Assembly (NCBI GenBank): GCA_902800045.1
Contig: CADCCZ010000008.1
Span: forward strand, 24,325 to 88,324
Source: an uncultured Bacteroidia bacterium
Lineage (GTDB): Bacteria; Bacteroidota; Bacteroidia; Bacteroidales; ML635J-15
Length of the DNA stretch: 64,000 nt
Direction of reading: 5' to 3'
In this document: positions 1-64,000 of the stretch, piece after piece
Layout of the letters: the number at the start of each line of letters is the position of its first letter
Numbering within the stretch: position 1 is the stretch's first letter
The notes under the pieces: generated by a model
Databases searched by the model: none
Told to the model about the DNA's origin: nothing
The model's input: only the letters and a program-made list of their open reading frames with translations
Made by a program: the position numbers and the translations under genes

Positions 1-3000
1 ATTAAGAGCAAAGTCTCCCGACGAAACATCGTCGATATTCTGTGCCGATGCAGAAAGCAAATCCATCGACAACCCCCTATATGTCGTAAAATTGCCTCCG
101 TTCGAAAGGTTTCCATTAAGTTTCAAGGTCATTGGATTTGTATTGGCAAGGCTAAGTTGACCTCCACTTTCTACAACCAGATTTCCATATACCGACATTT
201 CGGCATTGCTGTCGTTTGACGACAAACTACCGCCATCTTCTATTGTCAAGTTTTTACACTCAACAATATCATTTGCCGGTATATTCACAATATTCCGAGG
301 CGAAGTTATTTCGGGAATTGTAACATCTGTTGTTCTGTCGGGGACAATCTGATAGTACCAGTTTGCACAATTGCACCAATTTTCGTCTTTATATCCCGCC
401 CATACATTGGTACTTGGAACATCGTCGGAAATTGGTAATCTCTGTGTAATAGTAGTGAAATTATAAACTGCATTATTATAATCGCTACTATATTCAAAGT
501 TCTGCCAATTTGAAATATCATTCATCAATCCAATCCACTCGTATTTTGAACGTTCGGGACTAATAACACCTTTATACTTGACACGACCACCATTGCTTGC
601 AAATGTTATATTCGTATTAAAGCATTCGCATCCAGGATACATGGTAGAACCTCTTGTCCCATAATGCTTATCATCTGAACCTGGAATTGGAATCCCATCA
701 TAATTAGGGTTTGGCATCCAACCCGTTGCTGTAAAACCATAAAGGACATTTCCTGTATATTTCATATTATGTTTATGGTTTCCATCAACGCCAGACACAT
801 CAACAGACAAGTCCTCAACCCATTCGCCACCCTGCATTATCCATATTTGATCGTCAGAATTATATCCAAACGAATTTCCAAAGAAAGAAAGATTCCATTT
901 TGAAGTTGCAACCGATCCATTAACATATACAGTTATATGAGAACTTAAATCTGGAATGTCACCTGAAGTTATTGTGGTTTGGCTCGTCTTTATAGTAATG
1001 AAACTGCCTTGAGGCAGAGGCGTATTGTCGTTCCACGTAAAACGCAATATTCCTTCTGAGGTTCCCCACAAGCCAGGAAACTTTCTTTCATATCCATTAT
1101 CTGTCAAGTCGATTGGTGTTCCTTTTTTGATTTGTTTGAAAGTTACAAAACTTATTTCGTCTTCACCTTCATAGCCTGTATTATAATTAACTCCTACTAT
1201 CGCCAAATCACCACGCTCCAACAAAGTTATTGAAGTATAAACAAATGTAATCTGTTCTCGGAGCAAGCAGTTTCCGCTATCGTCGACATAGAAAACTGCT
1301 GCCGTGTATGTTGAACCAGAAGTGAGATTGCTTATCGCAACAGATGTTTCCGAACCCGAGTACACAGCATACTCGCCTGTACTTGTTAGTGTTCCGCTAC
1401 CAAATGCTGCATTGGCGGTAATCGAAGTAAAATCATAATTACTACACGAAGAAGCAATATCGCTGCTTCCCTGCCTGCATATTACAACATAATGACCGCT
1501 TACGCACAACTCTCCGATAAGATTCCAATATAAAGTAGCAGAGGTTTCTCCATTTACAGATATCAGTCCTGTTATTTCTGCATCGCTACCTGTTGTGAAC
1601 GTACAGTCAGAACCATACACTGTTCCATGTCCATTGGTTGCGTATGCACGCACATGATAGGTCGTACATGGACTTAAGCCATCGATAATTTTGTTGAAAC
1701 TTGAGTTAATATTTGTATAGGAAGTTCCAGCTACCGCTACGGTTCCGCTTGCAAGCGTCGGATTGACCGATGTGCCATATACAAAGCCATAGCTTCTGAT
1801 GTGACAGTTTTCGCCGAACGAAGTTATACCTCCGGGTGCTTCTACTGTTACTGACGAAGCTGTTATGTCTGAGAAATTAAGTGCTGTTAACGAAATAGCA
1901 GGGTCAGCTTCGCAGGGAACACAAGATGTAGAGTAGGCAGAATAAGTTGCAACACCACCTCTTTTGTACATATATATAGCGTCTTGTCCCCCATTTTGAT
2001 AAAATCTAAAAAATCCAGATTGATTTGTATTATAGTGAAGAAGTGGTGTTGGATGAAGATTTGCAATAGATATTGCAATATTATTTTCACTGATAAATGA
2101 AAAAGCTAACGGATGATCATCAGCCGTGCTTAAATTAGCAGTCGATGCCAAACCATTAGCATTGCTTGTTTGATATATATAATCTCCTGTTAAAGTTTTC
2201 ATTACATATCCACCAGCTACAGAAACAACTTCCAGGCAATGTGCATCTCCCCATGAGACATTAATAGTATTGCCGACCAAGTTGCTGCCGGGATTTATTG
2301 AAGCACCACCAGCACCTATTCCATAGGTTCCTCCTGCCAACGCTCCATCCATAAATGTTTCATCATCATATGCAATAAGATATTTGCCTGTCCAGTCGGT
2401 TTGCGAAGATGTCACTTTTGTATACTCAGCAGAACCGCCCACACTTACTTCTGCAAATACCGCATAAAAATTCATTGCTCCACTAACGGTAGCGCCTGCT
2501 GGGGTAGTTAAGGTTGGTTCATCGTCGGTTTCGGGGAATTCGGTAGCCGACCAACCTATGAATGTCTTGCCATTGCAATCGCCCGACGTCGGGTCGGCAG
2601 GAACATCGCCTGCAGGAATTGATGAGTCATAATCGTATGTCCTAGTTCTAATTGAAGCACCGCTGACATACCAAGTTACAGAATATTGGTTTGGTACCCA
2701 TTTCGCATATAAAGTAGTATTTGATGTAATAATAAAAGTTGAACCTACAGCACGGTCTGTTCCCGTTCCATCGGCTGCGGTATTCCAGCCAGCAAAAGTA
2801 TGTCCTGTTTTTGCAAGAGAGCCAGTGTTTTCTAAAACTGTTACAGAAGCCCCCGATGAATATGAAGTATTGTCTGTAGGCACAGTGCCCGAGGTGGCAT
2901 CATTAGCATTGTATGTGACGGAATAGGTAGAACTGCCTGATGTATAAGTAACTGCAATGCTTTTGACATAAAAAGCTTTTGCTGTATTTGTCCAACTAAC

Positions 3001-3528
3001 AACAATATTACCCGATTCATTAGGCGTACAAGAATATGCAGTATTTGTTGTTGTAAGAGTTTGGTTTGTCATATAATATGTTCCATCAACAGAAATATTT
3101 AATTTAGCTGTCCCGTCCTTTGCTATAGAACTATTTACAACTATTTCTGTTATCGTATAATTACTAAAATCATTCGTCGTTAACGAAAATGAAGTTGTTG
3201 GATTACTCCCAGACCCTATTTGAATCCCTTTTGCAGTATTGCCATCCCAACCAATATATGTAGCTTCCGTTTGCGTCCAATTTTTTTCATTAAGAGATCT
3301 TGTTCCTGCAGTTGTTTGTAAATTACCACTAGCTGCATTCCAGGTATATGTACTCTGTCCCCACACCACATTCCATCCCCCCACAATCATCACCACCAAC
3401 ATCAATTTCATGATAATGGACCTTACGGAATGCAAGGGAAAAGAGCGCACAGAAGTGCCATGATCTATATTATTCGTAACAGCATCTAACAAATAGGAAT
3501 TAGCTGCTACAGAGCTATTTATCTTCAT
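1..3528 (-). CDS. Large secreted cell-surface protein, partial (C-terminus beyond window start). Contains Listeria-Bacteroides (InlB B-type) repeats. Probable T9SS cargo.
   Basis: The minus-strand frame starting at ATG 3528 has no stop in the stretches I hand-translated (1-360, 2521-2940, 3360-3528). The track has no competing long ORF here. It is probably absent from the track because it has no stop inside the window. The N-terminus reads MKINSS.., and a signal-like MKLMLVVMIVGGWNVVWGQ starts at the alternative ATG 3411. A repeat YSVTYNANDATSGTVPTDNTSYSSGASVTVLENTGSLAKTGHTFAGWNTAADGTGTDRAVGSTFIITSNTTLYAKW lies at 2698-2925, followed by a second partial copy. Confidence 0.8.
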   Translation of the reverse strand, partial: MKINSSVAANSYLLDAVTNNIDHGTSVRSFPLHSVRSIIMKLMLVVMIVGGWNVVWGQSTYTWNAASGNLQTTAGTRSLNEKNWTQTEATYIGWDGNTAKGIQIGSGSNPTTSFSLTTNDFSNYTITEIVVNSSIAKDGTAKLNISVDGTYYMTNQTLTTTNTAYSCTPNESGNIVVSWTNTAKAFYVKSIAVTYTSGSSTYSVTYNANDATSGTVPTDNTSYSSGASVTVLENTGSLAKTGHTFAGWNTAADGTGTDRAVGSTFIITSNTTLYAKWVPNQYSVTWYVSGASIRTRTYDYDSSIPAGDVPADPTSGDCNGKTFIGWSATEFPETDDEPTLTTPAGATVSGAMNFYAVFAEVSVGGSAEYTKVTSSQTDWTGKYLIAYDDETFMDGALAGGTYGIGAGGASINPGSNLVGNTINVSWGDAHCLEVVSVAGGYVMKTLTGDYIYQTSNANGLASTANLSTADDHPLAFSFISENNIAISIANLHPTPLLHYNTNQSGFFRFYQNGGQDAIYMYKRGGVATYSAYSTSCVPCEADPAISLTALNFSDITASSVTVEAPGGITSFGENCHIRSYGFVYGTSVNPTLASGTVAVAGTSYTNINSSFNKIIDGLSPCTTYHVRAYATNGHGTVYGSDCTFTTGSDAEITGLISVNGETSATLYWNLIGELCVSGHYVVICRQGSSDIASSCSNYDFTSITANAAFGSGTLTSTGEYAVYSGSETSVAISNLTSGSTYTAAVFYVDDSGNCLLREQITFVYTSITLLERGDLAIVGVNYNTGYEGEDEISFVTFKQIKKGTPIDLTDNGYERKFPGLWGTSEGILRFTWNDNTPLPQGSFITIKTSQTTITSGDIPDLSSHITVYVNGSVATSKWNLSFFGNSFGYNSDDQIWIMQGGEWVEDLSVDVSGVDGNHKHNMKYTGNVLYGFTATGWMPNPNYDGIPIPGSDDKHYGTRGSTMYPGCECFNTNITFASNGGRVKYKGVISPERSKYEWIGLMNDISNWQNFEYSSDYNNAVYNFTTITQRLPISDDVPSTNVWAGYKDENWCNCANWYYQIVPDRTTDVTIPEITSPRNIVNIPANDIVECKNLTIEDGGSLSSNDSNAEMSVYGNLVVESGGQLSLANTNPMTLKLNGNLSNGGNFTTYRGLSMDLLSASAQNIDDVSSGDFALN

Positions 3529-3563
3529 AAAATACCTTTTACAAAATTCAAATCTAAAACTTA

Positions 3564-3571
3564 CAAATTTA
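3564..3571 (-). promoter_or_regulatory. Candidate Bacteroidota -7 promoter box (TAAATTTG on the minus strand)
   Basis: Matches TAnnTTTG, 35 nt upstream of ATG 3528. Confidence 0.4.
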
Positions 3572-3808
3572 GGGAAAATTCACCACCCAGCACAAGCAAA
3601 AATGCGATTATATATTTAACCGCAAAACATAAATAAGAAAGGTTACACAAATGATAAAATAAGATGATTTAACAAGTTTTTTCGCTATGCTCAAAACTAG
3701 AAGGAATAACACAATCACGAACCGTTAGCTCAGCGTAGCCAACCTTTAGCTCGCGTAAGCAATAACACAAATAAGGTTTTTGCAAGCTCAAAACGAATAA
3801 AATACGAC

Positions 3809-4027
3809 CACGAATAACACGAATTTGCACGAATGAGGGATAGCAATTTTTTCGGCAAGCCGAAAAAAAATATTGGCTACGCCGATCTAAAGATTCGTGA
3901 GGATTCGTGAGATTCGTGGTAAAAAAAATCGTTCCGAGCACTGCGAGGAACCCAGCTATACCTTTAGTGATAAAAATTCGTTCCGAACACCGCAAGGAAC
4001 AAAAAAATAAATACTTTTGTGTTACAA
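3809..4027 (+). repeat. Direct repeat copy 1 (~215 nt) upstream of the GxxExxY gene
   Basis: Modules in order: CACGAAT x3 (3809, 3818, 3828); hairpin T6-CGGC-AA-GCCG-A8 (3847-3870); ATTGGCTACGCCGATCTAAAG; ATTCGTG x3 (3893, 3903, 3912); 21-mers at 3931-3951 and 3980-4000; an A-run; and a -7 box. Confidence 0.85.
4012..4019 (+). promoter_or_regulatory. Candidate -7 box TACTTTTG (inside repeat copy 1)
   Basis: Matches TAnnTTTG, 22 nt upstream of the GxxExxY ATG and preceded by an A-run. Confidence 0.5.
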
Positions 4028-4041
4028 ACATTGATGTAATT

Positions 4042-4419
4042 ATGACTGAAATTATATACAAAAAAGAATCATACGAAATAACTCGTTCAATATATGATGT
4101 GTATAACACCCTTGGAAATGGTTTTCTTGAAAGCGTATATCACGAAGCATTAGAATACGAACTTAGTAAGCGTGGAATTCCATTTGTTTCGAAACCAGAA
4201 ATAAAAATACATTATCATGACATCGTCCTACAACACACTTTTATTCCTGATATTGTATGTTACGACAAAATAATTCTTGAACTTAAATCCGTATCTCAAT
4301 TAATGGATGCACACATAGCTCAAGTTATGAATTACTTGAAAGCATGCAAAATGAAATTAGGTATGCTTGTAAATTTCGGAGAAACCAATGGAGTTGTGAT
4401 AAAACGAATTGTATTATAA
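4042..4419 (+). CDS. GxxExxY protein (PD-(D/E)XK nuclease-fold superfamily), 125 aa
   Basis: Track ORF 3907..4419 trimmed to ATG 4042 because the upstream part is translated repeat. The sequence MTEIIYKKESYEITRSIYDVYNTLGNGFLESVYHEALEYEL carries the family GxxExxY signature (GFLESVY). A TAnnTTTG box lies 22 nt upstream. Confidence 0.85.
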   Translation: MTEIIYKKESYEITRSIYDVYNTLGNGFLESVYHEALEYELSKRGIPFVSKPEIKIHYHDIVLQHTFIPDIVCYDKIILELKSVSQLMDAHIAQVMNYLKACKMKLGMLVNFGETNGVVIKRIVL

Positions 4420-4494
4420 TGTTTTTGCTACACTAAAAAGCACAAAGACAATCACAAAATGTTCTCCGCTATACGCTTCGAACAGAAAAAGCAA

Positions 4495-4713
4495 CCACAA
4501 ATTACACGAATCTACACGAATGAGAGATAGCATGCAATTTTTTTCGGCAAGTCGAAAAAAATATTGGCTACGCCGATCTAAAGATTCGTGAGGATTCGTG
4601 AGATTCGTGGTAAAAGATTCGTTCCGAGCACCGCGAAGGAACCCATTTGTACATTTGTGGTAAAAAATCATTCCGAGCACCGCGAGGAATAAAAAAATTA
4701 TTACCTTTGTGTT
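4495..4713 (+). repeat. Direct repeat copy 2 (~215 nt) upstream of porP
   Basis: Same module order as copy 1, offset by ~690 nt. A 54-nt stretch (tattggctacgccgatctaaagattcgtgaggattcgtgagattcgtggtaaaa) is identical in both copies. 21-mers lie at 4621-4642 and 4670-4690. Confidence 0.85.
4702..4709 (+). promoter_or_regulatory. Candidate -7 box TACCTTTG (inside repeat copy 2)
   Basis: Matches TAnnTTTG only 7 nt upstream of the porP ATG, which would imply a near-leaderless mRNA. Confidence 0.4.
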
Positions 4714-4716
4714 TTT

Positions 4717-5733
4717 ATGAGTAAATGTTTTTACATATCTGCGATTTTAATCCTCTTCGCGACGGCTAACGTCTTCGCACAGGATATTCATTTCTCGCAG
4801 TTCTACTCCACTCCCATGCAGACCTCACCAGCCAACAGCGGTCATTTCGACGGCGACTGGCGTGCCGTGCTCAACAACAAAAACCAGTGGAACTCGTTCA
4901 CAAAGGCATACCGCACTTTCGCAGGTAGCGTCGATTATTCGCATAAGTCGCTGTTTACCAACGACGACCAGTCTGGTCTCGGCATAGTAATCAACCGCGA
5001 TGTAGCCGGCGATGGCAAATTCGGAACCACACAAATTATGCTCGGTGCAGCCTACTACTACCCATTCATGGCAGGCAAAATACTCGCTGGCGCAGGTCTC
5101 TCGGCGGGCTACGCCCACCACGGAATACAGACCGACCGACTCAACTTCGGCAACCAGTACGTAACCGACGGATACGACCCCAACCGCGATTCGGGCGAAC
5201 AATGGCAGAAAACCTCTTTCGGATACTTCGACTGCGCCATCGGTACCAACGTAATACTAAGACTAAAAGACAACTGGACCGCCGAAGCAGGATTCTCTGT
5301 AGCTCACCCGCACCAGCCACACAAAGCATTCCTCGGCAGCACCGACTCGCGACTGCCAGCAAAATGGATTGTCCACGCCACAGGCGACATTAACGTCAAG
5401 GACGATTTCTGGATAGCACCAATGTTCTACAGCATGGTACAGCAGAAATACCTCGAATTCGACATTGGCGCTCTGGGACGTATGAACGTCAACCCCATAG
5501 GGCTGCAGGCCGTTTATTTCGGCATCTTCGCCCGCACAAGCGACGCTGGAATACTTTGCGCCGGAATCCAATACTACAACGTGCGCTTCCTCGTCAACTA
5601 CGACATCAACTTGTCGAAACTCACCAGCATCAGCCGCGGAAACGGAGGTATCGAACTTTCGCTGATATACATCTACTCCAAGCCAAAACCATTAGAAACA
5701 CCATACTACAGGAAATGTCCCGAATTCATGTAA
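4717..5733 (+). CDS. Type IX secretion system membrane protein, PorP/SprF family
   Basis: 338 aa with a signal peptide ending ..ANVFAQ. This is followed by the family-typical DIHFSQFYSTPMQTSPANSG start and beta-barrel-like alternating sequence to the C-terminus. Confidence 0.9.
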   Translation: MSKCFYISAILILFATANVFAQDIHFSQFYSTPMQTSPANSGHFDGDWRAVLNNKNQWNSFTKAYRTFAGSVDYSHKSLFTNDDQSGLGIVINRDVAGDGKFGTTQIMLGAAYYYPFMAGKILAGAGLSAGYAHHGIQTDRLNFGNQYVTDGYDPNRDSGEQWQKTSFGYFDCAIGTNVILRLKDNWTAEAGFSVAHPHQPHKAFLGSTDSRLPAKWIVHATGDINVKDDFWIAPMFYSMVQQKYLEFDIGALGRMNVNPIGLQAVYFGIFARTSDAGILCAGIQYYNVRFLVNYDINLSKLTSISRGNGGIELSLIYIYSKPKPLETPYYRKCPEFM

Positions 5734-5750
5734 CGATAGCAAGAACCGCA

Positions 5751-7739
5751 ATGGTACAGATGCGAAAAACTATCGCATTGTGCCTGCTTGTGGTCGTTTC
5801 GTGCATGGCAATGGCTCAGGAGCGCGATATCAACAGCCTGATATTCAGTGGTGACAATGCCATGAAGCAGAAAAACTTCTATGGCGCAGCAAAACTATAC
5901 GAGGAAGCCCTGAAACAAGACAACAAGATGTACGACGTTGTGTGGAAAATTGCCGAAGCATATCGCCTCGACAACGACTATGCCAACGCGCTGGTCCACT
6001 ACAAGACGCTGGTCGACAAGGTCGAAAGCAAATATCCCGATGCAACATATTACTACGCCCAGATGCTGAAGTCAAACGAGGATTTCATGAGGGCGCAATA
6101 CTTCTTCAAGCGGTTCATGACAGCCGCAAAGAAAGACAATTTCAAAGGCGACAAGGCGAAGGCCGAGCAGTCCGAACAGGAAATCCTGAACTGCGAGTAT
6201 GCGTGGAAACAGCAGAATCGTCCGCAAGCAGTGGAAATAAAGCATACCGACGAAGGTATGAACTCGGTTTACAGCGATTTTGGAGCTTCGCTGTCGGGCG
6301 ACAAAGTGCTATTTTCGTCGATTCGTCCCGAAAACGATTCTTCAAAAACCTATAATTCAAGGATCTACAGCACCGAAACCGATAATTTCGCCTCGGTTGC
6401 CGAACTTGGTCTCAACACTCTTTCGCCAGCCGACATTTCGAATCCATGCATGAGCAACGACGGCAGCCGGATCTACTTTTCGCTTACCGACAACTTCGCA
6501 ACAGGCAACACATACATCTACCAGTGCACACGCACCGACGACGGCTGGAGCGAACCGCAGATCTTGCCCGAAAAGATAAATCCACAGGGCTACAATTCGA
6601 CCCAACCTCACCTCATCGAGTTTGGCTATCGTCCCGACATACTGCTGTGGTCGAGCAACCGACCTGGAGGCGAAGGTGGTTACGATATATATTCGTGCGA
6701 AATTCTACCCGACGGCAGTTTCGGAACAGTGAAAAATATCGGACGCCCGATAATCGAAGACGAACGCTTTGCCCAGTTTTACGACACCGTATCGCTGATA
6801 AACACGCCTGGCGACGAAATCACACCTTTCTACACAACAACCGATTCTACATTGTATTTCAGTTCCAACCATTTCCAGACAATAGGTGCATTCGACATTT
6901 TCGCCACCAAAGGGAATTTTAGGGTCTGGGATACGGTGAAAAATCTTGGCTACCCGATAAATTCGGCACAAAACGACATCTACTACAAGGTTTATCCCGA
7001 AGAAGGCATTGCCTTTCTCACCAGCAACCGCAAAGGCGCACTTGCACAGACCCACCAGAGCTGCTGCAACGACATCTTCTACTACAACATCGAAAAGTTC
7101 GTTAGCGAAGAGGAACGCATAGCAATGGAAACCGAAATAAGAATAGCCACGCTCACACAGCGCACGCGTCTGCTGGTGCCGATAAGCTTATACTTCCACA
7201 ACGACATTCCAAATCCAAACTCCTGGGACACAGTCACAAACCAGAACTACAGCGACACTTACTTCAGCTATATGCAGATGCAGGAAAAATATCGTCGCGA
7301 GTTCTCGAAAGGTCTCGACCGCACCCGTCGCGAGCAGGCTGTCGACAGTATTGACGTCTTTTTCTCGGACATGGTCGAGGAAAACTACAACCGCCTCATC
7401 GAATTCACCAAGATGATGAAGGAACTGCTCGAAAGCGGACAGAAGGTGGCAATAACGATAAAGGGCTTCACCAGTCCTCTCAACACAGTTGAATACAACA
7501 ACAACCTTGCCAAACGAAGGATTTCGTCGCTTGTGAACTTTTTCGACGAGTACGAAGACGGCGTCTTGCGCCAGTACATCGAAAGCGGTCAGATTGAATA
7601 CAAATTCGTAGCATTCGGCAAGACAATGGCAGCTGCCAACGTTAGCGACGACCGCAACGACCAGCGTAATTCGGTCTATAATCCTGCCGCCGCCCGCGAA
7701 CGACGGATAGAGATAATAGCTGTGGAGATAGAAAAATAA
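5751..7739 (+). CDS. PorE-like lipoprotein (TPR, TolB/PD40-like beta-propeller and OmpA_C-like peptidoglycan-binding end)
   Basis: Track ORF 5556..7739 trimmed to ATG 5751 because the upstream part overlaps porP. It has a lipoprotein-type signal MVQMRKTIALCLLVVVSC and TPR-like helices (YGAAKLYEEALK, YANALVHYKTL). PD40-like repeats are present (MSNDGSRIYFS, TPFYTTTDSTLYFSSN). The C-terminal end is OmpA-like (KGFTSPLNTVEYNNNLAKRRISSL ... RERRIEII). The domain order matches P. gingivalis PorE as I recall it. Confidence 0.6.
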   Translation: MVQMRKTIALCLLVVVSCMAMAQERDINSLIFSGDNAMKQKNFYGAAKLYEEALKQDNKMYDVVWKIAEAYRLDNDYANALVHYKTLVDKVESKYPDATYYYAQMLKSNEDFMRAQYFFKRFMTAAKKDNFKGDKAKAEQSEQEILNCEYAWKQQNRPQAVEIKHTDEGMNSVYSDFGASLSGDKVLFSSIRPENDSSKTYNSRIYSTETDNFASVAELGLNTLSPADISNPCMSNDGSRIYFSLTDNFATGNTYIYQCTRTDDGWSEPQILPEKINPQGYNSTQPHLIEFGYRPDILLWSSNRPGGEGGYDIYSCEILPDGSFGTVKNIGRPIIEDERFAQFYDTVSLINTPGDEITPFYTTTDSTLYFSSNHFQTIGAFDIFATKGNFRVWDTVKNLGYPINSAQNDIYYKVYPEEGIAFLTSNRKGALAQTHQSCCNDIFYYNIEKFVSEEERIAMETEIRIATLTQRTRLLVPISLYFHNDIPNPNSWDTVTNQNYSDTYFSYMQMQEKYRREFSKGLDRTRREQAVDSIDVFFSDMVEENYNRLIEFTKMMKELLESGQKVAITIKGFTSPLNTVEYNNNLAKRRISSLVNFFDEYEDGVLRQYIESGQIEYKFVAFGKTMAAANVSDDRNDQRNSVYNPAAARERRIEIIAVEIEK

Positions 7740-7826
7740 GAATTGTTTTGCCCATGTAAAAGAAAAGACGTACTTTCGTGTTTTATTTTAAAGACGAAAA
7801 ACGAACAAAAAAACAATAAAATTATC

Positions 7827-8849
7827 ATGGCTACAAACAGATTCATAACCCTTGACGAGGTTATAATTCAGAGACAATCGGCTTTCAAATATGCAAAGGG
7901 CGAATTGTCGAGACTTTTAAGCAACATTGGTCTTGCTGCTAAAATCGTAAACAACAGTATCAACCGTGCCGGCCTCGAGACCAACATCCTCGGCGCTACC
8001 GACAACATCAACGTGCAGGGCGAAACCCAGCAGAAACTTGACGTGTTCGCCGAAGAAATGTTCACCAAGGCTTTGCAAGCTTCGGGCATGGTGGCTGGTA
8101 TCGCATCCGAAGAAGAGGATGACATCATCATCTTCGACGATGAGCTTTCGCTCAACAGCAACTACGTCATCTGCATGGACCCGCTCGACGGAAGTTCAAA
8201 CATCGACGTTAACGTATCGGTTGGTACAATCTTCTCAATCTACCGCCGTATTTCGAAGCCAGGCACCAGGGTTGTAAAGGAAGATTTCCTCCAGCCCGGC
8301 AACAAGCAGGTGGCAGCAGGTTACATAATCTACGGTTCGTCAACAATGCTCGTTTACACAACTGGTCTCGGAACCACAGGTTTCACCTACGAACCGTCAA
8401 TCGGCGAGTTCTGCATGTCGAACGAACTGATGGTAACTCCTGAAAAGGGCAAGATTTACTCGATTAACGAAGGTAACTACCTCAAGTTCCCCGAAGGAAT
8501 CAAGAGGTACTTGAAATATGTTCAGGAAATCGACAAGCCGACAAGCCGTCCTTACACTTCGCGCTACATCGGTTCTTTGGTTGCCGACTTCCACCGCAAC
8601 CTGCTCAAGGGTGGCGTTTACATCTATCCGCGCACCGCATCGTCGCCAAACGGAAAAATCCGTCTGCTCTACGAATGCAACCCGATTGCTTTCCTCGCCG
8701 AACAGGCTGGCGGCAAGGCAACCGACGGATACGGACACCGCATCCTCGACATCGTTCCTACCGAAATACACCAGCGTACACCATTTGTTGTAGGCTCTAA
8801 GGAAATGGTTGAGAAAGTAGAAGAATTTATGTCAGAATATGGTGACTAA
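7827..8849 (+). CDS. fbp: Fructose-1,6-bisphosphatase, class 1
   Basis: Track ORF trimmed to ATG 7827 ([11 protein letters not shown]). Metal-binding motif [13 protein letters not shown] is present. Length is 340 aa, with full-length similarity to class 1 FBPases. A strong terminator follows. Confidence 0.93.
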
Positions 8850-8870
8850 GACCAAATACAATAATGAACA

Positions 8871-8911
8871 AAAGCAACTGCAACAATGTTTGCAGTTGCT
8901 TTTTGCGTTTT
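8871..8911 (+). terminator. Rho-independent terminator after fbp
   Basis: Perfect 12-bp stem aagcaactgcaa/ttgcagttgctt, 6-nt loop, then a T-rich tail. Confidence 0.85.
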
Positions 8912-8912
8912 A

Positions 8913-8920
8913 TAAATTTG
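8913..8920 (+). promoter_or_regulatory. Candidate -7 box TAAATTTG
   Basis: 35 nt upstream of ATG 8956. Confidence 0.45.
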
Positions 8921-8955
8921 AATATAAGGGAAAAAAGAATTAAAAAAAGACTATC

Positions 8956-11900
8956 ATGAAGCACAGACTTATACTGCTTTTAGCAATTACGGCCTATGCC
9001 TTAAGCCTTAAGGCACAAGTAATTGGCACTCCGCAAATGCTTGTGCAGGATCTTGATGAAAGCATCTGGGAAACATCAGGAGTTATTTTCCACAACGGAA
9101 AATTGTGGACTCACAACGACTCGGGAACCGAAGCCAAAATCTACTCTGTCGACACAGCAACAGGAGAAATACTCGAAAGTAAAGTGATAAGAGGAGTAAG
9201 CCACTCCGACTGGGAAGACATTGCCAAAACTCCGACTCACCTTTTAATCGGCGACTTTGGAAACAATATCAGCGGAAAAAGGACTAACATGAAGATACAC
9301 AGGGTAAAATGGGAAGACATTGAAAACCCTGACCTCGATACTATTGACGCAAGAAGCATATCGTTCAGGTTCAATTCGGCATACTATCCCGAATCGGACG
9401 CAGCCAAGAACGACACCAAGTTCGACTGCGAAGCCATGATGGTAATGAACGACACGATATACATCTTCACCAAAAACTGGAGAGATCAGGATTGCTACGT
9501 TTACGCCATCCCAAACAAGGCCAACTACACATATACAACGTTGTATCCTATCGATACCATACAGCTCGAATACATGGTCACCGGTGCCGACTACGACTAT
9601 GCGACCAACTCGGTTGCCCTCTGCGGATACACTTACGACAACGGCACAATCCCAACTTCAAATCCGTATATAACAATATTCTACGGATTTACAGGACATG
9701 ATTTCCAGTCGGGACAGGTAGAAACAAAAGAATACACAAGCCCCACATCGATAATATTCCAATCGACAGGAATCACCTACAACCAGATTGAAGGCATAAC
9801 ATTCCGCGACAGCGGTCGCCTGTGGATTACAAACGAACGATATACAAGAAGCATACAGGGCATACAAGCGCTGACAATTCCAGCACACCTCAGGGAAATT
9901 CCGCTTAGCGGGCTTCCAATAGTGAATACCGACGAAGAGCCGTCGTTCCCCGAAGAACCGCCAGCCATCGTAATCAACTTCGAAGCCAGCGACACCCTGA
10001 TTCTCAGAGGACAAAGTGTAAATTTCACCGAAAGTTGCACACAAAACCCGACAGCCTACCGATGGACATTCACGAGGGGAACACCCTCTTCGTCAACCTT
10101 ACAGACTCCTCCTGCCATCAGGTACAACACTGCAGGACAGTTTAATGTTTCGTTAAGGGCAACCAACGACAACTGCCAGCTCACAAAGACAAAATCGAAA
10201 TACATACACGTACTTGATACCGCCACTGCAGCTTTCACATCCAACGTCATGGCAGCATGTGTAAACGAACCCGTTGAATATTACGACAATAGTTTGGGCG
10301 CATACGAAATAGAATGGTACTTCGAAGGTGGAAATCCAGAATCCTCCACCGAGACCAACCCTATTGTAATGTATGAAAACCCAGGATTGTACGGAGTTAC
10401 GATGATTGTAAACAATCCGCTTAGCACAGACACAATCACAATCGAAAACTACATACAGGTAGTTCCTCATTCAGAAGCCAATATTATAGCCCTACAGGGA
10501 ACCGATGTCTCGCAGGGCGGATCGCTTATGTTTGCCACAGAACCAGGCGAAGGCAACGAAGCATGGTGGCATTGGGAATTTGAAGGCGGAACGCCAGCTA
10601 CGTCCGACGATCAATTTCCTATGGTAACTTACGAAGAACCAGGAGTTTATTCAATATCACTTACTGCCAACAACGGAACCTGCGAACATACTACGCTGCT
10701 TGAACAGGCCGTTACGGTTTATCCGCCAATTAGCGCAAGCTTTACTGCCGACATCGACACTCTATGCTCGGGCTACGAAGTGCACTTCGAAGGTTCGGGA
10801 GAAGGCGTAACCGAATACAGCTGGATGTTTGTAGGTGGCACCCCTGGCATGACAACCGGACAAAACCCAACAGTAACATACAATACCCCAGGTACTTACA
10901 GCGTAGTATTGACAGCCTCAAACCCAGTCGACACCACATTGGTCATTATGGAAAACTACATCGTTGTTGTTCCCCGCGTACACACCGAACTTGCAATGGT
11001 TCCCGAAGGTGAGTTTGCAACCGTCGGCGACACCTTGACATTCAACAACACAAGTGTAAACGCAACCTCGTGGATGTGGACTTTCGAAGGAGGAAGCCCA
11101 AGGACTTCAACCGAAGAAAATCCAAGCGTGACATATAGCAGACCTGGCGAATACGGACTGACACTCGTAGCCAGCAACGAATTCTGCACAGGCGAGACAT
11201 TGAATTATAGCATAACAGTTTATCCGCAGATAGAATTCAGTTTCAATGCCGACACCACAAAGGTTTGCGCAGGCGGAGAAATTAATTTCCGCAGCACCAA
11301 CAACCAAGGTTCGGTAACATACCGTCACTGGGAATTCGAAGGCGGTACGCCCGCAATATCGGATGCACAAAATCCTATAGTTACATACAACGAACCAGGA
11401 ACCTACAGGGTAAGTCTCCAAGTTATGAATCTCGCAACCAGCAAGTTTATGTCTATCGACAGCATGATAACCGTTTATCCAGCTGCAAAGGCAGAATTCA
11501 CGGTTGCAGACAGCAGCGTAGTACAGGGACAGTCGCTCGAGTTCACAAGCCAGTGCACCAACGCCGACCGTATCGAATGGGTATTCGCAGGCGGCAGCCC
11601 AAGCGTATCGACCGACCAGAATCCTACAATCCAGTACAACATTATCGGCACATTCTGGGTATCGCTCGAAGCATGGAACGAACATTGCAGCGACAGGATA
11701 ATCGTCGAAAACCTCATCGAGGTAACCGACAGCACCAGTCAAGGTGGCGATGGCATCGATGAAATTACAAGCCGATTCTCGGTTTTCCCCAACCCGACAT
11801 CGGGAACATTGAACATCGAGAACAGCGGGATGCCTTATTCGTTTACAATCTGCACACAGACAGGTGCCCTGCTGTTGGAGTCGGACGAACATATTGAATC

Positions 11901-12000
11901 GAACACTACAATAGACGTGTCGGCATTGCCGGCAGGCAACTACAATCTCGTTATCACAACAGAAGACGGAACAAAAACATTTAAATTCATAAAATTATAA
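8956..12000 (+). CDS. T9SS cargo with an N-terminal beta-propeller-like domain, about 7 PKD-like domains and a C-terminal type A sorting domain
   Basis: Signal MKHRLILLLAITAYALSLKAQ. The N-domain carries ETSGVIFHNGKLWTHNDSG and DWEDIA motifs. Repeated PKD-type modules are present (W.FEGG.P..S...NP.V.Y..PG.Y.V.L). The C-terminal domain reads FSVFPNPTSGTLNIEN...KFIKL. Confidence 0.85.
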   Translation: MKHRLILLLAITAYALSLKAQVIGTPQMLVQDLDESIWETSGVIFHNGKLWTHNDSGTEAKIYSVDTATGEILESKVIRGVSHSDWEDIAKTPTHLLIGDFGNNISGKRTNMKIHRVKWEDIENPDLDTIDARSISFRFNSAYYPESDAAKNDTKFDCEAMMVMNDTIYIFTKNWRDQDCYVYAIPNKANYTYTTLYPIDTIQLEYMVTGADYDYATNSVALCGYTYDNGTIPTSNPYITIFYGFTGHDFQSGQVETKEYTSPTSIIFQSTGITYNQIEGITFRDSGRLWITNERYTRSIQGIQALTIPAHLREIPLSGLPIVNTDEEPSFPEEPPAIVINFEASDTLILRGQSVNFTESCTQNPTAYRWTFTRGTPSSSTLQTPPAIRYNTAGQFNVSLRATNDNCQLTKTKSKYIHVLDTATAAFTSNVMAACVNEPVEYYDNSLGAYEIEWYFEGGNPESSTETNPIVMYENPGLYGVTMIVNNPLSTDTITIENYIQVVPHSEANIIALQGTDVSQGGSLMFATEPGEGNEAWWHWEFEGGTPATSDDQFPMVTYEEPGVYSISLTANNGTCEHTTLLEQAVTVYPPISASFTADIDTLCSGYEVHFEGSGEGVTEYSWMFVGGTPGMTTGQNPTVTYNTPGTYSVVLTASNPVDTTLVIMENYIVVVPRVHTELAMVPEGEFATVGDTLTFNNTSVNATSWMWTFEGGSPRTSTEENPSVTYSRPGEYGLTLVASNEFCTGETLNYSITVYPQIEFSFNADTTKVCAGGEINFRSTNNQGSVTYRHWEFEGGTPAISDAQNPIVTYNEPGTYRVSLQVMNLATSKFMSIDSMITVYPAAKAEFTVADSSVVQGQSLEFTSQCTNADRIEWVFAGGSPSVSTDQNPTIQYNIIGTFWVSLEAWNEHCSDRIIVENLIEVTDSTSQGGDGIDEITSRFSVFPNPTSGTLNIENSGMPYSFTICTQTGALLLESDEHIESNTTIDVSALPAGNYNLVITTEDGTKTFKFIKL

Positions 12001-12011
12001 AACACAATAAT

Positions 12012-13991
12012 ATGACAGCAATAAAGAAATTAATTTCATTGACAACTATTCTGATACTAGGCATTGGCGCATCGTTTGCACAAGTTGGTTCGGCTACAGT
12101 AATGGTAGGTGAACTGCCCGCCGAAATAGAAGAAACATCGGGCCTTATCTTCCACAACGGCAAGCTATGGACGCACAACGACTCCGAAGGCGAACCAGTA
12201 CTCTACAGCATCGACACCACAAACGGACAGATTCTGGAAAGAAAAACCATTGCCGGAGTAACTAACATCGACTGGGAAGACCTTGCAAAAGATGCAACAT
12301 ACATCTACATAGGCAACGTAGGCGCAATGAACAGCAATCCGCAGATTATCCGAATCAAGATCGAAGACCTTGACAATCCGGAGCTTACCACCATCGAGCC
12401 GCGAATTATCAATTTCACCTACGGCAACCCCGACTACCCGGAACCCGACTTTTCGGTTACGAATACACGTTTCGACTGCGAGGCTTTCATTGCAAAGGAC
12501 GACACCTTGTTCCTCTTCTCGAAGAACTGGATCGACCATCAGACCTACCTGTATGCAATTCCTAACAAAGCCAACTATTTCCACACGATAACCCCTATCG
12601 ACACATTGCAGCTCGACTACCTCGTATGCGCCGCCGACTACGACTACCGTACAAACACTGTGGCTCTTCTCGGTTACACCTACGACGTATCGGGAATTTT
12701 GCCAGAATCGAGACCTTACATAACCTTGCTACGCAACTTCGAAGGCAACAATTTCTTCTCGGGAACAGTTGAAACCACCGAATTGTCGGCGTCAAGCCTT
12801 ACCGATGTCATCAGATACAACCAGACCGAAGGAATTGCTTTCCGCGACAGCAGCCGTCTTTGGATAACAAACGAAAAATACACCCGCAGCATATTAACTC
12901 TTAAGGCTAAGCTCCGCGAACTGCAGATTGAAAATCCTGTAACTGTGAACGACGACGAAATGCCCTCCTTTCCCGAAGAGCCAGCAGCAATCGTCCCCGA
13001 CTTCACAGCCGACGTTACAGAAATCATCGAAGGCGAACAAGTCCACTTCACAGACCTCTCGACGCAGGACCCGACAGCATGGTCGTGGTCGTTCGAGGGC
13101 GGAACACCCGCAACATCGAACGAACAGAACCCGACGATAAGATACAATACACCAGGCACATACAACGTCAGCCTTACCGTGTCGAACGACAACTGCGAGA
13201 TTTCGAAGACAATAAACGGCATGATAATCGTTCACGGAACAGTTTCCGCCGACTTCAACGCCGACATTACCGCTATATGCGAAGGACAAACCGTAACTTT
13301 CCACTCCGAAGCGGTAAACGCAAATAGCATACAATGGCAATTCTTCGGTGGTAGTCCAGAATTTTCGACCGAGCTCAACCCTGTAGTTACATACAACAAC
13401 GAAGGCCGCTATTCGGTAAAACTCACAGCATACAACGAAGTCGACAGCGACAGAATAACCAAGGAAGACTACATAAAGGTAGTAGGTCTTGTAATCGCAA
13501 ACTTCACTTCAGAAAATACCCACGCCGACAGAGGTGAAATCGTAAGTTTCACCGACCTCAGCGAAAACGCATTCTACTGGAGCTGGGAATTTGAAGGCGC
13601 AATACCTGAAACCTCAACCGAACAAAATCCGCAGGTAACATACTACAATGCAGGCACTTATCCTGTAAAGCTTACCGTTTATTCCGAAGATTCGATCTGC
13701 AGCGACTTCAAGCGTACAAACAATTACATTGTCATTACCAAGTCGGACGAAAATCTCATGGAAGATATCGAAGTTTTCCCGAATCCTGCAACCAGCATCC
13801 TCAACATCAACATCCCCGACGGAAAGGATTACAAGATTGAAATTATTGGCGCCGACGGAAAGCAAGTTTACATGTCGCAGACAGGAAACGGCAACGGAAA
13901 TATCGATGTATCTAACCTTGTATCAGGAAATTACATTGCAAGCATCAATGTTGACGGCAAGGTTTATAAGATAAATTTCATAAAACTTTAA
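12012..13991 (+). CDS. Shorter tandem paralog of the preceding gene (same N-domain, about 3 PKD-like domains, T9SS C-terminal domain)
   Basis: Signal ..GASFAQ. ETSGLIFHNGKLWTHNDSE and DWEDLA motifs are collinear with the 8956 gene. The C-terminal domain reads IEVFPNPATSILNINI...INFIKL. Confidence 0.85.
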   Translation: MTAIKKLISLTTILILGIGASFAQVGSATVMVGELPAEIEETSGLIFHNGKLWTHNDSEGEPVLYSIDTTNGQILERKTIAGVTNIDWEDLAKDATYIYIGNVGAMNSNPQIIRIKIEDLDNPELTTIEPRIINFTYGNPDYPEPDFSVTNTRFDCEAFIAKDDTLFLFSKNWIDHQTYLYAIPNKANYFHTITPIDTLQLDYLVCAADYDYRTNTVALLGYTYDVSGILPESRPYITLLRNFEGNNFFSGTVETTELSASSLTDVIRYNQTEGIAFRDSSRLWITNEKYTRSILTLKAKLRELQIENPVTVNDDEMPSFPEEPAAIVPDFTADVTEIIEGEQVHFTDLSTQDPTAWSWSFEGGTPATSNEQNPTIRYNTPGTYNVSLTVSNDNCEISKTINGMIIVHGTVSADFNADITAICEGQTVTFHSEAVNANSIQWQFFGGSPEFSTELNPVVTYNNEGRYSVKLTAYNEVDSDRITKEDYIKVVGLVIANFTSENTHADRGEIVSFTDLSENAFYWSWEFEGAIPETSTEQNPQVTYYNAGTYPVKLTVYSEDSICSDFKRTNNYIVITKSDENLMEDIEVFPNPATSILNINIPDGKDYKIEIIGADGKQVYMSQTGNGNGNIDVSNLVSGNYIASINVDGKVYKINFIKL

Positions 13992-14024
13992 TTTTTTATT
14001 AATTCAACATTTTAGCATCAAGGA

Positions 14025-14032
14025 ATATATTT
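14025..14032 (+). promoter_or_regulatory. Candidate -7 box TATATTTG
   Basis: 34 nt upstream of ATG 14067. Confidence 0.5.
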
Positions 14033-14066
14033 GCAAAAAAAATAACAACAAATAAAGGATAAATTT

Positions 14067-16268
14067 ATGAAGAGAATCAGTACCTTATTGGTTGCCCTCT
14101 TTGCAGGCGCACTATGGCTGAACGCAACACCCGACCCCGACGAGGGTATGTGGTTGCCTAACAAGATTGCACAGTTGAACTACGGACAGATGCAGAAACT
14201 TGGCTGCAAGCTCACTGCCGAAGAAATCTACAGCATCAACCACTCCAGCATGAAGGACGCAATATTCCAGTTGCAGTCGGCCGAAGGCGGAGGTTTCTGC
14301 ACAGGCGAAATCGTCAGCAAGGAAGGTTTGCTTTTCACCAACCACCACTGCGGTTACGAGTCGATAACCAAGCTCAGCACCACCGAGCACAACTACCTCG
14401 ACAACGGTTACTGGTCGAAGAGCAAGGAAGAAGAACTTTCGTGCCCGTGGCTCAGAGTTAGCCGTGTTGTTCGCATCGACGATGTTACCGAACGCGTACT
14501 CAAGGGTATAACCAACGAAACTCCCGAAGCCGAAAGAGCAAAGAAGGTTGGCGAAGCAATGAAGGAAATCGTTGCCGAAGCTACAAAGGACAACGAATAC
14601 GAAGCATCGGTTGAAGAAATGTACAAGGGTGGCGAATACTACCTCTTTGTTTACGAAATCTTCGGCGATGTTCGTTTTGTAGGTGCTCCTCCTTCATCAA
14701 TTGGTAAGTTCGGTGGCGATACCGACAACTGGATGTGGCCGCGTCACACTGGCGACTTCTCGATTTTCCGCGTTTATATGTCGCCCGACGGCAAGCCTAC
14801 CAAGAGCTACGACAAGAACAATGTACCTTACAAGCCTCTTCACTACCTCCCAGTTTCAATAAAGGGCGTAAAGGAAGGCGACTTCACAATGATTATGGGT
14901 TACCCGGGCAGCACCGAACGTTTCCTCTGCTCGTACGGCATGAAGTACAAACGCGACTGGTACAACCCGAGCGCAGTTAACGCTCTCGGCGTAAAGCTCG
15001 GTGCAATGAAGGAAGATATGGATGTTGACGACAACATTCGCCTCGCAATGGCCGACACATACGCATCGCTCGCAAACGGCTACAAGCTTTGGGGCGGTGA
15101 AATCGAAACCTTGAAGACCACCAACGCAATACAGCTCAAGGAAGAGGAAGAAGCTGCTTTCCAGAAATGGGCTAACGAAAACGACAGCCGCAAGAAACTC
15201 TACGGAACAGTTCTCGACGAACTCAAGAGCACTTACGAATCGTACGGACAGGCAACTCAGGACATGCTCCTCGTTTCTCTCCTTCTCAGCCAGGGTAGCG
15301 ATATGACAATGAACTCGTTGCAGATGTTCATGCTTGCTCGCCTTCTCGAAGACGAAAAGGGCAATGCCGACCAGATTAAGGATTTCTGCGCAGAATTCAA
15401 GGAAGGTGTTGACGAAATGTACCAGAACTACTATGTAAACACCGACAGAAAGTCGTTCGAAAGAATGTTGAACCACTATGTAAACACTATTCCTGCCGAA
15501 AGAAGAGTTTCTGCTTTCAGCGACTACCTGTTCAAGAACTTCAAGGGCAAGACCGAAGCCGAATCGATTTCGAAGTTCATAAATGCAGTTTACACCAAGT
15601 CGATTTTCACCGACAAGGCTCGTCTCATCGCTTTCCTCGACAAGCCTACCAAGAAGGCTCTCGACAGCGACCCGATGTTTGGTTTTGCAAAGAGCGTTTA
15701 CAGCGGAATTATGCCGTTGCAGGGCGCATTTGTAGGTCCTATGAACAAGATTGAAACTCTCGAAAGAGTTTACACACAGGGACTTCGCGAATTCGAAAAG
15801 GACAGAGTTTTCTATCCGGATGCAAACTCGACCCTCCGTCTCACCTACGGAACAGTACAGAGCTATGTTCCACGCGACGGTGTCAAGTACAAATATTTGA
15901 CCTACATCGACGGTATCATCGAGAAGGAAGACCCGACAAATCCGGAATTTGTTGTTCCGAAGGAACTCAAGGAACTCTACAACAAGAAGCAGTATGGCCG
16001 CTATGCCGACGAAACTGGCAATCTTCCTGTTTGCTTCCTCAGCGACAACGATATCACCGGTGGTAACTCAGGTTCACCAATCATCAACGGCAATGGCGAA
16101 CTCATTGGTCTTGCTTTCGATGGCAACTGGGAATGGCTCTGCTCTAACCTCATCTTCAGCCCCGAAATGCAGAGAACAATCAATGTTGATGCTCGTTATG
16201 TACTTTGGGTAATCGATGAACTCTACGGAGCAAAGAACCTCATCGAAGAATTGGATATCAGAAAATAA
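14067..16268 (+). CDS. S46 family dipeptidyl-peptidase (DPP7/DPP11 type)
   Basis: 733 aa. It has a signal peptide followed by DEGMWLP, catalytic His context TNHHCG, and catalytic Ser context GGNSGSPIIN. I cannot separate DPP7 from DPP11 by eye. Confidence 0.9.
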   Translation: MKRISTLLVALFAGALWLNATPDPDEGMWLPNKIAQLNYGQMQKLGCKLTAEEIYSINHSSMKDAIFQLQSAEGGGFCTGEIVSKEGLLFTNHHCGYESITKLSTTEHNYLDNGYWSKSKEEELSCPWLRVSRVVRIDDVTERVLKGITNETPEAERAKKVGEAMKEIVAEATKDNEYEASVEEMYKGGEYYLFVYEIFGDVRFVGAPPSSIGKFGGDTDNWMWPRHTGDFSIFRVYMSPDGKPTKSYDKNNVPYKPLHYLPVSIKGVKEGDFTMIMGYPGSTERFLCSYGMKYKRDWYNPSAVNALGVKLGAMKEDMDVDDNIRLAMADTYASLANGYKLWGGEIETLKTTNAIQLKEEEEAAFQKWANENDSRKKLYGTVLDELKSTYESYGQATQDMLLVSLLLSQGSDMTMNSLQMFMLARLLEDEKGNADQIKDFCAEFKEGVDEMYQNYYVNTDRKSFERMLNHYVNTIPAERRVSAFSDYLFKNFKGKTEAESISKFINAVYTKSIFTDKARLIAFLDKPTKKALDSDPMFGFAKSVYSGIMPLQGAFVGPMNKIETLERVYTQGLREFEKDRVFYPDANSTLRLTYGTVQSYVPRDGVKYKYLTYIDGIIEKEDPTNPEFVVPKELKELYNKKQYGRYADETGNLPVCFLSDNDITGGNSGSPIINGNGELIGLAFDGNWEWLCSNLIFSPEMQRTINVDARYVLWVIDELYGAKNLIEELDIRK

Positions 16269-16286
16269 TAAAAGCATATAAAATTC

Positions 16287-16332
16287 AAAATGTGGGAATA
16301 GTTGCGTAACTATTCCCACATTTTTTTTATTT
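16287..16332 (+). terminator. Rho-independent terminator after the S46 peptidase gene
   Basis: Perfect 14-bp stem atgtgggaatagtt/aactattcccacat, loop gcgt, then T8. Confidence 0.9.
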
Positions 16333-16371
16333 TTTCACCTTTTCCTAGGCAACCTTTTCCATTTTTTTCGT

Positions 16372-16379
16372 TAGCTTTG
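16372..16379 (+). promoter_or_regulatory. Candidate -7 box TAGCTTTG
   Basis: 24 nt upstream of ATG 16404 and downstream of the preceding terminator. Confidence 0.5.
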
Positions 16380-16403
16380 TGTCTAATTTTAAATTTTATA
16401 GGT

Positions 16404-18821
16404 ATGAAGAAGACTTTTCTCGTTCTTTATCTGCTGTTTGCAACAATTTCTTTCGCTTCCGCCCAGTCTATGGATTGGCAGTATGCAACGCGATTTGGAG
16501 GTAGCAACTATCAGACTCCAGGTCTCGGCTTAAAAATACTTAATCATCCAAACCATCTAGAAATTGATGCCGAGGGCAACGCATATATATTTGGCACATT
16601 CGGTGACAATGCTTCTTTTTATGGTTTTTCTGACGGATTGGCTTTTAATTCTCCTAGTTACGGTGACCAGTGTAACGGTACATTTGTTGCAAAGTTTGAT
16701 TGCAACGGCAATGTTGTGTGGCATAAAGCGATAGTAAGAGAAACTAACCTAGACAGTGAGGCTCAATATATGGTATTGAAAAATAATCACTTGTATTTGC
16801 AAGGTACTGTACATATTCCAACTACAAACAGTAACTTGTGGTTTCTTGACTCTCTTGTTTATGGAAATATCTTGTATAATTATGAAATCTATCACCCCGA
16901 TAGTATTGTTTTTCCATACTTTCCAAACAACTATTATACATATATAATGGAACTCGATTTGGACGGCAACATAATTGACTATAATCTTTTTTCGCTGTAC
17001 AAAGAGGATATGTACAGTTACAATGGAGAATACACAGGAAGGATGACACGTTATCTTTTTGAGCAAATAGAAAAAAGCAGGCCTGTTCCTTTTGCAATTG
17101 ACAATGAACACAATTATTATATGCTTTCATTTATGAGATGCGATGGTTTGACAGATAGTCTTGGTAATCAAATTCCACAGAAGATGGTATTCAAGCACAA
17201 TGGTGAGGACATTACCGATACCATAATGCCAGAAGACAATAAGTATGTTTACCGACTGCTAAAGTTTGACAATGATTTTAATTTGCAGTACACAAAACCA
17301 TTTGTCATAAACATAAGCGATACATCTTGTGGCAGGATGGAAATGTACTTTAGTGATATGAATTGTGATGCAGAGAATAATATTTATATATCTGGATGTA
17401 TTGTTTTGAATTATAAACGAGGTGTTGTTCCTGAGGCATTAGTTGACGTAGAACTAAATAATGGCAATCATATATATTTTTATGATATGCAATGTATAGA
17501 ATATGTTTCATCTACTTTTTGCCAAAGTTTCGTTATGAAGTTGAACAGCAATGGGGATGTATTATGGGTAAACCATACAAGAAATTATGGGGGGCCGACA
17601 TCAGGAACAGAATTTCATTCGCACCTTCTTGATGAAAGATCGGGCAATATATATGTTTCTGGACAGGCCGTTCCTATATTATCAACAGGAGTATATACTA
17701 TTCTTGGTGAAAATGATACAATCATAAATACTTATAATGGAGAACACGCAGAATTGAAAAGTGCGACTGATATTGTAGTCTGTTACGATACTGCAGGCAA
17801 TTACAAATGGTACAATTGTCCTATCACTTTAAACTGTGCTATCAGTAGTCTCGCAACATTTAATGGCAAACTATATGCATCTGTAGGATGGTCAACCTAT
17901 GGACTTACTTGTAGCGATTCTACATATTTTCCACTTGTACAAATTCAAGGAAACAGATTTGGAGGATATAGCATTTGCGAATGGGATATGCAAGGTAATA
18001 TGACTGATGTAAGACAAATATATTGCAAGCCACAAGACAAAACAAAACCCTACGATACTCGCATAAATGCTTTGGGTGAGATATACACAACAGGTAGATT
18101 CGACAACTATATGATTTTCGGAGAGGATTCAATAAGCGCAAAACACGATACCGATATGTTCATTGCCAAGTTTGGTTTGCCCTGCCAAACATACTTGTAC
18201 GATACCGCTACCTATTGCTATGGCGAGGTAGTGCAGGGCGTAACCCTTACCGCATCTGGCGATTACACATTTGCATATCCCGAGGGCGGTCAGGAGTTCG
18301 ACAGCATTGTGCTTGTCCACGCCACCGTATTGCCTCCGCTTGCTATCGGGCTAAACGATACCACCGTTTGCACCGCCCAGCAGTTCTACTTGGATGCCTG
18401 CGGCGAGTTCGATTCCTACCAGTGGAGCACAGGCGGTACAGGCTGCACCGAAATGCTTCAGTTCGACAATGCCTGTACGCAGAGCGTAAGCCTTACCGTC
18501 ACCCGTGGCGAATGTTCCGCATCCAAGACTATCAGCATTACCGCTCAGGTTTGCGACGGCATCACCGAACCTGCAGCCACGGCAATGTCGCTCTACCCGA
18601 ATCCCGCCACCGAATACATAAACATTGCTGGTGAGAATATTGCAGGGATAGAAATCTGCAATTTGCTAGGCGAGGTGGTATATTACATTTGTAATGTCGC
18701 GCCGCGGCACGACACAACAAATGTAATATCCACAGAAAATATGTCCGCAGGAAGCTATTTTGTAAGGGTAAGAATGGCGGATGGAAAGGTGGTGACGAAA
18801 AAGATTGTGGTGGTGAAATAA
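16404..18821 (+). CDS. Hypothetical T9SS cargo protein (C-terminal type A sorting domain)
   Basis: Track ORF trimmed to ATG 16404 (MKKTFLVLYLLFATISFASAQ). The C-terminal domain reads MSLYPNPATEYINIAG...KKIVVVK. The body has no family I recognise. The first ~1.8 kb is visibly AT-rich. Confidence 0.75.
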   Translation: MKKTFLVLYLLFATISFASAQSMDWQYATRFGGSNYQTPGLGLKILNHPNHLEIDAEGNAYIFGTFGDNASFYGFSDGLAFNSPSYGDQCNGTFVAKFDCNGNVVWHKAIVRETNLDSEAQYMVLKNNHLYLQGTVHIPTTNSNLWFLDSLVYGNILYNYEIYHPDSIVFPYFPNNYYTYIMELDLDGNIIDYNLFSLYKEDMYSYNGEYTGRMTRYLFEQIEKSRPVPFAIDNEHNYYMLSFMRCDGLTDSLGNQIPQKMVFKHNGEDITDTIMPEDNKYVYRLLKFDNDFNLQYTKPFVINISDTSCGRMEMYFSDMNCDAENNIYISGCIVLNYKRGVVPEALVDVELNNGNHIYFYDMQCIEYVSSTFCQSFVMKLNSNGDVLWVNHTRNYGGPTSGTEFHSHLLDERSGNIYVSGQAVPILSTGVYTILGENDTIINTYNGEHAELKSATDIVVCYDTAGNYKWYNCPITLNCAISSLATFNGKLYASVGWSTYGLTCSDSTYFPLVQIQGNRFGGYSICEWDMQGNMTDVRQIYCKPQDKTKPYDTRINALGEIYTTGRFDNYMIFGEDSISAKHDTDMFIAKFGLPCQTYLYDTATYCYGEVVQGVTLTASGDYTFAYPEGGQEFDSIVLVHATVLPPLAIGLNDTTVCTAQQFYLDACGEFDSYQWSTGGTGCTEMLQFDNACTQSVSLTVTRGECSASKTISITAQVCDGITEPAATAMSLYPNPATEYINIAGENIAGIEICNLLGEVVYYICNVAPRHDTTNVISTENMSAGSYFVRVRMADGKVVTKKIVVVK

Positions 18822-18826
18822 TATGG

Positions 18827-18978
18827 GGCCAAAAGGCTAAAAGAAGAAAAGGCTAAAAGTCAGGCGGAAGATCAGTCAGGCAGAAGACCAGTCTAACGGA
18901 AGACCTGTCTGACAGAAGACCTGTCTGACAGAAGACCAGTCTGCAAGACTGTTAGACTGCAAGACTGTCAGCCTGTCA
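18827..18978. repeat. Strictly phased 8-nt (16-nt super-period) degenerate tandem array, 19 units
   Basis: Units read ggccaaaa ggctaaaa gaagaaaa ggctaaaa gtcaggcg gaagatca gtcaggca gaagacca gtctaacg gaagacct gtctgaca gaagacct gtctgaca gaagacca gtctgcaa gactgtta gactgcaa gactgtca gcctgtca. There is no indel, and the array fills the whole convergent spacer. Confidence 0.9.
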
Positions 18979-19779
18979 TCCATTAAACACAATCCTCGTG
19001 CAGAATGCCTGCTTGTCGCCTACCTTGCCTTCTATCAGCGTGCTACGAACAATCGGTTTGCCATTCATCGAAAGCTTTGGTTCGGCAAGTGGCTCGTCGT
19101 ACATGTAGAGGTCGAGAGTTTCGCCGGGACGGGTTTCGTGGGCAAATGTTATGAAAACTTCGGCAACCGAAAGTTTCTGCAATTCGGCATAGTCGAAGCA
19201 GTTCATGGCATGTTGGATGTAGCGCGCATTGTTGGTGTGGGCATTCATGTCGGTGTCGGAATAGCCGAGCAGTTCGCTGCGAACAAGGCGAGGCTCCGCA
19301 CTGCGCGGCATCATCACCTTAGGCGCTGGCGTTTCTATTGCGTTTTCGTGGCAGGCCGAATCGTCGGGAATCATATCCAGAATATCGTTCATCCTTACCA
19401 TCGCACGCTTTTCCAAGTCGAGAACCACCCACGAGCTTGTGCCGACAACCTTCTGCGAACCGTCGGCTCCGCTAATCAGAAAGTCCCTGAGGAAAAACGG
19501 ACCGCCAATGCCTTTGTGCCAAGTAGTTACCTTAATTTCGTCGTTCCACAGCGGAGTATCCATAAATACGAAGTGCATGCGCGAAAGCACCCACGCCATA
19601 TTCTTCTTCAGCATATCGTTGTAGCCAAAACCGTATGGCTCGGCAGCACGGGTAGCCATTTCCTGGGCAACGTTCATGAAAGCGACCGGCTTCATGCGGA
19701 TGTTGGAATCAACATCGAAGCATGAAACAACATCATTTACAATATATTTACAATCCTTAAGTTCAAAATCCTTTACCAT
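18976..19779 (-). CDS. Acyl-[acyl-carrier-protein] thioesterase
   Basis: 267 aa with a double hot-dog pattern typical of FatA/B-like acyl-ACP thioesterases (AWVLSRMHFVF..., TWHKGIGGPFFLRDF, TDMNAHTNNARY). Confidence 0.8.
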   Translation of the reverse strand: MVKDFELKDCKYIVNDVVSCFDVDSNIRMKPVAFMNVAQEMATRAAEPYGFGYNDMLKKNMAWVLSRMHFVFMDTPLWNDEIKVTTWHKGIGGPFFLRDFLISGADGSQKVVGTSSWVVLDLEKRAMVRMNDILDMIPDDSACHENAIETPAPKVMMPRSAEPRLVRSELLGYSDTDMNAHTNNARYIQHAMNCFDYAELQKLSVAEVFITFAHETRPGETLDLYMYDEPLAEPKLSMNGKPIVRSTLIEGKVGDKQAFCTRIVFNG

Positions 19780-19803
19780 AACTAAACATTATTTATGACG
19801 TGG

Positions 19804-19811
19804 CAAAAGTA
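19804..19811 (-). promoter_or_regulatory. Candidate -7 box TACTTTTG (minus strand)
   Basis: 24 nt upstream of the thioesterase ATG 19779. Confidence 0.45.
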
Positions 19812-19935
19812 AAAAATTATTCCGAACAAGGATACGCTTGAAATATGCACAGACAATTATGAATAAATAATGCACAATAATTTTTCTGCAATCCGATTAT
19901 TTACATTAAATTTACGACCTCAAAATGTATATTGC

Positions 19936-22167
19936 ATGAATAGGAAATTTTTACTTGTTTTGTTAGCTGTAACACTCTCTGCGTCAGCGTTTTCACAGCA
20001 GATTAAAGCCTTAGAGTTCATCTGGAAGGGCAAATACGACAATGCAGTAAAGGCAATAGAGAAAGGTCTGAGCAAGAACATGGACGATGTGGAATTCAAC
20101 TTCTATAAGGCGTATCTTCTGTTCCAAAGGGGATACGAAGGCTACGACCCGGTTGAATCGTACAAATGCCTGCTCAACTGCGAAACATACTATCCGCAAC
20201 TCGACGAAAAGACAAAGGAAAAACTGAATACCGTACCTATCAATCCCGAGGTGTTCAACAAGTACATCGACACCGTATGCCGTTACGCTCTGCGCGATGC
20301 GTCGGTAGCCAACACCTTCGAGGCCTACCAGAACTATCTGTTCTTCTACCGCAAGGCTCCCGAAGACTACAAGACCGAAGCCCGCATGTACCGCGACATC
20401 GAAGCATACAAGCTCGCAATTAAGTCCGACACCGAAGAATCGTACGACTCGTTCATCCGTACCTACCCCGAAGCTCAGCAGATTCCCGATGCAACCATGC
20501 GCCGCGATACAAAAGCCATGGAAAAGGCAAAGGCAGGAAACACTGTAGCATCGTTCGAAGAATTCCTGAAGAAGTACCCGAATTCGGCACTCGCTGGCGA
20601 AGCACAGGAACAAATCTACGTTATTGCACTTGCCGACGCCGAAAAGGAAAACACCTCGGCTGCTCTCAAGCAATACATGGAAAAATATCCTAAGAGTTCG
20701 CAGTACTACAAGGCCGAAATGATGTACGACGAAAAACTGTACAACGAAGAAACCGCCGACGGCAACTGCGGTTCGTACCTCCGCTTTGCAAAGAAATACC
20801 CGAACAGCAAATGGAACAATATGGCTCTCGCTTCGGCAATGCAGTGCGCAGGCGACAATGCCGAGGTTGCAAAATACTGCTTCAAGAAACTCGAGGGCGA
20901 CAAGAAAAAACAGGCACTCAAGCTGTACTACAACGTAATTGCTGCCGACGGCGAAATGATTTCGCTTAAGGCTTTGTACGACGAACTCGACAACAGCCAG
21001 CGTGCAATCATACGCGACAGCTACGTGGCCGACTCGGCAATTGCTGCCATGGGCGACAAGCTGAAACTGCAAGGCAAATACAATCCCAAGAAGGCCGAAT
21101 CGTACGACGAATACATTAAGCAGGCCGCTCCGAAGGAAAAGGCTTTCGTAGCACTGCAGAAGATGATAGAAACCGACATCGACAACAAAAACTGGGCAGG
21201 CGCTGCTGCTACGGTACAGAAATACCGCCAGTACTGGAAGGACAAGACAAAGAAGATTGACAATCTGCTTAGCATCCTCAACGAGAAATCGCAATCGGTT
21301 GTAGCCGAAGCTTTGCCCGAAACGGTAAATACTACAGGCAACGAATACAACCCGATACTTTCGTCCGATGGCAATACCTTGTACTTCTGTGGTGAAGGCC
21401 GCAGCAACAACAAGAGCGGCGAAGACATCTTCGTATCGGAAAGGACTGCCGACGGATGGAGCGAAGCCCAGATTATAAACGAAGTTTCGACAAAGGCAAA
21501 CGACTATCCGCAGTGCATCAACGCTTCGGGCAACACCATGTACATTTTCAAGAACGGAAGATTGTACTTCTCGAAGAAGGCCGGTGCCACCTGGGGAAAG
21601 CCGCAGAAAATGTCAAACAACGTAAACTCGAGCAACTGGCAGGGCGACGCTTTCCTGAGCCACGACGGAAAGGCTCTGTTATTCGCAGCTAAGCGCAGCG
21701 ACATGCTCAACATGTTCAACGATGCCGACTTCGACGGACTTGTATATCACGGAAAAGTTGACGAACACCAGACCGACCTGTACGTTTGCACTATCAACGC
21801 CGATGGCGAATGGGGCAAGCCAGTAAACCTCGGCGGAACGGTCAACACCCTTTACACCGAACGCACTCCGTTCCTTAGCAACGACAACAAGCACCTCTAC
21901 TTCGCTTCCGACGGACACGGAGGTCTTGGCGGACTCGACATGTACGTTTCTACCCGTCTTAGCAACGACTGCTGGGACTGCTGGAGCGAACCTGTAAACC
22001 TCGGCAAGGACATAAACTCCGCTTCCGACGACATGGGCTACAAGATCAGCACCGACGGAACCAAGGCTTACTTCTCGAAGTCGAACGCAGCAAAAGGCAA
22101 GAAGGGCAACCTCGATATCTTTATCATCAACCTTCCCGAAAACCTGCAACCAAAGAACATAAAGTAA
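19936..22167 (+). CDS. Secreted TPR-like and TolB/PD40-like beta-propeller repeat protein
   Basis: Track ORF trimmed to ATG 19936 (MNRKFLLVLLAVTLSASAFSQQ). The N-half is helical-repeat-like. The C-half has PD40-type repeats (NEYNPILSSDGNTLYFCGE, AFLSHDGKALLFAA, ERTPFLSNDNKHLYFASD, YKISTDGTKAYFSK). Confidence 0.7.
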   Translation: MNRKFLLVLLAVTLSASAFSQQIKALEFIWKGKYDNAVKAIEKGLSKNMDDVEFNFYKAYLLFQRGYEGYDPVESYKCLLNCETYYPQLDEKTKEKLNTVPINPEVFNKYIDTVCRYALRDASVANTFEAYQNYLFFYRKAPEDYKTEARMYRDIEAYKLAIKSDTEESYDSFIRTYPEAQQIPDATMRRDTKAMEKAKAGNTVASFEEFLKKYPNSALAGEAQEQIYVIALADAEKENTSAALKQYMEKYPKSSQYYKAEMMYDEKLYNEETADGNCGSYLRFAKKYPNSKWNNMALASAMQCAGDNAEVAKYCFKKLEGDKKKQALKLYYNVIAADGEMISLKALYDELDNSQRAIIRDSYVADSAIAAMGDKLKLQGKYNPKKAESYDEYIKQAAPKEKAFVALQKMIETDIDNKNWAGAAATVQKYRQYWKDKTKKIDNLLSILNEKSQSVVAEALPETVNTTGNEYNPILSSDGNTLYFCGEGRSNNKSGEDIFVSERTADGWSEAQIINEVSTKANDYPQCINASGNTMYIFKNGRLYFSKKAGATWGKPQKMSNNVNSSNWQGDAFLSHDGKALLFAAKRSDMLNMFNDADFDGLVYHGKVDEHQTDLYVCTINADGEWGKPVNLGGTVNTLYTERTPFLSNDNKHLYFASDGHGGLGGLDMYVSTRLSNDCWDCWSEPVNLGKDINSASDDMGYKISTDGTKAYFSKSNAAKGKKGNLDIFIINLPENLQPKNIK

Positions 22168-22190
22168 GCTAAATAGCGGCTTCAAAAGAC

Positions 22191-23660
22191 ATGAGTCCAT
22201 ACGTAATAGCGTCAATAGTCGTCGGCTACTTTGCCTTGCTGATTCTTATATCGCACCTTACTTCGAAGAAAGCAAACAACGATACATTTTTTACAGGCAA
22301 CCGCAGGTCGCCATGGTTTGTGGTGGCATACGGAATGATTGGAGCATCGCTCTCGGGCGTGACATTCATGTCGGTGCCAGGCTACGTGCAGAGCAGCCAG
22401 TTTACATACTTCGGCGTGGTCCTCGGATACACAATAGGATACATTGTAATTTCTTTCGTGCTGCTACCGCTATACTACAAGCTTAACCTCACGTCGATAT
22501 ACACCTACCTCGACAAGCGGTTCGGAAGCAACTCGCAACGGACGGGCTCGTTTTTCTTCATAGTGTCGCGACTGATGGGTTCGGCACTACGTATGTATCT
22601 GGTTGTATTCGTACTTCACGAATTTGTATTCAAGGCAATAGGCGTCCCGTTCTGGGCTCTGGCGCTGTTCTTCATAGTGCTGATACTGATTTACACCTTC
22701 AAGGGCGGAATCAAGACCATCATCTGGACCGACACGCTGCAGACCACCTTCATGCTGCTATCTACCATTGTGACTATTGTGTTCCTGCTAAAGGAAATGG
22801 ACCTTTCGTTCTTCGACATGATGTCGCAGGCTGCCGACGAAGGCTACACACACATGTTCGAAACCGACTGGCGGTCGAACAACTTCTTCCTCAAGCAGAT
22901 TCTCAGCGGCGCATTCATCACCATAGCCATGACAGGCCTCGACCAGGACATGATGCAGAAAAACCTTACCTGCAAGTCGCTTAAGGAGGCACGGAAAAAC
23001 ATGCTTTCGTTCAGCGTGTGTATAGTCATTGTGAACGTATTGTTCCTCGTTCTGGGTGTAGCCCTTATGACATATTCCACGCAGACAGGCTTTGCCCTGC
23101 CCGAAAAGTCCGACAGCATATTTGCAGCAGTAGCCCAGAATATCGGTTCGGCAACGTGGATAATCTTCATCATCGGTCTGGTTGCAGCAGGCTACTCGAG
23201 TGCCGACGGAACCTTGACCTCGCTCACCACAACCTTCTGCTTCGACATACTGCAGTTCGACAAGAAATCCGACTACGACGAGCAGAAAAAGACGAAAATC
23301 CGCAAGAGAACACACATCGTATTTGCTGCAATATACTTCCTTATCATAATAGTTTTCAAGCCGTTCCACACCGATTCGCTCATAAAGATGCTTTTCGACA
23401 TTGCAGGCTACACCTACGGACCGCTGCTTGGACTTTTCAGTTTTGGACTATTTATCAAGAAACGCAACCCAAACGACAAGGTTGTGCCGTTCATCGCTAT
23501 ACTTTCGCCGGTAATAAGCTATTTGCTAAACATTTACTCGGAGGAATTGTTCTTCGGCTACAAGTTCGGCTTCGAGATACTTATTGTAAACGGGCTGCTT
23601 ACATTCTTGGGACTGCTGATATTCAGCAAGAAGGAAACTAAAAAAATAACACAACTATGA
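22191..23660 (+). CDS. Sodium:solute symporter family transporter
   Basis: 489 aa, polytopic, with an SSF-like N-terminal region (FFTGNRRSPWFVVAYGMIGASLSGVTFMSVPG). Confidence 0.85.
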   Translation: MSPYVIASIVVGYFALLILISHLTSKKANNDTFFTGNRRSPWFVVAYGMIGASLSGVTFMSVPGYVQSSQFTYFGVVLGYTIGYIVISFVLLPLYYKLNLTSIYTYLDKRFGSNSQRTGSFFFIVSRLMGSALRMYLVVFVLHEFVFKAIGVPFWALALFFIVLILIYTFKGGIKTIIWTDTLQTTFMLLSTIVTIVFLLKEMDLSFFDMMSQAADEGYTHMFETDWRSNNFFLKQILSGAFITIAMTGLDQDMMQKNLTCKSLKEARKNMLSFSVCIVIVNVLFLVLGVALMTYSTQTGFALPEKSDSIFAAVAQNIGSATWIIFIIGLVAAGYSSADGTLTSLTTTFCFDILQFDKKSDYDEQKKTKIRKRTHIVFAAIYFLIIIVFKPFHTDSLIKMLFDIAGYTYGPLLGLFSFGLFIKKRNPNDKVVPFIAILSPVISYLLNIYSEELFFGYKFGFEILIVNGLLTFLGLLIFSKKETKKITQL

Positions 23661-23755
23661 AAAAGTTAATATACACCACGCAAGAATTAAAAGCTAAGCC
23701 ATTTGTTAAATGGGTTGGAGGAAAAGGTCAACTTCTCAGCCAACTTGAATTATAA
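23657..23755 (+). pseudogene. N-terminal remnant (32 codons) of a Dam/DpnM-type (alpha-class) N6-adenine DNA methyltransferase gene
   Basis: My translation is MKKLIYTTQELKAKPFVKWVGGKGQLLSQLEL followed by a stop. KPF.KW.GGK..LL is the conserved N-terminal motif of Dam-family methylases. The ATG overlaps the symporter stop. Confidence 0.6.
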
Positions 23756-23780
23756 TTTGTTATTGTGCTACATAAGTTTT

Positions 23781-24551
23781 ATGGATTTAAATTTTAATCG
23801 TAAGTTAGCAATTGGTTATAAAAGCGGTTCTCAAATATCGAGAGTTGTAACAGAAGATTGGGTTGAACATAATATGTTTTGTCCCATATGTGGTGCTAGA
23901 ATTTTAAATCATTATGAAGCCAACAAACCTGTAGCGGATTTCTTTTGTGATGAATGTAAATCGGACTTTGAATTAAAAAGTAAAGAGAGTAAAAATGCGA
24001 ATATAGGCAATAAAATAACAGATGGTGCTTATGCAACGATGATAGACAGAATCACATCGTTAAAGAATCCACATTTATTTGTGATGACATATTATAATTG
24101 GGCAGTAAACAATCTACTTATAATTCCTAACTACTTTTTTGTCCCTGATATAATTGAAAAGCGTCAACCTTTGAAAGAAACTGCCCGTAGGGCAGGATGG
24201 ATAGGATGTAATATTGAAATAGGGAAAATCCCTGATAGTGGCAAAATATTTATCATCAAAAACAGCCAACAAGAAGATAAATTTAAAGTTATAGACCTTT
24301 ATCAACGAACATTAACATTACAAACTAAAAGAATTGAAAATAGAGGTTGGCTGTTGGATGTACTAAAATGTGTGGAACGCATACCTACAGATAATTTTAA
24401 ACTTGATGATGTATATGTTTTTGCCAAAGAACTTAAGAGAAAGCATCCTGACAATAATTATGTTCATGATAAAATTCGACAACAACTACAATATCTTAGG
24501 GATAAAGGTTTTATTAAATTCACATCAAGAGGACACTATCAAAAAATATAA
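23781..24551 (+). CDS. DpnI-like (Dam-replacing family) methyl-directed type IIM restriction endonuclease
   Basis: Track ORF trimmed to ATG 23781 (MDLNFNRKLAIGYKSGSQISRVVTEDWV). It is collinear with S. pneumoniae DpnI as I recall it, including CP.CG...L.H.E.N.PVADF.C..C...FELKSK, DGAY.TM, TARRAGWIGCNI, and a C-terminal winged-helix end (KIRQQLQ.LRDK). The gene is AT-rich. Confidence 0.85.
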   Translation: MDLNFNRKLAIGYKSGSQISRVVTEDWVEHNMFCPICGARILNHYEANKPVADFFCDECKSDFELKSKESKNANIGNKITDGAYATMIDRITSLKNPHLFVMTYYNWAVNNLLIIPNYFFVPDIIEKRQPLKETARRAGWIGCNIEIGKIPDSGKIFIIKNSQQEDKFKVIDLYQRTLTLQTKRIENRGWLLDVLKCVERIPTDNFKLDDVYVFAKELKRKHPDNNYVHDKIRQQLQYLRDKGFIKFTSRGHYQKI

Positions 24552-24557
24552 TAAACG

Positions 24558-24788
24558 ATGAACGAATATATATTTTACACTACTGAAGGATATACCATAT
24601 CACCGAATAACAATGATGTTGATAATTGCCAAGTACTTGGTTTGGTTTGTGGGAAAAATGTTACTGATGCCCAAAGAAATCTTATAAAAGAGAATCCGTG
24701 GATTAAAAAATTTGGTTATGATATTAATAAAATTATCTGCAAGCAATTGATTACAGATGAAATAAAAAACTTTCTGACAAGCAAATGA
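24558..24788 (+). CDS. Hypothetical small protein (76 aa) downstream of the DpnI-like gene
   Basis: ORF only, with no family recognised. The start lies 7 nt after the DpnI-like stop. Its last ~9 codons overlap the methyltransferase remnant in another frame. Confidence 0.35.
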   Translation: MNEYIFYTTEGYTISPNNNDVDNCQVLGLVCGKNVTDAQRNLIKENPWIKKFGYDINKIICKQLITDEIKNFLTSK

Positions 24789-25156
24789 CGGATGTATGGC
24801 GTTTGCCAGCAATTGCCCAGTGGGAAAAGTCGTGCGGAAAACATCCAACACAAAAACCTTTGGCTCTATTAACACGCATAATTTTAGCATCAACACCTAA
24901 GAACGCTTGGATTCTTGACCCATTTGCAGGTAGTAGCACCACAGGAATTGCAGCAAATCTAATTTCTAGACGTTATCTCGGTATAGAAAAAGAAATATCA
25001 TTTGCAGAAATTGCAAAACAACGAAGATTAGAAATTGAAAATTTAAACAAATTCGCAGAATTCCAATCCAAAATAAAAGATATTTCAATTTCAAAACTTT
25101 ACAATCAGGCTAATCTTCTATGCGAACACTCCGTTTGCGACGACTTACCTTTCTAA
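24761..25156 (+). pseudogene. C-terminal remnant of a beta-class (DpnA-like) N6/N4 DNA methyltransferase. It lacks the catalytic DPPY half.
   Basis: Track ORF 24785..25156 reads MTDVWRLPAIAQWEKSCGKHPTQKPLALLTRIILASTPKNAWILDPFAGSSTTG. This is the HPTQKP and DPF.GSGTT (AdoMet-binding) end only. In-frame similarity (KKLSDKQ) extends upstream to a stop at 24758-24760. The FxGxG glycine is replaced (GSSTT). Confidence 0.65.
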
Positions 25157-25184
25157 TACAAAAAAGGCACCTCAAAGGGTGCCT
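25157..25184 (-). terminator. Terminator after the deoxynucleoside kinase gene (possibly bidirectional)
   Basis: 7-bp stem aggcacc/ggtgcct with a 6-nt loop. An A6 run on the plus strand gives a T6 tail on the minus strand. Confidence 0.6.
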
Positions 25185-25208
25185 ATATAATATAAGGTAT
25201 ATCAGTGT

Positions 25209-25823
25209 TTAGAATAATCCGTGAAGTTCGGCATCAATCTTGTCGATTACTGTGCTGAGGTCCTCGGGCTTGTTGGCGAAGTCGAGATTGTCGACATCGA
25301 TAATGAGAAGCTTGCCGCTGTCGTACTCCGAAGCCCATGCCTCGTAGCGTTCGTTAAGACGAGTAAGGTAGTCGATGCGGATCGACGACTCGTACTTGCG
25401 TCCGCGCTGCTGGATTTGACGAACGAGCGTAGGTACGCTTGCACGCAAATATATGAGCAAGTCGGGAGCCTGAACAACCGATGTCATAAGCTTGAACAAG
25501 TTGAAATAATTGTCGAAGTCGCGGCTCGACATAAGTCCCATCGAATGCAAGTTTGGTGCAAATATATATGCGTCCTCGTATATGGTTCTGTCCTGAATTA
25601 TGGTTTTGTCCGACTTGCGAATCTCGAGTATCTGGTTGAAGCGGCTATTCAAGAAAAAGATCTGTAGGTTGAACGACCAGCGCTGCATGTCCTCGTAGAA
25701 ATCGTTGAGATAAGGATTGTAATCAACATCCTCGTAATTCGGAGTCCATCCGTAATGCTTTGCCAGCAATTTGGTAAGGGTTGTTTTGCCGGCTCCAATG
25801 TTTCCTGCTACTGCTATATGCAT
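25209..25823 (-). CDS. Deoxynucleoside kinase
   Basis: 204 aa with P-loop AVAGNIGAGKTTL and dNK-family motifs (QDRTIYED, LIYLRAS). Confidence 0.9.
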   Translation of the reverse strand: MHIAVAGNIGAGKTTLTKLLAKHYGWTPNYEDVDYNPYLNDFYEDMQRWSFNLQIFFLNSRFNQILEIRKSDKTIIQDRTIYEDAYIFAPNLHSMGLMSSRDFDNYFNLFKLMTSVVQAPDLLIYLRASVPTLVRQIQQRGRKYESSIRIDYLTRLNERYEAWASEYDSGKLLIIDVDNLDFANKPEDLSTVIDKIDAELHGLF

Positions 25824-25874
25824 ACCTCTAAAAATTTTGCGGTGCTAATTTATAGAATTTTTTACAATTGTAAT

Positions 25875-26672
25875 CTATTTTTCGACTTGAATTTTACAAC
25901 ATTCCAATTTATTGTCGCCGAGCAGATAAAGCAAATCGTGCCTAATGCGGAACTTGTCGGCCTTTTTGCCGTCGGTTGGAATGGTAACCGTTTTGTCGTC
26001 GGCAACATCGTAAGCTACGATTTCACCATTGCGGCTATAATAGAGAATGTCGTTGTCGATGCAGAAGTCGGTGCATTCGCCGTCGGTTTCGATTGCACGG
26101 TAAAAATTACCGAACTTGTCGAGAATCAAAACTTTGGCATCGTCGGTAAGCAAAAACAGATAGTTTATCGACTCGCGCATAGCCAGCACCTCGGCATCGC
26201 CTAACCTATCGTATATGTTGGTTCCCTGCTGCGACACTTCGAGGTTTGCCGTCACCCTCCGCACGCACGAATTCTGTTCGTCGAACACCCAGAAGCCGCC
26301 AAACGACGACGAGCAAACCCCCTTAGTATTATATAGGCCAGCATCGTCAAGCATCAAGGGACTGCGCAATTCGGCGAGCTTGCTGTCGAGATAGATAAGC
26401 TTGTTGAACTCGGAATAGAAAACTATCACCTTGAACGGATTGGATACATCGAGCGACGACATGCTGCCTGCCGGATAGTTGTCGTAGGCGCAAACGAAAT
26501 TCATGTCGGCGTCGTACTTTGCCACCACATTGTCCTTCAGGAGATATATGTTGCCCAGCCTATCAACTTCGACAGCACTAGCATTCACGTCCTTGCTCCA
26601 CGGAGCAAAGTCCTGTGCTTCGGCAAAACTAAGCAGCAACATCAGAATCGATGCAACAAACAAATTCTTCAT
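25875..26672 (-). CDS. Hypothetical secreted protein
   Basis: 265 aa with signal MKNLFVASILMLLLSFAEAQ. No family recognised. Probably co-transcribed with the kinase gene 51 nt downstream. Confidence 0.6.
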   Translation of the reverse strand: MKNLFVASILMLLLSFAEAQDFAPWSKDVNASAVEVDRLGNIYLLKDNVVAKYDADMNFVCAYDNYPAGSMSSLDVSNPFKVIVFYSEFNKLIYLDSKLAELRSPLMLDDAGLYNTKGVCSSSFGGFWVFDEQNSCVRRVTANLEVSQQGTNIYDRLGDAEVLAMRESINYLFLLTDDAKVLILDKFGNFYRAIETDGECTDFCIDNDILYYSRNGEIVAYDVADDKTVTIPTDGKKADKFRIRHDLLYLLGDNKLECCKIQVEK

Positions 26673-26781
26673 GCCACAAAGATAAGGAAAAGATTAGCTT
26701 TGGGGATTAAAAATTCAAAGATTTGATAATTCAATGATTCGATGAGATTATTACAATTTACATCTGGCATCAACATTGTAC

Positions 26782-27024
26782 AGACGCAATTCATTGCGTC
26801 TCAACAGAACGGCGAAGCCATTCAAACCCAGAAACGTGCGAAGCACATTCAAACGCCGCAGGCATTGAAACGGCGTCAGCCACAGAAACAGCGAAGCGAG
26901 AAACGTGCGAAGCACACTGAAACGGGCGTAGCCCATTCAAACGCCGCAGGCATTCAAACGCCGCAGGCATTCAAACAGCGAAGCATAGAAACGTGCGAAG
27001 CACACTGAAACAGCGTCAGCCCAC
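26782..27024. repeat. Hairpin AGACGCAAT-TC-ATTGCGTCT followed by a ~17-nt degenerate tandem array (~12 units) of GNA-loop mini-hairpins
   Basis: Units have the form (C/G)AAAC, then a GC mini-hairpin, then CA(C/T)(A/T). Examples are gtgc-gaa-gcac, gcc-gca-ggc, ggc-gtca-gcc and gggc-gta-gccc. Confidence 0.85.
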
Positions 27025-27139
27025 AAAAAAACCCGCCCGATGACTGAGAATCACCGAGCGGAACCCTATGAAAAAAGCAAATTACTAACCTAATTCAGTA
27101 TTTCCAATCAAAAAAACAATCTTCAATCAGAAATTATTC

Positions 27140-27147
27140 TATTTTTG
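27140..27147 (+). promoter_or_regulatory. Candidate -7 box TATTTTTG
   Basis: 64 nt upstream of the antiporter ATG 27212. Confidence 0.4.
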
Positions 27148-27211
27148 CAATCCTGTTGATTGATAAAATCAAAACTTTCGACTGCAAAAATAATAAAAGG
27201 TTTAATAACTG

Positions 27212-28522
27212 ATGGAAAAAATTACAATAATTGTTATGATTTTAGGTGGATTAATCTTCTTTAGCCACCTACTAAACAAGCTTTTCGACAAGACAAAAAT
27301 ACCGAATGTATTAATTTTAATTACTATTGGTATAATTGCAGGTTTTTTCATCGACAGCAAGATTTTTTTTGGTGAAGTTGGTCGTGTTTTTACTACAATA
27401 ACCTTAATAATAATCCTATTCGAAAGCGGCGTAGGGCTGAAACTTCAGGAACTAAAATCATCAATTCTCTCGGCGACACTAGTAACAATAATAAACTTCA
27501 TATTTTCGGCAGGCATAGTGGTAGGCATAACAATGTGGCTTGCCGACTTCGATTTCACTACCGCACTTTTCCTAGGTTCCATACTTGGCGGCACATCGTC
27601 GGCGGTGGTAATACCAATGGTAAGGCAGCTCAACATGGGACATAAGGCAGGAACCGTGCTGCTTCTCGAGTCGGCATTCACCGACGTGCTGTGCCTTGTT
27701 GTCGGTCTGGCTGTGCTCGAAAGCATGAAGGCCGGGGACCTCGAGGCGACCTCTATTCTGGGGAACATGGCAAAATCGTTCCTGCTGGCAATACTGCTAG
27801 GTCTGTTCGGCGGATTTGCCTGGAGCCTGCTGCTCAATTGGATACGCGGAATAAAAAACTCGATGTTCACCACTCTGGCTCTCGTATTCATAATTTACGG
27901 ATGCGCCGAACTGCTCGGCCTCAACGGCGGAATTGCAGCCTTGTCGTTCGGAATTGTGCTTGGCAACTCCGAATACTTCGACAAGATGAAACTGTGGAAG
28001 CGCATTTTCAAAATCGAGACCGCAAAACTCAACGACAACGAAAAGAACTTTTTCTCCGAAATCGTATTTGTGATGCAAACCTATTTCTTCGTTTACATCG
28101 GAATTGTTATCGAGTTCGGCACACCTCTGATATACCTCATTTCCGTAATGATAGTATGTCTAGTAATAATTGCAAGGATCCCGACAGTCAGGCTGCTTGT
28201 CCGCAAGGACTGCTCACCCGACGACAAGTTGCTGATGTCGATAATGATGCCAAAGGGACTTGTCCCTGCAATTTTGGCTTCCATTCCGCTACAGGAAGGA
28301 CTTCCGTACGGACAGGAAATTGCCGAAATAGGCTATGCGGTAGTACTCACAAGCATAGTAATGTGCAGTCTGCTGATAATAATACTTGGCAAAAAGAAGA
28401 GCACCAAGGCGCAAGCCGACATATCCACAATACTTCCAATAGAAACCCAAACCGAAACAACAAATGAAAACACAACAGAAGCAACCGACACCGAAGTGCT
28501 ACACGAGTCGGATAACAATTAA
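27212..28522 (+). CDS. Cation:proton antiporter (Na+/H+ exchanger family)
   Basis: 436 aa, polytopic, with a typical CPA N-terminus (LGGLIFFSHLLNKLFDKTKIPNVLILITIGIIAG) and an acidic C-terminal tail. Confidence 0.85.
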   Translation: MEKITIIVMILGGLIFFSHLLNKLFDKTKIPNVLILITIGIIAGFFIDSKIFFGEVGRVFTTITLIIILFESGVGLKLQELKSSILSATLVTIINFIFSAGIVVGITMWLADFDFTTALFLGSILGGTSSAVVIPMVRQLNMGHKAGTVLLLESAFTDVLCLVVGLAVLESMKAGDLEATSILGNMAKSFLLAILLGLFGGFAWSLLLNWIRGIKNSMFTTLALVFIIYGCAELLGLNGGIAALSFGIVLGNSEYFDKMKLWKRIFKIETAKLNDNEKNFFSEIVFVMQTYFFVYIGIVIEFGTPLIYLISVMIVCLVIIARIPTVRLLVRKDCSPDDKLLMSIMMPKGLVPAILASIPLQEGLPYGQEIAEIGYAVVLTSIVMCSLLIIILGKKKSTKAQADISTILPIETQTETTNENTTEATDTEVLHESDNN

Positions 28523-28919
28523 GTCGCTCGAAGGCGGCGGAAAGCATATTTTTGTGCAGTGCACGATAATGGGGCAAAAGCACTTCATGCTGATTGACAC
28601 AGGCTGCTCCAACACCGTATTCGACAGCAACACGGAAACATTTTCGGGCATTCGTCTGCACGAAATAAAGGACAGCGGAAAAAATTACAGCCTAAATGCT
28701 TCGATCGACGATGTGAAAGTTGGAAAAATCAACGACTTTGCAATCGGCAGGTTCAAGGTAAACATAAATCGAGCAGTGTTTATCAGTCTCGAGCACATCA
28801 ACGCGCTCTACGAAAGTCTGATTGGGCGAAAAATTATTGGCATTCTTGGCAGCGATTTCCTAAAAAAATACAAGGCGGTTATTGACTTTGGAGCAGGAAA
28901 GATGGCATTGAAAAAATAG
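28464..28919 (+). CDS. Retropepsin-like (clan AA) aspartic protease domain protein
   Basis: 151 aa with the catalytic motif LIDTGCSNTVFD and a later ILGSDFL. The start is uncertain. ATG 28464 overlaps the antiporter gene by 59 nt, and the next ATG (28569) would remove the first strands of the fold. Confidence 0.6.
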   Translation: MKTQQKQPTPKCYTSRITIKSLEGGGKHIFVQCTIMGQKHFMLIDTGCSNTVFDSNTETFSGIRLHEIKDSGKNYSLNASIDDVKVGKINDFAIGRFKVNINRAVFISLEHINALYESLIGRKIIGILGSDFLKKYKAVIDFGAGKMALKK

Positions 28920-29067
28920 AAATATCAGTCTTTCTTTTTGAAAAAAAATCGTCCTTCGGGATTTGTAATCCCGAAGGCAAGAGTATAAGGATATTCTATC
29001 CACTAATTTTTTTCTCTTCCTCCAAAACTCGATTGTACATTAATTTATTTCCATATTTCAACACAAA

Positions 29068-29094
29068 ACGGCAGACTTTTTTCTGTCGTTTTTT
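29068..29094 (+). terminator. Terminator-like hairpin upstream of secDF
   Basis: 8-bp stem acggcaga/tctgtcgt (one G-T pair), 6-nt loop, then T6. It lies 150 nt after the protease gene stop. Confidence 0.45.
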
Positions 29095-29156
29095 ATGCTG
29101 TTTTTCTGCTCAAAAAAATAAATAATTTAATCTGTCTTTCTTTTTGAAAAAAACAC

Positions 29157-29164
29157 TATATTTG
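29157..29164 (+). promoter_or_regulatory. Candidate -7 box TATATTTG
   Basis: 46 nt upstream of the secDF ATG 29211. Confidence 0.5.
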
Positions 29165-29210
29165 CGACCTTAAAAATTTTATGTAAACTTAGTAATAAAA
29201 ATTTGTAAAA

Positions 29211-32200
29211 ATGCGTAACAGAGGAGCGATTATTTTATTATCGGTACTGCTTGCAATCATCAGCTTGTACTACCTCTCTTTCACATTTGTAGTGAACAAG
29301 GTGGAAGGTGATGCAGAAGAATATGCGCAGGCATACGTTGATAACGGAAATTATGGCAATCTTACAGACGCCGACCGCAACGTTTTGATTGACAAACAGA
29401 AAAAGGCGTACTTGGATTCAGTTGACAATCAGGTGGTGTATAGGCTCTTAAAGAAATACACCTATAAGGATTGTAAGGAAAGAGAGCTTAACTTGGGCTT
29501 GGACCTCAAGGGAGGTATGAATATTTCGTTGGAAATTTCTGCAGAAGATGTGCTTTTGTCATTGGCAAGAGACAACAACAATCCCGCTTTGCTTAAGGCA
29601 ATCGAAGAAGCAGGAAAGCAGACTTCTGACCAGACAGGTACCAATTTCATAGAAAGTTTTGGCAAGGCTTACAAGGAATTGCAAATGGCCGACAAGCCGG
29701 CAATGGCAGCACTTTTTGCAACTTCTCAGAATCAGGACAAGATAAGCATAACATCGACTGACGAAGAAGTAATAGATTATTTGGCGAAGGAATACGATGC
29801 TGCTATCGGTAATGCATACGACGTTATCAACAAGCGTATCGACCAGTTCGGCGTTGTTCAGCCCAACATCCAGAAGGACGTTGCCGTAAAGGGTGTTTTC
29901 CACATCGAACTTCCTGGTATCAAGGATCCGGAACGTGTTGAAAAACTCTTGAAGCAAGCTGCTGTTCTCGAATTCTGGGAAACTTACAACTATAACGAAA
30001 TTCAGAGTTCACTCATTGCTGCCGACCAGGCAATTATTGCCGCAAAGAAGGCTGAAGCAACAAGAGGAACTGCAAATGTTGAAGCCGACACTGTAGCAGA
30101 GCCTGCAATCGCAGAAGCCGACACCACAGCTGCTGCCGACAGCACAAAGGCTGAAGAAAACGTTGCTGACGCTACAGATACCGAATACTCGATATTCAAC
30201 CGCTTGCTCCAGCAGGCTGGCGGACGTACAGTTGGCGGAGCATGCATCGGTTTTGCAAAGAAAGCCGACATGGAATCGATTATGACCGACCTTAACCGCA
30301 AGGAAGTTAGGAGCTTATTCAAGAAAGACCTCGAATTCGCATGGGGATTCAAGGAACTCAAGGAAGCTCCAGGATACTACGAACTCATAGCCCTCAAGGC
30401 TTCGAAGGACGGCAAGGCTGCCCTCAACGGCGAAGTCGTTACCGACGCTCGTCAGGAATTCGGTCAGACCAGCGCAACCGCCGAAGTTACAATGGCAATG
30501 AACAACACCGGTTCTACACAGTGGGCACGTATCACAAAGGAAAACGTTGGCAGATCTATCGCAATCGTTCTCGATAACGCCGTTTACTCATATCCTAATG
30601 TAAACGAAGAAATCAAGGGCGGGCGTTCACAGATCACTGGTAACTTCACTCTCGAAGAAGCTACCGACTTGGCAAACGTATTGAAGGCTGGTAAGATGAC
30701 AGCTCCAGCAGTAATCCTCTCGAAGGAAGTTGTTGGTCCGTCACTTGGTCAGAAGGCTATCGACTCGGGTATGTACTCGTTCATCATCGCCTTCATCCTC
30801 GTTCTTATCTACATGATTTTCTACTACAACAAGGCTGGTCTCGTTGCAGACGTTGCTCTTATCTGCAACCTCTTCCTTATCTTCGGTGTTATGGCATCGC
30901 TTGGTGCTGTTCTCACCCTCCCGGGTATCGCAGGTATGGTACTTACTATAGGTATGTCGGTGGATGCTAACGTTCTTATTTACGAGCGTATCCGCGAAGA
31001 AATAAGAAGCGGCAAGATGATTAAGTCGGCAGTGGCAGACGGTTACAAGAACGCTTATTCGGCAATCCTCGACTCCAACATCACTACTATTCTTATAGGT
31101 ATAGTTCTTGCTTACTTCGGTGTTGGTCCTGTTAGAGGTTTCGCAACTACTCTTATTATAGGTATCCTTACTTCGTTGTTCACAGCAATCTTCATCACCC
31201 GTATCATCTTCACCAAGATGCTCGATAAGGACAGAAAGATTACCGTTGGCAACAAGATTACAAACAACGCTTTCACCAACCTGCACTTCGACTTCCTCAA
31301 GGGCAGCAAGATTGCATTCATCATTTCTGGAACCTTGATAGTTGTTGGTATCATTTCGTTGTGTACTTTAGGATTGAAGCAGGGTATCGACTTCACAGGT
31401 GGTCGTAACTATGTTGTTAAGTTCGAAAACAATGTAGAACCCGAACAGATAGCTGTTGCTCTCGAAGAAGTTTACGGCGACCGTCCAATCGTTAAGACTT
31501 TCGGTGATGCAAACCAGGTTAAGATTACAACCCAGTACAAGATCGACCAGATAAAGGACAAGGCTGCTGGCGAAGAAGCCGACAACCTCCTCTACACTGG
31601 CTTGAAGAACGGCAAGTTCCTGCCCGAAGGCGTTGACGAAAGAACATTCTTCGAAGATTACCGCCAGACATCGCAGGTTGTAGGACCTACAGTTGCCGAC
31701 GATATCAAGACCAAGTCATCGGTTGCTATCCTCCTCGGACTTGTGGTAATGTTCCTCTACATCCTCCTCAGGTTCCGCAAGTGGCAGTACTCACTCGGTG
31801 CAACCATCGCTTTGATACACGACGTTTTGATAACCCTCGGTATCTTCTCGCTGCTCTACTCGGTAATGCCGTTCAACATGGAAATCGACCAGGCATTCAT
31901 CGCAGCTATCTTGACAATCGTTGGTTACTCAATCAACGATACCGTGGTTATCTTCGACCGTATCAGGGAATACACAGGCTTGTACCCCAACCGCGACAGA
32001 AAGTCGGTTATCAACTCGGCAGTAAACAGCACTGTTGGCCGTACAATCAACACCTCAATGACTACCTTGGTGGTATTGCTCGCAATATTCATCTTCGGCG
32101 GTGAATCAATCAGAGGCTTCTGCTTCGCATTGCTCATCGGTGTCATCGTAGGTACATATTCGTCAATCTTCATCGCCTCCCCGATGGCCTACATCTTTGG

Positions 32201-32234
32201 CGTTGGCAAGAAGAAAGGTGAAGAAACAAAGTAA
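29211..32234 (+). CDS. secDF: Protein translocase subunit SecDF (fused)
   Basis: 1007 aa. It has a SecD-like N-terminus and periplasmic domain followed by two 6-TM blocks, the arrangement typical of Bacteroidota SecDF fusions. Confidence 0.93.
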   Translation: MRNRGAIILLSVLLAIISLYYLSFTFVVNKVEGDAEEYAQAYVDNGNYGNLTDADRNVLIDKQKKAYLDSVDNQVVYRLLKKYTYKDCKERELNLGLDLKGGMNISLEISAEDVLLSLARDNNNPALLKAIEEAGKQTSDQTGTNFIESFGKAYKELQMADKPAMAALFATSQNQDKISITSTDEEVIDYLAKEYDAAIGNAYDVINKRIDQFGVVQPNIQKDVAVKGVFHIELPGIKDPERVEKLLKQAAVLEFWETYNYNEIQSSLIAADQAIIAAKKAEATRGTANVEADTVAEPAIAEADTTAAADSTKAEENVADATDTEYSIFNRLLQQAGGRTVGGACIGFAKKADMESIMTDLNRKEVRSLFKKDLEFAWGFKELKEAPGYYELIALKASKDGKAALNGEVVTDARQEFGQTSATAEVTMAMNNTGSTQWARITKENVGRSIAIVLDNAVYSYPNVNEEIKGGRSQITGNFTLEEATDLANVLKAGKMTAPAVILSKEVVGPSLGQKAIDSGMYSFIIAFILVLIYMIFYYNKAGLVADVALICNLFLIFGVMASLGAVLTLPGIAGMVLTIGMSVDANVLIYERIREEIRSGKMIKSAVADGYKNAYSAILDSNITTILIGIVLAYFGVGPVRGFATTLIIGILTSLFTAIFITRIIFTKMLDKDRKITVGNKITNNAFTNLHFDFLKGSKIAFIISGTLIVVGIISLCTLGLKQGIDFTGGRNYVVKFENNVEPEQIAVALEEVYGDRPIVKTFGDANQVKITTQYKIDQIKDKAAGEEADNLLYTGLKNGKFLPEGVDERTFFEDYRQTSQVVGPTVADDIKTKSSVAILLGLVVMFLYILLRFRKWQYSLGATIALIHDVLITLGIFSLLYSVMPFNMEIDQAFIAAILTIVGYSINDTVVIFDRIREYTGLYPNRDRKSVINSAVNSTVGRTINTSMTTLVVLLAIFIFGGESIRGFCFALLIGVIVGTYSSIFIASPMAYIFGVGKKKGEETK

Positions 32235-32251
32235 TAAAAGATATTTCGAGA

Positions 32252-32285
32252 AAAGGCTGTAACTACAGCCTTTTCTCTTCTTTAT
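32252..32285 (+). terminator. Rho-independent terminator after secDF
   Basis: Stem aaaggctgta/tacagccttt followed by a T-rich tail. Confidence 0.8.
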
Positions 32286-32318
32286 TATGAGGAAAATTAA
32301 TCAAAATTCAGATATTTT

Positions 32319-35252
32319 ATGAAAAAGTATGCATTAATAATTTTAGCACTTGTATTCGCATTGTCGGGCTGCAAGAAGGGTAACACCGGTCACGAAACAA
32401 AGACAGCCAAGGACGCAAACGGATACAACTACGAATATGTAGAAAACGACCCTTCGGGAACCCGTATCTACACGTTGGACAACGGCTTGAAAGTTTACCT
32501 CGCCGTAAACAAGGACGAGCCTAGAATTCAAACCTACATCGCAGTAAGGGCTGGTGCAAAGAACGACCCGCGCGAAACTACTGGTCTTGCTCACTACTTC
32601 GAACACATGATGTTCAAGGGATCGGACAAGATTGGAACAAAGGACTGGGAAAAAGAAAGCGTTCTCATTCAGGCAATCAGCGACAAGTTTGAAGAACATG
32701 CTGCCGAAACCGACCCCGAAAAGAAAGCCGCTATCTACGCTCAGATCGACAGCCTTTCGCAAGAAGCATCAAAGTACGCAATTGCTAACGAGTACGACAA
32801 GATTTGCTCGATTCTCGGTGCTACTGGCACAAACGCTTGGACATCGTACGAAGAAACCGTTTATGTAAACGAAATCCCTTCGAACGAAATCGACCGCTGG
32901 GCAAAGGTTGAAAGTGAAAGATTCCAGAACCTTGTTCTCCGTCTTTTCCACACCGAACTCGAAACCATCTTCGAAGAGTTCAACATGAACCAGGACCGCG
33001 ACAGCCGCAGACTTAGCAACACCATCTTCGCAAAACTCTTCAAGAACCATCCATACGGAACTGCTATCATCGGCAAGGGCGAACACCTGAAAAACCCGTC
33101 GATGGCAAACGTTATGAAGTTCAAGGCAAACTACTATGTTCCTAACAACATGGCAATATGTATGTCGGGTGACCTCGATTTCGAAGAGACCATCAAGATT
33201 ATCGACAAGTACTGGGGCAAAATGGAAAAGAACCCGAACGTACCAGAATTCACCTACACTCCCGAAGAAGAACGCACCGCTATCGAAGAATTTGACATCC
33301 ACGGACCAGAACCCGAAAACGTATGCATAGTATGGCGTACCCAGGGCAACAAGTCGCAGGAAGCAAAATACTTGTCGATGATCGGACAGATCCTCTACAA
33401 CGGAAAGGCTGGTCTCATGGACCTTGACCTCACCACTGCACAGAAGGTTATGGGTGCTTACGCTTACGGATATGCCCTCAACGACTACGGTATGTTCGAA
33501 ATGGCAGGTTATCCGCGCGAAGGTCAGAGCCTCGAAGAAGTTAGAGACCTGCTCATGGCCGAACTCGAAAAGGTTAAGAAGGGCGAATTCGAAGAATGGC
33601 TCCTCGAAGCTATCGTAAACGAAATGAAACTCAACCAGATAAAGTACATCGAAGGCAACGGCATCGCACACTCGTTTGTTAGCGCATTCATCTCGCAGAC
33701 TCCTTGGGAAGAAGAAATCTTCGACATCGAGAACTACGAAAAGATGACTAAGGACGAACTCGTTAAGTTTGCCAACGAATTCTTCAAGGACAACTATCTC
33801 GTAGCCTACAAGCGCCTGGGCGAACCCGACAACGTAATGCATGTTGACAAGCCGGCAATTACCCAGCTCAACATCGACCGCGCAAGCGAATCGGCATTCG
33901 TTACCGAACTCAAGAAGCAGGAACCTGCTGAAATCAGCCCCGAATTTGTTGACTACAAGGCTAAAATCCAAACAACCGAAATTGCCAAGGATTTGCCGAT
34001 GAGCTACATAAAGAACGAAAACAACGAATTGTTCTCATTGTACTACATTCTCGACATGGGCAAGGACAACGACAAGAAATTGGCTCTCGCTGTCAACTAC
34101 CTCGACTACTTGGGCACAACCGACAAAACTGTTGAAAAGCTTGCCGAAGAATGGTATCGTCTCGGTTGCAACTTCTATGTAAGCAGTGGCGCCGACAGAT
34201 GCTATGTATATATCAGCGGTCTCGACGAAAACCTCGAAGCAGCTATGAAGCTTATGGAGGAAATCCTTGCAAACGTAAAGCCCGACAAGGAAGTATATGA
34301 CGAATATGTAAACAGCATACTCAAGGATCGTTCGAATGCAAAGCTCAACAAGAACACCATCCTCAGCGGACTTGTAGCACGTTCGCAGTACGGCGAAGAA
34401 TCGCGCTTCACCAACAACCTCAGCGAAGAAGAACTCAAGTCAATCGACCCCGAAGAACTTACCAATATTATAAAGGGTATGCTCTCGTACAAGCACCAGA
34501 TTTTCTACTACGGTCCCCGCAAGATGGACGACGTTGTAAAGGTGATAAAGGAAAACCACAATGTTTCGGGCGAATACAAGGACTATCCAGAAGCCAAGAA
34601 TTTTGTAGAACGTGACTACGACAAGCCACAGGTTCTCTTCGTAAACTACCCGATGACACAGGTATTCATCGAATTGGTTTCGAAGGATATTAAGTTCGAC
34701 AAGTCGTTGTTGCCAATTTCGACAATGTTCAACGAATACTACGGCGGTTCGATGTCGAGCATAGTTTTCCAGGAAATCCGCGAAGCAAAGAGCTTGGCAT
34801 ACGGTTGCTACGCTGGCTACAGCAGAGCAAGAAAAGCCGAAAATTCGAACTACGTAATCGGCTACCTCAGCACACAGCCCGACAAGATGAAGGAAGCTCT
34901 CGAAGCTCTCGGCGAACTCATGAACGAACTCAAGCAGTCGCCCGAATCGTTCGAAATCAGCCGTCAGGCAATCATCAGCCAGATTAACACCGAAAGAATC
35001 ATAAAGAGCGGTATTTTCTGGAACTACCTTGCAAACAAGGAACTCGGAATCGAAAACGACTACCGCAAGGAAGTTTACGATGCAGTAAAGAACTTCACTC
35101 TCGAAGACGTAACCAAGTTCTTCAACGAGCACATCACCGGCAAGACCTTCGACATTATGATTGTTGGTCCGAAGGAAAAGGTTGATTTCAACCTGCTCAA
35201 GACCTACGGCGACGTAAAGGAACTTACAGTTGACGAAGTTTTCAACTACTAG
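32319..35252 (+). CDS. M16 (insulinase/pitrilysin) family zinc peptidase, lipoprotein
   Basis: 977 aa with lipobox ALSGC and the inverted zinc motif HxxEH in GLAHYFEHMMFKG. Confidence 0.9.
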   Translation: MKKYALIILALVFALSGCKKGNTGHETKTAKDANGYNYEYVENDPSGTRIYTLDNGLKVYLAVNKDEPRIQTYIAVRAGAKNDPRETTGLAHYFEHMMFKGSDKIGTKDWEKESVLIQAISDKFEEHAAETDPEKKAAIYAQIDSLSQEASKYAIANEYDKICSILGATGTNAWTSYEETVYVNEIPSNEIDRWAKVESERFQNLVLRLFHTELETIFEEFNMNQDRDSRRLSNTIFAKLFKNHPYGTAIIGKGEHLKNPSMANVMKFKANYYVPNNMAICMSGDLDFEETIKIIDKYWGKMEKNPNVPEFTYTPEEERTAIEEFDIHGPEPENVCIVWRTQGNKSQEAKYLSMIGQILYNGKAGLMDLDLTTAQKVMGAYAYGYALNDYGMFEMAGYPREGQSLEEVRDLLMAELEKVKKGEFEEWLLEAIVNEMKLNQIKYIEGNGIAHSFVSAFISQTPWEEEIFDIENYEKMTKDELVKFANEFFKDNYLVAYKRLGEPDNVMHVDKPAITQLNIDRASESAFVTELKKQEPAEISPEFVDYKAKIQTTEIAKDLPMSYIKNENNELFSLYYILDMGKDNDKKLALAVNYLDYLGTTDKTVEKLAEEWYRLGCNFYVSSGADRCYVYISGLDENLEAAMKLMEEILANVKPDKEVYDEYVNSILKDRSNAKLNKNTILSGLVARSQYGEESRFTNNLSEEELKSIDPEELTNIIKGMLSYKHQIFYYGPRKMDDVVKVIKENHNVSGEYKDYPEAKNFVERDYDKPQVLFVNYPMTQVFIELVSKDIKFDKSLLPISTMFNEYYGGSMSSIVFQEIREAKSLAYGCYAGYSRARKAENSNYVIGYLSTQPDKMKEALEALGELMNELKQSPESFEISRQAIISQINTERIIKSGIFWNYLANKELGIENDYRKEVYDAVKNFTLEDVTKFFNEHITGKTFDIMIVGPKEKVDFNLLKTYGDVKELTVDEVFNY

Positions 35253-35309
35253 AAAACTAATAGACTTACAAGCATAGATACTTGAAGTTATATTGGCGCA
35301 ATACACAAA

Positions 35310-35350
35310 ACAGCCTTGTAATCAGTTGAATGCAAGGCTGTTTTCTTATT
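35310..35350 (+). terminator. Terminator after the M16 peptidase gene
   Basis: Perfect 9-bp stem acagccttg/caaggctgt, 14-nt loop, then ttttcttattt. Confidence 0.65.
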
Positions 35351-35431
35351 TCTTAGACAGTTAGAGCAAAGAATGATAAATATTTTTCCAAAAAAAAAGT
35401 TAATAAAAATAACAAAGTAAAAAAATAAGTC

Positions 35432-35439
35432 TATCTTTG
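35432..35439 (+). promoter_or_regulatory. Candidate -7 box TATCTTTG
   Basis: 58 nt upstream of ATG 35498. Confidence 0.45.
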
Positions 35440-35497
35440 CGCTTTGAAATGAATTGAAAATTTAATTAATTATTGTATAACTTAAAATTTTAGAACA

Positions 35498-36352
35498 ATG
35501 AAAAACTTTAAAATTGTTATGATTTTGGTTGCTGCTGTTGCATTCTTCTGCAGCTGCGGTGAAAAAACTGTTACTATCACAATGACTGAAGCAAACGAGA
35601 CTCTTACTTACGACCTCGCTTCTGCAGCTACTCTTCCACTCTCTCTTACCTGCACAGTAAAGGCTGACGCTGGTATTAAGACTATTGCTGCTACTAGAAC
35701 TACTTACAACGGCGAAGAAGCTGTTAAGACTGTTGAATTCTTGTTCGACGAAGGTTTTGAAGGACAGGCAGAATACACTTTCGAAATTCCTGACACTTTG
35801 ATGAAGGCTGAACTCGTTGCTGGTTACACTGTTGTTTACAACGTTTCTGCAACCGACAAGAAAGACAACGCTGGTGCAAATGAATACACTATCACTATTA
35901 CCGAAAGCGCTAATCCTATCGCTGCTAACTGGAGTGCAGAAATCATCCTCAGCAACCAGAGCTGGGCTACTTACAATGGTACAGCTCCTAGCGGACAGGA
36001 AAACGAAACTATCGGTGTTAAGTACTTGGAAAAGAACGACCACAAGGCTTACAACTTGTATGCACAGCCAACTGAAGGTGCTAGCTGGGTATTTGTAGAA
36101 AACATCGAAGGTTTGACTACTGACGTTGCTTTGGCAGAAGCTTTCAACAATGGCGAAGTTGTAACTGGTAGAACTATGTTCCCAGCTAACGACAACGCTA
36201 AGGCTTTCCAGGAAAAGTACTTCATCTGCAAGAACAAGAACAACGAATATGTACTTGTTGACTATGTAGCAGGTAACATGAGCGCTACAACTGGTAACGT
36301 AATGGTATTCAAGTACAAGAAGGCTGAAACTGCTCCAGTTGCTGCAAAGTAA
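35498..36352 (+). CDS. Hypothetical lipoprotein
   Basis: 284 aa with signal and lipobox MKNFKIVMILVAAVAFFCSC. It has its own TAnnTTTG box and a strong terminator. No family recognised. Confidence 0.7.
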   Translation: MKNFKIVMILVAAVAFFCSCGEKTVTITMTEANETLTYDLASAATLPLSLTCTVKADAGIKTIAATRTTYNGEEAVKTVEFLFDEGFEGQAEYTFEIPDTLMKAELVAGYTVVYNVSATDKKDNAGANEYTITITESANPIAANWSAEIILSNQSWATYNGTAPSGQENETIGVKYLEKNDHKAYNLYAQPTEGASWVFVENIEGLTTDVALAEAFNNGEVVTGRTMFPANDNAKAFQEKYFICKNKNNEYVLVDYVAGNMSATTGNVMVFKYKKAETAPVAAK

Positions 36353-36377
36353 TTTGAACATCTAAATTGAAAACATA

Positions 36378-36407
36378 AGAGGCTCGAAATTCGAGCCTCT
36401 TTTTTTG
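36378..36407 (+). terminator. Rho-independent terminator after the lipoprotein gene
   Basis: Stem aagaggctcgaa/ttcgagcctctt followed by T7. Confidence 0.9.
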
Positions 36408-36492
36408 TGCATATAAAAACATTACAGTTCCCATTTTAAATGGACAAAACTTTGTATTCGCCTCTTAATCATCCCAGAAAAATAGTTATTTT

Positions 36493-36558
36493 TGACCTCG
36501 GAGAGGTCATACCAATATAGCATAAATCCAAAAATATTCATCGACCTCGGAGAGGTCG
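36493..36558. repeat. Two copies of the palindrome GACCTC-GGA-GAGGTC, 49 nt apart
   Basis: tgacctcggagaggtca at 36493-36509 and cgacctcggagaggtcg at 36542-36558, between the lipoprotein terminator and the pgk terminator. Confidence 0.8.
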
Positions 36559-36586
36559 CACATAATATATAGATTTCGTATATATC

Positions 36587-36613
36587 AAAAAAAGAGGCTC
36601 CAAAGGAACCTCT
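36587..36613 (-). terminator. Terminator after pgk
   Basis: Stem agaggctcc/ggaacctct (one mismatch). An A7 run on the plus strand gives a T7 tail on the minus strand, 24 nt past the pgk stop. Confidence 0.7.
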
Positions 36614-36636
36614 TTTCACTATATCAACGATTTATA

Positions 36637-38553
36637 TTAAATCTCATCTGCAGATATTGCCTTCAGTCCCGGCAACTCCTTACCCTCGATGTACTCGAGC
36701 AAAGCACCACCTGCTGTAGAAGCATAGCTAATCTTTTCGCTGAGGTTGAACTTGTTGAGTGCTGCAATGCTGTCGCCACCACCTACGAGGGTAAATGCAC
36801 CAAGTTCGGTAGCACGGCAAACTGCCAAAGCTACCTTCATCGTACCATTGCTGAAGTGTTCCATCTCGAACACACCCATAGGTCCGTTCCAAAGTATGGT
36901 CTTCGAGTTTTCAATAACCTCGGTGTAACGCTGTATTGTCTTCACACCCATATCCATGCCTTCCCAACCGTCGGGAACGTTGCGAACGTCGGCCATGTGT
37001 ATGTTGGCTTCGTTGTCGAACTTGTCACCAATCATGCAGTCAACCGGCAAATAAAGGTTTACATTCAACTTCTTTGCCATATCGAGGATTTCGTTTGCAA
37101 TAGGAATGCAATCGTCCTCAGCCAACGAACGACCAATATTTCCACCCATAGCCTTGATGAAAGTGTAGGAAATACCGCCACCGACAATCAGATTGTCGAC
37201 CTTGGTAATCAACGACTTGATAATGTCAATCTTGGTCGAAATCTTCGAACCGCCAACGATTGCCGTAACAGGCTTTTCGCCAGTGGTGAGCACCTTGTTG
37301 ATGTTGTTTACTTCGTTTTCAACCAAGTAACCGAGCATCTTGTCCTTCGGGAAATATTTTGCAACATAGTACGTCGAAGCGTGAGCGCGGTGAGCAGTAC
37401 CAAAGGCATCGTTTACGTAGCAGTCGCCATACGATGCGAGAGTCTTTACAAACTCCTTCTGCGACTCCTTTATAGCAGCCTTTGCAGCCTTCTTTTCCTC
37501 GTCGGAAGCGTCTTCGGCCAGACCACGTGGCTTGCCTTCCTCTTCGGCGTAGAAACGAAGGTTTTCGAGCAAGAGAACTTCGCCCGACTTCAGTGCAGCA
37601 GCTTGTGCCTGAGCCTTCTGGCAGTCGTCGGCAAACTGTACAGGAACACCGAGGCATTCGCTTACATGCTTAACAATGTGCTTGAGCGAGAACTTATTGT
37701 CAACCTTCTTGGGACGACCGAGGTGCGACATGATTATTACAGCGCCACCATCCTTCAAAATCTTCTTGATAGTCGGAACTTCGCAAACGATACGAGTATC
37801 ATCGGTAATGTTGAAGTTCTCGTCCAGCGGAACATTGAAATCGACGCGCAACAAAACCTTCTTGCCGTTGAAATTATACTTGTCGATAGTATAGCCATCC
37901 TTCGGTGCCTCATCGGTGTGTACGACCTTGCGTTCAGCCTTTTCAACCAACTTTCCGCCTTCGACGAAGAACATTCCGCCTTCGAGACCATAGCGCAAAA
38001 TTGCAGCCTTAGTATCGTCGCCGTCAACCATAGTTTTCAGTCCGTTGGCAGTGCCACGTGCAGCAGCGAGGGCGGTCTTGTAGGTTCCGTATGCGAAGTG
38101 CGGCATTTCGGTGTGACCAAGGGTGCCGTTCCAGATGAATGACTTTGCGCCTTCAATCTTCTCGGCAAAAATGTCAACGGTCTTAACGCCGATGTCCATG
38201 ATGAAGCGGCCTTCGGGAATTTCGTTGAGTTTAACATGTTCGATATTGGAATCGTTTTCGGGCTTGTCGGCAACGTAGCAGTCAACCGGCAGACAAATCT
38301 TTGCAGCATATTTTGCAAGGATTTCCTTTGCACGAGCAACACATTCGTCGCAGGTCTTCGAATTTCCGACGTTCATTCCGCTTGCCTTTGCAAAAGGAGC
38401 AACGAGTGCGCCGCCAACAAGAATCGTATCAACGCCCGATGCAATGCTTTCGATGGCTTCCATCTGTTCCTTTATCTTGTCGCCACCCAACAATACAGTA
38501 ATCGGATGCTCAGCATTCTGAAGCATCATTTTCAAGTTATTTTGCTTATCCAT
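36637..38553 (-). CDS. pgk: Phosphoglycerate kinase with an extra N-terminal degenerate PGK C-domain-like module (638 aa)
   Basis: Residues ~221-638 form a complete PGK ([23 protein letters not shown] ... GGSKISTKI ... WNGPMGVFE ... GGGDS). Residues 1-205 align to the PGK C-domain but have altered motifs. A TAnnTTTG box lies 31 nt upstream of ATG 38553. Confidence 0.9.
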
Positions 38554-38584
38554 ATATAATATTTTTATTGTTTTTGTTATCCCA

Positions 38585-38592
38585 CAAACTTA
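38585..38592 (-). promoter_or_regulatory. Candidate -7 box TAAGTTTG (minus strand)
   Basis: 31 nt upstream of the long-form pgk ATG 38553. Confidence 0.5.
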
Positions 38593-38691
38593 ATAAAAAT
38601 TATTGGATGCACGAAATAAAATTATTGTTGTCTGCTAAATTGTGCGCTGTCACAGTTTTTGCAAGCTATCGCAGCAAAAACGTGCGCCAGC

Positions 38692-38748
38692 GCTTTCCCA
38701 CCGCAGCTACCGCTGCTACATATATGTGACCCCGCTGGGGTCGGTGAC
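38692..38748. repeat. 57-nt triple-palindrome element, copy 1
   Basis: Sequence gctttcccaccGCAGCtaccGCTGCtACATATATGTGACCCCgctGGGGTCggtga. A near-identical copy lies at 62189-62245. Confidence 0.8.
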
Positions 38749-39015
38749 AAGAATTTACCGCAATGTTGTTTAGAGATCGCGGATAGCAGTCTCCGCAACG
38801 CACCCCGTTCCGTATCGCGTGAATGTTTGCTTCGCAGATGCTATTTGCGCCTTAGCATAGCAAACAAGTTTGTTCTGCCTTCGGCTATAAAAGCATTTCG
38901 ACTAGCTTCCGCGATGACTGCAAGGGTGGGCTGTCGGTGTTTTGTTGTCCAAAGTTGTCCGTGTTGTCGTTTTATTCTTTTTTGCATGCCAGCGCGACCA
39001 ACAAGGAATCTACAC

Positions 39016-39043
39016 AAAAAAAGCCACCTCGAACGAAGTGGCT
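39016..39043 (-). terminator. Terminator after gcvH
   Basis: Stem agccacctc/gaagtggct (one mismatch). An A7 run on the plus strand gives a T7 tail on the minus strand. Confidence 0.7.
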
Positions 39044-39066
39044 TTCTCTAATTCCGTAGTGAATTA

Positions 39067-39447
39067 TTATTTCTTTGTCAATGCTTCGTAAGCTGCAGCA
39101 TCGAGAAGAGCGTTTGCTTGTGACGGGTCGGTCATTCTAATCTTAATCAACCAACCATTTTCGTAAGCGTCGTCCTTCAACATTTCAGGATTGTCAAGAG
39201 CGTCCTGGTTAACTTCGAGAACTTCGCCCGAAACTGGCATATAAACCTTCGATGCAACCTTTGATGCTTCGATAACACCAAATTCTTCACCCTTTTCAAG
39301 AGTTTCACCTTCAACCTCGATTTCAATGTAGATAAGGTCGTTCAATTCTGATACTGCGAAATCGGTAATACCAATGTAAGCTTCTTCGCCGTTTACGCGC
39401 AACCATTCGTGTGATTCTGCGTACTTTAATTCTTTTGGAAATGCCAT
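39067..39447 (-). CDS. gcvH: Glycine cleavage system protein H
   Basis: 126 aa with lipoyl-lysine context VIEASKVASKVYMPVSGEV and a typical start (YAESHEWLRV). Confidence 0.93.
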   Translation of the reverse strand: MAFPKELKYAESHEWLRVNGEEAYIGITDFAVSELNDLIYIEIEVEGETLEKGEEFGVIEASKVASKVYMPVSGEVLEVNQDALDNPEMLKDDAYENGWLIKIRMTDPSQANALLDAAAYEALTKK

Positions 39448-39485
39448 CTTTTATTTATTTTAATGTTAATACAAATTTTGTTCGC

Positions 39486-39493
39486 CAAAAATA
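39486..39493 (-). promoter_or_regulatory. Candidate -7 box TATTTTTG (minus strand)
   Basis: 38 nt upstream of the gcvH ATG 39447, between the sprA stop and gcvH. Confidence 0.4.
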
Positions 39494-39504
39494 ATACTAT
39501 TTTA

Positions 39505-42500
39505 TCATGTAGCAAGAGTAAATCTCAGCATAATGCCAACTTTTGCATTTACAGTCTTGAAAGCGGTACCCACAATAGGATCGTTAATGGTCTGGTCGTA
39601 GAACAGACTTACATTAAATCTATTGCTAAGTACATAATCTACAGATAGTTTCAAGGTATACATGATTGCTCCTGCCGTTGGCTGGTCCTGTGCCTCCTCA
39701 AGTTTCCTTATCATAGTAATCTGCTTACGGGTAGAGAAGTCCAGTCGCAAATTAAGGTCACTCTTAAGATTACGCTTACGTCCACCTACATTGAGAGTCA
39801 GTTCCACGTCCTTGAAACGGTAGCCTGCACCAATTACAAGCTCGTTGTTCTTGACTTCGGTAAGCTGGTTGTTCGAGAAACTCATGGTCAGGTTACGAGT
39901 CTTTCTTATCTCGACCTTGGCTGTAAGGCTGTTTACGAGCATCATATCGAACGAAATCAACGGACTCAACTGCTCGCTTATGCTTATGCCGTTTACAACA
40001 TAGCGCGAATAGAAATTGTCGAGAGCATCGCGTATCTGGTTAAGACCACTTTCGTCGGGGCTATATTCGTTCGATAGACGTGTCTGGAACGAACCAATGT
40101 TGTAGGTCGACCTGTACGAATGCTTTACACTTACCGAACGGAAAACCTTCTTGAGCTTCGGAATCTTGCCAAGTCCGTCGTACACAATTTGCCATTGCGG
40201 AAGTGCCGACCACAATCCTGGTATGGTATTCAAGGTTACCTTTTCGGGATCGGCTCCTGTATAGGCAGCAAAGAATGCCGGAATCAGAACATCCTGCGCG
40301 GTCTTGCCGAAACCATTCGGGAATCCGTCGGCATCGACATCCGACGCCGAATATCCCGGGCGCTGCTTAGCCAGACGCTCGGCAATTATAATTCTGTTTT
40401 CGGAGAATTTGGCAAAGGTCTCCGATACATAATTTTCGGACTTGAACTTCTCGAAAGCCGACTTTATTGTTATTGTCGACATCGAGAACGTACCTGTCAT
40501 CGATGGGTTGAGTCCCTTGAACGAACCTACACCTGTTTCGGAATCAAAGCTATACCTATAATATTTGGTATTATTCTCGGAATAATTGTGCAGCATGGTA
40601 AGGTCGATCTTAAGGTCGCGTACTGGCTCGAGCGAAGCGCGGAAGTTCCAGTTGCGCGAATGGTTCTGAGTATATGCCTGAACCACTGCAGTATCCTTTG
40701 TAACAAGGCTGTGTTCGCATGCCCATTCGCCAAAGTCCTTTACTTGCCAGCCAATGACAAACGGGAATGTTGGCGCTATCACCGACGGCTGTTCGCCAAA
40801 CATGGCCACATCGGGCGTGTATTTCGACATACCTATCAGCTTGGTCTTGCCCATGTATCCCGGCAACAAGGTTCCGTTTGTTTCGCTCAAGTTGGCCGAA
40901 ACCGTCTTCACGCTCATGAGCACAACAAGCATATTGTCGACAATCTTCTTGAATACCGAATCCTTCTTGTCGCGCTTTCCGGTTACAACAACCTTTGCCC
41001 CTTCGACATCCTTTTCTACGGTAAACGAAAGCTTGTTCTCGTCGATTACCTCTATCTCCGACTTCACTGGGCGACCCTTGTCATCGGTAACTTTTATCGA
41101 AACAGTCTTTGTCTTAAGTTTGTGGTTTACAGTCTTTTTCTTCCCAGCAGTAAGTTTTCCGACGTTATCTTCGAATGTGACGGTTTCAACTTCTTTCTTC
41201 TTGTTCGAAGCTCGTCCCCTATACTTATTATTTACTTCCTTCAGGTACTTGACCTTGTTGTATAGGTTAAGAAGGTTGAACTGCGTACTTGCCGACATGG
41301 TATTTGCATTCTGCACGGTATTACCGATATTCAACGTATCGGCTGTTATCGCACCAGCTGTCCAGTTGTACGAACCCTGGTACCTTACACTTGCCGAAAT
41401 CCAGTCGAAGATAGGTATCTTGTTGATTGGCAAGGTATACGACAAACTCCATTGCTGGTAGAAACTTGTATTTCTACCCAACTTCTTGAAATTCTTCCAG
41501 ATGGAATCCATCTTCTGCTCATAATCGGCATCACCCTTGTAAAGTCGGCCTTCGGGTTCGTCGATACGGGCATTGTTGGTTGCCGTATATTCAAACTTGA
41601 GAGCCTTGGTGATGTTATACTTGAAGTCGTACTGACGAATAAGCGTAAAGTCCTTGATAACACTTATTGGCAAAGCGTACGACGGATCGTAAACGTTTCG
41701 TATCTGGGTTTCGCCGTACTGACGGTTGAGGTTGGTACGGAACGACAACTGCGACGGCAGATAGTAGAAGTTGAAGTCGTGCAATATCTTGAAGGCCTTC
41801 TTCTTGAATAGCTTTACGTTCTTGAACGGCTCAACAATTTTAGGAGTTGCATTGTAGTTGTAGAAAATAGAAGCCGAATGTGTAATATTGGTGCGGAATA
41901 CGGTGTTGGGGTCGCGCTGGTAAACATTGTTGTAACCGTAGCTCAACGACCAGTTCGACAGGTTGTAAATATGCGGCTTCTGACCCTGCTTGCCATTGAC
42001 CTTCACGTTTGTAAGGTTAACGCTGGTTCGCTTCACATAGTCCTGCGACAAGTGCTTTATACTGTCCTTGTATTCCTTTGGTATGTCGGGATTCTTGAGC
42101 GTATTCTTCATAAGCACATCGGGACTCAACGGGTCGTACTCTGGATTCGACACATTCTCCGACACGGCAACATACAACGGGATTCTGACATTGAACCTTT
42201 CGGGGAAGAACTTTCCGAATTCGAAGCTCGACGAGAAGTCGTACTGGTAAATCTCCTCAGTCAGACGTTCCTTGATTGTCGAGTTCAAAGCACCGAAGCC
42301 AGGCTTCTTTGTTGTTCCCGAAAGTGTTACGGTTCCGAAGTCGGCAAGTTTTGCAGTAGCGCGAGCTGTAGCTGCCCAACCGCCTTTTTCGTTGAAGTTG
42401 GTAAGCCTCAATTCGTTTACCCAAACTTCGGCACTCTTTGGCTGACCGTCGTCGGCACCATTGAGAGTAACCTGCTTAGGATTGCGCACACCAATCATTA

Positions 42501-45500
42501 TAGTCTGTACATTCGACAGATTAGGATTACCCATTACGCTTATCCTACCGCGCTCGTTCATTTCGTAATACAGCTTGGTAAGGCCAACGTTCTGGTTGCC
42601 GAGACGAATAAGTTCGTTACGGTTTTCCTTGACCTTGGTAAGGTCTTCGAACAATATATTGATGTCGTTCTCTTCAGGCCATACTACATATCTGTCGGGA
42701 GATTCCTCGTTATCGCCAGAATAATAGCCCGGAGGCGTTACCTTCAGCGGAACTTCGTACTCGTAGTAGTTGTTCTTGTAGTCGGTACCCAGCCTTACAA
42801 AGATACTAACGTCGCCATCCTTGATTTCGGGCTTGTCGACAAGCGACTCGACATGGACAAACATCTGCATCTTCAGGTATTTCCTTACATCGAGGTAAAC
42901 ATTTTTGTAGACAGCCCTTGCATCACCGTCGGCAAGGTCGATGACCTTGATGGTCATAGCCTGTTCGTTGAGCTGCTGGAACTGCGGATTCATGGTGTTC
43001 TGTTCGCGGGTGACACCCGGAGGCAAAATGTAGTTTACAGGACTGCGATTTGCATTCTCCTCGATGTTCACCGCCGAAACGTCGAACGAAGTATTTTCGA
43101 GTTCCTCGACAACATATTCGCCTGGCTGCATGAACGAATCGTCGTATTTGCGCCATTCGCCGCGAACGAGGTCAAGAGTTCCGAAACGAAGGCAGGTTGT
43201 AGTGTCGAAGTTGGTCATGAAGATTCTCATGAAACGTATCGACTTAAAATCGGATATAGAACCGATCTTCCTTGTATATTCCGAAATAGGAATTTTGAAC
43301 TGATACCACGATACTTGCGAAGTTTCATCGTTGGCAAGAGTTACACTTACAGTTGTCTTGTCGGCAATATAGTTCTGACCGACAACGAGGTCCTGAGGAC
43401 GAATACTTACGCGGTACTGGAAGAAGTTTTCCGATTCGCTCAAGGTATTGTCGCGGTTAATATCCTCGACATCGGGAGTTGTTGTAGCGTTTGTTATGTA
43501 CGTCTCGGTCTGGTATTCGCGCGGTATCGAGTTGCCTTCCAAGCCGTTGTAATACTTGTATCGTCTAAGAATATTATATCCCTGCTCGTTGTAGTCGGAG
43601 CCTTTGTAATGATGGAAATTATCTGACGACGGGTCAGCAAGAGCCATCTGGTAGGCTTCGGAATTTTCGCCGAACATAGTTTTTACCTGCTCAAGGTATT
43701 CGTTGAAGAATGTCTGTTCGTTTTCAGTGTTCAAACCGTCGAAACCAACGTCCTGAGCAAAACGTATTTCGGCAGAGTTGTCGAATGCGCTTACAAGGGC
43801 CTGCGAACTTGGTACGAGACCCCAGACCGTAGTGTCGACCGGATTTTCGAGCGACGGAGCCGGCAGACCTTGCTCAAACGACTTACGTCCATCCTTAAGT
43901 ATATCTTCGCTCACATCGCCGAGGTTGAAGTACAAATCGCCACCAGGGTTGGTCGAATCCTCGACAAACGGGTCCATCATCCAGAACTCGATGTATTCGA
44001 TGTTTGCATCCTCGAAGTCGGTTGTTGTAAGCTGACGCTGGATACCGCCCCAACGTTTGCGCGGATTTTCGAGATGTCCCGTCGCATCCATACCTTCCAC
44101 ATCGTAGTTGTACGGACCTTTTTCGTTAGGATAGAAAACCATGTTGAGCGGAGCAAGGTTCTTCGGTATATTGGCAGTCTCGCTGTCGCGATTCGGGAAA
44201 AGTTCCTTTTCGTAAACAAGACGTGTATAATGGCTCGACCTATCCTCGATACTCAACGGAGAATTGCTCTCGTGCAAAGTCTGGTCGACAACAAACCACG
44301 ACAGCAAACCTCTGTTCTTTCCATAATTCAGATTGTTTATCAGCGAACTTTCGGGGAACAACAGCGAATCGGTCGGCGTGCTTGCAAGCGACCAGCTCAT
44401 GAAGCTCTTTATATCGTTGGTAATCTTCGAACTTTCGAAATCGTCGATGTAAGCAGCGCCCTCCTTGCCTATTGCCTTCGAGTGACCTGGAATAAGCTGG
44501 GCAAACTCCGCATTGAAAGTTATGGTCGACATTTCCTTGGTCTGCAGCAATGGCAGGAAATCGATTGCCTTGGTAAGGAAAGGTACATCGGTTCGATACG
44601 ACATGTTTGCGCCCCAGATGGTATTCGACAGCGGTTCTTCGCCAATATTAACCTTGGGGGTCATTGGCTTTTCCTTCAAATGCAATATTGTGGCTCCGAT
44701 GTTGAAGTTGTTGGAAAAATCGTAGTTGGCATGCAAGCCTGTGAGAACTTTTGTCTGCATGGTTCCCACCGAATTGCTCTCAAGGTTAATCGATATTGGA
44801 GTTCCTGCCTCCAGAATGCCCTGATTCAATATTTTTACCCTACCGAGGTTATAATCAACGGTATAGTCGACATTTTCGACCAGCAAAGTGGAACCTGCAG
44901 TAACAGAAACGCTACCCTGCGGCACATTGATTGCGTTGAGCGATATTTCGCTGCTGCTGTTCGACTTGTAGCGTCCCTTCAGTTTAAACTTGTTCTTCTC
45001 GGCCAACTGCTGAGCCTTGCTCTTGGTACTATCGTACAATTCGGGGAAGACGTATCCCTCGGCTACATTGGCAAGTGCACTGTTTCCTCCCGTAATCTTT
45101 TCGTACAAGTACGAACCAAATGGTTCACGCACAGGGAAAATAATTCGTCCGCCCGACGAACTAATGGTAAAATTCTCAACGTAGTCGAACATTCCATCGG
45201 GATATGGGTCGTTCTGGCTGTTGAGATTATCGAGACCCATCACGTGGAGCAACTGAATGCTGTCGATAGCACCTGCCGGAATATACGTGAGGTCGGTACC
45301 GGTCTTGTCGTTGGTGTAAAGAATGTCGAGAGTAAAGTCGTCGCGCGTAATCTGGTATGCTCCGATGTTGTATATGTTCTTCATCATGAGGTCCCAGTTC
45401 TTCTTGCTTGGCGTGAACGAAGTTCCTTTCAGCAACTTGACTACCAAAGTCTGCGGAGCCGCTATTGCCGAATTGGAGAATTCACCTACCGTATAGACCT

Positions 45501-46971
45501 CACCGTTGACCGTATATTCGTATGCTACAGCCAAAACCTGGTCGGCATTGAGCTTGGTGTTGAGCGAAATGTAACCGAGCTGTGAGTTAAGGGTATATTC
45601 CGAAGAACTCAGCAGACGTGCCGACTCAATCTTTTCGAAATCGGTACCTCCCGACATCTGCAAGTTCTGCAATACGCTGCTTACCATGTTTATGTCCCTG
45701 ATGTCTGGATAATCCTCTGCTATGTTACCGAGAATATTGATATTGTTGGCAGGAGGATAAGTTGTAAAATTGGTGAACGAATTTCCCACATACAACGACT
45801 GAATGTCGTTGCTGTTCGATTCGCCAAGGTCGACAAGAGCTATAATATTGCGGGCATCGGTATAGTTTCCAGTCTTGTTGGTAATCCAGACTTCCACGCG
45901 GTTAATAGTAATACCGCTTGTAATTACGGGCAGATTAGCCATCGAGCGGTCGTAGTTCTCCTTGAAGTAGTGCGACAGGAAGAAGTGCTTGTTTTCCTCG
46001 TAGTTGTCGGCCTTTACTTCGAAATCCTTTGTTGTACTACCGCCCTCGACATTTATCGTCGATGTTTCGCTCTTCTTCTGCGACAGCAAACCTGTAAGTG
46101 TAAGTTTACCGAATTTAAGTTCTGTCTTTACACCGAAAAGGCTCTGGCTTCCCTGAATAAGGGTTCCCGTAAGCGGAAGCGAAACATTACCAGCCTCTAT
46201 TTTCTGGATGATTTCGTCGTCGTCGCCAGTATATTCAATCTTCACATTGTTTTCGAAATCGAACGAAGCTTCGGTATCATACGAAATATTGACTTTCAGC
46301 TTTGTACCTACCTGACCGACGACGTTCATCTGTATTTTCTCGTCGAAGTCGAGGTTAATCTGACGTTGCTGCTTGCTGTCGAGCGCGGGGTTGTCGGTAC
46401 GGCTGTACTCGAGTCCGAGAGTAAGTTCGGCCGAGCCTTGCGGCTTAATGTCGATGACGTTGCCACCGAAAATACGGTCGAAAATTTCACCGCCGACTTC
46501 GAGATGAGGAATCAAGTTGGTATTCAACTCCTGGTTCTGCTCGCGGTTTTTCTTTGCACGCTGGTGCCAGTACGAGTTCATTGCCTTCTCGAAATTGTAG
46601 TTCACGTAATCGTCGAACGGCATGCTATATGGTGTACCTATCGGCATTCCATCGACGTTCTTCTGGAAGTTGTAGCTATCGGTTTCGGGGTCGTACTCGA
46701 CAGATGTGCTTACATTCGACGGGTCGGAGCCATAGAGAGGGCTGTTGTCGGTATTGTCGGACGGATTTACGTTCTGCTTTGGCAAAGGGAACTTTGCGTT
46801 GCCCTCGTTCTTGGTGGTATCGTCGTCGGGACCAGGCACTTCCGACATTGCTTTCAACGACGGATAATGCCCTCTACTGCCATTCTTGGCATTAGACGGC
46901 ACAAAGGCTACAACCATCATCGCAGCCATAAGCCCACCGACAAACGTATATTTTAATATCCTACCGAACAA
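39505..46971 (-). CDS. sprA: T9SS outer-membrane translocon SprA/Sov
   Basis: 2488 aa, signal-bearing, very large beta-barrel-type protein. Size and sequence character match SprA/Sov. It lies immediately downstream of ruvA, as in other Bacteroidota I recall. Confidence 0.88.
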   Translation of the reverse strand: MFGRILKYTFVGGLMAAMMVVAFVPSNAKNGSRGHYPSLKAMSEVPGPDDDTTKNEGNAKFPLPKQNVNPSDNTDNSPLYGSDPSNVSTSVEYDPETDSYNFQKNVDGMPIGTPYSMPFDDYVNYNFEKAMNSYWHQRAKKNREQNQELNTNLIPHLEVGGEIFDRIFGGNVIDIKPQGSAELTLGLEYSRTDNPALDSKQQRQINLDFDEKIQMNVVGQVGTKLKVNISYDTEASFDFENNVKIEYTGDDDEIIQKIEAGNVSLPLTGTLIQGSQSLFGVKTELKFGKLTLTGLLSQKKSETSTINVEGGSTTKDFEVKADNYEENKHFFLSHYFKENYDRSMANLPVITSGITINRVEVWITNKTGNYTDARNIIALVDLGESNSNDIQSLYVGNSFTNFTTYPPANNINILGNIAEDYPDIRDINMVSSVLQNLQMSGGTDFEKIESARLLSSSEYTLNSQLGYISLNTKLNADQVLAVAYEYTVNGEVYTVGEFSNSAIAAPQTLVVKLLKGTSFTPSKKNWDLMMKNIYNIGAYQITRDDFTLDILYTNDKTGTDLTYIPAGAIDSIQLLHVMGLDNLNSQNDPYPDGMFDYVENFTISSSGGRIIFPVREPFGSYLYEKITGGNSALANVAEGYVFPELYDSTKSKAQQLAEKNKFKLKGRYKSNSSSEISLNAINVPQGSVSVTAGSTLLVENVDYTVDYNLGRVKILNQGILEAGTPISINLESNSVGTMQTKVLTGLHANYDFSNNFNIGATILHLKEKPMTPKVNIGEEPLSNTIWGANMSYRTDVPFLTKAIDFLPLLQTKEMSTITFNAEFAQLIPGHSKAIGKEGAAYIDDFESSKITNDIKSFMSWSLASTPTDSLLFPESSLINNLNYGKNRGLLSWFVVDQTLHESNSPLSIEDRSSHYTRLVYEKELFPNRDSETANIPKNLAPLNMVFYPNEKGPYNYDVEGMDATGHLENPRKRWGGIQRQLTTTDFEDANIEYIEFWMMDPFVEDSTNPGGDLYFNLGDVSEDILKDGRKSFEQGLPAPSLENPVDTTVWGLVPSSQALVSAFDNSAEIRFAQDVGFDGLNTENEQTFFNEYLEQVKTMFGENSEAYQMALADPSSDNFHHYKGSDYNEQGYNILRRYKYYNGLEGNSIPREYQTETYITNATTTPDVEDINRDNTLSESENFFQYRVSIRPQDLVVGQNYIADKTTVSVTLANDETSQVSWYQFKIPISEYTRKIGSISDFKSIRFMRIFMTNFDTTTCLRFGTLDLVRGEWRKYDDSFMQPGEYVVEELENTSFDVSAVNIEENANRSPVNYILPPGVTREQNTMNPQFQQLNEQAMTIKVIDLADGDARAVYKNVYLDVRKYLKMQMFVHVESLVDKPEIKDGDVSIFVRLGTDYKNNYYEYEVPLKVTPPGYYSGDNEESPDRYVVWPEENDINILFEDLTKVKENRNELIRLGNQNVGLTKLYYEMNERGRISVMGNPNLSNVQTIMIGVRNPKQVTLNGADDGQPKSAEVWVNELRLTNFNEKGGWAATARATAKLADFGTVTLSGTTKKPGFGALNSTIKERLTEEIYQYDFSSSFEFGKFFPERFNVRIPLYVAVSENVSNPEYDPLSPDVLMKNTLKNPDIPKEYKDSIKHLSQDYVKRTSVNLTNVKVNGKQGQKPHIYNLSNWSLSYGYNNVYQRDPNTVFRTNITHSASIFYNYNATPKIVEPFKNVKLFKKKAFKILHDFNFYYLPSQLSFRTNLNRQYGETQIRNVYDPSYALPISVIKDFTLIRQYDFKYNITKALKFEYTATNNARIDEPEGRLYKGDADYEQKMDSIWKNFKKLGRNTSFYQQWSLSYTLPINKIPIFDWISASVRYQGSYNWTAGAITADTLNIGNTVQNANTMSASTQFNLLNLYNKVKYLKEVNNKYRGRASNKKKEVETVTFEDNVGKLTAGKKKTVNHKLKTKTVSIKVTDDKGRPVKSEIEVIDENKLSFTVEKDVEGAKVVVTGKRDKKDSVFKKIVDNMLVVLMSVKTVSANLSETNGTLLPGYMGKTKLIGMSKYTPDVAMFGEQPSVIAPTFPFVIGWQVKDFGEWACEHSLVTKDTAVVQAYTQNHSRNWNFRASLEPVRDLKIDLTMLHNYSENNTKYYRYSFDSETGVGSFKGLNPSMTGTFSMSTITIKSAFEKFKSENYVSETFAKFSENRIIIAERLAKQRPGYSASDVDADGFPNGFGKTAQDVLIPAFFAAYTGADPEKVTLNTIPGLWSALPQWQIVYDGLGKIPKLKKVFRSVSVKHSYRSTYNIGSFQTRLSNEYSPDESGLNQIRDALDNFYSRYVVNGISISEQLSPLISFDMMLVNSLTAKVEIRKTRNLTMSFSNNQLTEVKNNELVIGAGYRFKDVELTLNVGGRKRNLKSDLNLRLDFSTRKQITMIRKLEEAQDQPTAGAIMYTLKLSVDYVLSNRFNVSLFYDQTINDPIVGTAFKTVNAKVGIMLRFTLAT

Positions 46972-46981
46972 GATACAAATT

Positions 46982-47569
46982 CTACAAATAATTCAACGCC
47001 AACTTGATAACTGTCTCGAGAGAAGCATCTGGCTTTTCTTTCAACACCTTGTCAAGCACTTTTTCTACCGCTGCCTTCGCAAAGCCAAGGGTGGTTAAGG
47101 TTAATAACGCATCTTTCTTGATTGTATTGTCCGAAGCAGCAAAAATTTCTGCACTATCGAATTCACCCGATGTATTCACCTTATCCTTGAGGTCGAGAAT
47201 AATACGCTGCGCAGTCTTTGCTCCGATGCCCTTCACACCTTTCAACTTTACCAGATTCTCGCTGAGTATTGCGTTTGTAAGGTCTTGCGGCGTAAGCGAC
47301 GACAATATCAGACGAGCAGTATTTGGTCCTACTCCGTTTACCGAAATCAGAAGGCGGAAAAGTTCGCGCTCCACCTTGGTGACAAAGCCAAACAACAGAT
47401 GAGCATCCTCGCGAACTACCTGATGCAGATATAGTTGTGCCTGTGCTCCCTGCGTTAAAGCCGAATACGAAGTAAGGCTTATATTGACAAAGTAGCCTAT
47501 GCCCCCAGCCTCCACAACTGCGTATGCAGGATTGAGCTCAGCCACATTGCCTTTGATATATTCGTACAT
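46982..47569 (-). CDS. ruvA: Holliday junction branch migration complex subunit RuvA
   Basis: 195 aa. Starts MYEYIKGNV..AVVEAGGIGY and has the HhH region (LISVNGVGPNTARLILS, LKGVKGIGAKTAQRIILDL). Confidence 0.93.
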   Translation of the reverse strand: MYEYIKGNVAELNPAYAVVEAGGIGYFVNISLTSYSALTQGAQAQLYLHQVVREDAHLLFGFVTKVERELFRLLISVNGVGPNTARLILSSLTPQDLTNAILSENLVKLKGVKGIGAKTAQRIILDLKDKVNTSGEFDSAEIFAASDNTIKKDALLTLTTLGFAKAAVEKVLDKVLKEKPDASLETVIKLALNYL

Positions 47570-47594
47570 AGTTATCCTAATATAAATTGAAGCG

Positions 47595-47602
47595 CAAAAT
47601 TA
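47595..47602 (-). promoter_or_regulatory. Candidate -7 box TAATTTTG (minus strand)
   Basis: 25 nt upstream of the ruvA ATG 47569 (ruvA-sprA unit). Confidence 0.5.
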
Positions 47603-47611
47603 ATATTTTAA

Positions 47612-47709
47612 TTGATAATGGACAATGGATAATTAATAATTGACAATGAACAATTAGCTTCGCTGAGCTAAAGGTTGATAATGGACAATGGATGTTTAAT
47701 TTTAATGGG
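47612..47709. repeat. Word repeat block (TTGATAATGGACAATGGAT x2) shared with 61517-61578
   Basis: ttgataatggacaatggat occurs at 47612-47630 and 47675-47693. The ~65-nt stretch aattgacaat..aattagcttcgctgagctaaaggttgataatggacaatggat..taatggg recurs upstream of the giant gene. Confidence 0.8.
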
Positions 47710-47782
47710 CTAAAAGGCTAAAAGGCTGACAGGCGAACAGGCTAACGGGCTAGCAGGCTGACAGGCTTGAAGGCTAAAAGCC
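47708..47782. repeat. Strictly phased 8-nt array, 9 units (GGCTNNNN)
   Basis: Units read ggctaaaa ggctaaaa ggctgaca ggcgaaca ggctaacg ggctagca ggctgaca ggcttgaa ggctaaaa. Confidence 0.9.
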
Positions 47783-47841
47783 GTTTGTACAAGCGCAATT
47801 CATTGCGTCTCAGAAACGGCGAAGCCGCTCAAACGCTATGC

Positions 47842-47960
47842 TTGGAATATCTGTCTCGATACTGCATAACTGTTGACTAGCTGCGTACCTGACGGCAGCC
47901 TCATTCGGTCGGATTTTATCCTACCGAAGCATTGTCCCTAACGGGACAGGAGACAGATAA
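47842..47960. mobile_element. Candidate MITE-like or structured-RNA insertion (119 nt) inside the 17-nt array
   Basis: It is flanked by direct TATGC repeats (47837-47841 and 47961-47965). It has 10-bp inverted repeats tatctgtctc (47848-47857) and gagacagata (47950-47959). Three internal hairpins are present. Removing it restores a regular array unit. Confidence 0.4.
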
Positions 47961-47965
47961 TATGC

Positions 47966-48263
47966 CACAGAAACGGCATCAGCCATTCAAACAGCGAAGC
48001 GAGAAACGCCGAAGGCATTGAAACGGCGTCAGCCATTGAAACCTTGAAACGGCGTCAGCCACAGAAACGGCGAAGCTATTCAAACAGCGAAGCGATAAAC
48101 GCCGCAGGCATAAAAACGGCGTAGCCACAGAAACGTGCGAAGCACATAGAAACTTGAAACGCCGCAGGCATTGAAACGGCGTCAGCCACAGAAACGCCGA
48201 AGGCATTCAAACGGCGAAGCCACTGTAACGGCGCCAGCCACTGAAACGCCGAAGGCACAAAAA
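47966..48263. repeat. ~17-nt degenerate tandem array of GNA-loop mini-hairpins (~18 units), second locus
   Basis: Same grammar as 26802-27024, with units such as ggc-gaa-gcc, gcc-gaa-ggc, gcc-gca-ggc, ggc-gta-gcc, gtgc-gaa-gcac and ggc-gtca-gcc. The array head and hairpin lie at 47793-47841. Confidence 0.85.
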
Positions 48264-48276
48264 CTGGCTTTTGCCC

Positions 48277-48837
48277 TCAGAACTGATAACTAACCTTTAC
48301 CACTGGATTTGAATAAATGGAGTACATCGATTCGTCGAAATTGTACATCACCGACAACACCATGTACGACCTCTGCCCTATCGGCACCTGAAATCCCAGA
48401 CCGAGCATTGGTGAGGCTATCCACATTGGTTCTTCGCCCGAGAGTGCGGTGTAGAACTTGCCCATGTTGGTGTACGAAAACTGTCCGTAAACGAGTATTC
48501 CCATGTCGGTACCGAGAAAGGGAATAAGTTCGCCAAGGCTCTTTATCACCGTAAAACTGGCAAATACCGAACCTCCGAAAATGCTACCCTTGAAATTGTA
48601 TTCCTCCGAATATACAAACATATAGTCGATGCCCACGCCTGCCGAGAGCCTGTTTGTAATACGGTAGCCGACTTCAGGACTAAGCGAAATCTGCGTCACC
48701 GTGCCAAAGCCCATATCGAGGTTGCCTCCAAAAAATATACGCTGCACGGGCGATGGCGGCGGATCCTTCTCAAGATACTGCGCATCGAGTCCCAAGACAG
48801 ACGCAAGAAACAATATTGACAGCAGTATCTTCTTCAT
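48277..48837 (-). CDS. Small outer-membrane beta-barrel protein
   Basis: 186 aa with a signal peptide, alternating beta-strand pattern and a terminal ..KVSYQF. The start lies 2 nt after the upstream gene's stop. Confidence 0.65.
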   Translation of the reverse strand: MKKILLSILFLASVLGLDAQYLEKDPPPSPVQRIFFGGNLDMGFGTVTQISLSPEVGYRITNRLSAGVGIDYMFVYSEEYNFKGSIFGGSVFASFTVIKSLGELIPFLGTDMGILVYGQFSYTNMGKFYTALSGEEPMWIASPMLGLGFQVPIGQRSYMVLSVMYNFDESMYSIYSNPVVKVSYQF

Positions 48838-48839
48838 TA

Positions 48840-51815
48840 CTAATTCTTTAATATCGAATTATAAAACGCTTCCTCAATGTTTGTACGTATGTTCTGCTTG
48901 ATAAGCTTGGTGTTCTCCGAATCGGTATAGACGCGGTTTGTAAGCACCACTACAGCCATGTTGTATTCGGGGTCGGCCCACACCATAGTTCCTGTGTAAC
49001 CGGTATGTCCGAAAGCCTTGTCCGACGAACTTTTGCTTCCCAGGCCCTTCGAGCGGTCGGCAACTGGCTTGTCCCAGCACAAGGCACGACGACAGAAGGT
49101 AGGTTCGTAGTAATATTCGGTAAACCTTTGCACGGCAGTGTCGGAAAAATACTGCACTCCGCCATACTTGCCCTTTTCGAGATAAATCTCCATTATCTTG
49201 GCAAGGTCGTTGGCATTGCCAAACAGACCGGCATGTCCCGACACGCCGCCAAGCATAGCCGCCGCCTGGTCGTGAACATATCCGTGCAACTGCTGCATGC
49301 GGAAATAATTGTCGTCTTCGGTAGGAACTATCTGTTCCAGCTTATACCTGTCCAACGGATTGAAACACAGCGAATACGCTCCCAAAGGATTAAAGACATT
49401 CCTATAGGTGTAGTCAACATATTCTTCGCCGGCGAGTTCCTTTATGACGTATGGCATCACAATGAAACCAAGGTCGGAATACACGTATTTGCCCTTGTTT
49501 TCCAATCCCGACTCACGTATCAGACGGAACATTTCGTCCTTGTACGACTTTGCCATATATAGGCTGTCGGCAACCTTAATGGAAAACTTGTCCGACTTGG
49601 TTTTGCTGTAAATCTTCGGGTAGATTTCCTCGTCCATGGTCTTCTTGTAGAAGGGAATCCACGACCTCAGCCCTGCCCTGTGCGTAAGCACCTGCCAGAA
49701 AGTAAGGTGCGACTTGTTCGAATTCTTCCACTCGTGGTAGTAGTCGGAAATTTTATCCGTTATCTTGAACTTGCCGTCGTCGTAAAGCATTATTATGTCG
49801 GAAGTTGTAGCAATCACCTTGGTGAGCGAGGCAAGGTCGTAAACATCGAAATCGTCAACCTTGTTTTCCTTTTCCTCTTCGTAGGTGTGGTAACCCATCG
49901 ACTTGCTGTAAAATACGATTCCGTTGCGTACAAGCACCACCTGACCGCCAGGATATGCCTTTGTATGGATACCGCTCTTGAAAATTGAATCGACCTTGTG
50001 GATGACTTCGGAACTTACGCCAGCATCTTCGGGAATCTTCGAGTATTTGAGACGAATCTTATAGGTTTTTTCTCCCATTCCTTCCCTGATGCTGCCGGTT
50101 GCCGACACTGGCAGAACGCCACAGGCAGGAATACCGCCAAACACCAGCTGAGCCGAAAAGTCGTTGGTAAGTTCCCAGTCGTTGTACGAGACGACCACAG
50201 CCTTTGCCTTGTCGATATTCTTGAAATACGCCAGTCCGTAGGGATTTGCAAACAGGTCGAACACAACGTTTTTGCACGAAGCCAGAATTTCGTCGACTGC
50301 ATCCATTGTCGGCTGCGAAATACCAAATTTCTTTGAGGCTGCACGTTGGTTTTTCCCGTGAACGCTCACAATGACAATGTCGTAGGCTGCAAGTTTTTTC
50401 TTGCGTTGTTCTGCCGACAAACCCTTGAAATCCTTGGAGTACACAAAATTCTTTACGTTGGCATAATAGCGCAGACGCTTCTGGAACGAAGTTTCCTCGG
50501 TGCTTTCGAACGATACCGAAGCAATCTTCAGCGAATCGAGATGCATAATCGGTACTATCGAATCTTGATTCTTAACAAGCGTCAAGGCGTTTTCGATAAG
50601 CCGCTGCTGCATCAGACGGGCTGTCACGTCGTTGAGGTCGGCATGTATATTTTTTGTTGAAATAGGTTCAACACCCTTGTCAAGACCGAGACGCAACTTA
50701 GTAAGCAACACGCGGTTACAAGCCTCGTCAATATCGCGTTCCGAAATCTTGCCCTCAGCGATAGCCGATTTCAACTTTTCGATTACGTCCTTCACGTCGG
50801 TCGGGAACATAATCATGTCGTTGCCGGCAAGCAGAGCCATCACATCGGCTTCGTTGCCCTTGTAGTTAGTAGTTATGCCGCCCATGTTCATGGCATCGGT
50901 GAAGACCATACCGTTGAAGTTCACGTCGTTGCGCAAGACTTCCTTCACAGCCTTCGACGAAAGCGATGCCGGCATGTTTTCGGTCGAGTCTATCGAAGGA
51001 ATGAAAAGATGCGAAACCATCATGCCACCGACACCCTTCTCCGACAGATAGCGGAATGGATACAACTCGATGGAATCCAGACGGTTGCGGTCGTGAGTTA
51101 TTATAGGCAAAGCCTTGTGCGAATCGACGTCGGTATCGCCGTGACCTGGGAAATGCTTGCCCACTGCCAGCACTCCGTTGTCCTGCATTCCCTTGGCGTA
51201 CATCCAGCCCTTTTCAGCCACATTGAACTTGTTTTCGCCAAACGAACGGTCGTTGATGACTGGATTCGACGGATTGTTGTTGACATCGATTACGGGCGCA
51301 AAGTTGACGTTGGCACCCACGCGCTTAAGCTGACGGGCATATTCGGCTCCCATCTCATATACAAGTTCGTTGTTTGTGATAGCGCCCACAAGCATCTGGC
51401 GCGGATACATCACCACGCTGTCGAGACGCATGCTGAGCGACCATTCGGCATCCATACCCACCAGCAGCGGCACCTTGCTCACCTTCTGCAGACGGTTTAC
51501 AAGGTTTATCTGGCGACCTGGACCACCCTGCATGAATATTACGCCGCCAAGCTGGTAATCCTCGACAAGCTTTACAACTTCGGAATTGTACGAAGCCGAC
51601 CTGTTGGAATACACCGGAATCATTATCAGCTGAGCAATTTTTTCGTCGAGGGTCATTTTTTGCAAAGTAGAGTCCACCCACGAAATGTCCATGTTCCAGA
51701 ACCAAGGTTCTTCGGTTGGAACGAAACCTGTTTTTTCGACCTCGCTCATGGCTACTTTCATACCTATGCACGAAAATGCGGCAATAAATATCAATATGGC
51801 TACTATCTTTCTCAT
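48840..51815 (-). CDS. Glycoside hydrolase family 3 (NagZ-like) N-domain fused to a beta-lactamase-fold serine hydrolase domain
   Basis: 991 aa. The GH3 motif KHFPGHGDTDVDSH is present. The C-half carries an SxxK motif (DLASLTKVIATT) and HTGYTG. Confidence 0.85.
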   Translation of the reverse strand: MRKIVAILIFIAAFSCIGMKVAMSEVEKTGFVPTEEPWFWNMDISWVDSTLQKMTLDEKIAQLIMIPVYSNRSASYNSEVVKLVEDYQLGGVIFMQGGPGRQINLVNRLQKVSKVPLLVGMDAEWSLSMRLDSVVMYPRQMLVGAITNNELVYEMGAEYARQLKRVGANVNFAPVIDVNNNPSNPVINDRSFGENKFNVAEKGWMYAKGMQDNGVLAVGKHFPGHGDTDVDSHKALPIITHDRNRLDSIELYPFRYLSEKGVGGMMVSHLFIPSIDSTENMPASLSSKAVKEVLRNDVNFNGMVFTDAMNMGGITTNYKGNEADVMALLAGNDMIMFPTDVKDVIEKLKSAIAEGKISERDIDEACNRVLLTKLRLGLDKGVEPISTKNIHADLNDVTARLMQQRLIENALTLVKNQDSIVPIMHLDSLKIASVSFESTEETSFQKRLRYYANVKNFVYSKDFKGLSAEQRKKKLAAYDIVIVSVHGKNQRAASKKFGISQPTMDAVDEILASCKNVVFDLFANPYGLAYFKNIDKAKAVVVSYNDWELTNDFSAQLVFGGIPACGVLPVSATGSIREGMGEKTYKIRLKYSKIPEDAGVSSEVIHKVDSIFKSGIHTKAYPGGQVVLVRNGIVFYSKSMGYHTYEEEKENKVDDFDVYDLASLTKVIATTSDIIMLYDDGKFKITDKISDYYHEWKNSNKSHLTFWQVLTHRAGLRSWIPFYKKTMDEEIYPKIYSKTKSDKFSIKVADSLYMAKSYKDEMFRLIRESGLENKGKYVYSDLGFIVMPYVIKELAGEEYVDYTYRNVFNPLGAYSLCFNPLDRYKLEQIVPTEDDNYFRMQQLHGYVHDQAAAMLGGVSGHAGLFGNANDLAKIMEIYLEKGKYGGVQYFSDTAVQRFTEYYYEPTFCRRALCWDKPVADRSKGLGSKSSSDKAFGHTGYTGTMVWADPEYNMAVVVLTNRVYTDSENTKLIKQNIRTNIEEAFYNSILKN

Positions 51816-51843
51816 TTTCTTACTCTTTGCCTAATTTAACCGC

Positions 51844-51851
51844 CAAAAATA
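51844..51851 (-). promoter_or_regulatory. Candidate -7 box TATTTTTG (minus strand)
   Basis: 28 nt upstream of the GH3 gene ATG 51815. Confidence 0.5.
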
Positions 51852-51923
51852 TGTAATTTATTCTGTCATTTTTTAAGCAATGCAAAAAAAGTACCAACAA
51901 AAAGGTGTGAAGAGAGGAGAAAA

Positions 51924-51987
51924 GGCGGACAGGCTTGAAGGCTAACGGGCTAAAAGGCTAGAAGGCTAAAAGACGAAAAGGCAACTT
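51924..51987. repeat. Phased 8-nt array, 8 units
   Basis: Units read ggcggaca ggcttgaa ggctaacg ggctaaaa ggctagaa ggctaaaa gacgaaaa ggcaactt. Confidence 0.85.
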
Positions 51988-52003
51988 CAAACTCAAAGGG
52001 CTT

Positions 52004-52452
52004 AAAACGACAACTAGAACAACACGAGACAACAAGGTTCCTCGCAGGGCTCGGAACAAATATATTTTACCACGAACCTTTAGCTCGGCGTAGCCAATTG
52101 CACGAATTTACACGAATATGTTCCTCGCGAGGCTCGGAACGAAAAGAAGAAAACGACAACAAAAACAACAAGGGACAACATAGGACAACAAGAGGGTTCC
52201 TCGCAGGGCTCGGAACGAATAGGAGAAAACGACAACAGAAACAACAAGGGACAACAAAGGACAACAAGAGGATTTCTCACAAGGCTCGGGAAAAAAGGTT
52301 GTCAAAGGTTGTCATAAGTTGTCTTGGTTGTCGTAAAAAGAAGAAAACGACAACCGGAACAACAATAAACAACAAAGGACAACAAATGGGGTTCCTCGCG
52401 GGGCTCGGAAAAAATGTTGTCTGAGGTTGTCAAAGGTTGTCTTGGTTGTCGT
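52004..52452 (-). repeat. Composite intergenic element, copy C (upstream of the GH3 operon, downstream of the giant gene)
   Basis: Built from AAAACGACAAC..GACAAC word arms, 21-mers (52037, 52120, 52196, 52271, 52391), the module ttaccacgaacctttagctcggcgtagccaattgcacgaatttacacgaat, and GTTGTC word arms. Confidence 0.85.
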
Positions 52453-52483
52453 AAAAAAAAAGAAAAAATCCCCGTGGCGGGGA
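52452..52483 (-). terminator. Terminator after the giant cargo gene
   Basis: Stem tccccg/cgggga with loop tgg. On the minus strand it is followed by attttttcttttttttt. Confidence 0.7.
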
Positions 52484-52556
52484 ACCACGAGGATTTTCAA
52501 CAGTTTTATTATGTGTGTTTATTTAGCGTTTGTTTTTCTAGAGACTGAGATGCTAA

Positions 52557-55500
52557 TTATTGTTTCACAACCTTTTTATTTATTACGAAGTCGGCTGTGC
52601 TAACCCTTACCGTGTAGGTTGCCGGTGGCAGATTGCTGAGATTCAAGACAGTCTCATAGTAATTCTGCGGTGAGGCTACCTTGTCGGTGTAGATGAGCTT
52701 GCCGAGCATGTCGTAAACATCGATGCGAGCGGGACGGTTATCGAAATTGTCGAGTTCCAAGGTCAACTCGCCGTAGAACGGGTTCGGGTAGGCCTGGACA
52801 TCGGGCTCGCCAGCTGCCGTTTCGATGCAGTTTACAACCACAACTTCCGAAACTGCGCGTGTGCCGTCGTAGTCAACCTGAACGAGGCGATAGTAGTTGT
52901 CGCCACCGTGGATACCATAGTCGGTGTAAGCATAGTCAATCGGGTCAATCGAGTTTCCTGCGCCCGCCACGCGTGCAAGATCTGTGAAGTTGATTGCATC
53001 GTCGGAACGCTCGAGCACGAAGTAGTCGTTGTTGCGCTCGGTAGCGGTTGTCCACTCTACGAGAACCGAACGACCATCGCAGGTTGCGGTGAAGGATGTG
53101 AGCTCGATTGGCAGTACAACATCCTCGCTCTTCGAACCCAAGGTTAGTATTCCTGAGAAATCGACATCACCAGCACGCGATATAGCTAGAGGAAGGGTAA
53201 CTCCTGTAACCGTAATATTTCCCTCGCTCACGTTTGCCGAACCGCCGAGGTTCTTCCAGCAGTTGTAGTGAGCAGCAGCGCAGATGTTTTCATTCGGTCC
53301 ATCGGCTGGTGCAGTGCTGAAATGACTTGCAGCATCGGCAGCATCAACGGTCAAGGTTATGCCGCTCAACGCTTCAGTTGTAGTTACATTCCAATACTCG
53401 TAGTTGCTTACATGGTCGAAACGACTTGCGCCATCGCTGCTGCACATGTCGTTGATGTTCCACCAGCGAGGCAACTGTTCAAGAGTGAAGCCATGAGTTC
53501 CGTCGGCATTGGTAGCAGTACTATGGTTAAACTTAACGGTTGCCACCTTGCCACTGCCGACAGTTGCCGTAATTGTTCCGAGCACATTGTCGTTGCCGGT
53601 CGGGAATACAAACGAACTGCCGTTACCGGTCTTTGTTACCGTACCGTTTACGTGGCTGGCAATTTTTGCACCAGTAGTACTAGCCGATGCGCCGAAAGCC
53701 ATATCGCCGTTGACAATACCGCTGATGAAATTTGCTTGGTTCGAAACTATTGGCTCAACGCCATCGAAGGTTATACCGCTTGAGTTTCTGAATTCCACAT
53801 TGAACAACGGCAGGCTGCTACCGCTTACCGTTTGCGGTAAAGATCCATTGAATATTATAGAACTATTGTCTCCAACGGTTAATATACCATTATTTTCTAT
53901 ATTTCCAGATATGCTTAAAGTACGATCAGCTTCAATCGAGAGAGCGGCATCCTCGGTTATTGTTATGTTGCGGACATTAACATCGGCATCTAAAATAGGC
54001 CACTGGTCTTCGGGCATACACTGTCCTCCAGTACCTATATAATAACTCTTTGTACCTGTTGGCATAACACCAGAAGCAACAGAATATCTTTCATTTTCAC
54101 TATCATAAAGATACCAGTTGGATGAAGTATTCCAGTCGGTACTTGTTGTGCCACGCCAAATATAATCGTACGACGACAATGTCTGATCGATGTCTGGTAC
54201 ATTTATATATACCTTTAAATCATCGATATTTGTACATTTTTGATTACTTCCAGCAGAAGTCCCAGATGTGTACCTTATAGCTATTCTGCCTGGCTCATTG
54301 ACACTAGCAAAACAATATGGTCCCATAAACTTACATGCAGAATTATTACCAGAAGACCCACGTGGCGTTAGTGATTTCTGGTTATCATACAACACATGGA
54401 ATGTACTAGGATCATTTACATCAGTAATATATCCTATTTCCATCACACCTTCAGGATAAGTATCATTACCATTAGAATTAGCATAAAACTCAAACGCCAA
54501 AGTATTCAGGTCATTTTCGAACTCTGGCAATACAAGCATAATTTTATCCGATGTATTAGATTTTAATTCAACAGATTTGCTTCCATTATGCGCTGCCGGT
54601 TCATAACTTCCAAAAACATACGGTGATTTTATTCCACTTGGATAAGAATTTTGATGAGAAAGTGGTGTTGCCCAACATCTGCTCAATGGACTAGCTTGAT
54701 CTTGTACTATATCATACCCTTCAAAATCTTCCGTCCACGGATTATCAACGGTAATGTTTATTATATCGCAAAGAGGAGTAGTAAACGTCATAAGTTCGCT
54801 CCAATCTGTAGTAGCACCAAGACCATCGCAGTTGACACCTTGTACCTGCCATTCGTAGTTGGTATCGGGATTCAAACCTGTGATAGTAGAAGGAGAGGTA
54901 ACTCCATTAAGGGTTATCCAACTTCCATATTCGCCTGGTTTTACAATGGAGATGTCATCGACATAAATGTACCATGCATATGCGACTACCGAGGTATGAA
55001 CAATAGCAATATATCCTTGTCCAGAATAAGCACTAAGTGAATAAGTGTATTGTTGATAAGTGGTTGATGGATTAATCACATCGGAAATTGCTGTAAAATC
55101 ACTAGTGTTAGTGCCCGAAGTAGATACAAAAACCTGGAATCGCTCGTCACTGCCATACTGTTTAGCATAAAAACTAATTTCTCCTCCAAGAGTGATTTGA
55201 GGTGAAATCAACCAGTTATTTGCATTGTAACCGGAACCACTAGGTGTATAGGACGATTGGATACAATAATTACCCGTATTTCCTCCACTACTTATCGACC
55301 ATGAATTGCCATCGCCGTCTGCATCTATGGTAGTACATCCTTGCATTGTTCTATTTTCGAAATCGTATTTCAAATTAACAGCCTCAGTTATAACTTCCCT
55401 ATACCTCACATTATAGCTTTGTTGGGAGCCAGTCCAGCTAAGGTCGGCTGAAGTTGCTGCTACATTGCTTGTAACAAGATTGTACGGAGTATGGCATGGA

Positions 55501-58500
55501 TCAAGCGTAGTGAAGGTGTTGATATCACTCCAATCGGTTGGAGAGCCGTCGCAGACTCCCTGTACCTGCCACTCGTAATTTGTCAATGGAGTGAGACCTG
55601 TAATTGTGGCAGTCGTTGTATTCACTTCTACAGTTTCCCAGTCGGTAGCTGCAACAGGCGCACCACCTAACTGCACATTATCAATATGCAGGTCGTTGTC
55701 GCCACCGCTAGCTGTTGATTCGCCATAGAAAGCAATCTTAACTGTCTGACCAATGTAAGACGTGAGGTCAATATTTACATTCTCTCCTGCGGTTTCTATT
55801 TCATTATAGACGTATGAAGACCCGCTGTTGTTCCATTCTCGCAGAATGTGCCATGCATTGTCGGCATAAATCAAAACTACAAACCTGTCATCATCGCAAG
55901 TTCCAGATGCCGCACTATTTGAATTATATGCAGTCAAAGCCAGGTCAAAATTCAATGCAGAACCTGCAGCAAGTGTTTGCTCCGGAGTCACAAGCCAATA
56001 ATAACATGAGCCACCCCATATATTAACTTTAGCATTATATGAACCCAATGCATATTCGGATGTGTACCAACCAGAATATGTTGACAATGTAGTATTTCCA
56101 CTAATTACCTCATCGACCAAACCGCTGTATTGTGTCCAGCCTGTAGGAATAGAATTTGCATCAAAATTTTCCGATAATGGTTCTATCGCAGGTTCCCTGT
56201 ATCTAACAGTATAACTATCGCTATTACCAGTCCAATTCAAGGTTGCGGTTGTGGACGTCGTATCCGAAACGTTGAGACTAACTGGAGGAAGGCATGTTCC
56301 GATATTTATATCATCAATATACACATAATAATAATCATCATCTGCAGAACGGATTGCTATCCTTTCGGCATAGTCTGGAACATTAACAAAAGATGTTGCA
56401 TACTGCTGGTATTCCGTAGTGAGATTGAATGATTCTACCATAGTAAATGCACCATTGCTTACATAGCCAATTTCTATTTCCTTGGGGATTTCACTTGCCT
56501 TTGCCCACAACGAAATCATCAAAGTGTTGATATTATTCATAGGCGGCAATGCTATGATATTTTCGGCACTAGGATGATACATATATAGATACCCATCACC
56601 TCCATGTGCATAATAGCTATAACTATAAACGTAAGGCCATGAATCGTATCCAACAATGCGCTTCCAACAATCTGGAATAGAATAATCTGCCACCGACTCA
56701 AAATCCTCTGTCCATGTACCAGTAACATCTATTGCTGCACATTCGGTTGTAAACGATACGCCACCACTCCAATCACTCAAGTCACCGCCACAATCAGTCT
56801 GTGCATAAACACGATATGCTGTATTAGGAACCAAACCTGTAAAAACATTAGGTGATACTGTATTATCTTGATACAATACCTGATAAACATCTGTTTTATC
56901 GTAACCATTACTTCCATTCGCAACAATAAACTCATAGTGTTTTCCAGCCTCGAAAGAATAGTTGTCTGCTCGTCCACCAACATTACCATACTCACTTGCT
57001 ATCCACATTCTATCTCCATCGGTTGGATTGGTAATACACCAGTCGTATGTACCAGCTGGTATTGTAATCGTAATACTATTATTAATAACAATATTACTAG
57101 TACTCAATGCGCCATCAGCATTTTCTGGAATTTTATACTCGAATTCAGCGTAAACACTAGCATCTGCATCTCCGGAAGATGTTAAACCGCCAGAAGTTGG
57201 GATAGTTGTTCCGTATGCTGTTGCAGTGGCATCAAGCAGCATCTGATAGCCCGAGCCATCTCCCCACACATCACCAGCAGTCAAGGTTATTACTGCATAT
57301 CCCTGCGGTATATCATTAATGTAAGGTGACCCAAAATTATACGAAGCACCAGCTCCTACCAAAGACACCGTTGCCGATGTAGCAGAAATATTATCCACAG
57401 CAAGACCTGTCGGCTGAGGACAGGTTATTACACTAATTTTTGTATCGGAAGCTTCCATTTCGAGGGTGTACTCGTCGTTGGTGCCAGTTAATTCCGAACC
57501 CGACAAAGTGCCATGGTCGGCTACATACTCATAGAACGTGCCACCATAACTCAACAACAAATCGAGTTCGTCGCCATTGGCTCCATAAATGGTGCCGTTG
57601 TGCTTAATACCTTTGTCGTCGCCATAAACGGTAATACCACTCACTGTATATGTCGGGGCGCCGTCCATAGTAGCAGTTACACCATTTATTCCTTCAACCG
57701 TATAAGCCTGCTTGCCCTGCGCCGTACCAAACGGCTGAGTGTAATAACAGTTGTTCAATGTTATTTTAGATGATTCTCTATAGCGTGAGAATGTTGCCGA
57801 ACCGCCGCCATCGCTCCACTCACCAATCATTGTAACCTCAGCCGGAGCAAATAGGCAGTCATTAAACACCACTTTGCCCGAACTTCCATAAATGCCATAT
57901 TCGTCAAAGCCAACAAAGCCACCACTCCACTTTGTATTTGCGCCAAGCAAACTACCTGTGAAGGCACATCCTGTAAATGTAGTGGTATATTCATCATAGC
58001 CAGACGGGTATTGTCCTCTAGTTTTTGCTATGAAACCTCCATGAGTACCATCACCGTTGACAGAGGAGTTTATAGTTACATTGCTTTCGCAATTGGTGAT
58101 GGTATTGTTGCCGTAACTCTCTCCTACCAGACCACCAGCATATTTGTAAGATCCCATATTTATTGTACCAGTAGTACGCAAATCACGTATTGTAGCGCCA
58201 TATATACAACGGAAAGGTGCAGTACAGTTCCAATCCGAGGCGGTATAGTTAACTGTGATTGTATTACCTTGTCCTTCGAAAATACCCGAGAACGGATGTG
58301 TATTTGCAGGAACATCGCCCGATGCACCTGCCATCCTATCCACGGTTATATCATTGTCGAGATATACAGTTTTGCCGCTGTATGTGTAGCCGTGATTAAC
58401 ATTTGCAGCAAACTCGGTCCACAGCATCTGAGTAGATGGATCCAAAATGCTGCTGACAATATGCAGTTTCAAATGAAATACGTTGGCATTAATTATTGTG

Positions 58501-61500
58501 TTATAATTGACCATTGCAAGCGTATATTCATCGTTGGTGCCAGTCGGGTTGCTTCCCATCAGGGCACCATGGTCGGCATAATAGCTTAGTTCGCTACCAG
58601 CGGGGATGCTACCACCAGTATATCCAAGGGTAAGTGGCAAAATGTCATACCCACTATCACTATAACCGCCATAGATTTGTCCGCCGTACATCATACCATG
58701 ATCGTAAGCGGTGATTCCGCTCACACTATAGGTTTGGGTTGGAGAACCGCTCATGGCTACTGTTGTATTGGTGCCAGAGGTAACAGAGTAGGCATGCATT
58801 GCAGTGCCAGTGATGGAGGCATTGTCAGTACCATTATATCCGGAATGGGAAAAACTACCAACTTCCTTGCTATAATAAAAGTTGCTGAAAGAAAGATTCA
58901 CATTACGACCAGATGAATGAACACCTATTGGCGAAAAATTTTCGTAGTATTGATCATTATATTGCACTTGACTAGGAGAAAAATTTCCATTAAAATAACT
59001 GTCTGTAATATTGATTGTTGAATTATAATCTCCAAAACCGAACATACCGCCACGGAATCCTTCAGAAGTAAGTGTACCGTCGAAAACACAGCCGACAATG
59101 TTAGTTGTAGCACTATTGTTGTGACCGATAAGACCGCCCATATAGTTGTTCTTGTCATCGCCAATGCCTGGTGTTTCGTTTGTAACACTAGTGCTCACAT
59201 GACAGTTATAGATAGTGTTTGTACTATTGTTTTTGCAAAAACCGACCAATCCAGAGGCGTGATGAGCGGAGGTTTTTACAGTACCTGTAACATTTAGATT
59301 TTGTATTGTTGCTCCGTCAATATATCGGAAAGGAGCTGCACCTTGATAATCACTGCTAATATTACCATCACCCGAATTATCGATGTTTACTGTTATCGTA
59401 TGGGTATTCCCCTCAAAAGTACCTTTGAAAGGATGACTCGCAGTACCAACCATAGTACTTACATTTGAGATATTCGCATCAAGAGTTACCGTTTCGTTAT
59501 AGTAATCGCAAGTGCCGCTGTTTACATTAGAGCAGAACTCATCCCATTCGGCAGTAGAGGAGATGGAGGTTATGCAGGAGGCGGAAGATTGGGGTTCAAA
59601 ACCAAGTAAAATTTGATTCTTTTTCTTAGATTCATAACTTTTATTATTAGCACTTGGACTTGCTGGATTTATATTTGTATTGTCTTGATAAAAATACAAA
59701 CTCTCGTTATTGGTGCAACTGACAACAACCCAATTTGTTGAACCTTGCCAACTATCAGTATTATCATCAACAGCAATCAAAAGATTTTTTCCGTCTTCGT
59801 ATTCAAAAGGAGTGGACAAATCAATTATTGTCCAATCATTTGCCGTAAAAGTAACACTACCAGAATACACGCGGTCGCTTGAAGTAACTGCAGCATAATC
59901 GTCATTACTAGAAAAAGAACTCTTAGTGGTATTGATCATATATATGTCCAAACTACGAGTGTATCCCTGATTTCCCTTGAAACCAATACTATTGATTGTA
60001 CCGGATCTTCCTATCTCGGAAGAAGTATAAATCTGCTGCGTATAAGAAAAATCATAATACGTATGCGTTGGGAAATAGTTATTTGTTGAAGTTTCCCCCG
60101 ATCCTATAGTAATAGCATTTGTAGGCTTAAATTCGCAAGTGCTGCTCCAGTTGCTTTCGAAATTTGAACCTGCATCACAAACTGCCTTTACGCGGGCATA
60201 GTATGTTGTTTCGGCAGTTAAGCCTGTGAGTTGTGTCGAGGAAGAGCCACTTACATTTTTCGTTTGTGCACTAGTAAAACTGCTGTTTGTAGCATATTCC
60301 ACAACCCAATTAGTTGCAGTGCCGTTTTCTGTCCAACTTAGGTCGGCAATAGTGCCATTGCCAGGAGTTAGAGTTGCTGTCAAACCTGTAGGAGTACGAC
60401 AAGAAGAACAACTTACGGTGTATCTATAAAATTCACCACTTAAACCACTATCATTATGTGAATATATTTCATCGCCATTTGCATCATAGATCACAAACGA
60501 AGTTTCGGAATCATAGCTGCCACTATTCCATTTAAAACTTATACTGCTACCATCCTCAACTAAAAGTGAACCACTAGCCGAATTACCACTGCTTATTGTC
60601 CATGTTGCAAGATTAGCACTTGTTGATGCATCTTCCACACTTATTGATGCTCCATTCCATCCGTCGCCATAACTATCAGAGAGTTGGTAGGTTATTTCAC
60701 AATTATTTCCACTACTTGGCACTTTGAACTGCAATTCGGTAAGTTGGAAAACATTACCACTAGCAATCGCCGACACTTCAAAACGAAAGTACTGGTAAGT
60801 GCTTGTATTGCTCAGATTAAAAGTATAGTCCCTAAGATTAAAATCCTGAAGGGTGGTATTGTTTGTTTGTGTTTCTATTGTCGTCCATGCATCGCCAGAG
60901 TTTCTCTTGGCCTTAATGACCCAACTTCTAGGATTACGACCAGTCCAATCAGTACAGTCACCGCCTGTGGTCATCACATAACCCACTGGAACAATAGGTT
61001 CGGCGCTATGGAATTCCACATAGATAGGACTGTAACTAGAGAAAGAAGTAACGCACCACTTTGATCCTGCAGTTTTCTGATTGTCTATCAATTTAGCAGG
61101 GCTTTGGTCGGATGCATAACTGGATGTGCCATTATCGTAAGTGTACGATGTATATGTTGTCTGTCCCCACGCCTTACCACCAAAGAATAAGCAAAGCAAA
61201 ACAGCGAATGCGGTTAAGAGTGAAGAGTTAAAAGTTGCTCTTCGCCGAGCAGGAGATTGGCTGCGCCGAGCTAAAGGTGCCGCATAAACAGGCTCACTCG
61301 ACACGTTCCTTAGTCGGTTCGCTTTGTTTTGCGGAATGACGACCGACGAGAGTCGTTTTCTACCAACAGTACTAATATCTTGACAAGCCCCCCCCCCTGT
61401 AGACGAAAGAGTTAAGAGAGAAGATTCGATGATTTGAGGATTCGATGATTTGAAGATTTTCGAATTTTCAATTTCGTTGGATTTTTTTAGGGTTGTATTG

Positions 61501-61505
61501 TTCAT
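52557..61505 (-). CDS. Giant (2982 aa) adhesin-like T9SS cargo. Domains are discoidin-like, FN3-like, GLUG-motif repeats, choice-of-anchor-J-like modules and a C-terminal type A sorting domain.
   Basis: The signal-like segment LLTAFAVLLCLFFGGKAWGQ appears only at residues ~95-115. FN3-like modules are present (CRTPTGLTATL..TTYYARVKAVC). Two ~420-aa internal repeats carry GGLVG/GGLIGH-type GLUG motifs and end ..TGTNDEYTL. The C-terminal domain reads AYPNPFYGELTLEL...KKVVKQ. The true start is uncertain (ATG 61505 or GTG 61304). Confidence 0.85.
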   Translation of the reverse strand: MNNTTLKKSNEIENSKIFKSSNPQIIESSLLTLSSTGGGACQDISTVGRKRLSSVVIPQNKANRLRNVSSEPVYAAPLARRSQSPARRRATFNSSLLTAFAVLLCLFFGGKAWGQTTYTSYTYDNGTSSYASDQSPAKLIDNQKTAGSKWCVTSFSSYSPIYVEFHSAEPIVPVGYVMTTGGDCTDWTGRNPRSWVIKAKRNSGDAWTTIETQTNNTTLQDFNLRDYTFNLSNTSTYQYFRFEVSAIASGNVFQLTELQFKVPSSGNNCEITYQLSDSYGDGWNGASISVEDASTSANLATWTISSGNSASGSLLVEDGSSISFKWNSGSYDSETSFVIYDANGDEIYSHNDSGLSGEFYRYTVSCSSCRTPTGLTATLTPGNGTIADLSWTENGTATNWVVEYATNSSFTSAQTKNVSGSSSTQLTGLTAETTYYARVKAVCDAGSNFESNWSSTCEFKPTNAITIGSGETSTNNYFPTHTYYDFSYTQQIYTSSEIGRSGTINSIGFKGNQGYTRSLDIYMINTTKSSFSSNDDYAAVTSSDRVYSGSVTFTANDWTIIDLSTPFEYEDGKNLLIAVDDNTDSWQGSTNWVVVSCTNNESLYFYQDNTNINPASPSANNKSYESKKKNQILLGFEPQSSASCITSISSTAEWDEFCSNVNSGTCDYYNETVTLDANISNVSTMVGTASHPFKGTFEGNTHTITVNIDNSGDGNISSDYQGAAPFRYIDGATIQNLNVTGTVKTSAHHASGLVGFCKNNSTNTIYNCHVSTSVTNETPGIGDDKNNYMGGLIGHNNSATTNIVGCVFDGTLTSEGFRGGMFGFGDYNSTINITDSYFNGNFSPSQVQYNDQYYENFSPIGVHSSGRNVNLSFSNFYYSKEVGSFSHSGYNGTDNASITGTAMHAYSVTSGTNTTVAMSGSPTQTYSVSGITAYDHGMMYGGQIYGGYSDSGYDILPLTLGYTGGSIPAGSELSYYADHGALMGSNPTGTNDEYTLAMVNYNTIINANVFHLKLHIVSSILDPSTQMLWTEFAANVNHGYTYSGKTVYLDNDITVDRMAGASGDVPANTHPFSGIFEGQGNTITVNYTASDWNCTAPFRCIYGATIRDLRTTGTINMGSYKYAGGLVGESYGNNTITNCESNVTINSSVNGDGTHGGFIAKTRGQYPSGYDEYTTTFTGCAFTGSLLGANTKWSGGFVGFDEYGIYGSSGKVVFNDCLFAPAEVTMIGEWSDGGGSATFSRYRESSKITLNNCYYTQPFGTAQGKQAYTVEGINGVTATMDGAPTYTVSGITVYGDDKGIKHNGTIYGANGDELDLLLSYGGTFYEYVADHGTLSGSELTGTNDEYTLEMEASDTKISVITCPQPTGLAVDNISATSATVSLVGAGASYNFGSPYINDIPQGYAVITLTAGDVWGDGSGYQMLLDATATAYGTTIPTSGGLTSSGDADASVYAEFEYKIPENADGALSTSNIVINNSITITIPAGTYDWCITNPTDGDRMWIASEYGNVGGRADNYSFEAGKHYEFIVANGSNGYDKTDVYQVLYQDNTVSPNVFTGLVPNTAYRVYAQTDCGGDLSDWSGGVSFTTECAAIDVTGTWTEDFESVADYSIPDCWKRIVGYDSWPYVYSYSYYAHGGDGYLYMYHPSAENIIALPPMNNINTLMISLWAKASEIPKEIEIGYVSNGAFTMVESFNLTTEYQQYATSFVNVPDYAERIAIRSADDDYYYVYIDDINIGTCLPPVSLNVSDTTSTTATLNWTGNSDSYTVRYREPAIEPLSENFDANSIPTGWTQYSGLVDEVISGNTTLSTYSGWYTSEYALGSYNAKVNIWGGSCYYWLVTPEQTLAAGSALNFDLALTAYNSNSAASGTCDDDRFVVLIYADNAWHILREWNNSGSSYVYNEIETAGENVNIDLTSYIGQTVKIAFYGESTASGGDNDLHIDNVQLGGAPVAATDWETVEVNTTTATITGLTPLTNYEWQVQGVCDGSPTDWSDINTFTTLDPCHTPYNLVTSNVAATSADLSWTGSQQSYNVRYREVITEAVNLKYDFENRTMQGCTTIDADGDGNSWSISSGGNTGNYCIQSSYTPSGSGYNANNWLISPQITLGGEISFYAKQYGSDERFQVFVSTSGTNTSDFTAISDVINPSTTYQQYTYSLSAYSGQGYIAIVHTSVVAYAWYIYVDDISIVKPGEYGSWITLNGVTSPSTITGLNPDTNYEWQVQGVNCDGLGATTDWSELMTFTTPLCDIINITVDNPWTEDFEGYDIVQDQASPLSRCWATPLSHQNSYPSGIKSPYVFGSYEPAAHNGSKSVELKSNTSDKIMLVLPEFENDLNTLAFEFYANSNGNDTYPEGVMEIGYITDVNDPSTFHVLYDNQKSLTPRGSSGNNSACKFMGPYCFASVNEPGRIAIRYTSGTSAGSNQKCTNIDDLKVYINVPDIDQTLSSYDYIWRGTTSTDWNTSSNWYLYDSENERYSVASGVMPTGTKSYYIGTGGQCMPEDQWPILDADVNVRNITITEDAALSIEADRTLSISGNIENNGILTVGDNSSIIFNGSLPQTVSGSSLPLFNVEFRNSSGITFDGVEPIVSNQANFISGIVNGDMAFGASASTTGAKIASHVNGTVTKTGNGSSFVFPTGNDNVLGTITATVGSGKVATVKFNHSTATNADGTHGFTLEQLPRWWNINDMCSSDGASRFDHVSNYEYWNVTTTEALSGITLTVDAADAASHFSTAPADGPNENICAAAHYNCWKNLGGSANVSEGNITVTGVTLPLAISRAGDVDFSGILTLGSKSEDVVLPIELTSFTATCDGRSVLVEWTTATERNNDYFVLERSDDAINFTDLARVAGAGNSIDPIDYAYTDYGIHGGDNYYRLVQVDYDGTRAVSEVVVVNCIETAAGEPDVQAYPNPFYGELTLELDNFDNRPARIDVYDMLGKLIYTDKVASPQNYYETVLNLSNLPPATYTVRVSTADFVINKKVVKQ
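61388..61397 (-). repeat. Homopolymer tract: C10 on the plus strand, G10 on the coding strand
   Basis: It lies inside the annotated 5' part of the giant ORF (codons TGGGA), upstream of the signal-peptide-like segment. Confidence 0.95.
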
Positions 61506-61516
61506 GGGTAATTTAT

Positions 61517-61578
61517 AATTGACAATTAGCTACGCTGAGCTGAAGGTTGATAATGGACAATGGATAATTAATAATGGG
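61517..61578. repeat. Copy of the ~65-nt word block also found at 47638-47709
   Basis: Sequence aattgacaattagctacgctgagctgaaggttgataatggacaatggataattaataatgggg. Confidence 0.8.
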
Positions 61579-61884
61579 GTTATGATAGAGGATTTGATAA
61601 TTTGGGAATGCTGCTTCGATAAATGAGGAAACAGAATTATTTACAATAGGCTGATTATAAATGCTTTTACGCCACCCTATCGGGTTTGAGGCACTATGGC
61701 ATAATACATTGATAATGCACGACACACTAAACAATTTCATAAAATAAAGTAACAAACAAAAATAAAACAACTAACAAAGGTGTAAAAATATAAATTTCAC
61801 GAGAAACTATAGTACCACAAAGAGGTTTTTATACAAAATGGAGAGTAAGGAATATTTGAAGCAGAATTGGTGAGAGAAAAGGAG

Positions 61885-62190
61885 AAAACGACAATAGGAA
61901 CAACAACAAACAACAAAGTTCCTCGCAGGGCTCGGAACAACAAAAAAAGAAAACGACAACATGGACAACATAAGACAACAAGGGGTTCCTCGCGGAGCTC
62001 GGAACGAATATTTTTTACCACGAATTGCACGAATTTACACGAATATGTTCCTCGCAAGGCTCAGAACGGAAAGAAGAAACGACAACAGGAACAACAACAA
62101 ACAACAAGGAACAACAAGGTTCCTCGAGAGGCTCGGAAAAAAGGTTGTCATAAGTTGTCTTGGTTGTCGTAAAAAGAAGAAAACGACAGC
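61885..62190 (-). repeat. Composite intergenic element, copy D (upstream of the giant gene)
   Basis: Same module order as copy C. 21-mers lie at 61918, 61985, 62047 and 62119. The submodule cctttagctcggcgtagccaat is missing. Confidence 0.85.
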
Positions 62191-62245
62191 TTTTCCATCG
62201 CAGCTACCGCTGCTACATATATGTGACCCCGCTGGGGTCGGTGAA
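62189..62245. repeat. 57-nt triple-palindrome element, copy 2
   Basis: Sequence gcttttccatcGCAGCtaccGCTGCtACATATATGTGACCCCgctGGGGTCggtga. It cuts into a starting AAAACGACA word arm. Confidence 0.8.
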
Positions 62246-62343
62246 GCGACCAACAACTACCGCAATGTTTCTTGCCCCATCAACCCTAAGGTCCTCAAAA
62301 ACCTTAAGGGCGTTATACTTGGGCAAAAACATGACTGCGGGAA

Positions 62344-63630
62344 CTACATAAGCGCCGCAAGCGCATACAGCGGTATATTTTCCATCCAGCCTTGGTCGAT
62401 GTGTGGTTTCATCGAAAATCTAACACCTTTCAAATCAGGATGCTTTTCGATAAATGTCCTGAGCGATTTTGAACGGACATTTTCTTCGGCCTTGACCTCC
62501 ATAGGACATATCCTACCTGAAATTTGTGCGATAAAATCAATCTCGACCCTCGAATCGTTTGTCGAATAATAATACATCTGAATGCCCCTTGACACAAATT
62601 GCGAAAGCACAAATTCCTCGGCAAATGCACCCTTATACTCGACAAATATATTGTTGCCGACCATTATGTCCGCTGCCTGGACATCCATCATCGCACCAAG
62701 CAAACCGACATCAAGCATAAACAATTTGAAGACATTTTGCTCGGAATAAAAACGCAAAGGCAAATGCGGCTCCGTCACCCGATGGACCTTATATACCAAA
62801 CCCATATCCATAAGCCATTGTATTGCAAGCTCAAATTCGCTTGCCCGACCGCCTTTCTTTACCTCGCTGTACTGAAACTTCTTGTTTTCCTTGGCAAGCT
62901 GACGGGGAATGTTGTTCCACACAAGATTTATCCGTGCAACCTCCCTGCTGTCGGGATGTTTCGAGAAATCGTGCGAATAGTCGAAAAGAATCTGTTTCTG
63001 CATGTTTCGCACTTGTATAAGTCCGGCTTCTTCAGAATATGCCTTCACAACAGCTGGCATTCCTCCCACATAATAGTACTGGCGAAGAAAATCCATGTAC
63101 ATCGACGACAATGCATCAATCAGCTTCCAGTCGCCACTATGCAGCAACTGAACAAGCTGCTCCTTGCCCATCGCCAACAGGAATTCCTCAAAGTCCATAG
63201 GGTACAATTGCAGCATGTCAACTTTCCCCACAGGAAAAGAAATGCCCTTGTGCAACATTATACCAAGCAGCGAACCTGCAACGGCAATATGGTATTCGGG
63301 GGCATCTTCGCAAAAATATTTCAACGCAGTCAATGCACGCGGATATTCCTGTATCTCGTCAATTATGATTAATGTCTCGCCCGGACGAATGTCAACTCCC
63401 GACATCGCCGACAAAGCCATTATCATACGCCTTGTGTCGAAATCTGTAAATACGAATTCTATATTTTCGGCTTTCTCACAGTTGATATAAGCCACCGATT
63501 TGTATTCTTCCCTGCCAAAATTTTGAAGCAACCAGGTCTTTCCAACTTGACGCGCACCATTCAAAATCAATGGTTTCCTGCTGGTATTATTCTTCCATTT
63601 TACTAAATCGTTGAATAACAGTCGTTTCAT
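62344..63630 (-). CDS. AAA+ ATPase with a DUF4143-type C-terminal domain
   Basis: Track ORF 62344..63774 trimmed to ATG 63630 (MKRLLFNDLVKWKNNTSRKPLILNGARQVGKTWLL, which includes Walker A). The 48 upstream codons are translated 33-bp repeats. The architecture matches the widespread ATPase-plus-DUF4143 family. Confidence 0.8.
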   Translation of the reverse strand: MKRLLFNDLVKWKNNTSRKPLILNGARQVGKTWLLQNFGREEYKSVAYINCEKAENIEFVFTDFDTRRMIMALSAMSGVDIRPGETLIIIDEIQEYPRALTALKYFCEDAPEYHIAVAGSLLGIMLHKGISFPVGKVDMLQLYPMDFEEFLLAMGKEQLVQLLHSGDWKLIDALSSMYMDFLRQYYYVGGMPAVVKAYSEEAGLIQVRNMQKQILFDYSHDFSKHPDSREVARINLVWNNIPRQLAKENKKFQYSEVKKGGRASEFELAIQWLMDMGLVYKVHRVTEPHLPLRFYSEQNVFKLFMLDVGLLGAMMDVQAADIMVGNNIFVEYKGAFAEEFVLSQFVSRGIQMYYYSTNDSRVEIDFIAQISGRICPMEVKAEENVRSKSLRTFIEKHPDLKGVRFSMKPHIDQGWMENIPLYALAALM

Positions 63631-63638
63631 AATTACAA

Positions 63639-63724
63639 TACATTTTTTTGCACGAATATTCGCCACAAAATTACATTTTTTTGCACGAATAAAGAGACAA
63701 TTTTTACATTTTTTTGCACGTAAA
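63639..63724. repeat. Three 33-bp direct repeats (TACATTTTTTTGCACGAAT core) upstream of the ATPase gene
   Basis: Cores lie at 63639-63657, 63672-63690 and 63705-63720. Confidence 0.85.
63666..63673 (-). promoter_or_regulatory. Candidate -7 box TAATTTTG (minus strand)
   Basis: 35 nt upstream of the ATPase ATG 63630, between 33-bp repeat units 1 and 2. Confidence 0.4.
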
Positions 63725-63742
63725 GGGGCGAGAAGGCGGGAG

Positions 63743-64000
63743 AAAACGACAACAGGAACAACACGAGACAACAAAAGGTTCCTCGCGGAGCTCGGAACGA
63801 ATATTTTTTACCACGAACCTTTAGCTCGGCGTAGCCAATTACACGAATATACACGAATAGGATTCCTCGCGGAGCTCGGAATGGAAAGAAGAAAACGACA
63901 ACAAAAACAACATAAAACAACAAGGAACAACAAAGGGGGTTCCTCGCAGGGCTCGGAAAAAAAGTTGTCAAAGGTTGTCATAAGTTGTCTTGGTTGTCGT
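63743..64000 (-). repeat. Composite intergenic element, copy H (upstream of the ATPase gene, runs to the window end)
   Basis: Collinear with copy C at roughly 85-90 percent identity by eye. 21-mers lie at 63778, 63862 and 63939. Confidence 0.85.

Follow-up and report, generated by a model that had tools for sequence, protein, structure and literature searches.

A GxxExxY nuclease gene between directly repeated foldbacks upstream of porP in an uncultured Bacteroidia bacterium: an accessory cassette and a family-wide gene-repeat association

Upstream of porP, the genome studied here carries a small gene of the GxxExxY (PDDEXK_3) nuclease family between two direct foldback repeats, and comparison with relatives shows that the gene and its 3' foldback have been inherited and relocated together as one accessory cassette. 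We hold it to be an evenly balanced proposition that this locus is one case of a family-wide design, in which a small PD-(D/E)XK nuclease gene is coupled to foldbacks of phased 7-nt words. The window is the whole stretch of DNA that was analysed (64,000 nt), and in its positions 1-9000 the ORFs encode a surface protein, the nuclease, PorP, a PorE-like protein and FBPase. The gene following the cassette was identified as PorP/SprF by TIGR03519 (139.9 bits). The region upstream of porP forms a mosaic junction between a variable segment with a surface protein and the conserved type IX secretion operon.

The earlier note on this DNA had claimed direct repeats around the GxxExxY gene, each of them an inverted repeat of CACGAAT and ATTCGTG words around a central hairpin and each ending in a TAnnTTTG box, and this layout was recovered throughout (Table 1). 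A repeat search and blastn against the genome agreed on the two units, which are 84.8% identical over 231 columns at an offset of 687-692 nt (blastn). The identical core, which had been put at 54 nt, is indeed present, and measured 61 nt (3864-3924 = 4555-4615, 100% identical). Identity between the copies is 83% in the CACGAAT arm, 96% in the central T-run/GC/A-run hairpin and 76% in the distal part, which holds two GTTCC-N11-GGAAC hairpins. Each copy is a foldback made of three CACGAAT words, the T-run/GC/A-run hairpin and three ATTCGTG words, and the internal inverted repeat spans 28 nt (3807-3834 vs 3893-3920, 82% complementary). When folded as single-stranded DNA, the left copy reached -30.1 kcal/mol (z = -7.8) and the right copy -26.1 kcal/mol (z = -6.0), values that 0 of 200 shuffled sequences equalled. 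The TTGGCTACGCCGATCTAAAG module forms an asymmetric bulge within the foldback and occurs at 18 dispersed places genome-wide. The 21-nt GTTCC-N11-GGAAC hairpin family has 71 loose copies in the genome, and its copy 1, folded alone, is weak (z = -1.1). A further inverted partner of the TTGGCTACGCCGA.CTAAAG module, which had also been pointed out before, was located at 3715-3747 (33 nt, 82% complementary to 3868-3900 and 4559-4591). The mini-hairpin module at 3676..3697 is of a type that also begins directly after the stop codon in every gene of the nuclease's clade. A CRISPR-like reading of the hairpin arrays with a period of ~75 nt was dropped, because the 'spacers' are word repeats and the hairpin is single in many contexts.

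Table 1. Features of the nuclease cassette and its surroundings (window coordinates)
Feature	Position	Strand	Evidence
Mini-hairpin module GTTTTTTCGC-TAT-GCTCAAAAC: T-run, 2-bp GC stem, triloop, A-run	3676..3697	+	sequence, downstream-flank comparison
Inverted copy of TTGGCTACGCCGAnCTAAAG module with one CACGAA word	3715..3747	-	inverted-repeat pairs I1, I2
Second mini-hairpin module GGTTTTTGCAAGCTCAAAAC, upstream of left foldback	3776..3794	+	sequence
Left direct repeat, whole unit	3799..4023	+	repeat families D1-D4; blastn
Left foldback, CAC arm CCACGAAT-aa-CACGAAT-ttg-CACGAAT	3808..3834	+	inverted repeat I3, pattern, fold
Left foldback, central hairpin T6-CGGCAAGCCG-A8	3847..3870	+	repeats D4, I5; fold
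TTGGCTACGCCGATCTAAAG module, left copy	3873..3892	+	pattern search (modC)
Left foldback, GTG arm ATTCGTG-agg-ATTCGTG-ag-ATTCGTGG	3893..3919	+	period 9, 3 copies; fold
21-nt GTTCC-N11-GGAAC hairpin, copy 1	3931..3951	+	pattern search
21-nt GTTCC-N11-GGAAC hairpin, copy 2	3980..4000	+	pattern search
TACTTTTG, Bacteroidota -7-type box inside left repeat (D1), duplicate of porP box	4012..4019	+	sequence
GxxExxY / PDDEXK_3 gene, 125 aa	4042..4419	+	profiles, alignment, predicted structure, dN/dS
Degenerate mini-hairpin module GTTTTTGCTACACTAAAAAG, 1 nt past nuclease stop codon	4421..4440	+	sequence, flank comparison
Right direct repeat, whole unit	4486..4713	+	repeat search, blastn
Right foldback, CAC arm CCACAAAT-ta-CACGAAT-cta-CACGAAT	4495..4521	+	pattern, fold
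Right foldback, central hairpin T7-CGGCAAGTCG-A7	4538..4561	+	repeat D4, pattern, fold
TTGGCTACGCCGATCTAAAG module, right copy	4564..4583	+	pattern search
Right foldback, GTG arm, ATTCGTG x3, GTGG at end	4584..4610	+	pattern, period analysis
GTTCC...GGAAC hairpin, copy 3, with one additional A	4621..4642	+	pattern search
ATTCC...GGAAT hairpin, copy 4	4670..4690	+	pattern search, G008 alignment
TACCTTTG, ancestral porP -7 box	4702..4709	+	sequence, relatives
porP/sprF (type IX secretion), flanking host gene outside cassette	4717..5733	+	profiles, relatives

The nuclease matched TIGR04256 with 137.6 bits (cut-off 35) over profile positions 2-116 of 116, and PF13366 with 137.8 bits (cut-off 22); it is the only PF13366 gene in the genome. 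The motif residues G27, E30 and Y33 and the catalytic residues D70, E80 and K82 are intact, and they are invariant in an alignment of 63 sequences (numbered as in the window protein). The AlphaFold2 model (pLDDT 96.7) predicts a restriction-endonuclease-like alpha/beta fold of the Cas4/RecB-like type. Foldseek against the PDB matched it to Cas4 SSO0001 (4ic1; E 7e-5, TM 0.61) and further to Cas4 4r5q, lambda exonuclease, RecE, MGME1 and Hjc, and a search for a solved structure related by sequence found none. The dN/dS of 0.08-0.15 indicates that the gene is under strong purifying selection. The nuclease matched only 2 of 50,697 phage records, both of one archaeal virus, and 8 of 72,556 plasmid records, mostly megaplasmids; a phage or plasmid vector was rejected on this near-absence, and the cassette is chromosomal. 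The family PF13366/TIGR04256 is very large. The 2012 survey of PD-(D/E)XK proteins recorded its function as unknown (PMC3424549). In the literature searched on GxxExxY, PDDEXK_3, PF13366, TIGR04256 and PF05635, no account of repeat brackets around the family was found.

The earlier note had suggested that the gene plus one repeat was a unit inserted in front of porP, and had proposed to look for an empty site in relatives. Such sites were found, the gene being missing upstream of porP in 13 congeners. Among them are the nearest relatives, G008 (PorP 99% identical) and G002 (96%), which keep one degenerate half-unit there, and the gene-less porP allele of G010 likewise has a solo half-unit. The gene is present at porP with the same layout in G026 and L082. 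The closest homologues (71-74% identity) occupy another chromosomal position, where they follow an Exo_endo_phos gene or adjoin a Zn-peptidase gene, and are followed from 0-1 nt past the stop codon by GTTTTTCGC-NNN-GCTCAAAAC, CACGAAT x3, a loop and ATTCGTG x2-3. Because these homologues elsewhere carry the element directly past the stop codon, the gene and the 3' foldback form one co-inherited accessory cassette. Upstream of the ATG, nothing common was found among homologues of different positions, and the source genome has neither the gene nor the unit at those other positions. Insertion of the gene with one repeat is thus upheld by the empty porP sites, by the second position with the same 3' element and by the low G+C of the gene (29-31% vs 52-56% for porP). 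Three independent insertion sites had been considered, and this was downgraded because the Exo_endo_phos and Zn-peptidase contexts have a common right flank (83-85% identity); they are counted as a single position with a rearranged left side, so that the positions shown to be fully independent number two. The sequence of the nearest relative, G008, becomes homologous at about window position 4657, within the right repeat and close to its ATTCC...GGAAT hairpin. Upstream of this point no homology links G008 and the window; since the solo unit of G008 is also degenerate, it could not be shown to be a clean excision scar.

The two flanking copies evolve in concert, as shown by the identical core and by the sister strain L082, where an additional module is common to both copies (95% over 106 nt) and one more unit lies downstream; the number of units differs between strains. 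Had the region upstream of porP simply been duplicated in tandem around an old resident gene, with an immobile cassette, this would agree with copies that are direct and adjacent and that include the porP promoter box. The divergence of the gene between the source genome and G026 (dS 0.64, 89.6% aa) is also about that of PorP (90% aa), which is compatible with long vertical residence. This explanation is contradicted by the empty sites, with gene and unit missing from the two nearest relatives and ten others, and by the same gene and 3' unit at a different chromosomal position in congeners; the gene is moreover AT-rich in comparison with its neighbours, and identity between the repeats varies strongly along their length. 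We regard it as largely refuted on these genome comparisons, and as very improbable.

The TAnnTTTG boxes that terminate the repeats lie 22 nt upstream of the nuclease ATG (4042) and 7 nt upstream of the porP ATG (4717). Promoters of Bacteroidota consist of TTTG at -33 and TAnnTTTG at -7; both -7 boxes are in place here, and 19-21 nt upstream of 4012 no clear TTTG was seen. The box stands 7-8 nt upstream of the porP ATG in 13/13 relatives, with or without the repeat, and is therefore porP's own. The box before the nuclease gene belongs to what was duplicated, the left copy carrying a duplicate of the porP -7 box, and TACTTTTG is the presumed promoter of the nuclease gene. The suggestion that the repeat is a portable promoter found no support as a general property, since the box belongs to porP, only 3 of the 71 hairpins genome-wide precede such a box (all three at the porP locus), and the unit at the second chromosomal position faces a convergent gene and its terminator.

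The same observations bear on the possibility that the repeats act in RNA or expression, as processing or stability stems (REP can serve as an mRNA stabiliser), insulators or promoter-carrying modules that set the expression of the small gene and porP. The boxes directly before the ATG at the end of both copies are in line with this, as are the very stable foldbacks, the position of the unit right at the stop codon, as would suit an element of a 3' UTR, and a gene within a long stem, which is the layout of ORF-bearing rRNA intervening sequences. On the other hand, the scarcity of the box among the hairpins, the ancestral porP box that is independent of the repeat and the convergent gene and terminator faced at the second position all speak against such a role. 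The central hairpin has its T-run 5' and its A-run 3' of the stem on both strands, hence T6-CGGCAAGCCG-A8 was rejected as an intrinsic terminator. Rfam gave no match at E up to 1 in positions 3400-5000 and none at the gathering score across the whole window, and for this reason the repeats are unexplained by known RNA families. We consider an action in RNA or expression quite improbable.

A survey of 47 GxxExxY genes from 40 Bacteroidales genomes extended the association beyond porP. About half of these genes adjoin phased word arrays, compared with 0.2-1.4% of ordinary genes, the background being the 4182 ORFs of the source genome alone. Phased TNNGYG/CRCNNA arrays were found within 100 nt downstream of 22/47 GxxExxY genes vs 8/4182 ORFs (p = 1.6e-39), and brackets of repeated words around 25/47 vs 57/4182 (p = 3e-32). 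In many family members, inverted multi-word arms enclose the gene, and the same words form foldbacks elsewhere that contain no gene. On the protein tree the words changed 29 times, compared with 33-39 times in 300 shuffles, which suggests that word type tracks protein clade. Sister proteins of different bacterial families carry common words, and different GxxExxY genes of one genome have different words, for example in G031, G016 and G057.

Repeats of this kind are also found apart from the gene. G008 has the hairpin family and 3 CACGAAT arrays, G011 has 8 arrays and G013 has 14 TTTGTG arrays, yet none of the three has a PF13366 gene. The source genome contains 10 exact CACGAAT x3 arrays at 6 loci, with other modules elsewhere; its other CACGAAT units are only ~73% identical to the flanking ones (blastn), and recent copies of the flanking units were not seen in it. 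Most of its word arrays (GTTGTC, GGCTAA, GTTTCT etc.) are without a cognate nuclease gene, and non-coding arrays reach 1.5 kb. Four-helix-bundle (PF05635) genes, which are not nucleases, are bracketed likewise in 3/3 cases in the source genome and by the same type of bracket in 15/20 cases sampled from relatives, their brackets being inverted word arrays with words other than CACGAAT. Y1_Tnp (PF01797) is represented in the source genome by four partial matches away from the nuclease (best 46 bits, model positions 37-121), and in L088-L093 a Y1_Tnp-domain ORF was observed 1.5 kb from the nuclease gene.

These findings lead to an explanation that is possible, although on the doubtful side: the gene would be a passenger in recombination-prone REP/BIME-like repeats, which replication slippage, host recombination or another enzyme such as a Y1/RAYT-like transposase generates and moves, small accessory genes would be captured, exchanged and lost at them, and the nuclease would have no action on the repeats. 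The brackets of the four-helix-bundle genes, the arrays without any PF13366 gene, the long non-coding arrays and the Y1_Tnp ORFs all agree with it, and so does the right repeat as the breakpoint of homology with G008. Against it stand the 3' element at 0-1 nt past the stop codon in all clade members at different positions, together with its absence along with the gene at empty sites, and the 80- to 460-fold enrichment over ordinary genes. Words that differ among GxxExxY genes of one genome and agree between sister proteins across families also speak against it, as does a complete catalytic site under strong purifying selection.

A mechanism can be proposed in which the layout at porP arose by homologous recombination between a foldback unit already there and the unit carried by an incoming gene, either as a Campbell-type single crossover or through break repair, and in which the duplicated -7 box would now drive the nuclease gene. 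Solo half-units, as described above, stand at porP in relatives. The nuclease would recognise the word arrays that accompany it, most likely when these are folded or single-stranded, and thereby promote breaks, gene conversion or the copying of the gene and foldback, much as RAYT is related to REP or Ssn to NTS repeats. Foldbacks that lack the gene would then be its relics, its targets or derivatives that are non-autonomous. In its fullest form, which we think unlikely and put forward tentatively, GxxExxY proteins would be the sequence-specific enzymes of unrecognised minimal selfish elements: a Cas4-like nuclease would cut the CACGAAT words of its own foldback, probably as hairpin or cruciform, repair would copy the gene and foldback in a homing-like manner onto derivatives or targets such as the gene-less foldbacks, and the porP layout would be the footprint of this process.

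The locus and its relatives offer a well-defined candidate for the substrate of the GxxExxY family, namely the 118-nt CACGAAT/ATTCGTG foldback with the words that compose it, and natural controls are on hand in the empty sites, a pseudogene and words that are non-cognate. A nuclease that acts on these repeats could be a source of new DNA nucleases specific for sequence or structure. If there is no such action, the bracket common to nuclease and four-helix-bundle genes points to a general gene-capture property of the repeats.

Several known systems resemble the cassette in part. Like integron cassettes (an ORF with a 3' attC), it has no conserved 5' end, an imperfect palindrome that folds as ssDNA immediately 3' of the gene, and varied contexts. 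Unlike them, it is not arrayed, and its palindrome, which is built from phased words, can also be found in long arrays that have no gene; neither an integron integrase nor an attI platform was found within ~4 kb on either side, and no recombinase in positions 1-9000. The inverted multi-word arms around the gene in many family members, with gene-less foldbacks elsewhere, recall IS elements and MITEs with multi-site terminal inverted repeats. The differences are that no recognised transposase fold is present, that neither a target-site duplication nor multiplied identical copies were seen, and that the unit here lies 3' of the gene and is directly repeated. At the three contexts of the nuclease clade, neither a target-site duplication nor a conserved 5' end was found. 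ORF-bearing rRNA intervening sequences have the gene inside a long stem. The 23S rRNA examples and the PF05635 cassettes share with our locus a small ORF within or adjoining long complementary arms. However, PF05635 is a different protein family and no nuclease, true intervening sequences are located within rRNA, from which they are removed at the RNA level, whereas the present locus is intergenic, and in the nuclease clade the ORF is located outside the foldback and not inside its loop.

The REP/REPIN-RAYT systems are similar in that a single-copy small gene is flanked by short palindromic repeats, which are dispersed mostly gene-less as foldback doublets, differ in sequence from one gene lineage to another and form mosaic intergenic clusters. 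The gene described here is flanked by a dispersed foldback repeat in the same way, but its product is no HUH/Y1 tyrosine transposase like RAYT and belongs instead to the PD-(D/E)XK, Cas4/RecB-like proteins. Furthermore, REP is one palindrome of 20-35 nt, whereas the repeats here consist of 7-nt words, phased and arrayed in threes; a whole foldback stands on each side of the gene, the two in direct orientation, and genomes that bear the repeat and lack the gene are common. The Ssn family comprises GIY-YIG site-specific ssDNA nucleases with NTS/SRM hairpin repeats, and a repeat lies close to 71% of its homologues and on both sides of 42%; experiments established that ssDNA is cleaved near the repeat and that natural transformation is affected (PMC11893778). 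Here too, dispersed hairpin repeats that vary with the nuclease lineage stand at one side or both sides of a small nuclease gene, and the association was detected by the same kind of flank statistics. The two differ in fold and profile (GIY-YIG and PD-(D/E)XK), in the repeats, which are single hairpins in Ssn and phased word arrays here, and in the evidence, the relation being established by experiment for Ssn and proposed from sequence for GxxExxY. Should the nuclease act on its repeats, it would follow RAYT and Ssn as the third example, unrelated to them in structure, of a small nuclease that either was domesticated together with a dispersed hairpin repeat or is a parasite on it.

The GxxExxY gene and the foldback 3' of its stop form an accessory cassette in which the nuclease gene is under selection, with a dN/dS of 0.08 against the orthologues in metagenome contig L082 and relative G026. 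Its product (125 aa) matches TIGR04256 (GxxExxY) and PF13366 (PDDEXK_3) from end to end at ~138 bits each, and G27, E30, Y33, D70, E80 and K82 do not vary across 63 homologues. The function of PF13366 is given as unknown (PMC3424549). No relative of solved structure was found by sequence search; the AlphaFold2 model (pLDDT 96.7) is closest to Cas4 (4ic1, E 7e-5; 4r5q), followed by lambda exonuclease, RecE, MGME1 and Holliday-junction resolvases. This is the only PF13366 gene in the window's genome, a 3.2-Mb rumen Bacteroidales assembly in which the window occupies C8:24325-88324, and its G+C content is 29-31% versus 52-56% for porP. The porP/sprF gene and a PorE-like gene lie 3' of it, and a divergent gene for a giant T9SS surface protein lies 5'.

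The earlier note had described direct repeats around this gene, each internally inverted and ending in a TAnnTTTG box, with a further inverted module upstream of the left copy, and this layout was borne out. The box stands at the end of both copies, and the repeat search returned the upstream module and four collinear direct-repeat blocks at an offset of 687-692 nt, which form a single blastn match of 231 columns at 84.8% identity. Each copy is an imperfect palindrome, CCACGAAT-CACGAAT-CACGAAT pairing with ATTCGTG-ATTCGTG-ATTCGTGG, with a T-run/CGGCAAGCCG/A-run hairpin between. Folding of the two copies as ssDNA gave -30.1 and -26.1 kcal/mol (z = -7.8 and -6.0), and the two 21-nt GTTCC-N11-GGAAC elements located 3' of each foldback are weak hairpins when taken alone (z ~ -1).

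Positions of the repeat features and compared genes (window positions, or contig:positions of the window's genome unless another is named)
Feature	Position	Identity	Source
Direct-repeat block 1	3799-3845 / 4486-4532	83%	repeat search
Direct-repeat block 2	3847-3869 / 4539-4561	96%	repeat search
Direct-repeat block 3 (61 nt)	3864-3924 / 4555-4615	100%	repeat search
Direct-repeat block 4	3922-4023 / 4612-4713	76%	repeat search
Upstream inverted module	3715-3747		repeat search
Nuclease gene	4042-4419		
TAnnTTTG boxes	4012-4019; 4702-4709		
Mini-hairpin family	26831-27023; 47981-48257		
Mosaic arrays	C4:290400-291900; C12:2200-2800		
Bracketed PF05635 genes	C2:318039-318425; C7:52554-52895; C2:274289-274675		
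Pseudogene orthologue L110	G027:C10:17582-18141		

The porP gene is single-copy in 39/39 genomes of the genus, and its upstream region was read in 13 of these, plus G026 and L082. The unit-gene-unit arrangement recurs, with differing module content, in G026 (PorP 90%) and in L082, which has one additional unit downstream. In L082 the two flanking copies have the same additional TTGGC...AAG module, at 95% identity over 106 nt, and thus show concerted evolution. The flanking units exchange sequence, and the number of units changes between strains. The gene-less sites that the earlier note proposed to look for were found: the gene is absent from G008 (PorP 99%) and G002 (96%), where one degenerate right half-unit precedes porP, and G010 (78%) has ATTCGTG x3 before porP and the gene at another place. 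The spacer of G034, G027 and G011 is 330 nt long without a unit, and that of G012 holds other word modules, including two inverted TTGGC...AAG copies, and no CACGAAT foldback. In G010 (C61, L161) the region ~600 nt upstream of porP is filled by a long array of ~17-nt GTTTCTnnGGCTGACGCC units, a mini-hairpin family also present at two places in the window. In G008, the nearest relative (C19, L149), homology to the window ceases to the left of ~4657. Its PorP is 99% identical, but beyond the last ~70 nt before porP the sequence is unrelated, and a different gene stands upstream. The right unit therefore holds the homology breakpoint and joins the conserved porP operon to a variable upstream segment; the porP promoter/repeat region is accordingly a recombination junction.

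The next homologues (71-74% identity) are located away from porP. In L083-L087, G034 and G027 an Exo_endo_phos gene precedes it at a distance of 3 nt, and in L088-L093 and G010 it adjoins a Zn-peptidase gene; both contexts have the right flank in common, and so we treated them as a single further position whose left side is rearranged. No conserved sequence was found 5' of the ATG across these contexts. The stop is followed in all cases by GTTTTTCGC-NNN-GCTCAAAAC, ~10 nt, CCACGAAT x3, a loop, ATTCGTG x2-3 and GTAAAAAA, the CCACGAAT x3 block being tandemly multiplied downstream of some homologues. Where the gene follows Exo_endo_phos, the breakpoint falls 20 nt upstream of the start codon, and the final codons of the preceding gene have been replaced. 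At both sites the window's genome lacks gene and unit together. Because of this joint presence and absence and the common 3' element, gene and 3' foldback together are the unit that comes, goes and moves, and the inserted unit suggested earlier is upheld by the empty sites and the second position.

Several further features were seen at this position. In L083-L085 (1285-4378) genes for a HigB toxin, an HTH antitoxin, Endonuclease_NS and Exo_endo_phos form a tight string with GxxExxY last; on insertion, GxxExxY took the place of the final codons and stop of Exo_endo_phos. The G027 orthologue there is a pseudogene in two frames with an intact 3' CACGAAT foldback. At the Zn-peptidase locus (L088, L090, L091, L093) a Y1_Tnp (PF01797) gene of 146-153 aa precedes GxxExxY by ~1.5 kb, and Y1_Tnp-domain ORFs are present in the window's genome.

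Integration at porP would have been an event in which the unit of the cassette recombined with one already resident there, such as G008, G002 and G010 still have, leaving direct repeats. The duplicated segment includes the -7 box of porP, a copy of which stands 22 nt before the nuclease ATG and may function there. TAnnTTTG occurs 7-8 nt before the porP ATG in every genome (4702-4719 in the window; 13 relatives, L149-L161), so the box is porP's own, and its distance from the ATG would make the porP mRNA leaderless or nearly so. The repeat as a portable promoter did not hold up, because the box is ancestral to the site and follows only 3/71 copies of the 21-nt hairpin, all at the porP locus, and the unit at the other position faces the terminator of a convergent gene.

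The repeat is modular, and each module is also dispersed in the window's genome without a nuclease gene: exact CACGAAT x3 arrays number 10 at 6 loci, the TTGGCTACGCCGAGCTAAAG module has 18 copies, and the 71 loose copies of the 21-nt hairpin are often arrayed at a ~75-nt period in arrays up to 1.5 kb. The remaining full CACGAAT units are only ~73% identical to those at porP and thus give no sign of recent multiplication. Two non-coding mosaic arrays of up to 1.5 kb contain at least 12 GTTCCGAGCCnnGCGAGGAAC hairpins at a ~75-nt period, with two variable central loop bases and with GTTGTC/GACAAC, ATTCGTG and TTGGC...AAG word blocks as spacers.

The bracket extends to the family. The flanks of 47 PF13366 genes, none identical to another, were compared across 40 Bacteroidales genomes. 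In most, three or four 7-nt words (generic nTnnGTG) at a 9-11-nt period follow within a few nt of the stop, the final copy ending ...GTGG(T)AAAA. The complementary words often precede the ATG as well, and some genes (e.g., L101, L098, L139) lie between two whole foldbacks, as in the window. A phased TNNGYG/CRCNNA chain within 100 nt downstream was found for 22/47 genes versus 8/4182 ORFs of the window's genome (p = 1.6e-39), and a repeated-word bracket for 25/47 versus 57/4182 (p = 3e-32). Literature searches found no description of such a bracket around PF13366. The words vary from gene to gene (ATTCGTG, CTTTGTG, CTCTGTG, TCTGCG, CTTAGTG, CTTAATG, ATTTGTA and others), even between genes of one genome, and cluster on the protein tree (29 changes versus 33-39 in 300 shuffles), which is in part plain vertical inheritance; sister proteins of different bacterial families have words in common (e.g., L100/L096, L122/L138, L121/L124). 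Tandem or neighbouring GxxExxY genes occur in L102 (G022:C11) and L096/L135 (G057:C1), the latter with CTCTGTG and CTTTGTG. Many GxxExxY genes in MAGs lie a few hundred bases from a contig end (L095, L098, L099, L102, L097, L134 and others), which suggests that the flanking repeats break assemblies and that the family may be under-counted.

The earlier note suggested that the nuclease may spread or maintain the repeats, and a telling limit on this idea comes from genes for four-helix-bundle PF05635 ('23S rRNA IVS protein') as control, which have the same bracket with other words in 3/3 genes examined in the window's genome and 15/20 sampled in relatives. The three lie between inverted arrays of one word type each (GTTTCT/AGAAAC, ACAGGC/GCCTGT, and CAATTAACAATGG with its complement). 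The majority of word types in the window's genome are without a nuclease partner, and relatives without a PF13366 gene yet carry the hairpin family and 3 CACGAAT arrays (G008), 8 arrays (G011) or 14 TTTGTG arrays of the type flanking the G006 gene (G013). The Y1_Tnp-domain ORFs of the window's genome, and the one ~1.5 kb from the gene in L088-L093, also limit the idea. It is more speculative that the nuclease would act on its own words while these are folded or single-stranded. The rival readings are a passenger gene within recombinogenic repeats, a role at the RNA level and a plain duplication.

The locus is not a member of the REP/RAYT, Ssn, integron or IVS classes, because the enzyme class is another and no integrase is located near the nuclease gene. 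Of published systems it comes closest to REP/REPIN with RAYT and to the Ssn GIY-YIG nucleases paired with NTS/SRM hairpins (PMC11893778); in layout it also resembles integron cassettes and rRNA intervening sequences that bear an ORF.

Follow-up and report, generated by a model that had tools for sequence, protein, structure and literature searches.

Here, we report that two arrays of ~17-nt units in the chromosome of an uncultured ruminant Bacteroidales are best explained, with a probability that we put at roughly 60%, as hypervariable hairpin minisatellites, i.e., a mosaic extragenic repeat of REP/BIME-like or BrickBuilt-like type that gains and loses units in place. Each unit is an extragenic palindrome of minimal size, and one of its strands spells a d(GCGNAGC)/d(C-GNA-G)-type mini-hairpin in an (S)AAAC...A frame. 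The arrays are one module, and the commonest, of a mosaic that fills long intergenic regions in a clade of rumen Bacteroidales; alongside them stand a TGTACA-tagged hairpin, 7-, 8-, and 10-mer microsatellites, an A7-hairpin-T7, and an ~95-125-nt element derived from the flank of a Y1 transposase gene. The arrays look like selfish repeats rather than locus-specific regulators of the neighbouring genes, and a host function is probably absent. We found no earlier description of them in the searchable literature, the coverage of which is incomplete.

Results

Two arrays with one unit grammar

The window (the whole stretch of 64,000 nt that was analysed) is ordinary chromosome, with matching DNA in bovine and sheep gut metagenomes and a Pfam content of T9SS cargo proteins, SprA, RuvA, GcvH, SecDF, PGK, and FBPase. 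Splitting at AAAC gives 12 units in array 1 and ~19 in array 2, each 15-19 nt long and arranged head-to-tail (Table 1); a sequence-only reading of this DNA had counted about 12 and 20, of which the first figure stands and the second is slightly high. Each unit consists of (C/G/T/A)AAAC, a 3-4-bp G+C stem, a loop (GAA, GCA, GTA, GTCA, or GCCA in the window arrays), the complementary stem, and A(T/C)(T/A/G); the palindromic part is 9-11 nt, with a stem of 3-5 bp. The form proposed before, (C/G)AAAC followed by a mini-hairpin and CA(C/T)(A/T), was seen in both arrays together with all of the stems listed for it. Tandem Repeats Finder gave periods of 17, 52, and 88, indicating higher-order blocks of units.

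Array 1 contains the stems GGC/GCC, GCC/GGC, GTGC/GCAC, GGGC/GCCC, and AGC/GCG with the loops GAA, GCA, GTA, and GTCA, and lies between the gene for a 265-aa secreted-looking protein (-) and a Na+/H+ exchanger gene (+). Array 2 is bounded by the stop codon of a 186-aa gene (-) on one side and by the ruvA promoter (-) on the other. Its main body ends in AAACTGGCTTTTGCCC, abutting that stop codon (48277), and its stubs are AAACCTTG and AAACTTG. An 88-aa ORF (26742-27008) runs over array 1; we rejected it as coding because the period of 17, which is not a multiple of 3, breaks the frame and because the unit number is strain-variable.

Table 1. Coordinates of the repeat modules in the window.
Feature	Positions	Strand	Description
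Array 1 header module	26777-26803	+	TGTACA, 9-bp hairpin, then CA
Array 1	26804-27028	+	12 hairpin units and one 8-nt stub
Locus 1 tail	27025-27062	-	A7 run and imperfect 14-bp hairpin
8-mer GGCTNANA repeats	47708-47785	+	Commonly precede the header in the composite
Array 2 header module	47786-47811	+	TGTACA 47786-47791; variant hairpin AGCGCAAT-TC-ATTGCGTCT 47792-47810
Array 2, first two units	47812-47840	+	Second unit cut by the inserted element
Structured element, 125 nt	47841-47965	+	Interrupts array 2; multi-hairpin fold, z = -4.1 and -3.7
Array 2, main body	47966-48276	+	~17 hairpin units (to 48260) and two 7-8-nt stubs

Both arrays are headed by the same TGTACA-preceded hairpin, as had been noticed before, and we found it at 26777-26801 and 47786-47810. 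At array 1, TGTACA occupies 26777-26782 and the hairpin AGACGCAAT-TC-ATTGCGTCT 26782-26801. This module, TGTACA-GRCGCAA-N4-TTGCGYC-TCA, also occurs in several other MAGs, with or without arrays; it is not a general array feature, being found upstream of only ~4 of 35 arrays in other genomes. The header was considered as a CGTC-type REP and rejected, as its CGTC is paired within the stem and the frame is different. By sequence reading, no TAnnTTTG (the Bacteroidetes promoter motif) is present at the header. The GGCTNANA 8-mers stand before the header in most metagenome copies as well. On the other side of array 1, the tail read on the - strand is a hairpin followed by T7, i.e., terminator-like, and it is kept in all strains; the sister species L200 has it too, changed on both arms. 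Heptamer arrays adjoin array 2 in the window. A GxxExxY PD-(D/E)XK gene in the window is also surrounded by a duplicated repeat mosaic.

Stem complementarity

Stem pairing was evaluated in 291 units, of which 128 are distinct, drawn from the window, from eight conspecific strains, and from ~35 arrays of other genomes; the pattern by which the other genomes were fetched left both middle stem positions free. Among the 127 units of 17 nt from the window and the other genomes, the middle stem pair is G..C in 58 and C..G in 60, against G..G in 4 and C..C in 3 (Fisher p = 8e-27; 1.4e-6 on distinct unit sequences). For 46 distinct units, the proportion of paired cells is 95.7% versus 82.7 +/- 2.5% in shuffles, and the covariation score is 0.326 versus 0.145 +/- 0.026, a value reached by 0 of 500 shuffles; slid registers are paired at <=38%. 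These results confirm that stem complementarity is far above chance, yet poorer than a list of seven stems implies. The compensatory pattern claimed earlier thus holds in so far as covariation exceeds that of shuffles, but only the middle pair of three changes on both sides (G-C/C-G), and the remaining variation consists of paired insertions that lengthen the stem to 4-5 bp (GTGC/GCAC, GGGC/GCCC, GGGGC/GCCCC). Please note that the independent compensatory events are few because the units multiply by duplication. The loops are GAA (54), GCA (39), GTA (38), GTCA (14), and GCCA (4), with TTTA/TTTT mostly in terminal units; GGA is found in none of the sampled units.

Strand asymmetry and DNA mini-hairpins

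The arrays carry 22 C-G-closed, G..A-loop 3-bp hairpins on the + strand versus 1 on the - strand, and 20 exact GCGNAGC/GCGNNAGC motifs (14 and 6, respectively) on the + strand versus 0 on the - strand, and so match the published DNA mini-hairpin consensus (PMC13037366); the earlier reading had named d(GCGAAGC)-type GNA triloops closed by C-G as unusually stable in single-stranded DNA. It has been reported that only GNA loops give the mini-hairpin fold among GCNNNGC sequences, with a Tm of 70-76 C for d(GCGNAGC), and that the TTC or TTTT loops of the complementary strand have no special stability and no nuclease resistance (PMC13037366). The match of the loops to this consensus on one strand favours a role in single-stranded DNA, a form that the + strand would adopt as judged from its sequence. 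Of the two options left open by the earlier proposal, i.e., selection for hairpins in ssDNA or in RNA, ssDNA is therefore the most likely, and the hairpins themselves are non-random and strand-asymmetric. Nearest-neighbour folding of the arrays gives modest z-scores of -2.4 to -3.3. This is as expected because the motif is outside what the folding parameters capture; standard parameters miss the mini-hairpin stability (PMC13037366). A crude, local GC-skew test of replication-strand bias was not significant (13/33, p = 0.3), and the skew of the window is flat.

The units of the GGC/GCC, AGC/GCG, and GTGC/GCAC classes contain the exact heptamers or octamers of the DNA mini-hairpins, and the array loops are GNA or GNNA, C-G closed, on one strand only. 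There are differences too: in nature, the mini-hairpins are known singly (ssDNA phage origins, ssi sites, N4 promoters) rather than in long chromosomal arrays, the GCC/GGC class reads C-C-GNA-G-G and not G-C-GNA-G-C, and the GGA loop, reported to be stable, is unused in the arrays.

Variation among strains and sister species

At locus 2, eight assemblies with identical RuvA and flanks 94-98% identical have a 186aa-ruvA spacer of 484-1274 nt, with 9-40 hairpin units in the five assemblies that span the whole spacer; at locus 1, eight assemblies with identical dNK have a spacer of 563-908 nt with 7-24 units. The polymorphism in unit number that the sequence-only reading had proposed to look for is thus large, 7-40 units between strains with identical flanking proteins, in copy numbers that come from short-read metagenome assemblies, in which tandem repeats can be collapsed or wrongly joined (at the array, one contig breaks off). 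The first and last units of the arrays are kept across strains, and the interior differs by blocks of units, with block duplications visible. A composite block (8-mers, header, two units, the 125-nt element, two units) is duplicated 1-3 times in other strains, and strain L132 has lost the header.

The sister species retain the GH3-186aa-ruvA-sprA order and the proximal ruvA promoter region. In the one with RuvA 93% identical, the locus 2 spacer is 186 nt with one or two degenerate unit remnants; in the one with RuvA 86% identical, it is 110 nt with zero units. Locus 1 of a sister species has two full units and stubs (2-4 vestigial), no header, and the same tail hairpin. The L047 array is located upstream of the GH3 gene according to BLAST coordinates, hence it is not syntenic with array 2. 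Together, the differences among strains and sister species indicate that units are rapidly gained and lost in place and that the neighbouring genes can do without the arrays. The earlier suggestion of a role at the divergent promoter or for ruvA-sprA-gcvH does not agree with syntenic sister species that have 0 or few units, absence from such relatives being what the sequence-only reading itself had named as refuting.

Distribution and gene context

A scan of one genome per species, with one unit and the next AAAC as the query, gave more than 40 arrays among the matches listed, in ruminant Bacteroidales (most matches, with several loci per MAG), Cytophagales, and Capnocytophaga MAGs; the loci with a single match in other phyla are, among the same matches, about the chance number and include no arrays. 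The unit grammar is identical in all array-bearing groups, and the Cytophagales arrays are inverted doublets just past stop codons. Viral contigs gave 15 single chance matches in coding DNA and one tiny array; a viral origin was rejected, the phage contigs being essentially without arrays. Plasmids gave no DNA match.

Around ~35 arrays read with heuristic ORFs, the gene context is convergent in 10, tandem sense in 8, tandem antisense in 8, and divergent in 4. Therefore, 26 of 30 arrays, all intergenic, are located between convergent or co-directional genes, which is a trend only (chi-square p ~0.3). The array tail is often 10-20 nt from a stop codon (median ~17 nt), and start codons are farther. 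The equal sense and antisense counts indicate that the orientation of the arrays is unrelated to transcription. As the arrays elsewhere occur in either orientation and mostly next to stop codons, not promoters, the promoter link drawn from array 1 fails on this ground as well.

One may consider array 1, with its short palindromes in a conserved frame between divergent genes, as a set of duplex sites (iterons) to which a dimeric protein specific for GGC-N3-GCC / GCC-N3-GGC would bind, acting on the divergent promoter or on chromosome structure. We regard this as very improbable: units repeated every 17 nt are out of phase with the helix, the stems range from 3 to 5 bp, a symmetric duplex site does not require an asymmetric G..A loop on one strand, only 4 of 30 arrays are located between divergent genes, and the unit number is unconstrained, down to the absence of arrays in sister species.

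The closeness of many arrays to stop codons (10-20 nt) and the rarity of divergent spacers, which published REPs share, being mostly between convergent and co-directional genes (PMC3733652), raise another reading, i.e., a role in RNA like that of the E. coli REPs in 3' UTRs: exonuclease protection, insulation of transcription units, or a protein sponge. Both array strands do fold better than shuffles (z = -3.0 and -3.3), and rumen RNA-derived assemblies (two run sets, unstranded Logan contigs) contain array sequences. However, the depth in these runs is about that of the flanking genes and continues across the divergent promoter, as DNA carry-over would, and many of the contigs stem from other arrays. 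Furthermore, the arrays are sense and antisense to the upstream gene with the same frequency, yet the G..A loops are on one strand only; 3-bp RNA hairpins would be marginal at rumen temperature, the Tm of r(GCGAAAGC) being 39 C (PMC13037366); the stem mismatches G.T and A.C are about equally common; and the arrays are dispensable in sister species. We thus consider a role in RNA, also as the decoy or sponge suggested before, quite unlikely.

The 125-nt element in array 2 and a Y1 transposase gene

The gap in array 2 is not a simple break; the sequence-only reading missed that it is a distinct, Y1-associated element (Table 1). Its inverted 10-nt arms are TATCTGTCTC (47848-47857) and GAGACAGATA (47950-47959), and its core (47871-47948) shows homology to the sequence on the 3' side of a Y1 (IS200-like, HUH, subclass 1.2) transposase gene. 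BLAST places tandem copies of the core behind the Y1 gene in L035 and L134-L140, and behind an 86% orthologue in L163. The L035 gene encodes 153 aa, with the core in tandem directly past its stop codon; in seven strains the Y1 gene is followed by 3-9 tandem ~120-nt repeats that are miscalled as ORFs (154-401 aa), and the 86% orthologue has the same layout, with the stop codon of the gene inside the left edge of the core. The L035 protein matches Pfam Y1_Tnp (2.9e-30) and NCBIfam IS200/IS605 (3.5e-22), and scores 28 against NCBIfam REP_Tyr_transpos, whose cutoff is 80. The motifs DHIH, WQ, and YIEKQQEHH place it in the TnpA-Y1 subclass 1.2 of Quentin et al., which is described as low-copy, present in Bacteroidetes and Cyanobacteria, without IS ends, and "REP: no" (PMC6006769). 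The Y1 gene starts 11 nt past mazG, indicating that there is no left IS end. PATEs, the non-autonomous derivatives of IS200/IS605, have ends taken from the IS, with subterminal hairpins on one strand, and insert 3' of a fixed tetra- or pentanucleotide without target duplication. Set against these, the element comes from the 3' side of the Y1 gene and joins the arrays at fixed junctions, but it has inverted arms, and no left IS end was found.

A metagenome scan for the core returned 34 matches, 5 of them Y1-adjacent tandem copies and 29 dispersed. All 29 dispersed copies run into ..GACAGATAATGCCACT and then a unit array; their 5' neighbour is the TGTACA header, the header with two units, or a ..CTCAACGAAG module. 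At locus 1, the window strain has no core, and seven of eight other strains have a truncated copy. The Y1-derived core is the strongest lead to the nature of this repeat system.

It is conceivable that the units are substrates or products of a Y1 subclass 1.2 enzyme, in a REP-RAYT-like manner, in which the enzyme would nick and re-join at an ssDNA mini-hairpin and AAAC, building the arrays and mobilising the composite; alternatively, the arrays may be landing pads for the element. This would agree with the origin of the core (the region 3' of the Y1 gene, including its stop codon, in 3-9 tandem copies), with its fixed junctions to arrays in 29 of 29 dispersed copies, and with the known action of HUH Y1 enzymes on ssDNA hairpins (PMC6006769). 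The subclass-1.2 genes of Prevotellaceae, Alkalitalea, other Bacteroidales, and Bernardetia are moreover flanked by C-G-closed GTYA/TRAC hairpins or GCGTAGC motifs: the loci in Prevotellaceae, Alkalitalea, and another Bacteroidales lineage have 5'-flank hairpins ending in ..CC-[GTYA/TRAC]-GG.. and a TTTTTACCGAnG motif, and the Bernardetia gene is located between inverted AGCTGCGTAGCTGCG repeats that are absent elsewhere in 40 kb. The ~65% identity of the Y1 protein across Bacteroidota fits the wide conservation of the grammar. Nevertheless, tblastn found no Y1 gene in the window or beside ~40 arrays, except for the one 6 kb away in L035; most arrays have neither core nor header; the loops on the Y1 side are GTYA/TRAC tetraloops, while those of the arrays are mainly GAA/GCA/GTA; and Quentin et al. 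give subclass 1.2 as without REP. Taken together, the substrate or landing-pad reading is rather unlikely, and we keep it as a tentative one. The fuller version, in which a domesticated Y1 subclass 1.2 enzyme has the arrays, the TGTACA hairpin, and the 120-nt core as its cognate repeats and would build or remodel head-to-tail arrays by acting on ssDNA GNA/GNNA mini-hairpins, appears to us a shade more doubtful.

Discussion

Comparison with known repeat families

Among described systems, the one reported here works most like REP/BIME clusters, and its architecture is nearest to BrickBuilt. Like REP/BIME, the units are short extragenic palindromes with a conserved unpaired flank, high in copy, clustered and sometimes tandem, and strain-variable; they occur mostly between convergent or co-directional genes, in mosaic spacers where they alternate with other motifs. 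The same lineage has, as in REP/BIME-RAYT, a Y1 HUH gene with related hairpins at its flanks. The differences are in size, arrangement, and tag. The palindrome is 9-11 nt in a 17-nt period versus 20-40 nt, below the size criterion of a stem >=5 bp; the arrays are long and head-to-tail, whereas head-to-tail dimers are rare in REP families; and there is no unpaired GTAG or CGTC tag (PMC3733652), the frame being (S)AAAC 5' and A 3' of the stem. The linked Y1 enzyme is of subclass 1.2 (IS200-like), not a class 2 RAYT, and its gene is flanked by the core, not by 17-nt units.

BrickBuilt of Porphyromonas gingivalis (PMC4596501) is likewise a repeat of Bacteroidales that is always intergenic, varies in copy number by locus and strain, and consists of a leader, a spacer-less ~20-nt tandem repeat (1 to ~23 copies), and a tail, with partial forms that lack leader or tail. 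The likeness is one of layout: header, units, and conserved terminal units are found here, and the leader is missing from most arrays elsewhere. BrickBuilt has a 23-nt unit versus 15-19 nt, and terminal inverted repeats, whereas here the inverted arms are only on the inserted 125-nt element; no mini-hairpin grammar or Y1 link has been reported for it.

The Neisseria dRS3/NTS (CGTC-type REP) with the Ssn GIY-YIG ssDNA nuclease (PMC11893778) resemble our arrays in their abundant hairpins with GNNA-like tips and in their mosaic intergenic setting. They work through ssDNA with a dedicated nuclease and so offer a model for a possible trans-acting partner. In contrast, their copies are dispersed rather than in 17-nt tandem arrays, and there is no sequence similarity; the NTS/SRM frame (CGTC-ATTCCC-GCGMAVGC-GGGAAT) is absent from units and header, and no GIY-YIG domain was found among the window proteins scanned. 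The STRR/TAACTGA heptamer arrays of Cyanobacteria, Beggiatoaceae, and some Bacteroidetes (PMC4679880) are intergenic direct repeats too, in phyla with Y1 subclass 1.2, but they have no hairpin, while the 17-nt units are structured. A CRISPR array was considered and rejected: there are no spacers, the period is 15-19 nt versus 24-48, the window proteins have no cas domains, and no Rfam CRISPR-DR match was found. Rfam 15 at the gathering score gave 0 matches in the window, and at E <= 10 only chance-level matches in 47560-48300 and the Y1 flanks. No tRNA or tmRNA genes were found.

How the arrays may grow

For the hypervariable minisatellites that we favour, the following course may be proposed. 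Wherever the DNA is exposed as a single strand, be it at the replication fork or in ssDNA transposition, very stable hairpins would form from the units of the GNA strand; the folding would align identical AAAC frames and allow slippage and unequal exchange, and as a result blocks of 1-5 units would be gained or lost in place. Units with a closed C-G/GNA hairpin would persist and multiply, and this propagation of hairpin-competent units could keep the stems complementary even if the arrays do nothing for the neighbouring genes. The Y1-associated element, for its part, has the arrays as its constant partner, either as a landing site or as a co-travelling tail.

The grammar kept across Bacteroidota orders is a poor fit to pure neutral slippage and suggests that some trans-acting partner, or a function, has been conserved. 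The Y1 enzyme may have a role in the array system. That this enzyme or another nuclease is the conserved partner acting on the units is, in our judgement, an idea with the odds clearly against it.

Significance

If our reading is true, the arrays are an undescribed extragenic repeat family in a large rumen clade and apparently in other Bacteroidota, the unit of which is the smallest stable DNA hairpin known, in strain-variable arrays. They offer a natural system for the in vivo effects of d(GCGNAGC) mini-hairpins on replication and recombination, and highly discriminating strain markers for uncultured rumen Bacteroidales. They are also a warning that intergenic lengths and ORF calls in such regions are unreliable in short-read MAGs. 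The attachment of repeats to Y1 subclass 1.2, a clade without known substrate, makes its function testable. If the cognate-system reading of the Y1 enzyme were true, a second symbiosis of the REP-RAYT kind would have arisen independently and on another plan, and it might account for the short tandem repeats that are typical of intergenic regions in Bacteroidota and Cyanobacteria.

Repeat modules in the intergenic regions

Nearly every long intergenic region of the window is made up of short tandem modules arranged in mosaic, among them the 8-mers GGCTNANA, the 16-mer AGTCAGGCAGAAGACC, the decamers ACAACAAGGG with the inverse GGTTGTC, and GTTCCTCGCAGGGCTCGGAAC hairpins. These 8-mers, 16-mer, decamers and hairpins are held in common by distant loci of the window. 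Upstream of ruvA, a heptamer array numbers roughly 8 copies in the window versus about 30 in other strains that encode an identical RuvA (L006/L007); the GATAAT-rich sequence found there may loosely recall Fur- or DnaA-box-like words. In L047, a related species whose GH3 gene shares 87% nucleotide identity with that of the window, a small array of 17-nt units (3617-3704) occupies the spacer upstream of this gene, and the corresponding spacer in the window (about 51900-52000) has 8-mer and 10-mer repeats instead; thus different repeat modules fill one spacer in related genomes. Among more than 200 units from all unit collections, the GGA loop is never used; d(GCGGAGC) has been reported to equal the GCA and GTA forms in stability (PMC13037366).

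Features of the window and of a Bernardetia plasmid, with coordinates
Feature	Sequence	Position	Strand	Remark
GxxExxY / PDDEXK_3 nuclease gene	window	4042-4419	+	inside region 3790-4700
Mosaic intergenic regions	window	18827-18976, 47708-47785, 51920-52470, 61880-62190, 63740-64000
DpnI-like restriction gene, 76-aa ORF and truncated N6/N4 DNA methylase	window	23703-25156		strain-specific island
A7 run and 14-bp hairpin	window	within 27025-27140	-	terminator in - strand reading
Heptamer array AATGGAC/AATGGAT/AATGAAC	window	47609-47700		upstream of ruvA
Copies of AGCTGC(G/A)TAGCTGCG at Y1 gene	L203	19887-19954 and 20499-20563		Bernardetia plasmid NZ_CP147018.1

Terminator-like modules

The A7 run with its 14-bp hairpin and the following ~80 nt are kept in the sister species, with both stem arms changed. 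No upstream gene on the - strand is present, and the element could represent a small RNA encoded on that strand or else an orphan terminator. An A7-GCGGAATCAGATGCTGAAACAAGTTCAGCATGACATTCCGC-T7 module, which looks like a bidirectional terminator, occurs repeatedly inside the unit arrays of several genomes (L021, L080, L171, L177, L181, L185 and L200).

Genes associated with repeats and a strain-specific island

The GxxExxY nuclease gene has one copy of a ~160-nt mosaic block on either side, the two copies being identical over 61 nt (3864-3924 and 4555-4615); the block contains an GGCGTAGCC mini-hairpin, (GATTCGTG)3 and GTTCCGAGCAC..GGAAC hairpins. The region looks like a cassette put into the repeat mosaic, or one duplicated together with it. 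The DpnI-like island is found in the window and in L131, both from the same assembly, and is missing in seven other strains, where dNK lies directly next to the SSF transporter gene.

Following the Y1 transposase gene, 120-nt tandem repeats are present in 3 to 9 copies depending on the strain (L134-L140, 1963-3124; L035, 1-330); gene callers took them for ORFs of 154-401 aa, in which no Pfam domain was found. On the Bernardetia plasmid, AGCTGC(G/A)TAGCTGCG occurs in the flanks of a subclass-1.2-like Y1 gene, with two copies in direct and two in inverted orientation, and 40 kb of sequence contains no others. This is a REPtron-like layout in a clade reported to be without REPs.

Follow-up and report, generated by a model that had tools for sequence, protein, structure and literature searches.

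Why does one structured repeat recur, in the same orientation, in front of several genes of a single stretch of DNA? The question arose from 64 kb of metagenomic sequence (hereafter the window, meaning the whole 64,000-nt stretch), in which a sequence-only reading had described a composite repeat upstream of five transcription units. That reading set the repeat apart from REP-like litter, and saw in it either a promoter-proximal or leader element or the boundary of a mobile, promoter-bearing cassette.

The arrays and their setting in the window

The window matched part of a 195.5-kb metagenome contig (L002; ENA ERZ27280666 k141_123952) at 100% identity, and a second relative, from another sample, at 99%; the arrays in L001 and L002 were identical. 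With a GC content of 44.6%, the window contains genes preceded by Bacteroidetes-type TAnnTTTG boxes shortly 5' of their start codons, and many of the encoded proteins end in a type IX secretion C-terminal domain. An ORF related to those derived from the arrays is present in an NCBI MAG named "Bacteroidales bacterium", and the host is an uncultured but abundant Bacteroidales, probably from the rumen. Domain matches confirmed the gene labels given earlier, namely GxxExxY (TIGR04256, 2.2e-40), porP (PorP/SprF, TIGR03519) and AAA+/DUF4143 (AAA_14 + DUF4143, the ATPase between arrays E and D); the 2982-aa cargo protein carries a Por_Secre_tail domain. Intergenic DNA makes up ~9% of the window, and repeats of the array and related "word" types occupy ~45% of it (a rough estimate from coordinates). 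Word types are many in this genome, with periods of 7, 8, 10-11, 16 and 17.

The repeat is a modular, one-directional array of short hairpin repeats, whose modules are separable rather than parts of one composite. The 21-mer GTTCCGAGCNNNGCGAGGAAC (M3) has 15 copies at 3 or fewer mismatches in the window (0.04 expected), and the 29-mer core (M2) has 4 copies (0 expected); all M3 and M2 core copies of the window are intergenic. The three direct copies on the minus strand (52004-52452, 61885-62190 and 63743-64000) and the two plus-strand cores (3872-3951 and 4563-4642) are as the sequence-only reading described them, and arrays do bracket both the 2982-aa cargo gene and the AAA+/DUF4143 gene. The features are as follows.

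52004-52452, minus strand: array A, with two complete word-arm hairpins of ~105 nt (52452-52347 and 52334-52229) and a T/C tail after each; the remainder, in minus-strand order, consists of M3 + right-arm units, the core (52140-52037) and a last right arm (52036-52008)
52037-52140, minus strand: core unit of array A, with M3 (52140-52120), ATTCGTG words, M2 (52098-52070), a TAAAA tail and M3 (52057-52037)
51915-51990, minus strand: 8-nt words (TTTTAGCC as read on the gene strand), in a run that separates array A from the promoter
61885-62190, minus strand: array D, with one complete word-arm hairpin (62170-62079), a core without M2, and four M3 copies (62139-62119, 62067-62047, 62005-61985 and 61938-61918)
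62344-63630, minus strand: AAA_14/DUF4143 ATPase gene, between arrays E and D
63743-64000, minus strand: array E, truncated by the window end (~720 nt in L002, 9170-9890), with M3 at 63959-63939, 63882-63862 and 63798-63778 and M2 at 63839-63811
3790-4000, plus strand: composite of CACGAAT words, a TTTTTTCGGCAAGCCGAAAAAA hairpin, M2 (3872-3900), ATTCGTG words and M3 (3931-3951 and 3980-4000)
4480-4690, plus strand: paralogous composite 5' of porP, with M2 (4563-4591) and M3 (4621-4641 and 4670-4690)
3716-3794, minus strand: degenerate copy with two M2-like motifs (3716-3742 and 3743-3765) and an M3-like hairpin (3775-3794)

The core runs in the order M3, ATTCGTG words, optional M2, TAAAA, M3, an order seen again in metagenome loci such as L161 and L176. 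The earlier statement that all three minus-strand copies contain the core holds for two of them, which have the 29-mer; array D lacks it, as the same reading also remarked, and reads GCAATTCGTGGTAAAAAATATTCGTTCCGAGC, a clean absence of ~21 nt. The orientation relative to the next gene, given as five out of five, stands as counted, but the sixth, degenerate copy (3716-3794) points the other way and is aimed at the minus-strand gene that starts at 3528. Moreover, the independent events within the window number ~2-4 and not 5, because the copy at 3872 lies in a divergent region and the three minus-strand copies are neighbours within 12 kb.

Structure of the M3 hairpin and its word arms

M3 is a 21-nt hairpin of the form GTTCC-GA-GC-NNN-GC-GA-GGAAC, in which a 5-bp stem is followed by a tandem G.A/A.G mismatch, two G-C pairs and a variable triloop. 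The motif is near-identical to its own reverse complement, and its two strands differ only by the tandem mismatch, which reads G.A/A.G on one and T.C/C.T on the other. As RNA, the gene strand (G.A) was predicted to fold at -7.5 kcal/mol compared with -5.4 kcal/mol for the other strand, a difference of 2.1 kcal/mol. Positions G6 and A16 are invariant. Standard pairs fill 91% of the cells across 38 distinct copies, and three pairs have changed on both sides (G-C to A-T at 1-21, and C-G to T-A at 4-18 and 5-17). In shuffled controls, none of 500 reached the observed count of both-sides-changed cells and 4 of 500 reached the number of such pairs. The M3 hairpin is under structural constraint, with strand-specific features.

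The arms that flank M3 are built of short words, GACAAC on the left and GTTGTC or GTTGTY on the right, placed 10-11 nt apart. Their words pair while the spacers stay unpaired, which gives hairpins of ~100 nt that enclose M3 in their loop. Spacers of both arms are rich in pyrimidines, and on the same strand; a 12-nt pyrimidine tail lies 3' of every right arm, and each GTTGTCGT has a T/C-only tail directly after it. A complete 118-nt unit (hairpin and tail) folds at -34.1 kcal/mol (z -7.6), and its 8-bp basal stem, ACGACAAC/GTTGTCGT, adjoins the T/C-only tail UUUUCUCC. By strand, the long hairpins fold nearly equally (-34.1 vs -35.8 kcal/mol). Array A as a whole folds at -149 kcal/mol (z -5.8). 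Unit types measure 62-84, 76 and 118 nt, and the commonest are of 76 nt with M3, a right arm and a tail only. On the gene strand, the arrays contain 36.6% T and 17.7% A. Further modules include a TTTTTCGGCNNGCCGAAAAA hairpin, a ~115-nt module found in either orientation, and runs of the 8-nt TTTTAGCC words beside the promoter.

The M2 motif is dispersed separately

M2 is a 28-nt motif, ATTGGCTACGCCGAGCTAAAGGTTCGTG, that lies within runs of ATTCGTG words. An exact-pattern scan of metagenome contigs recovered it in 116 loci and 117 distinct contexts, which we grouped into 84 non-redundant clusters. It was preceded by ATT in 111 of the 117 contexts, with TTCGTG after it, and therefore looks like a 21-nt insertion into an ATTCGTG-type word (ATT|CGTG). 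Array D has a clean M2-less version of this site; a search for an orthologous empty site found none.

With regard to genes, M2 lay between same-direction neighbours 17 times in sense and 10 times in antisense, and the downstream gene ran in the same direction in 40 of the 84 clusters and in the opposite direction in 27. Divergent and convergent regions contained it almost equally often (11 vs 12). Only 10 clusters had M3 within 40 nt after M2, and M3 was present in only 17 of the 116 M2 loci. On its own, M2 is REP-like litter, scattered in rumen metagenomes without clear polarity to genes. The earlier contention that the repeat is not such litter consequently fails for this part of it.

Orientation of M3 arrays relative to genes

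M3 arrays occur only in a narrow lineage of Bacteroidales. When an ORF that gene callers had placed across an array served as the query of a protein search, just 17 clusters were returned, and the contigs concerned gave further loci. Units follow one another head to tail, and none of 31 arrays was of mixed polarity, whether judged by M3 or by the tail of GTTGTYGT and pyrimidines. For the orientation counts, orthologous loci were merged, which left ~14 independent arrays. These non-redundant loci are distributed as follows.

Same-direction gene pairs, arrays in sense (~6): porP; the 991-aa GH3/beta-lactamase gene; the 2982-aa cargo gene (also in L161); the ATPase gene; the beta-flower gene and the DUF8429 gene, both in L238
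Same-direction gene pair, array in antisense (1): L206/L246, flanked by a terminator and a promoter of its own
Divergent regions (6): GxxExxY; L243/L122; L214; L174; L199; the C10-peptidase locus (L240 and orthologues)
Convergent region (1): L218, with a DUF4143 ATPase gene, flanked by two arrays, as the next gene

Since elements in divergent regions are co-oriented with their target gene by definition, the informative ratios are 6:1 for sense among same-direction pairs and 6:1 for divergent over convergent regions. Each of these corresponds to about P = 0.06, and jointly they are modest; 10 of 12, set against a length-corrected null of ~0.6 (divergent regions are longer), gave P ~0.08. The sample for orientation is small, and some of the loci are paralogous. 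In 4 of the 6 divergent regions the array was nearer to the gene at which it aims. These counts modestly support arrays that are promoter-proximal and polar, in keeping with the earlier suggestion of a promoter-proximal element: the arrays lie just 5' of predicted -7 boxes, and between same-direction genes ~6 of 7 are in sense.

The genes 3' of arrays are diverse and encode a GH3/beta-lactamase protein, secretion cargo, PorP, GxxExxY, DUF4143 ATPases, an ABC-2 permease, a beta-flower protein and a C10 peptidase. DUF4143 ATPase genes were seen in several array loci (~5 of ~650 ORFs in the fetched loci). Replication direction was considered as a cause of the polarity and rejected, given that GC skew has one sign across the window while both polarities coexist there. 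The two polarities even stand side by side within one intergenic region (3716-4000).

Promoters and terminators around the arrays

The transcription signals predicted next to the arrays of the window are as follows.

52464-52498, minus strand: canonical intrinsic terminator of the 2982-aa cargo gene; array A starts ~12 nt after it
51844-51851, minus strand: predicted -7 box TATTTTTG of the 991-aa GH3/beta-lactamase gene (ATG 51815), downstream of array A
61757-61764, minus strand: predicted -7 box TATTTTTG of the 2982-aa cargo gene (ATG 61505), conserved in L161
63666-63673, minus strand: predicted -7 box TAATTTTG of the ATPase gene (ATG 63630), inside three direct copies of ATTCGTGCAAAAAAATGTA
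4012-4019, plus strand: -7 box TACTTTTG, 11 nt 3' of M3 and 22 nt 5' of the GxxExxY ATG (4042)
4702-4709, plus strand: -7 box TACCTTTG of porP (ATG 4717)

The terminator at 52464-52498 was the single call of a simple terminator scan, and its hairpin is also found 3' of the 2699-aa cargo gene in L002. A TAnnTTTG box lay between the array and the start codon at 10 of 10 loci, mostly 30-90 nt 5' of the ATG. Within 7.5 kb of arrays, we counted two sense-strand -7 boxes, compared with ~5 predicted by base composition; the opposite strand had none. With the predicted promoters downstream of them, the arrays would be neither leaders nor, in general, carriers of promoters.

The reading of the array as a transcribed 5' leader, that is an attenuator or an RNA-stability module of the downstream gene, would agree with a polarity that matches this gene, with a strongly structured gene-strand RNA (z -5.8) and with an M3 that is stabler on the gene strand. 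It is nonetheless very unlikely, considering that predicted -7 boxes separate array from start codon at all 10 loci, that arrays are poor in such boxes, and that arrays start directly after strong terminators. The leader or attenuator proposed earlier is therefore not borne out. The idea of a promoter-bearing cassette fares similarly for the arrays in general (2 boxes vs ~5 expected), with the exception of the GxxExxY and porP copies, where M3 and A7 lead into TAnnTTTG; this paralogous pair is the only case in which M3, A7, TACYTTTG and TGTT follow one another within the repeat.

Arrays might instead serve as upstream promoter elements or protein-binding arrays that tune the downstream promoter, with the phased words (GTTGTC or TTTG-containing words every 10-11 nt, and ATTCGTG words) recruiting RNA polymerase or a regulator to one face of the helix. 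The word spacing equals one turn of the helix, and conserved words alternate with variable spacers. Arrays also favour promoter-containing regions and adjoin the promoters themselves: at GxxExxY and porP, M3 and the -7 box that follows are 11 nt apart, and in L174 and L238 the array tail GTTGTCGTTTTCT directly joins TAATTTTGtTATCTTTG. Against this, the arrays are 300-1100 nt in length, and to our knowledge every known upstream element is far smaller. The many word types (periods 7, 8, 10-11, 16 and 17) would need many binding proteins, the downstream genes have no common function, and distal units are freely exchanged between strains. We regard such a role as unlikely, if less so than that of a leader.

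Differences among close relatives

The direct copies had been proposed as substrates for deleting or swapping the bracketed genes, and a comparison of strains for the presence or absence of these genes had been suggested. The comparison did reveal a polymorphism. In L161, which is ~90% identical to the window, the order is cargo gene, one array, cargo gene, with both the ATPase gene and one array missing; its sequence is 93% identical to the 3' end of the 2699-aa cargo gene and 83% identical to the start of the 2982-aa cargo gene. In L214 and L238, a DUF4143 ATPase gene stands beside a common array and cargo gene, in opposite orientations in the two loci.

The arrays themselves differ by whole units. 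Between the window and L176/L177, the promoter-side 300 nt (core, last arm, words and promoter) are almost identical, whereas ~480 nt of other modules take the place of the window's three distal hairpin units. The substituted modules include a copy of 150 nt that is found elsewhere 3' of an ATPase gene. The run of 8-nt words differs by three units, with L177 having 24 nt more than the window. As in BOX elements, the set of modules is fixed and the number of internal units varies between strains. The two cargo genes share 86% identity over their last 800 nt, their terminators and the first array unit. This identity, the module turnover and the L161 arrangement indicate that arrays travel with neighbouring gene ends, gain and lose units, and mediate the gain and loss of genes. 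Units are presumably exchanged by recombination between them.

Much of this evidence bears on a reading of the arrays as selfish or neutral DNA of the REP/MITE type, without a host function and spread by an enzyme or by local duplication and gene conversion. The polarity and promoter-side position would then result from the insertion or duplication mechanism, or from chance in a small sample. Several observations fit: the 117 distinct contexts of M2 with almost no polarity, the whole-module differences between the arrays of close relatives, the ~115-nt module in both orientations, the segmental copying that the 86% identity at the cargo ends represents, and the existence of an antisense exception. 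The word-arm hairpin also has terminal inverted repeats, ACGACAAC...GTTGTCGT, as a MITE would; T-runs on both flanks make a target-site duplication unreadable. On the other side, neither the ORFs of at least 100 aa scanned across the 64-kb window nor the genes called at the fetched loci included a transposase, an integrase or a Y1 (RAYT-type) gene. Neutral litter does not predict arrays of one polarity, a strand-specific tandem G.A, or more divergent than convergent positions, and strains have a conserved promoter-proximal core but differ in the distal parts. We hold this reading to be a tenable one, with a probability well below even.

Direct repeats that bracket single genes, an ATPase gene present or absent between them, and a 21-nt repeat every 62-120 nt might also recall integron attC sites or a CRISPR-like array marking gene cassettes. 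Both were rejected, and the probability that we leave to them is negligible. The ends, CGACAAC and GTTGTCG, misfit RYYYAAC/GTTRRRY, and no core sites of that form are present; the repeat, at 21 nt, is shorter than the 23-55 nt of CRISPR repeats, and the "spacers", which are unique in a CRISPR array, are here themselves repeated words. No integrase or cas gene turned up in the scanned ORFs of the window or in the genes called at the fetched loci. In addition, 9-kb genes of housekeeping type are flanked by arrays too, and the bracketed ATPase gene occurs in either orientation.

Comparison with known repeat elements

The sequence-only reading knew of no described element with this architecture. 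No Rfam family matched the window at the gathering threshold, nothing relevant appeared at E values up to 5, and our literature search found no description of the array element or of the hairpin sequence. The general kind of element is nevertheless known (REP/BIME, BOX, BrickBuilt); the family and its polarity are new. Its novelty lies in a polarity that is strictly toward the next promoter, in phased word arms, and in the hairpin with its strand-specific tandem G.A.

Like REP sequences, which are 20-40 nt long, M3 is a short imperfect palindrome with many copies, in the window solely in intergenic DNA. REP units alternate in orientation within BIMEs. The M3 polarity, in contrast, is uniform in 31 of 31 arrays, and it differs equally from the inverted pairs that make up REPINs. 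Arrays resemble REP/BIME in being extragenic, in forming mosaics with other short motifs, in the internal mismatch of the stem and in their restriction to a lineage. They differ in favouring promoter-side regions and not 3' ends, and in phased 6-nt word arms that have no counterpart there. REP and REPIN sequences of Enterobacteria and Pseudomonas are described as short, imperfect extragenic palindromes in high copy number, associated with RAYT transposases (PMC3116915, PMC3337134). The scanned window ORFs and the genes called at the fetched loci contained no RAYT gene.

In Streptococcus pneumoniae, BOX elements combine a few types of box, and their internal units vary in number (PMC3049150). 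Arrays are likewise modular, intergenic, strongly folding and variable between strains. The two have no sequence relation, and BOX elements are bounded by a defined boxA and boxC, whereas the ends of arrays are not fixed; a strict polarity toward the downstream gene is not reported for BOX.

BrickBuilt of Porphyromonas gingivalis, a member of the same order Bacteroidales, is a minisatellite in a MITE, intergenic and 49-591 nt from coding sequences, with a spacer-less 23-nt tandem repeat and reported bidirectional promoter elements (PMC4596501). Both BrickBuilt and the arrays are intergenic and multi-copy with short units in tandem. BrickBuilt is restricted to a species and has leader and tail parts and small inverted ends, which are comparable in the arrays, where the word-arm unit starts with ACGACAAC and ends with GTTGTCGT as terminal inverted repeats of a MITE would. 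The composite units of the arrays, unlike the BrickBuilt repeat, measure 62-118 nt and are poor in promoter boxes.

Finally, arrays are similar to intrinsic (Rho-independent) terminators in the U-rich run that comes after a hairpin on one strand only, and in lying between transcription units. They depart from them in their long, interrupted stems (~100 nt with internal loops) and in that most units have no stem at the U-run. The sequence features of an intrinsic terminator are present in complete array units and absent from M3 + right-arm units.

Proposed function

Our overall interpretation, held with slightly less than even confidence, is that the arrays are lineage-specific modular intergenic repeats that possibly form a one-way transcription barrier before promoters. 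We propose a barrier on account of the stabler M3 on the gene strand, the U-rich tails and the excess of T over A on that strand (36.6% vs 17.7%). Judged from such sequence features, a barrier function for the arrays is possible, at clearly less than even probability. Arrays have a terminator or a divergent promoter on their upstream side and the next promoter on the other, and the strand with the hairpin and the U-run is the one that runs toward this next promoter. RNA polymerase arriving from upstream might then be stopped before it runs into the next promoter, if complete units, which resemble large terminators in one direction only, do act as such. A barrier of this kind would account for arrays 5' of promoters in both same-direction and divergent regions. 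It would also account for the rarity of arrays where no promoter needs protection, and for the rarity of the opposite polarity.

Several findings speak against a barrier. Most units have no stem adjoining a U-run and are thus not obvious terminators; in divergent regions, no transcript is known that a barrier would block; both strands of the long hairpins fold about equally well; and L206/L246 is a clean antisense exception. The whole-unit differences between close relatives, furthermore, argue against a tightly constrained function. We consider the selfish or neutral reading to be about as likely as the barrier, an activating or binding array less likely, and a leader unlikely.

The hairpin in other phyla

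The 18 fixed bases of M3 were found in at least 119 genome loci from many phyla. In the matches listed, a GNA triloop was present in 70 of 120, GTC came before the hairpin in 40 and CT after it in 37, all far above chance. At these loci, the hairpin is embedded in local repeat families. Among 20 of the loci compared with Rfam, no family covered the hairpin, and no GxxExxY homologue lay near it among the 119 matches listed, where ORF calling is unreliable in the high-GC DNA. The recurrence may reflect a recognition site in common, or convergence on a hairpin of unusual stability.

A bolder reading, to which we give only a small probability, would make M3 the local form of a widespread strand-specific hairpin (stem, tandem G.A, GC and a GNA loop, often as GTC-GTTCCGAGCGNAGCGAGGAAC-CT) that is recognised by single-strand DNA- or RNA-binding machinery. 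Its directional arrays would insulate promoters and also serve as landing or exchange sites for DUF4143 ATPase genes. The hairpin does occur in repeat elements of many bacterial and archaeal phyla (at least 119 loci).

Meaning for the lineage

Public pipelines call spurious ORFs in the arrays as genes (52098-52424 and 61867-62172 in the window; clusters P0001-P0017). The arrays are presumably recombination substrates that add and remove genes between strains, which matters for the comparison of strains and for genome assembly. We know of few natural insulator parts in Bacteroidetes, and the arrays, if they are a one-way barrier, would be a compact natural insulator for this group. Such a barrier would also explain how very highly expressed secretion-cargo genes spare their neighbours interference.

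Distribution of the 21-mer hairpin across phyla

The bare 21-mer (M3, a 21-nt hairpin with a variable triloop) was matched at no fewer than 119 genome contig loci, the cross-phylum set L003-L121. Its GNA-loop form, GTC-GTTCCGAGC-GNA-GCGAGGAAC-CT, is part of repeat elements in many bacterial and archaeal phyla and is covered by no Rfam family. Among the 120 matches listed from the genome contig scan, the GNA loop was found in 70, a preceding GTC in 40, and a following CT in 37. In Alphaproteobacteria, the 21-mer is embedded in mosaics of CCCTCTCCCC...GGGAGAGGG / GGGTGAGGGG.

Other periodic repeats in the window

Several further short-period repeats were identified in the window:
26800-27020 and 47950-48270, both on the plus strand: arrays of a 17-nt unit, GAAAC followed by a GNA-loop mini-hairpin
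18827-18975, 47610-47781 and 61500-61580: periodic word runs, 8-nt GGCTAAAA, 16-nt GTCTGACAGAAGACCT and 7-nt GATAATG/GACAATG
63640-63730, minus strand: three direct copies of ATTCGTGCAAAAAAATGTA, directly before the start of the ATPase gene

The mini-hairpins of the 17-nt units are GCCGAAGGC, GGCGTCAGCC and GTGCGAAGCAC; one of the two arrays occupies a divergent region and the other lies between two minus-strand genes. An M2-like TAGCTNCGCTGAGCTRAAGG (M2 being a 28-nt dispersed motif) is contained within the 7-nt runs, which are located immediately 5' of ruvA and of the 2982-aa cargo gene, antisense to both. At the database locus L243, 230 nt of 8-nt CCGTTAAA words (2290-2517) extend as far as the start codon of a GH3 gene.

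Array-spanning and other ORFs

ORFs were noted at these positions:
52098-52424 (plus), 61867-62172 (plus) and 63633-63971 (minus), and 9200-9601 of L002 (a 195.5-kb metagenome contig 100% identical over the window): array-spanning ORFs of 100-130 aa
23703-25156: DpnI-like (Dam-replacing family) gene, then a 123-aa ORF
36637-38553, minus strand: phosphoglycerate kinase ORF, 638 aa

Public assemblies carry one of the array-spanning ORFs as a called gene, to which 17 "protein" clusters, none with a domain, are related; ORFs of this type are almost certainly annotation artefacts. The sole match of the 123-aa ORF is to the final third of an N6/N4 DNA methylase, and the ORF is probably a truncated gene. 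The PGK domain of the phosphoglycerate kinase ORF begins only at residue 223, and this ORF has either an N-terminal extension or a listed start that is too far upstream.

ATPase genes, array modules and probable segmental copying

DUF4143/AAA_14 ATPase genes adjoin arrays or sit between them in either orientation (window 62344-63630; L214, L218/L174, L238 and L243). The window's copy is missing from the orthologous place (1800-2450) in the ~90% identical relative L161. At L176/L177, another array contains a copy of the 150-nt 3' flank of the ATPase gene by itself. A module of ~115 nt, GGCGTTTGCGTCTGGAGATCGCGGATAGCAGTCTCCGCAACGCTCC..., is inserted into arrays in either orientation (L002 9310-9425; L176, L199, L238, L240 and L243).

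Positions 8516-9299 and 20485-21287 of L002 (the latter corresponding to window 52350-53150) are 86% identical. Each of these stretches covers the 3'-terminal ~800 nt of one of the two giant cargo genes, together with its terminator and the first unit of the array. The likely origin of this identity is segmental copying or gene conversion, by which the ends of the cargo genes would have been carried along with the repeats.
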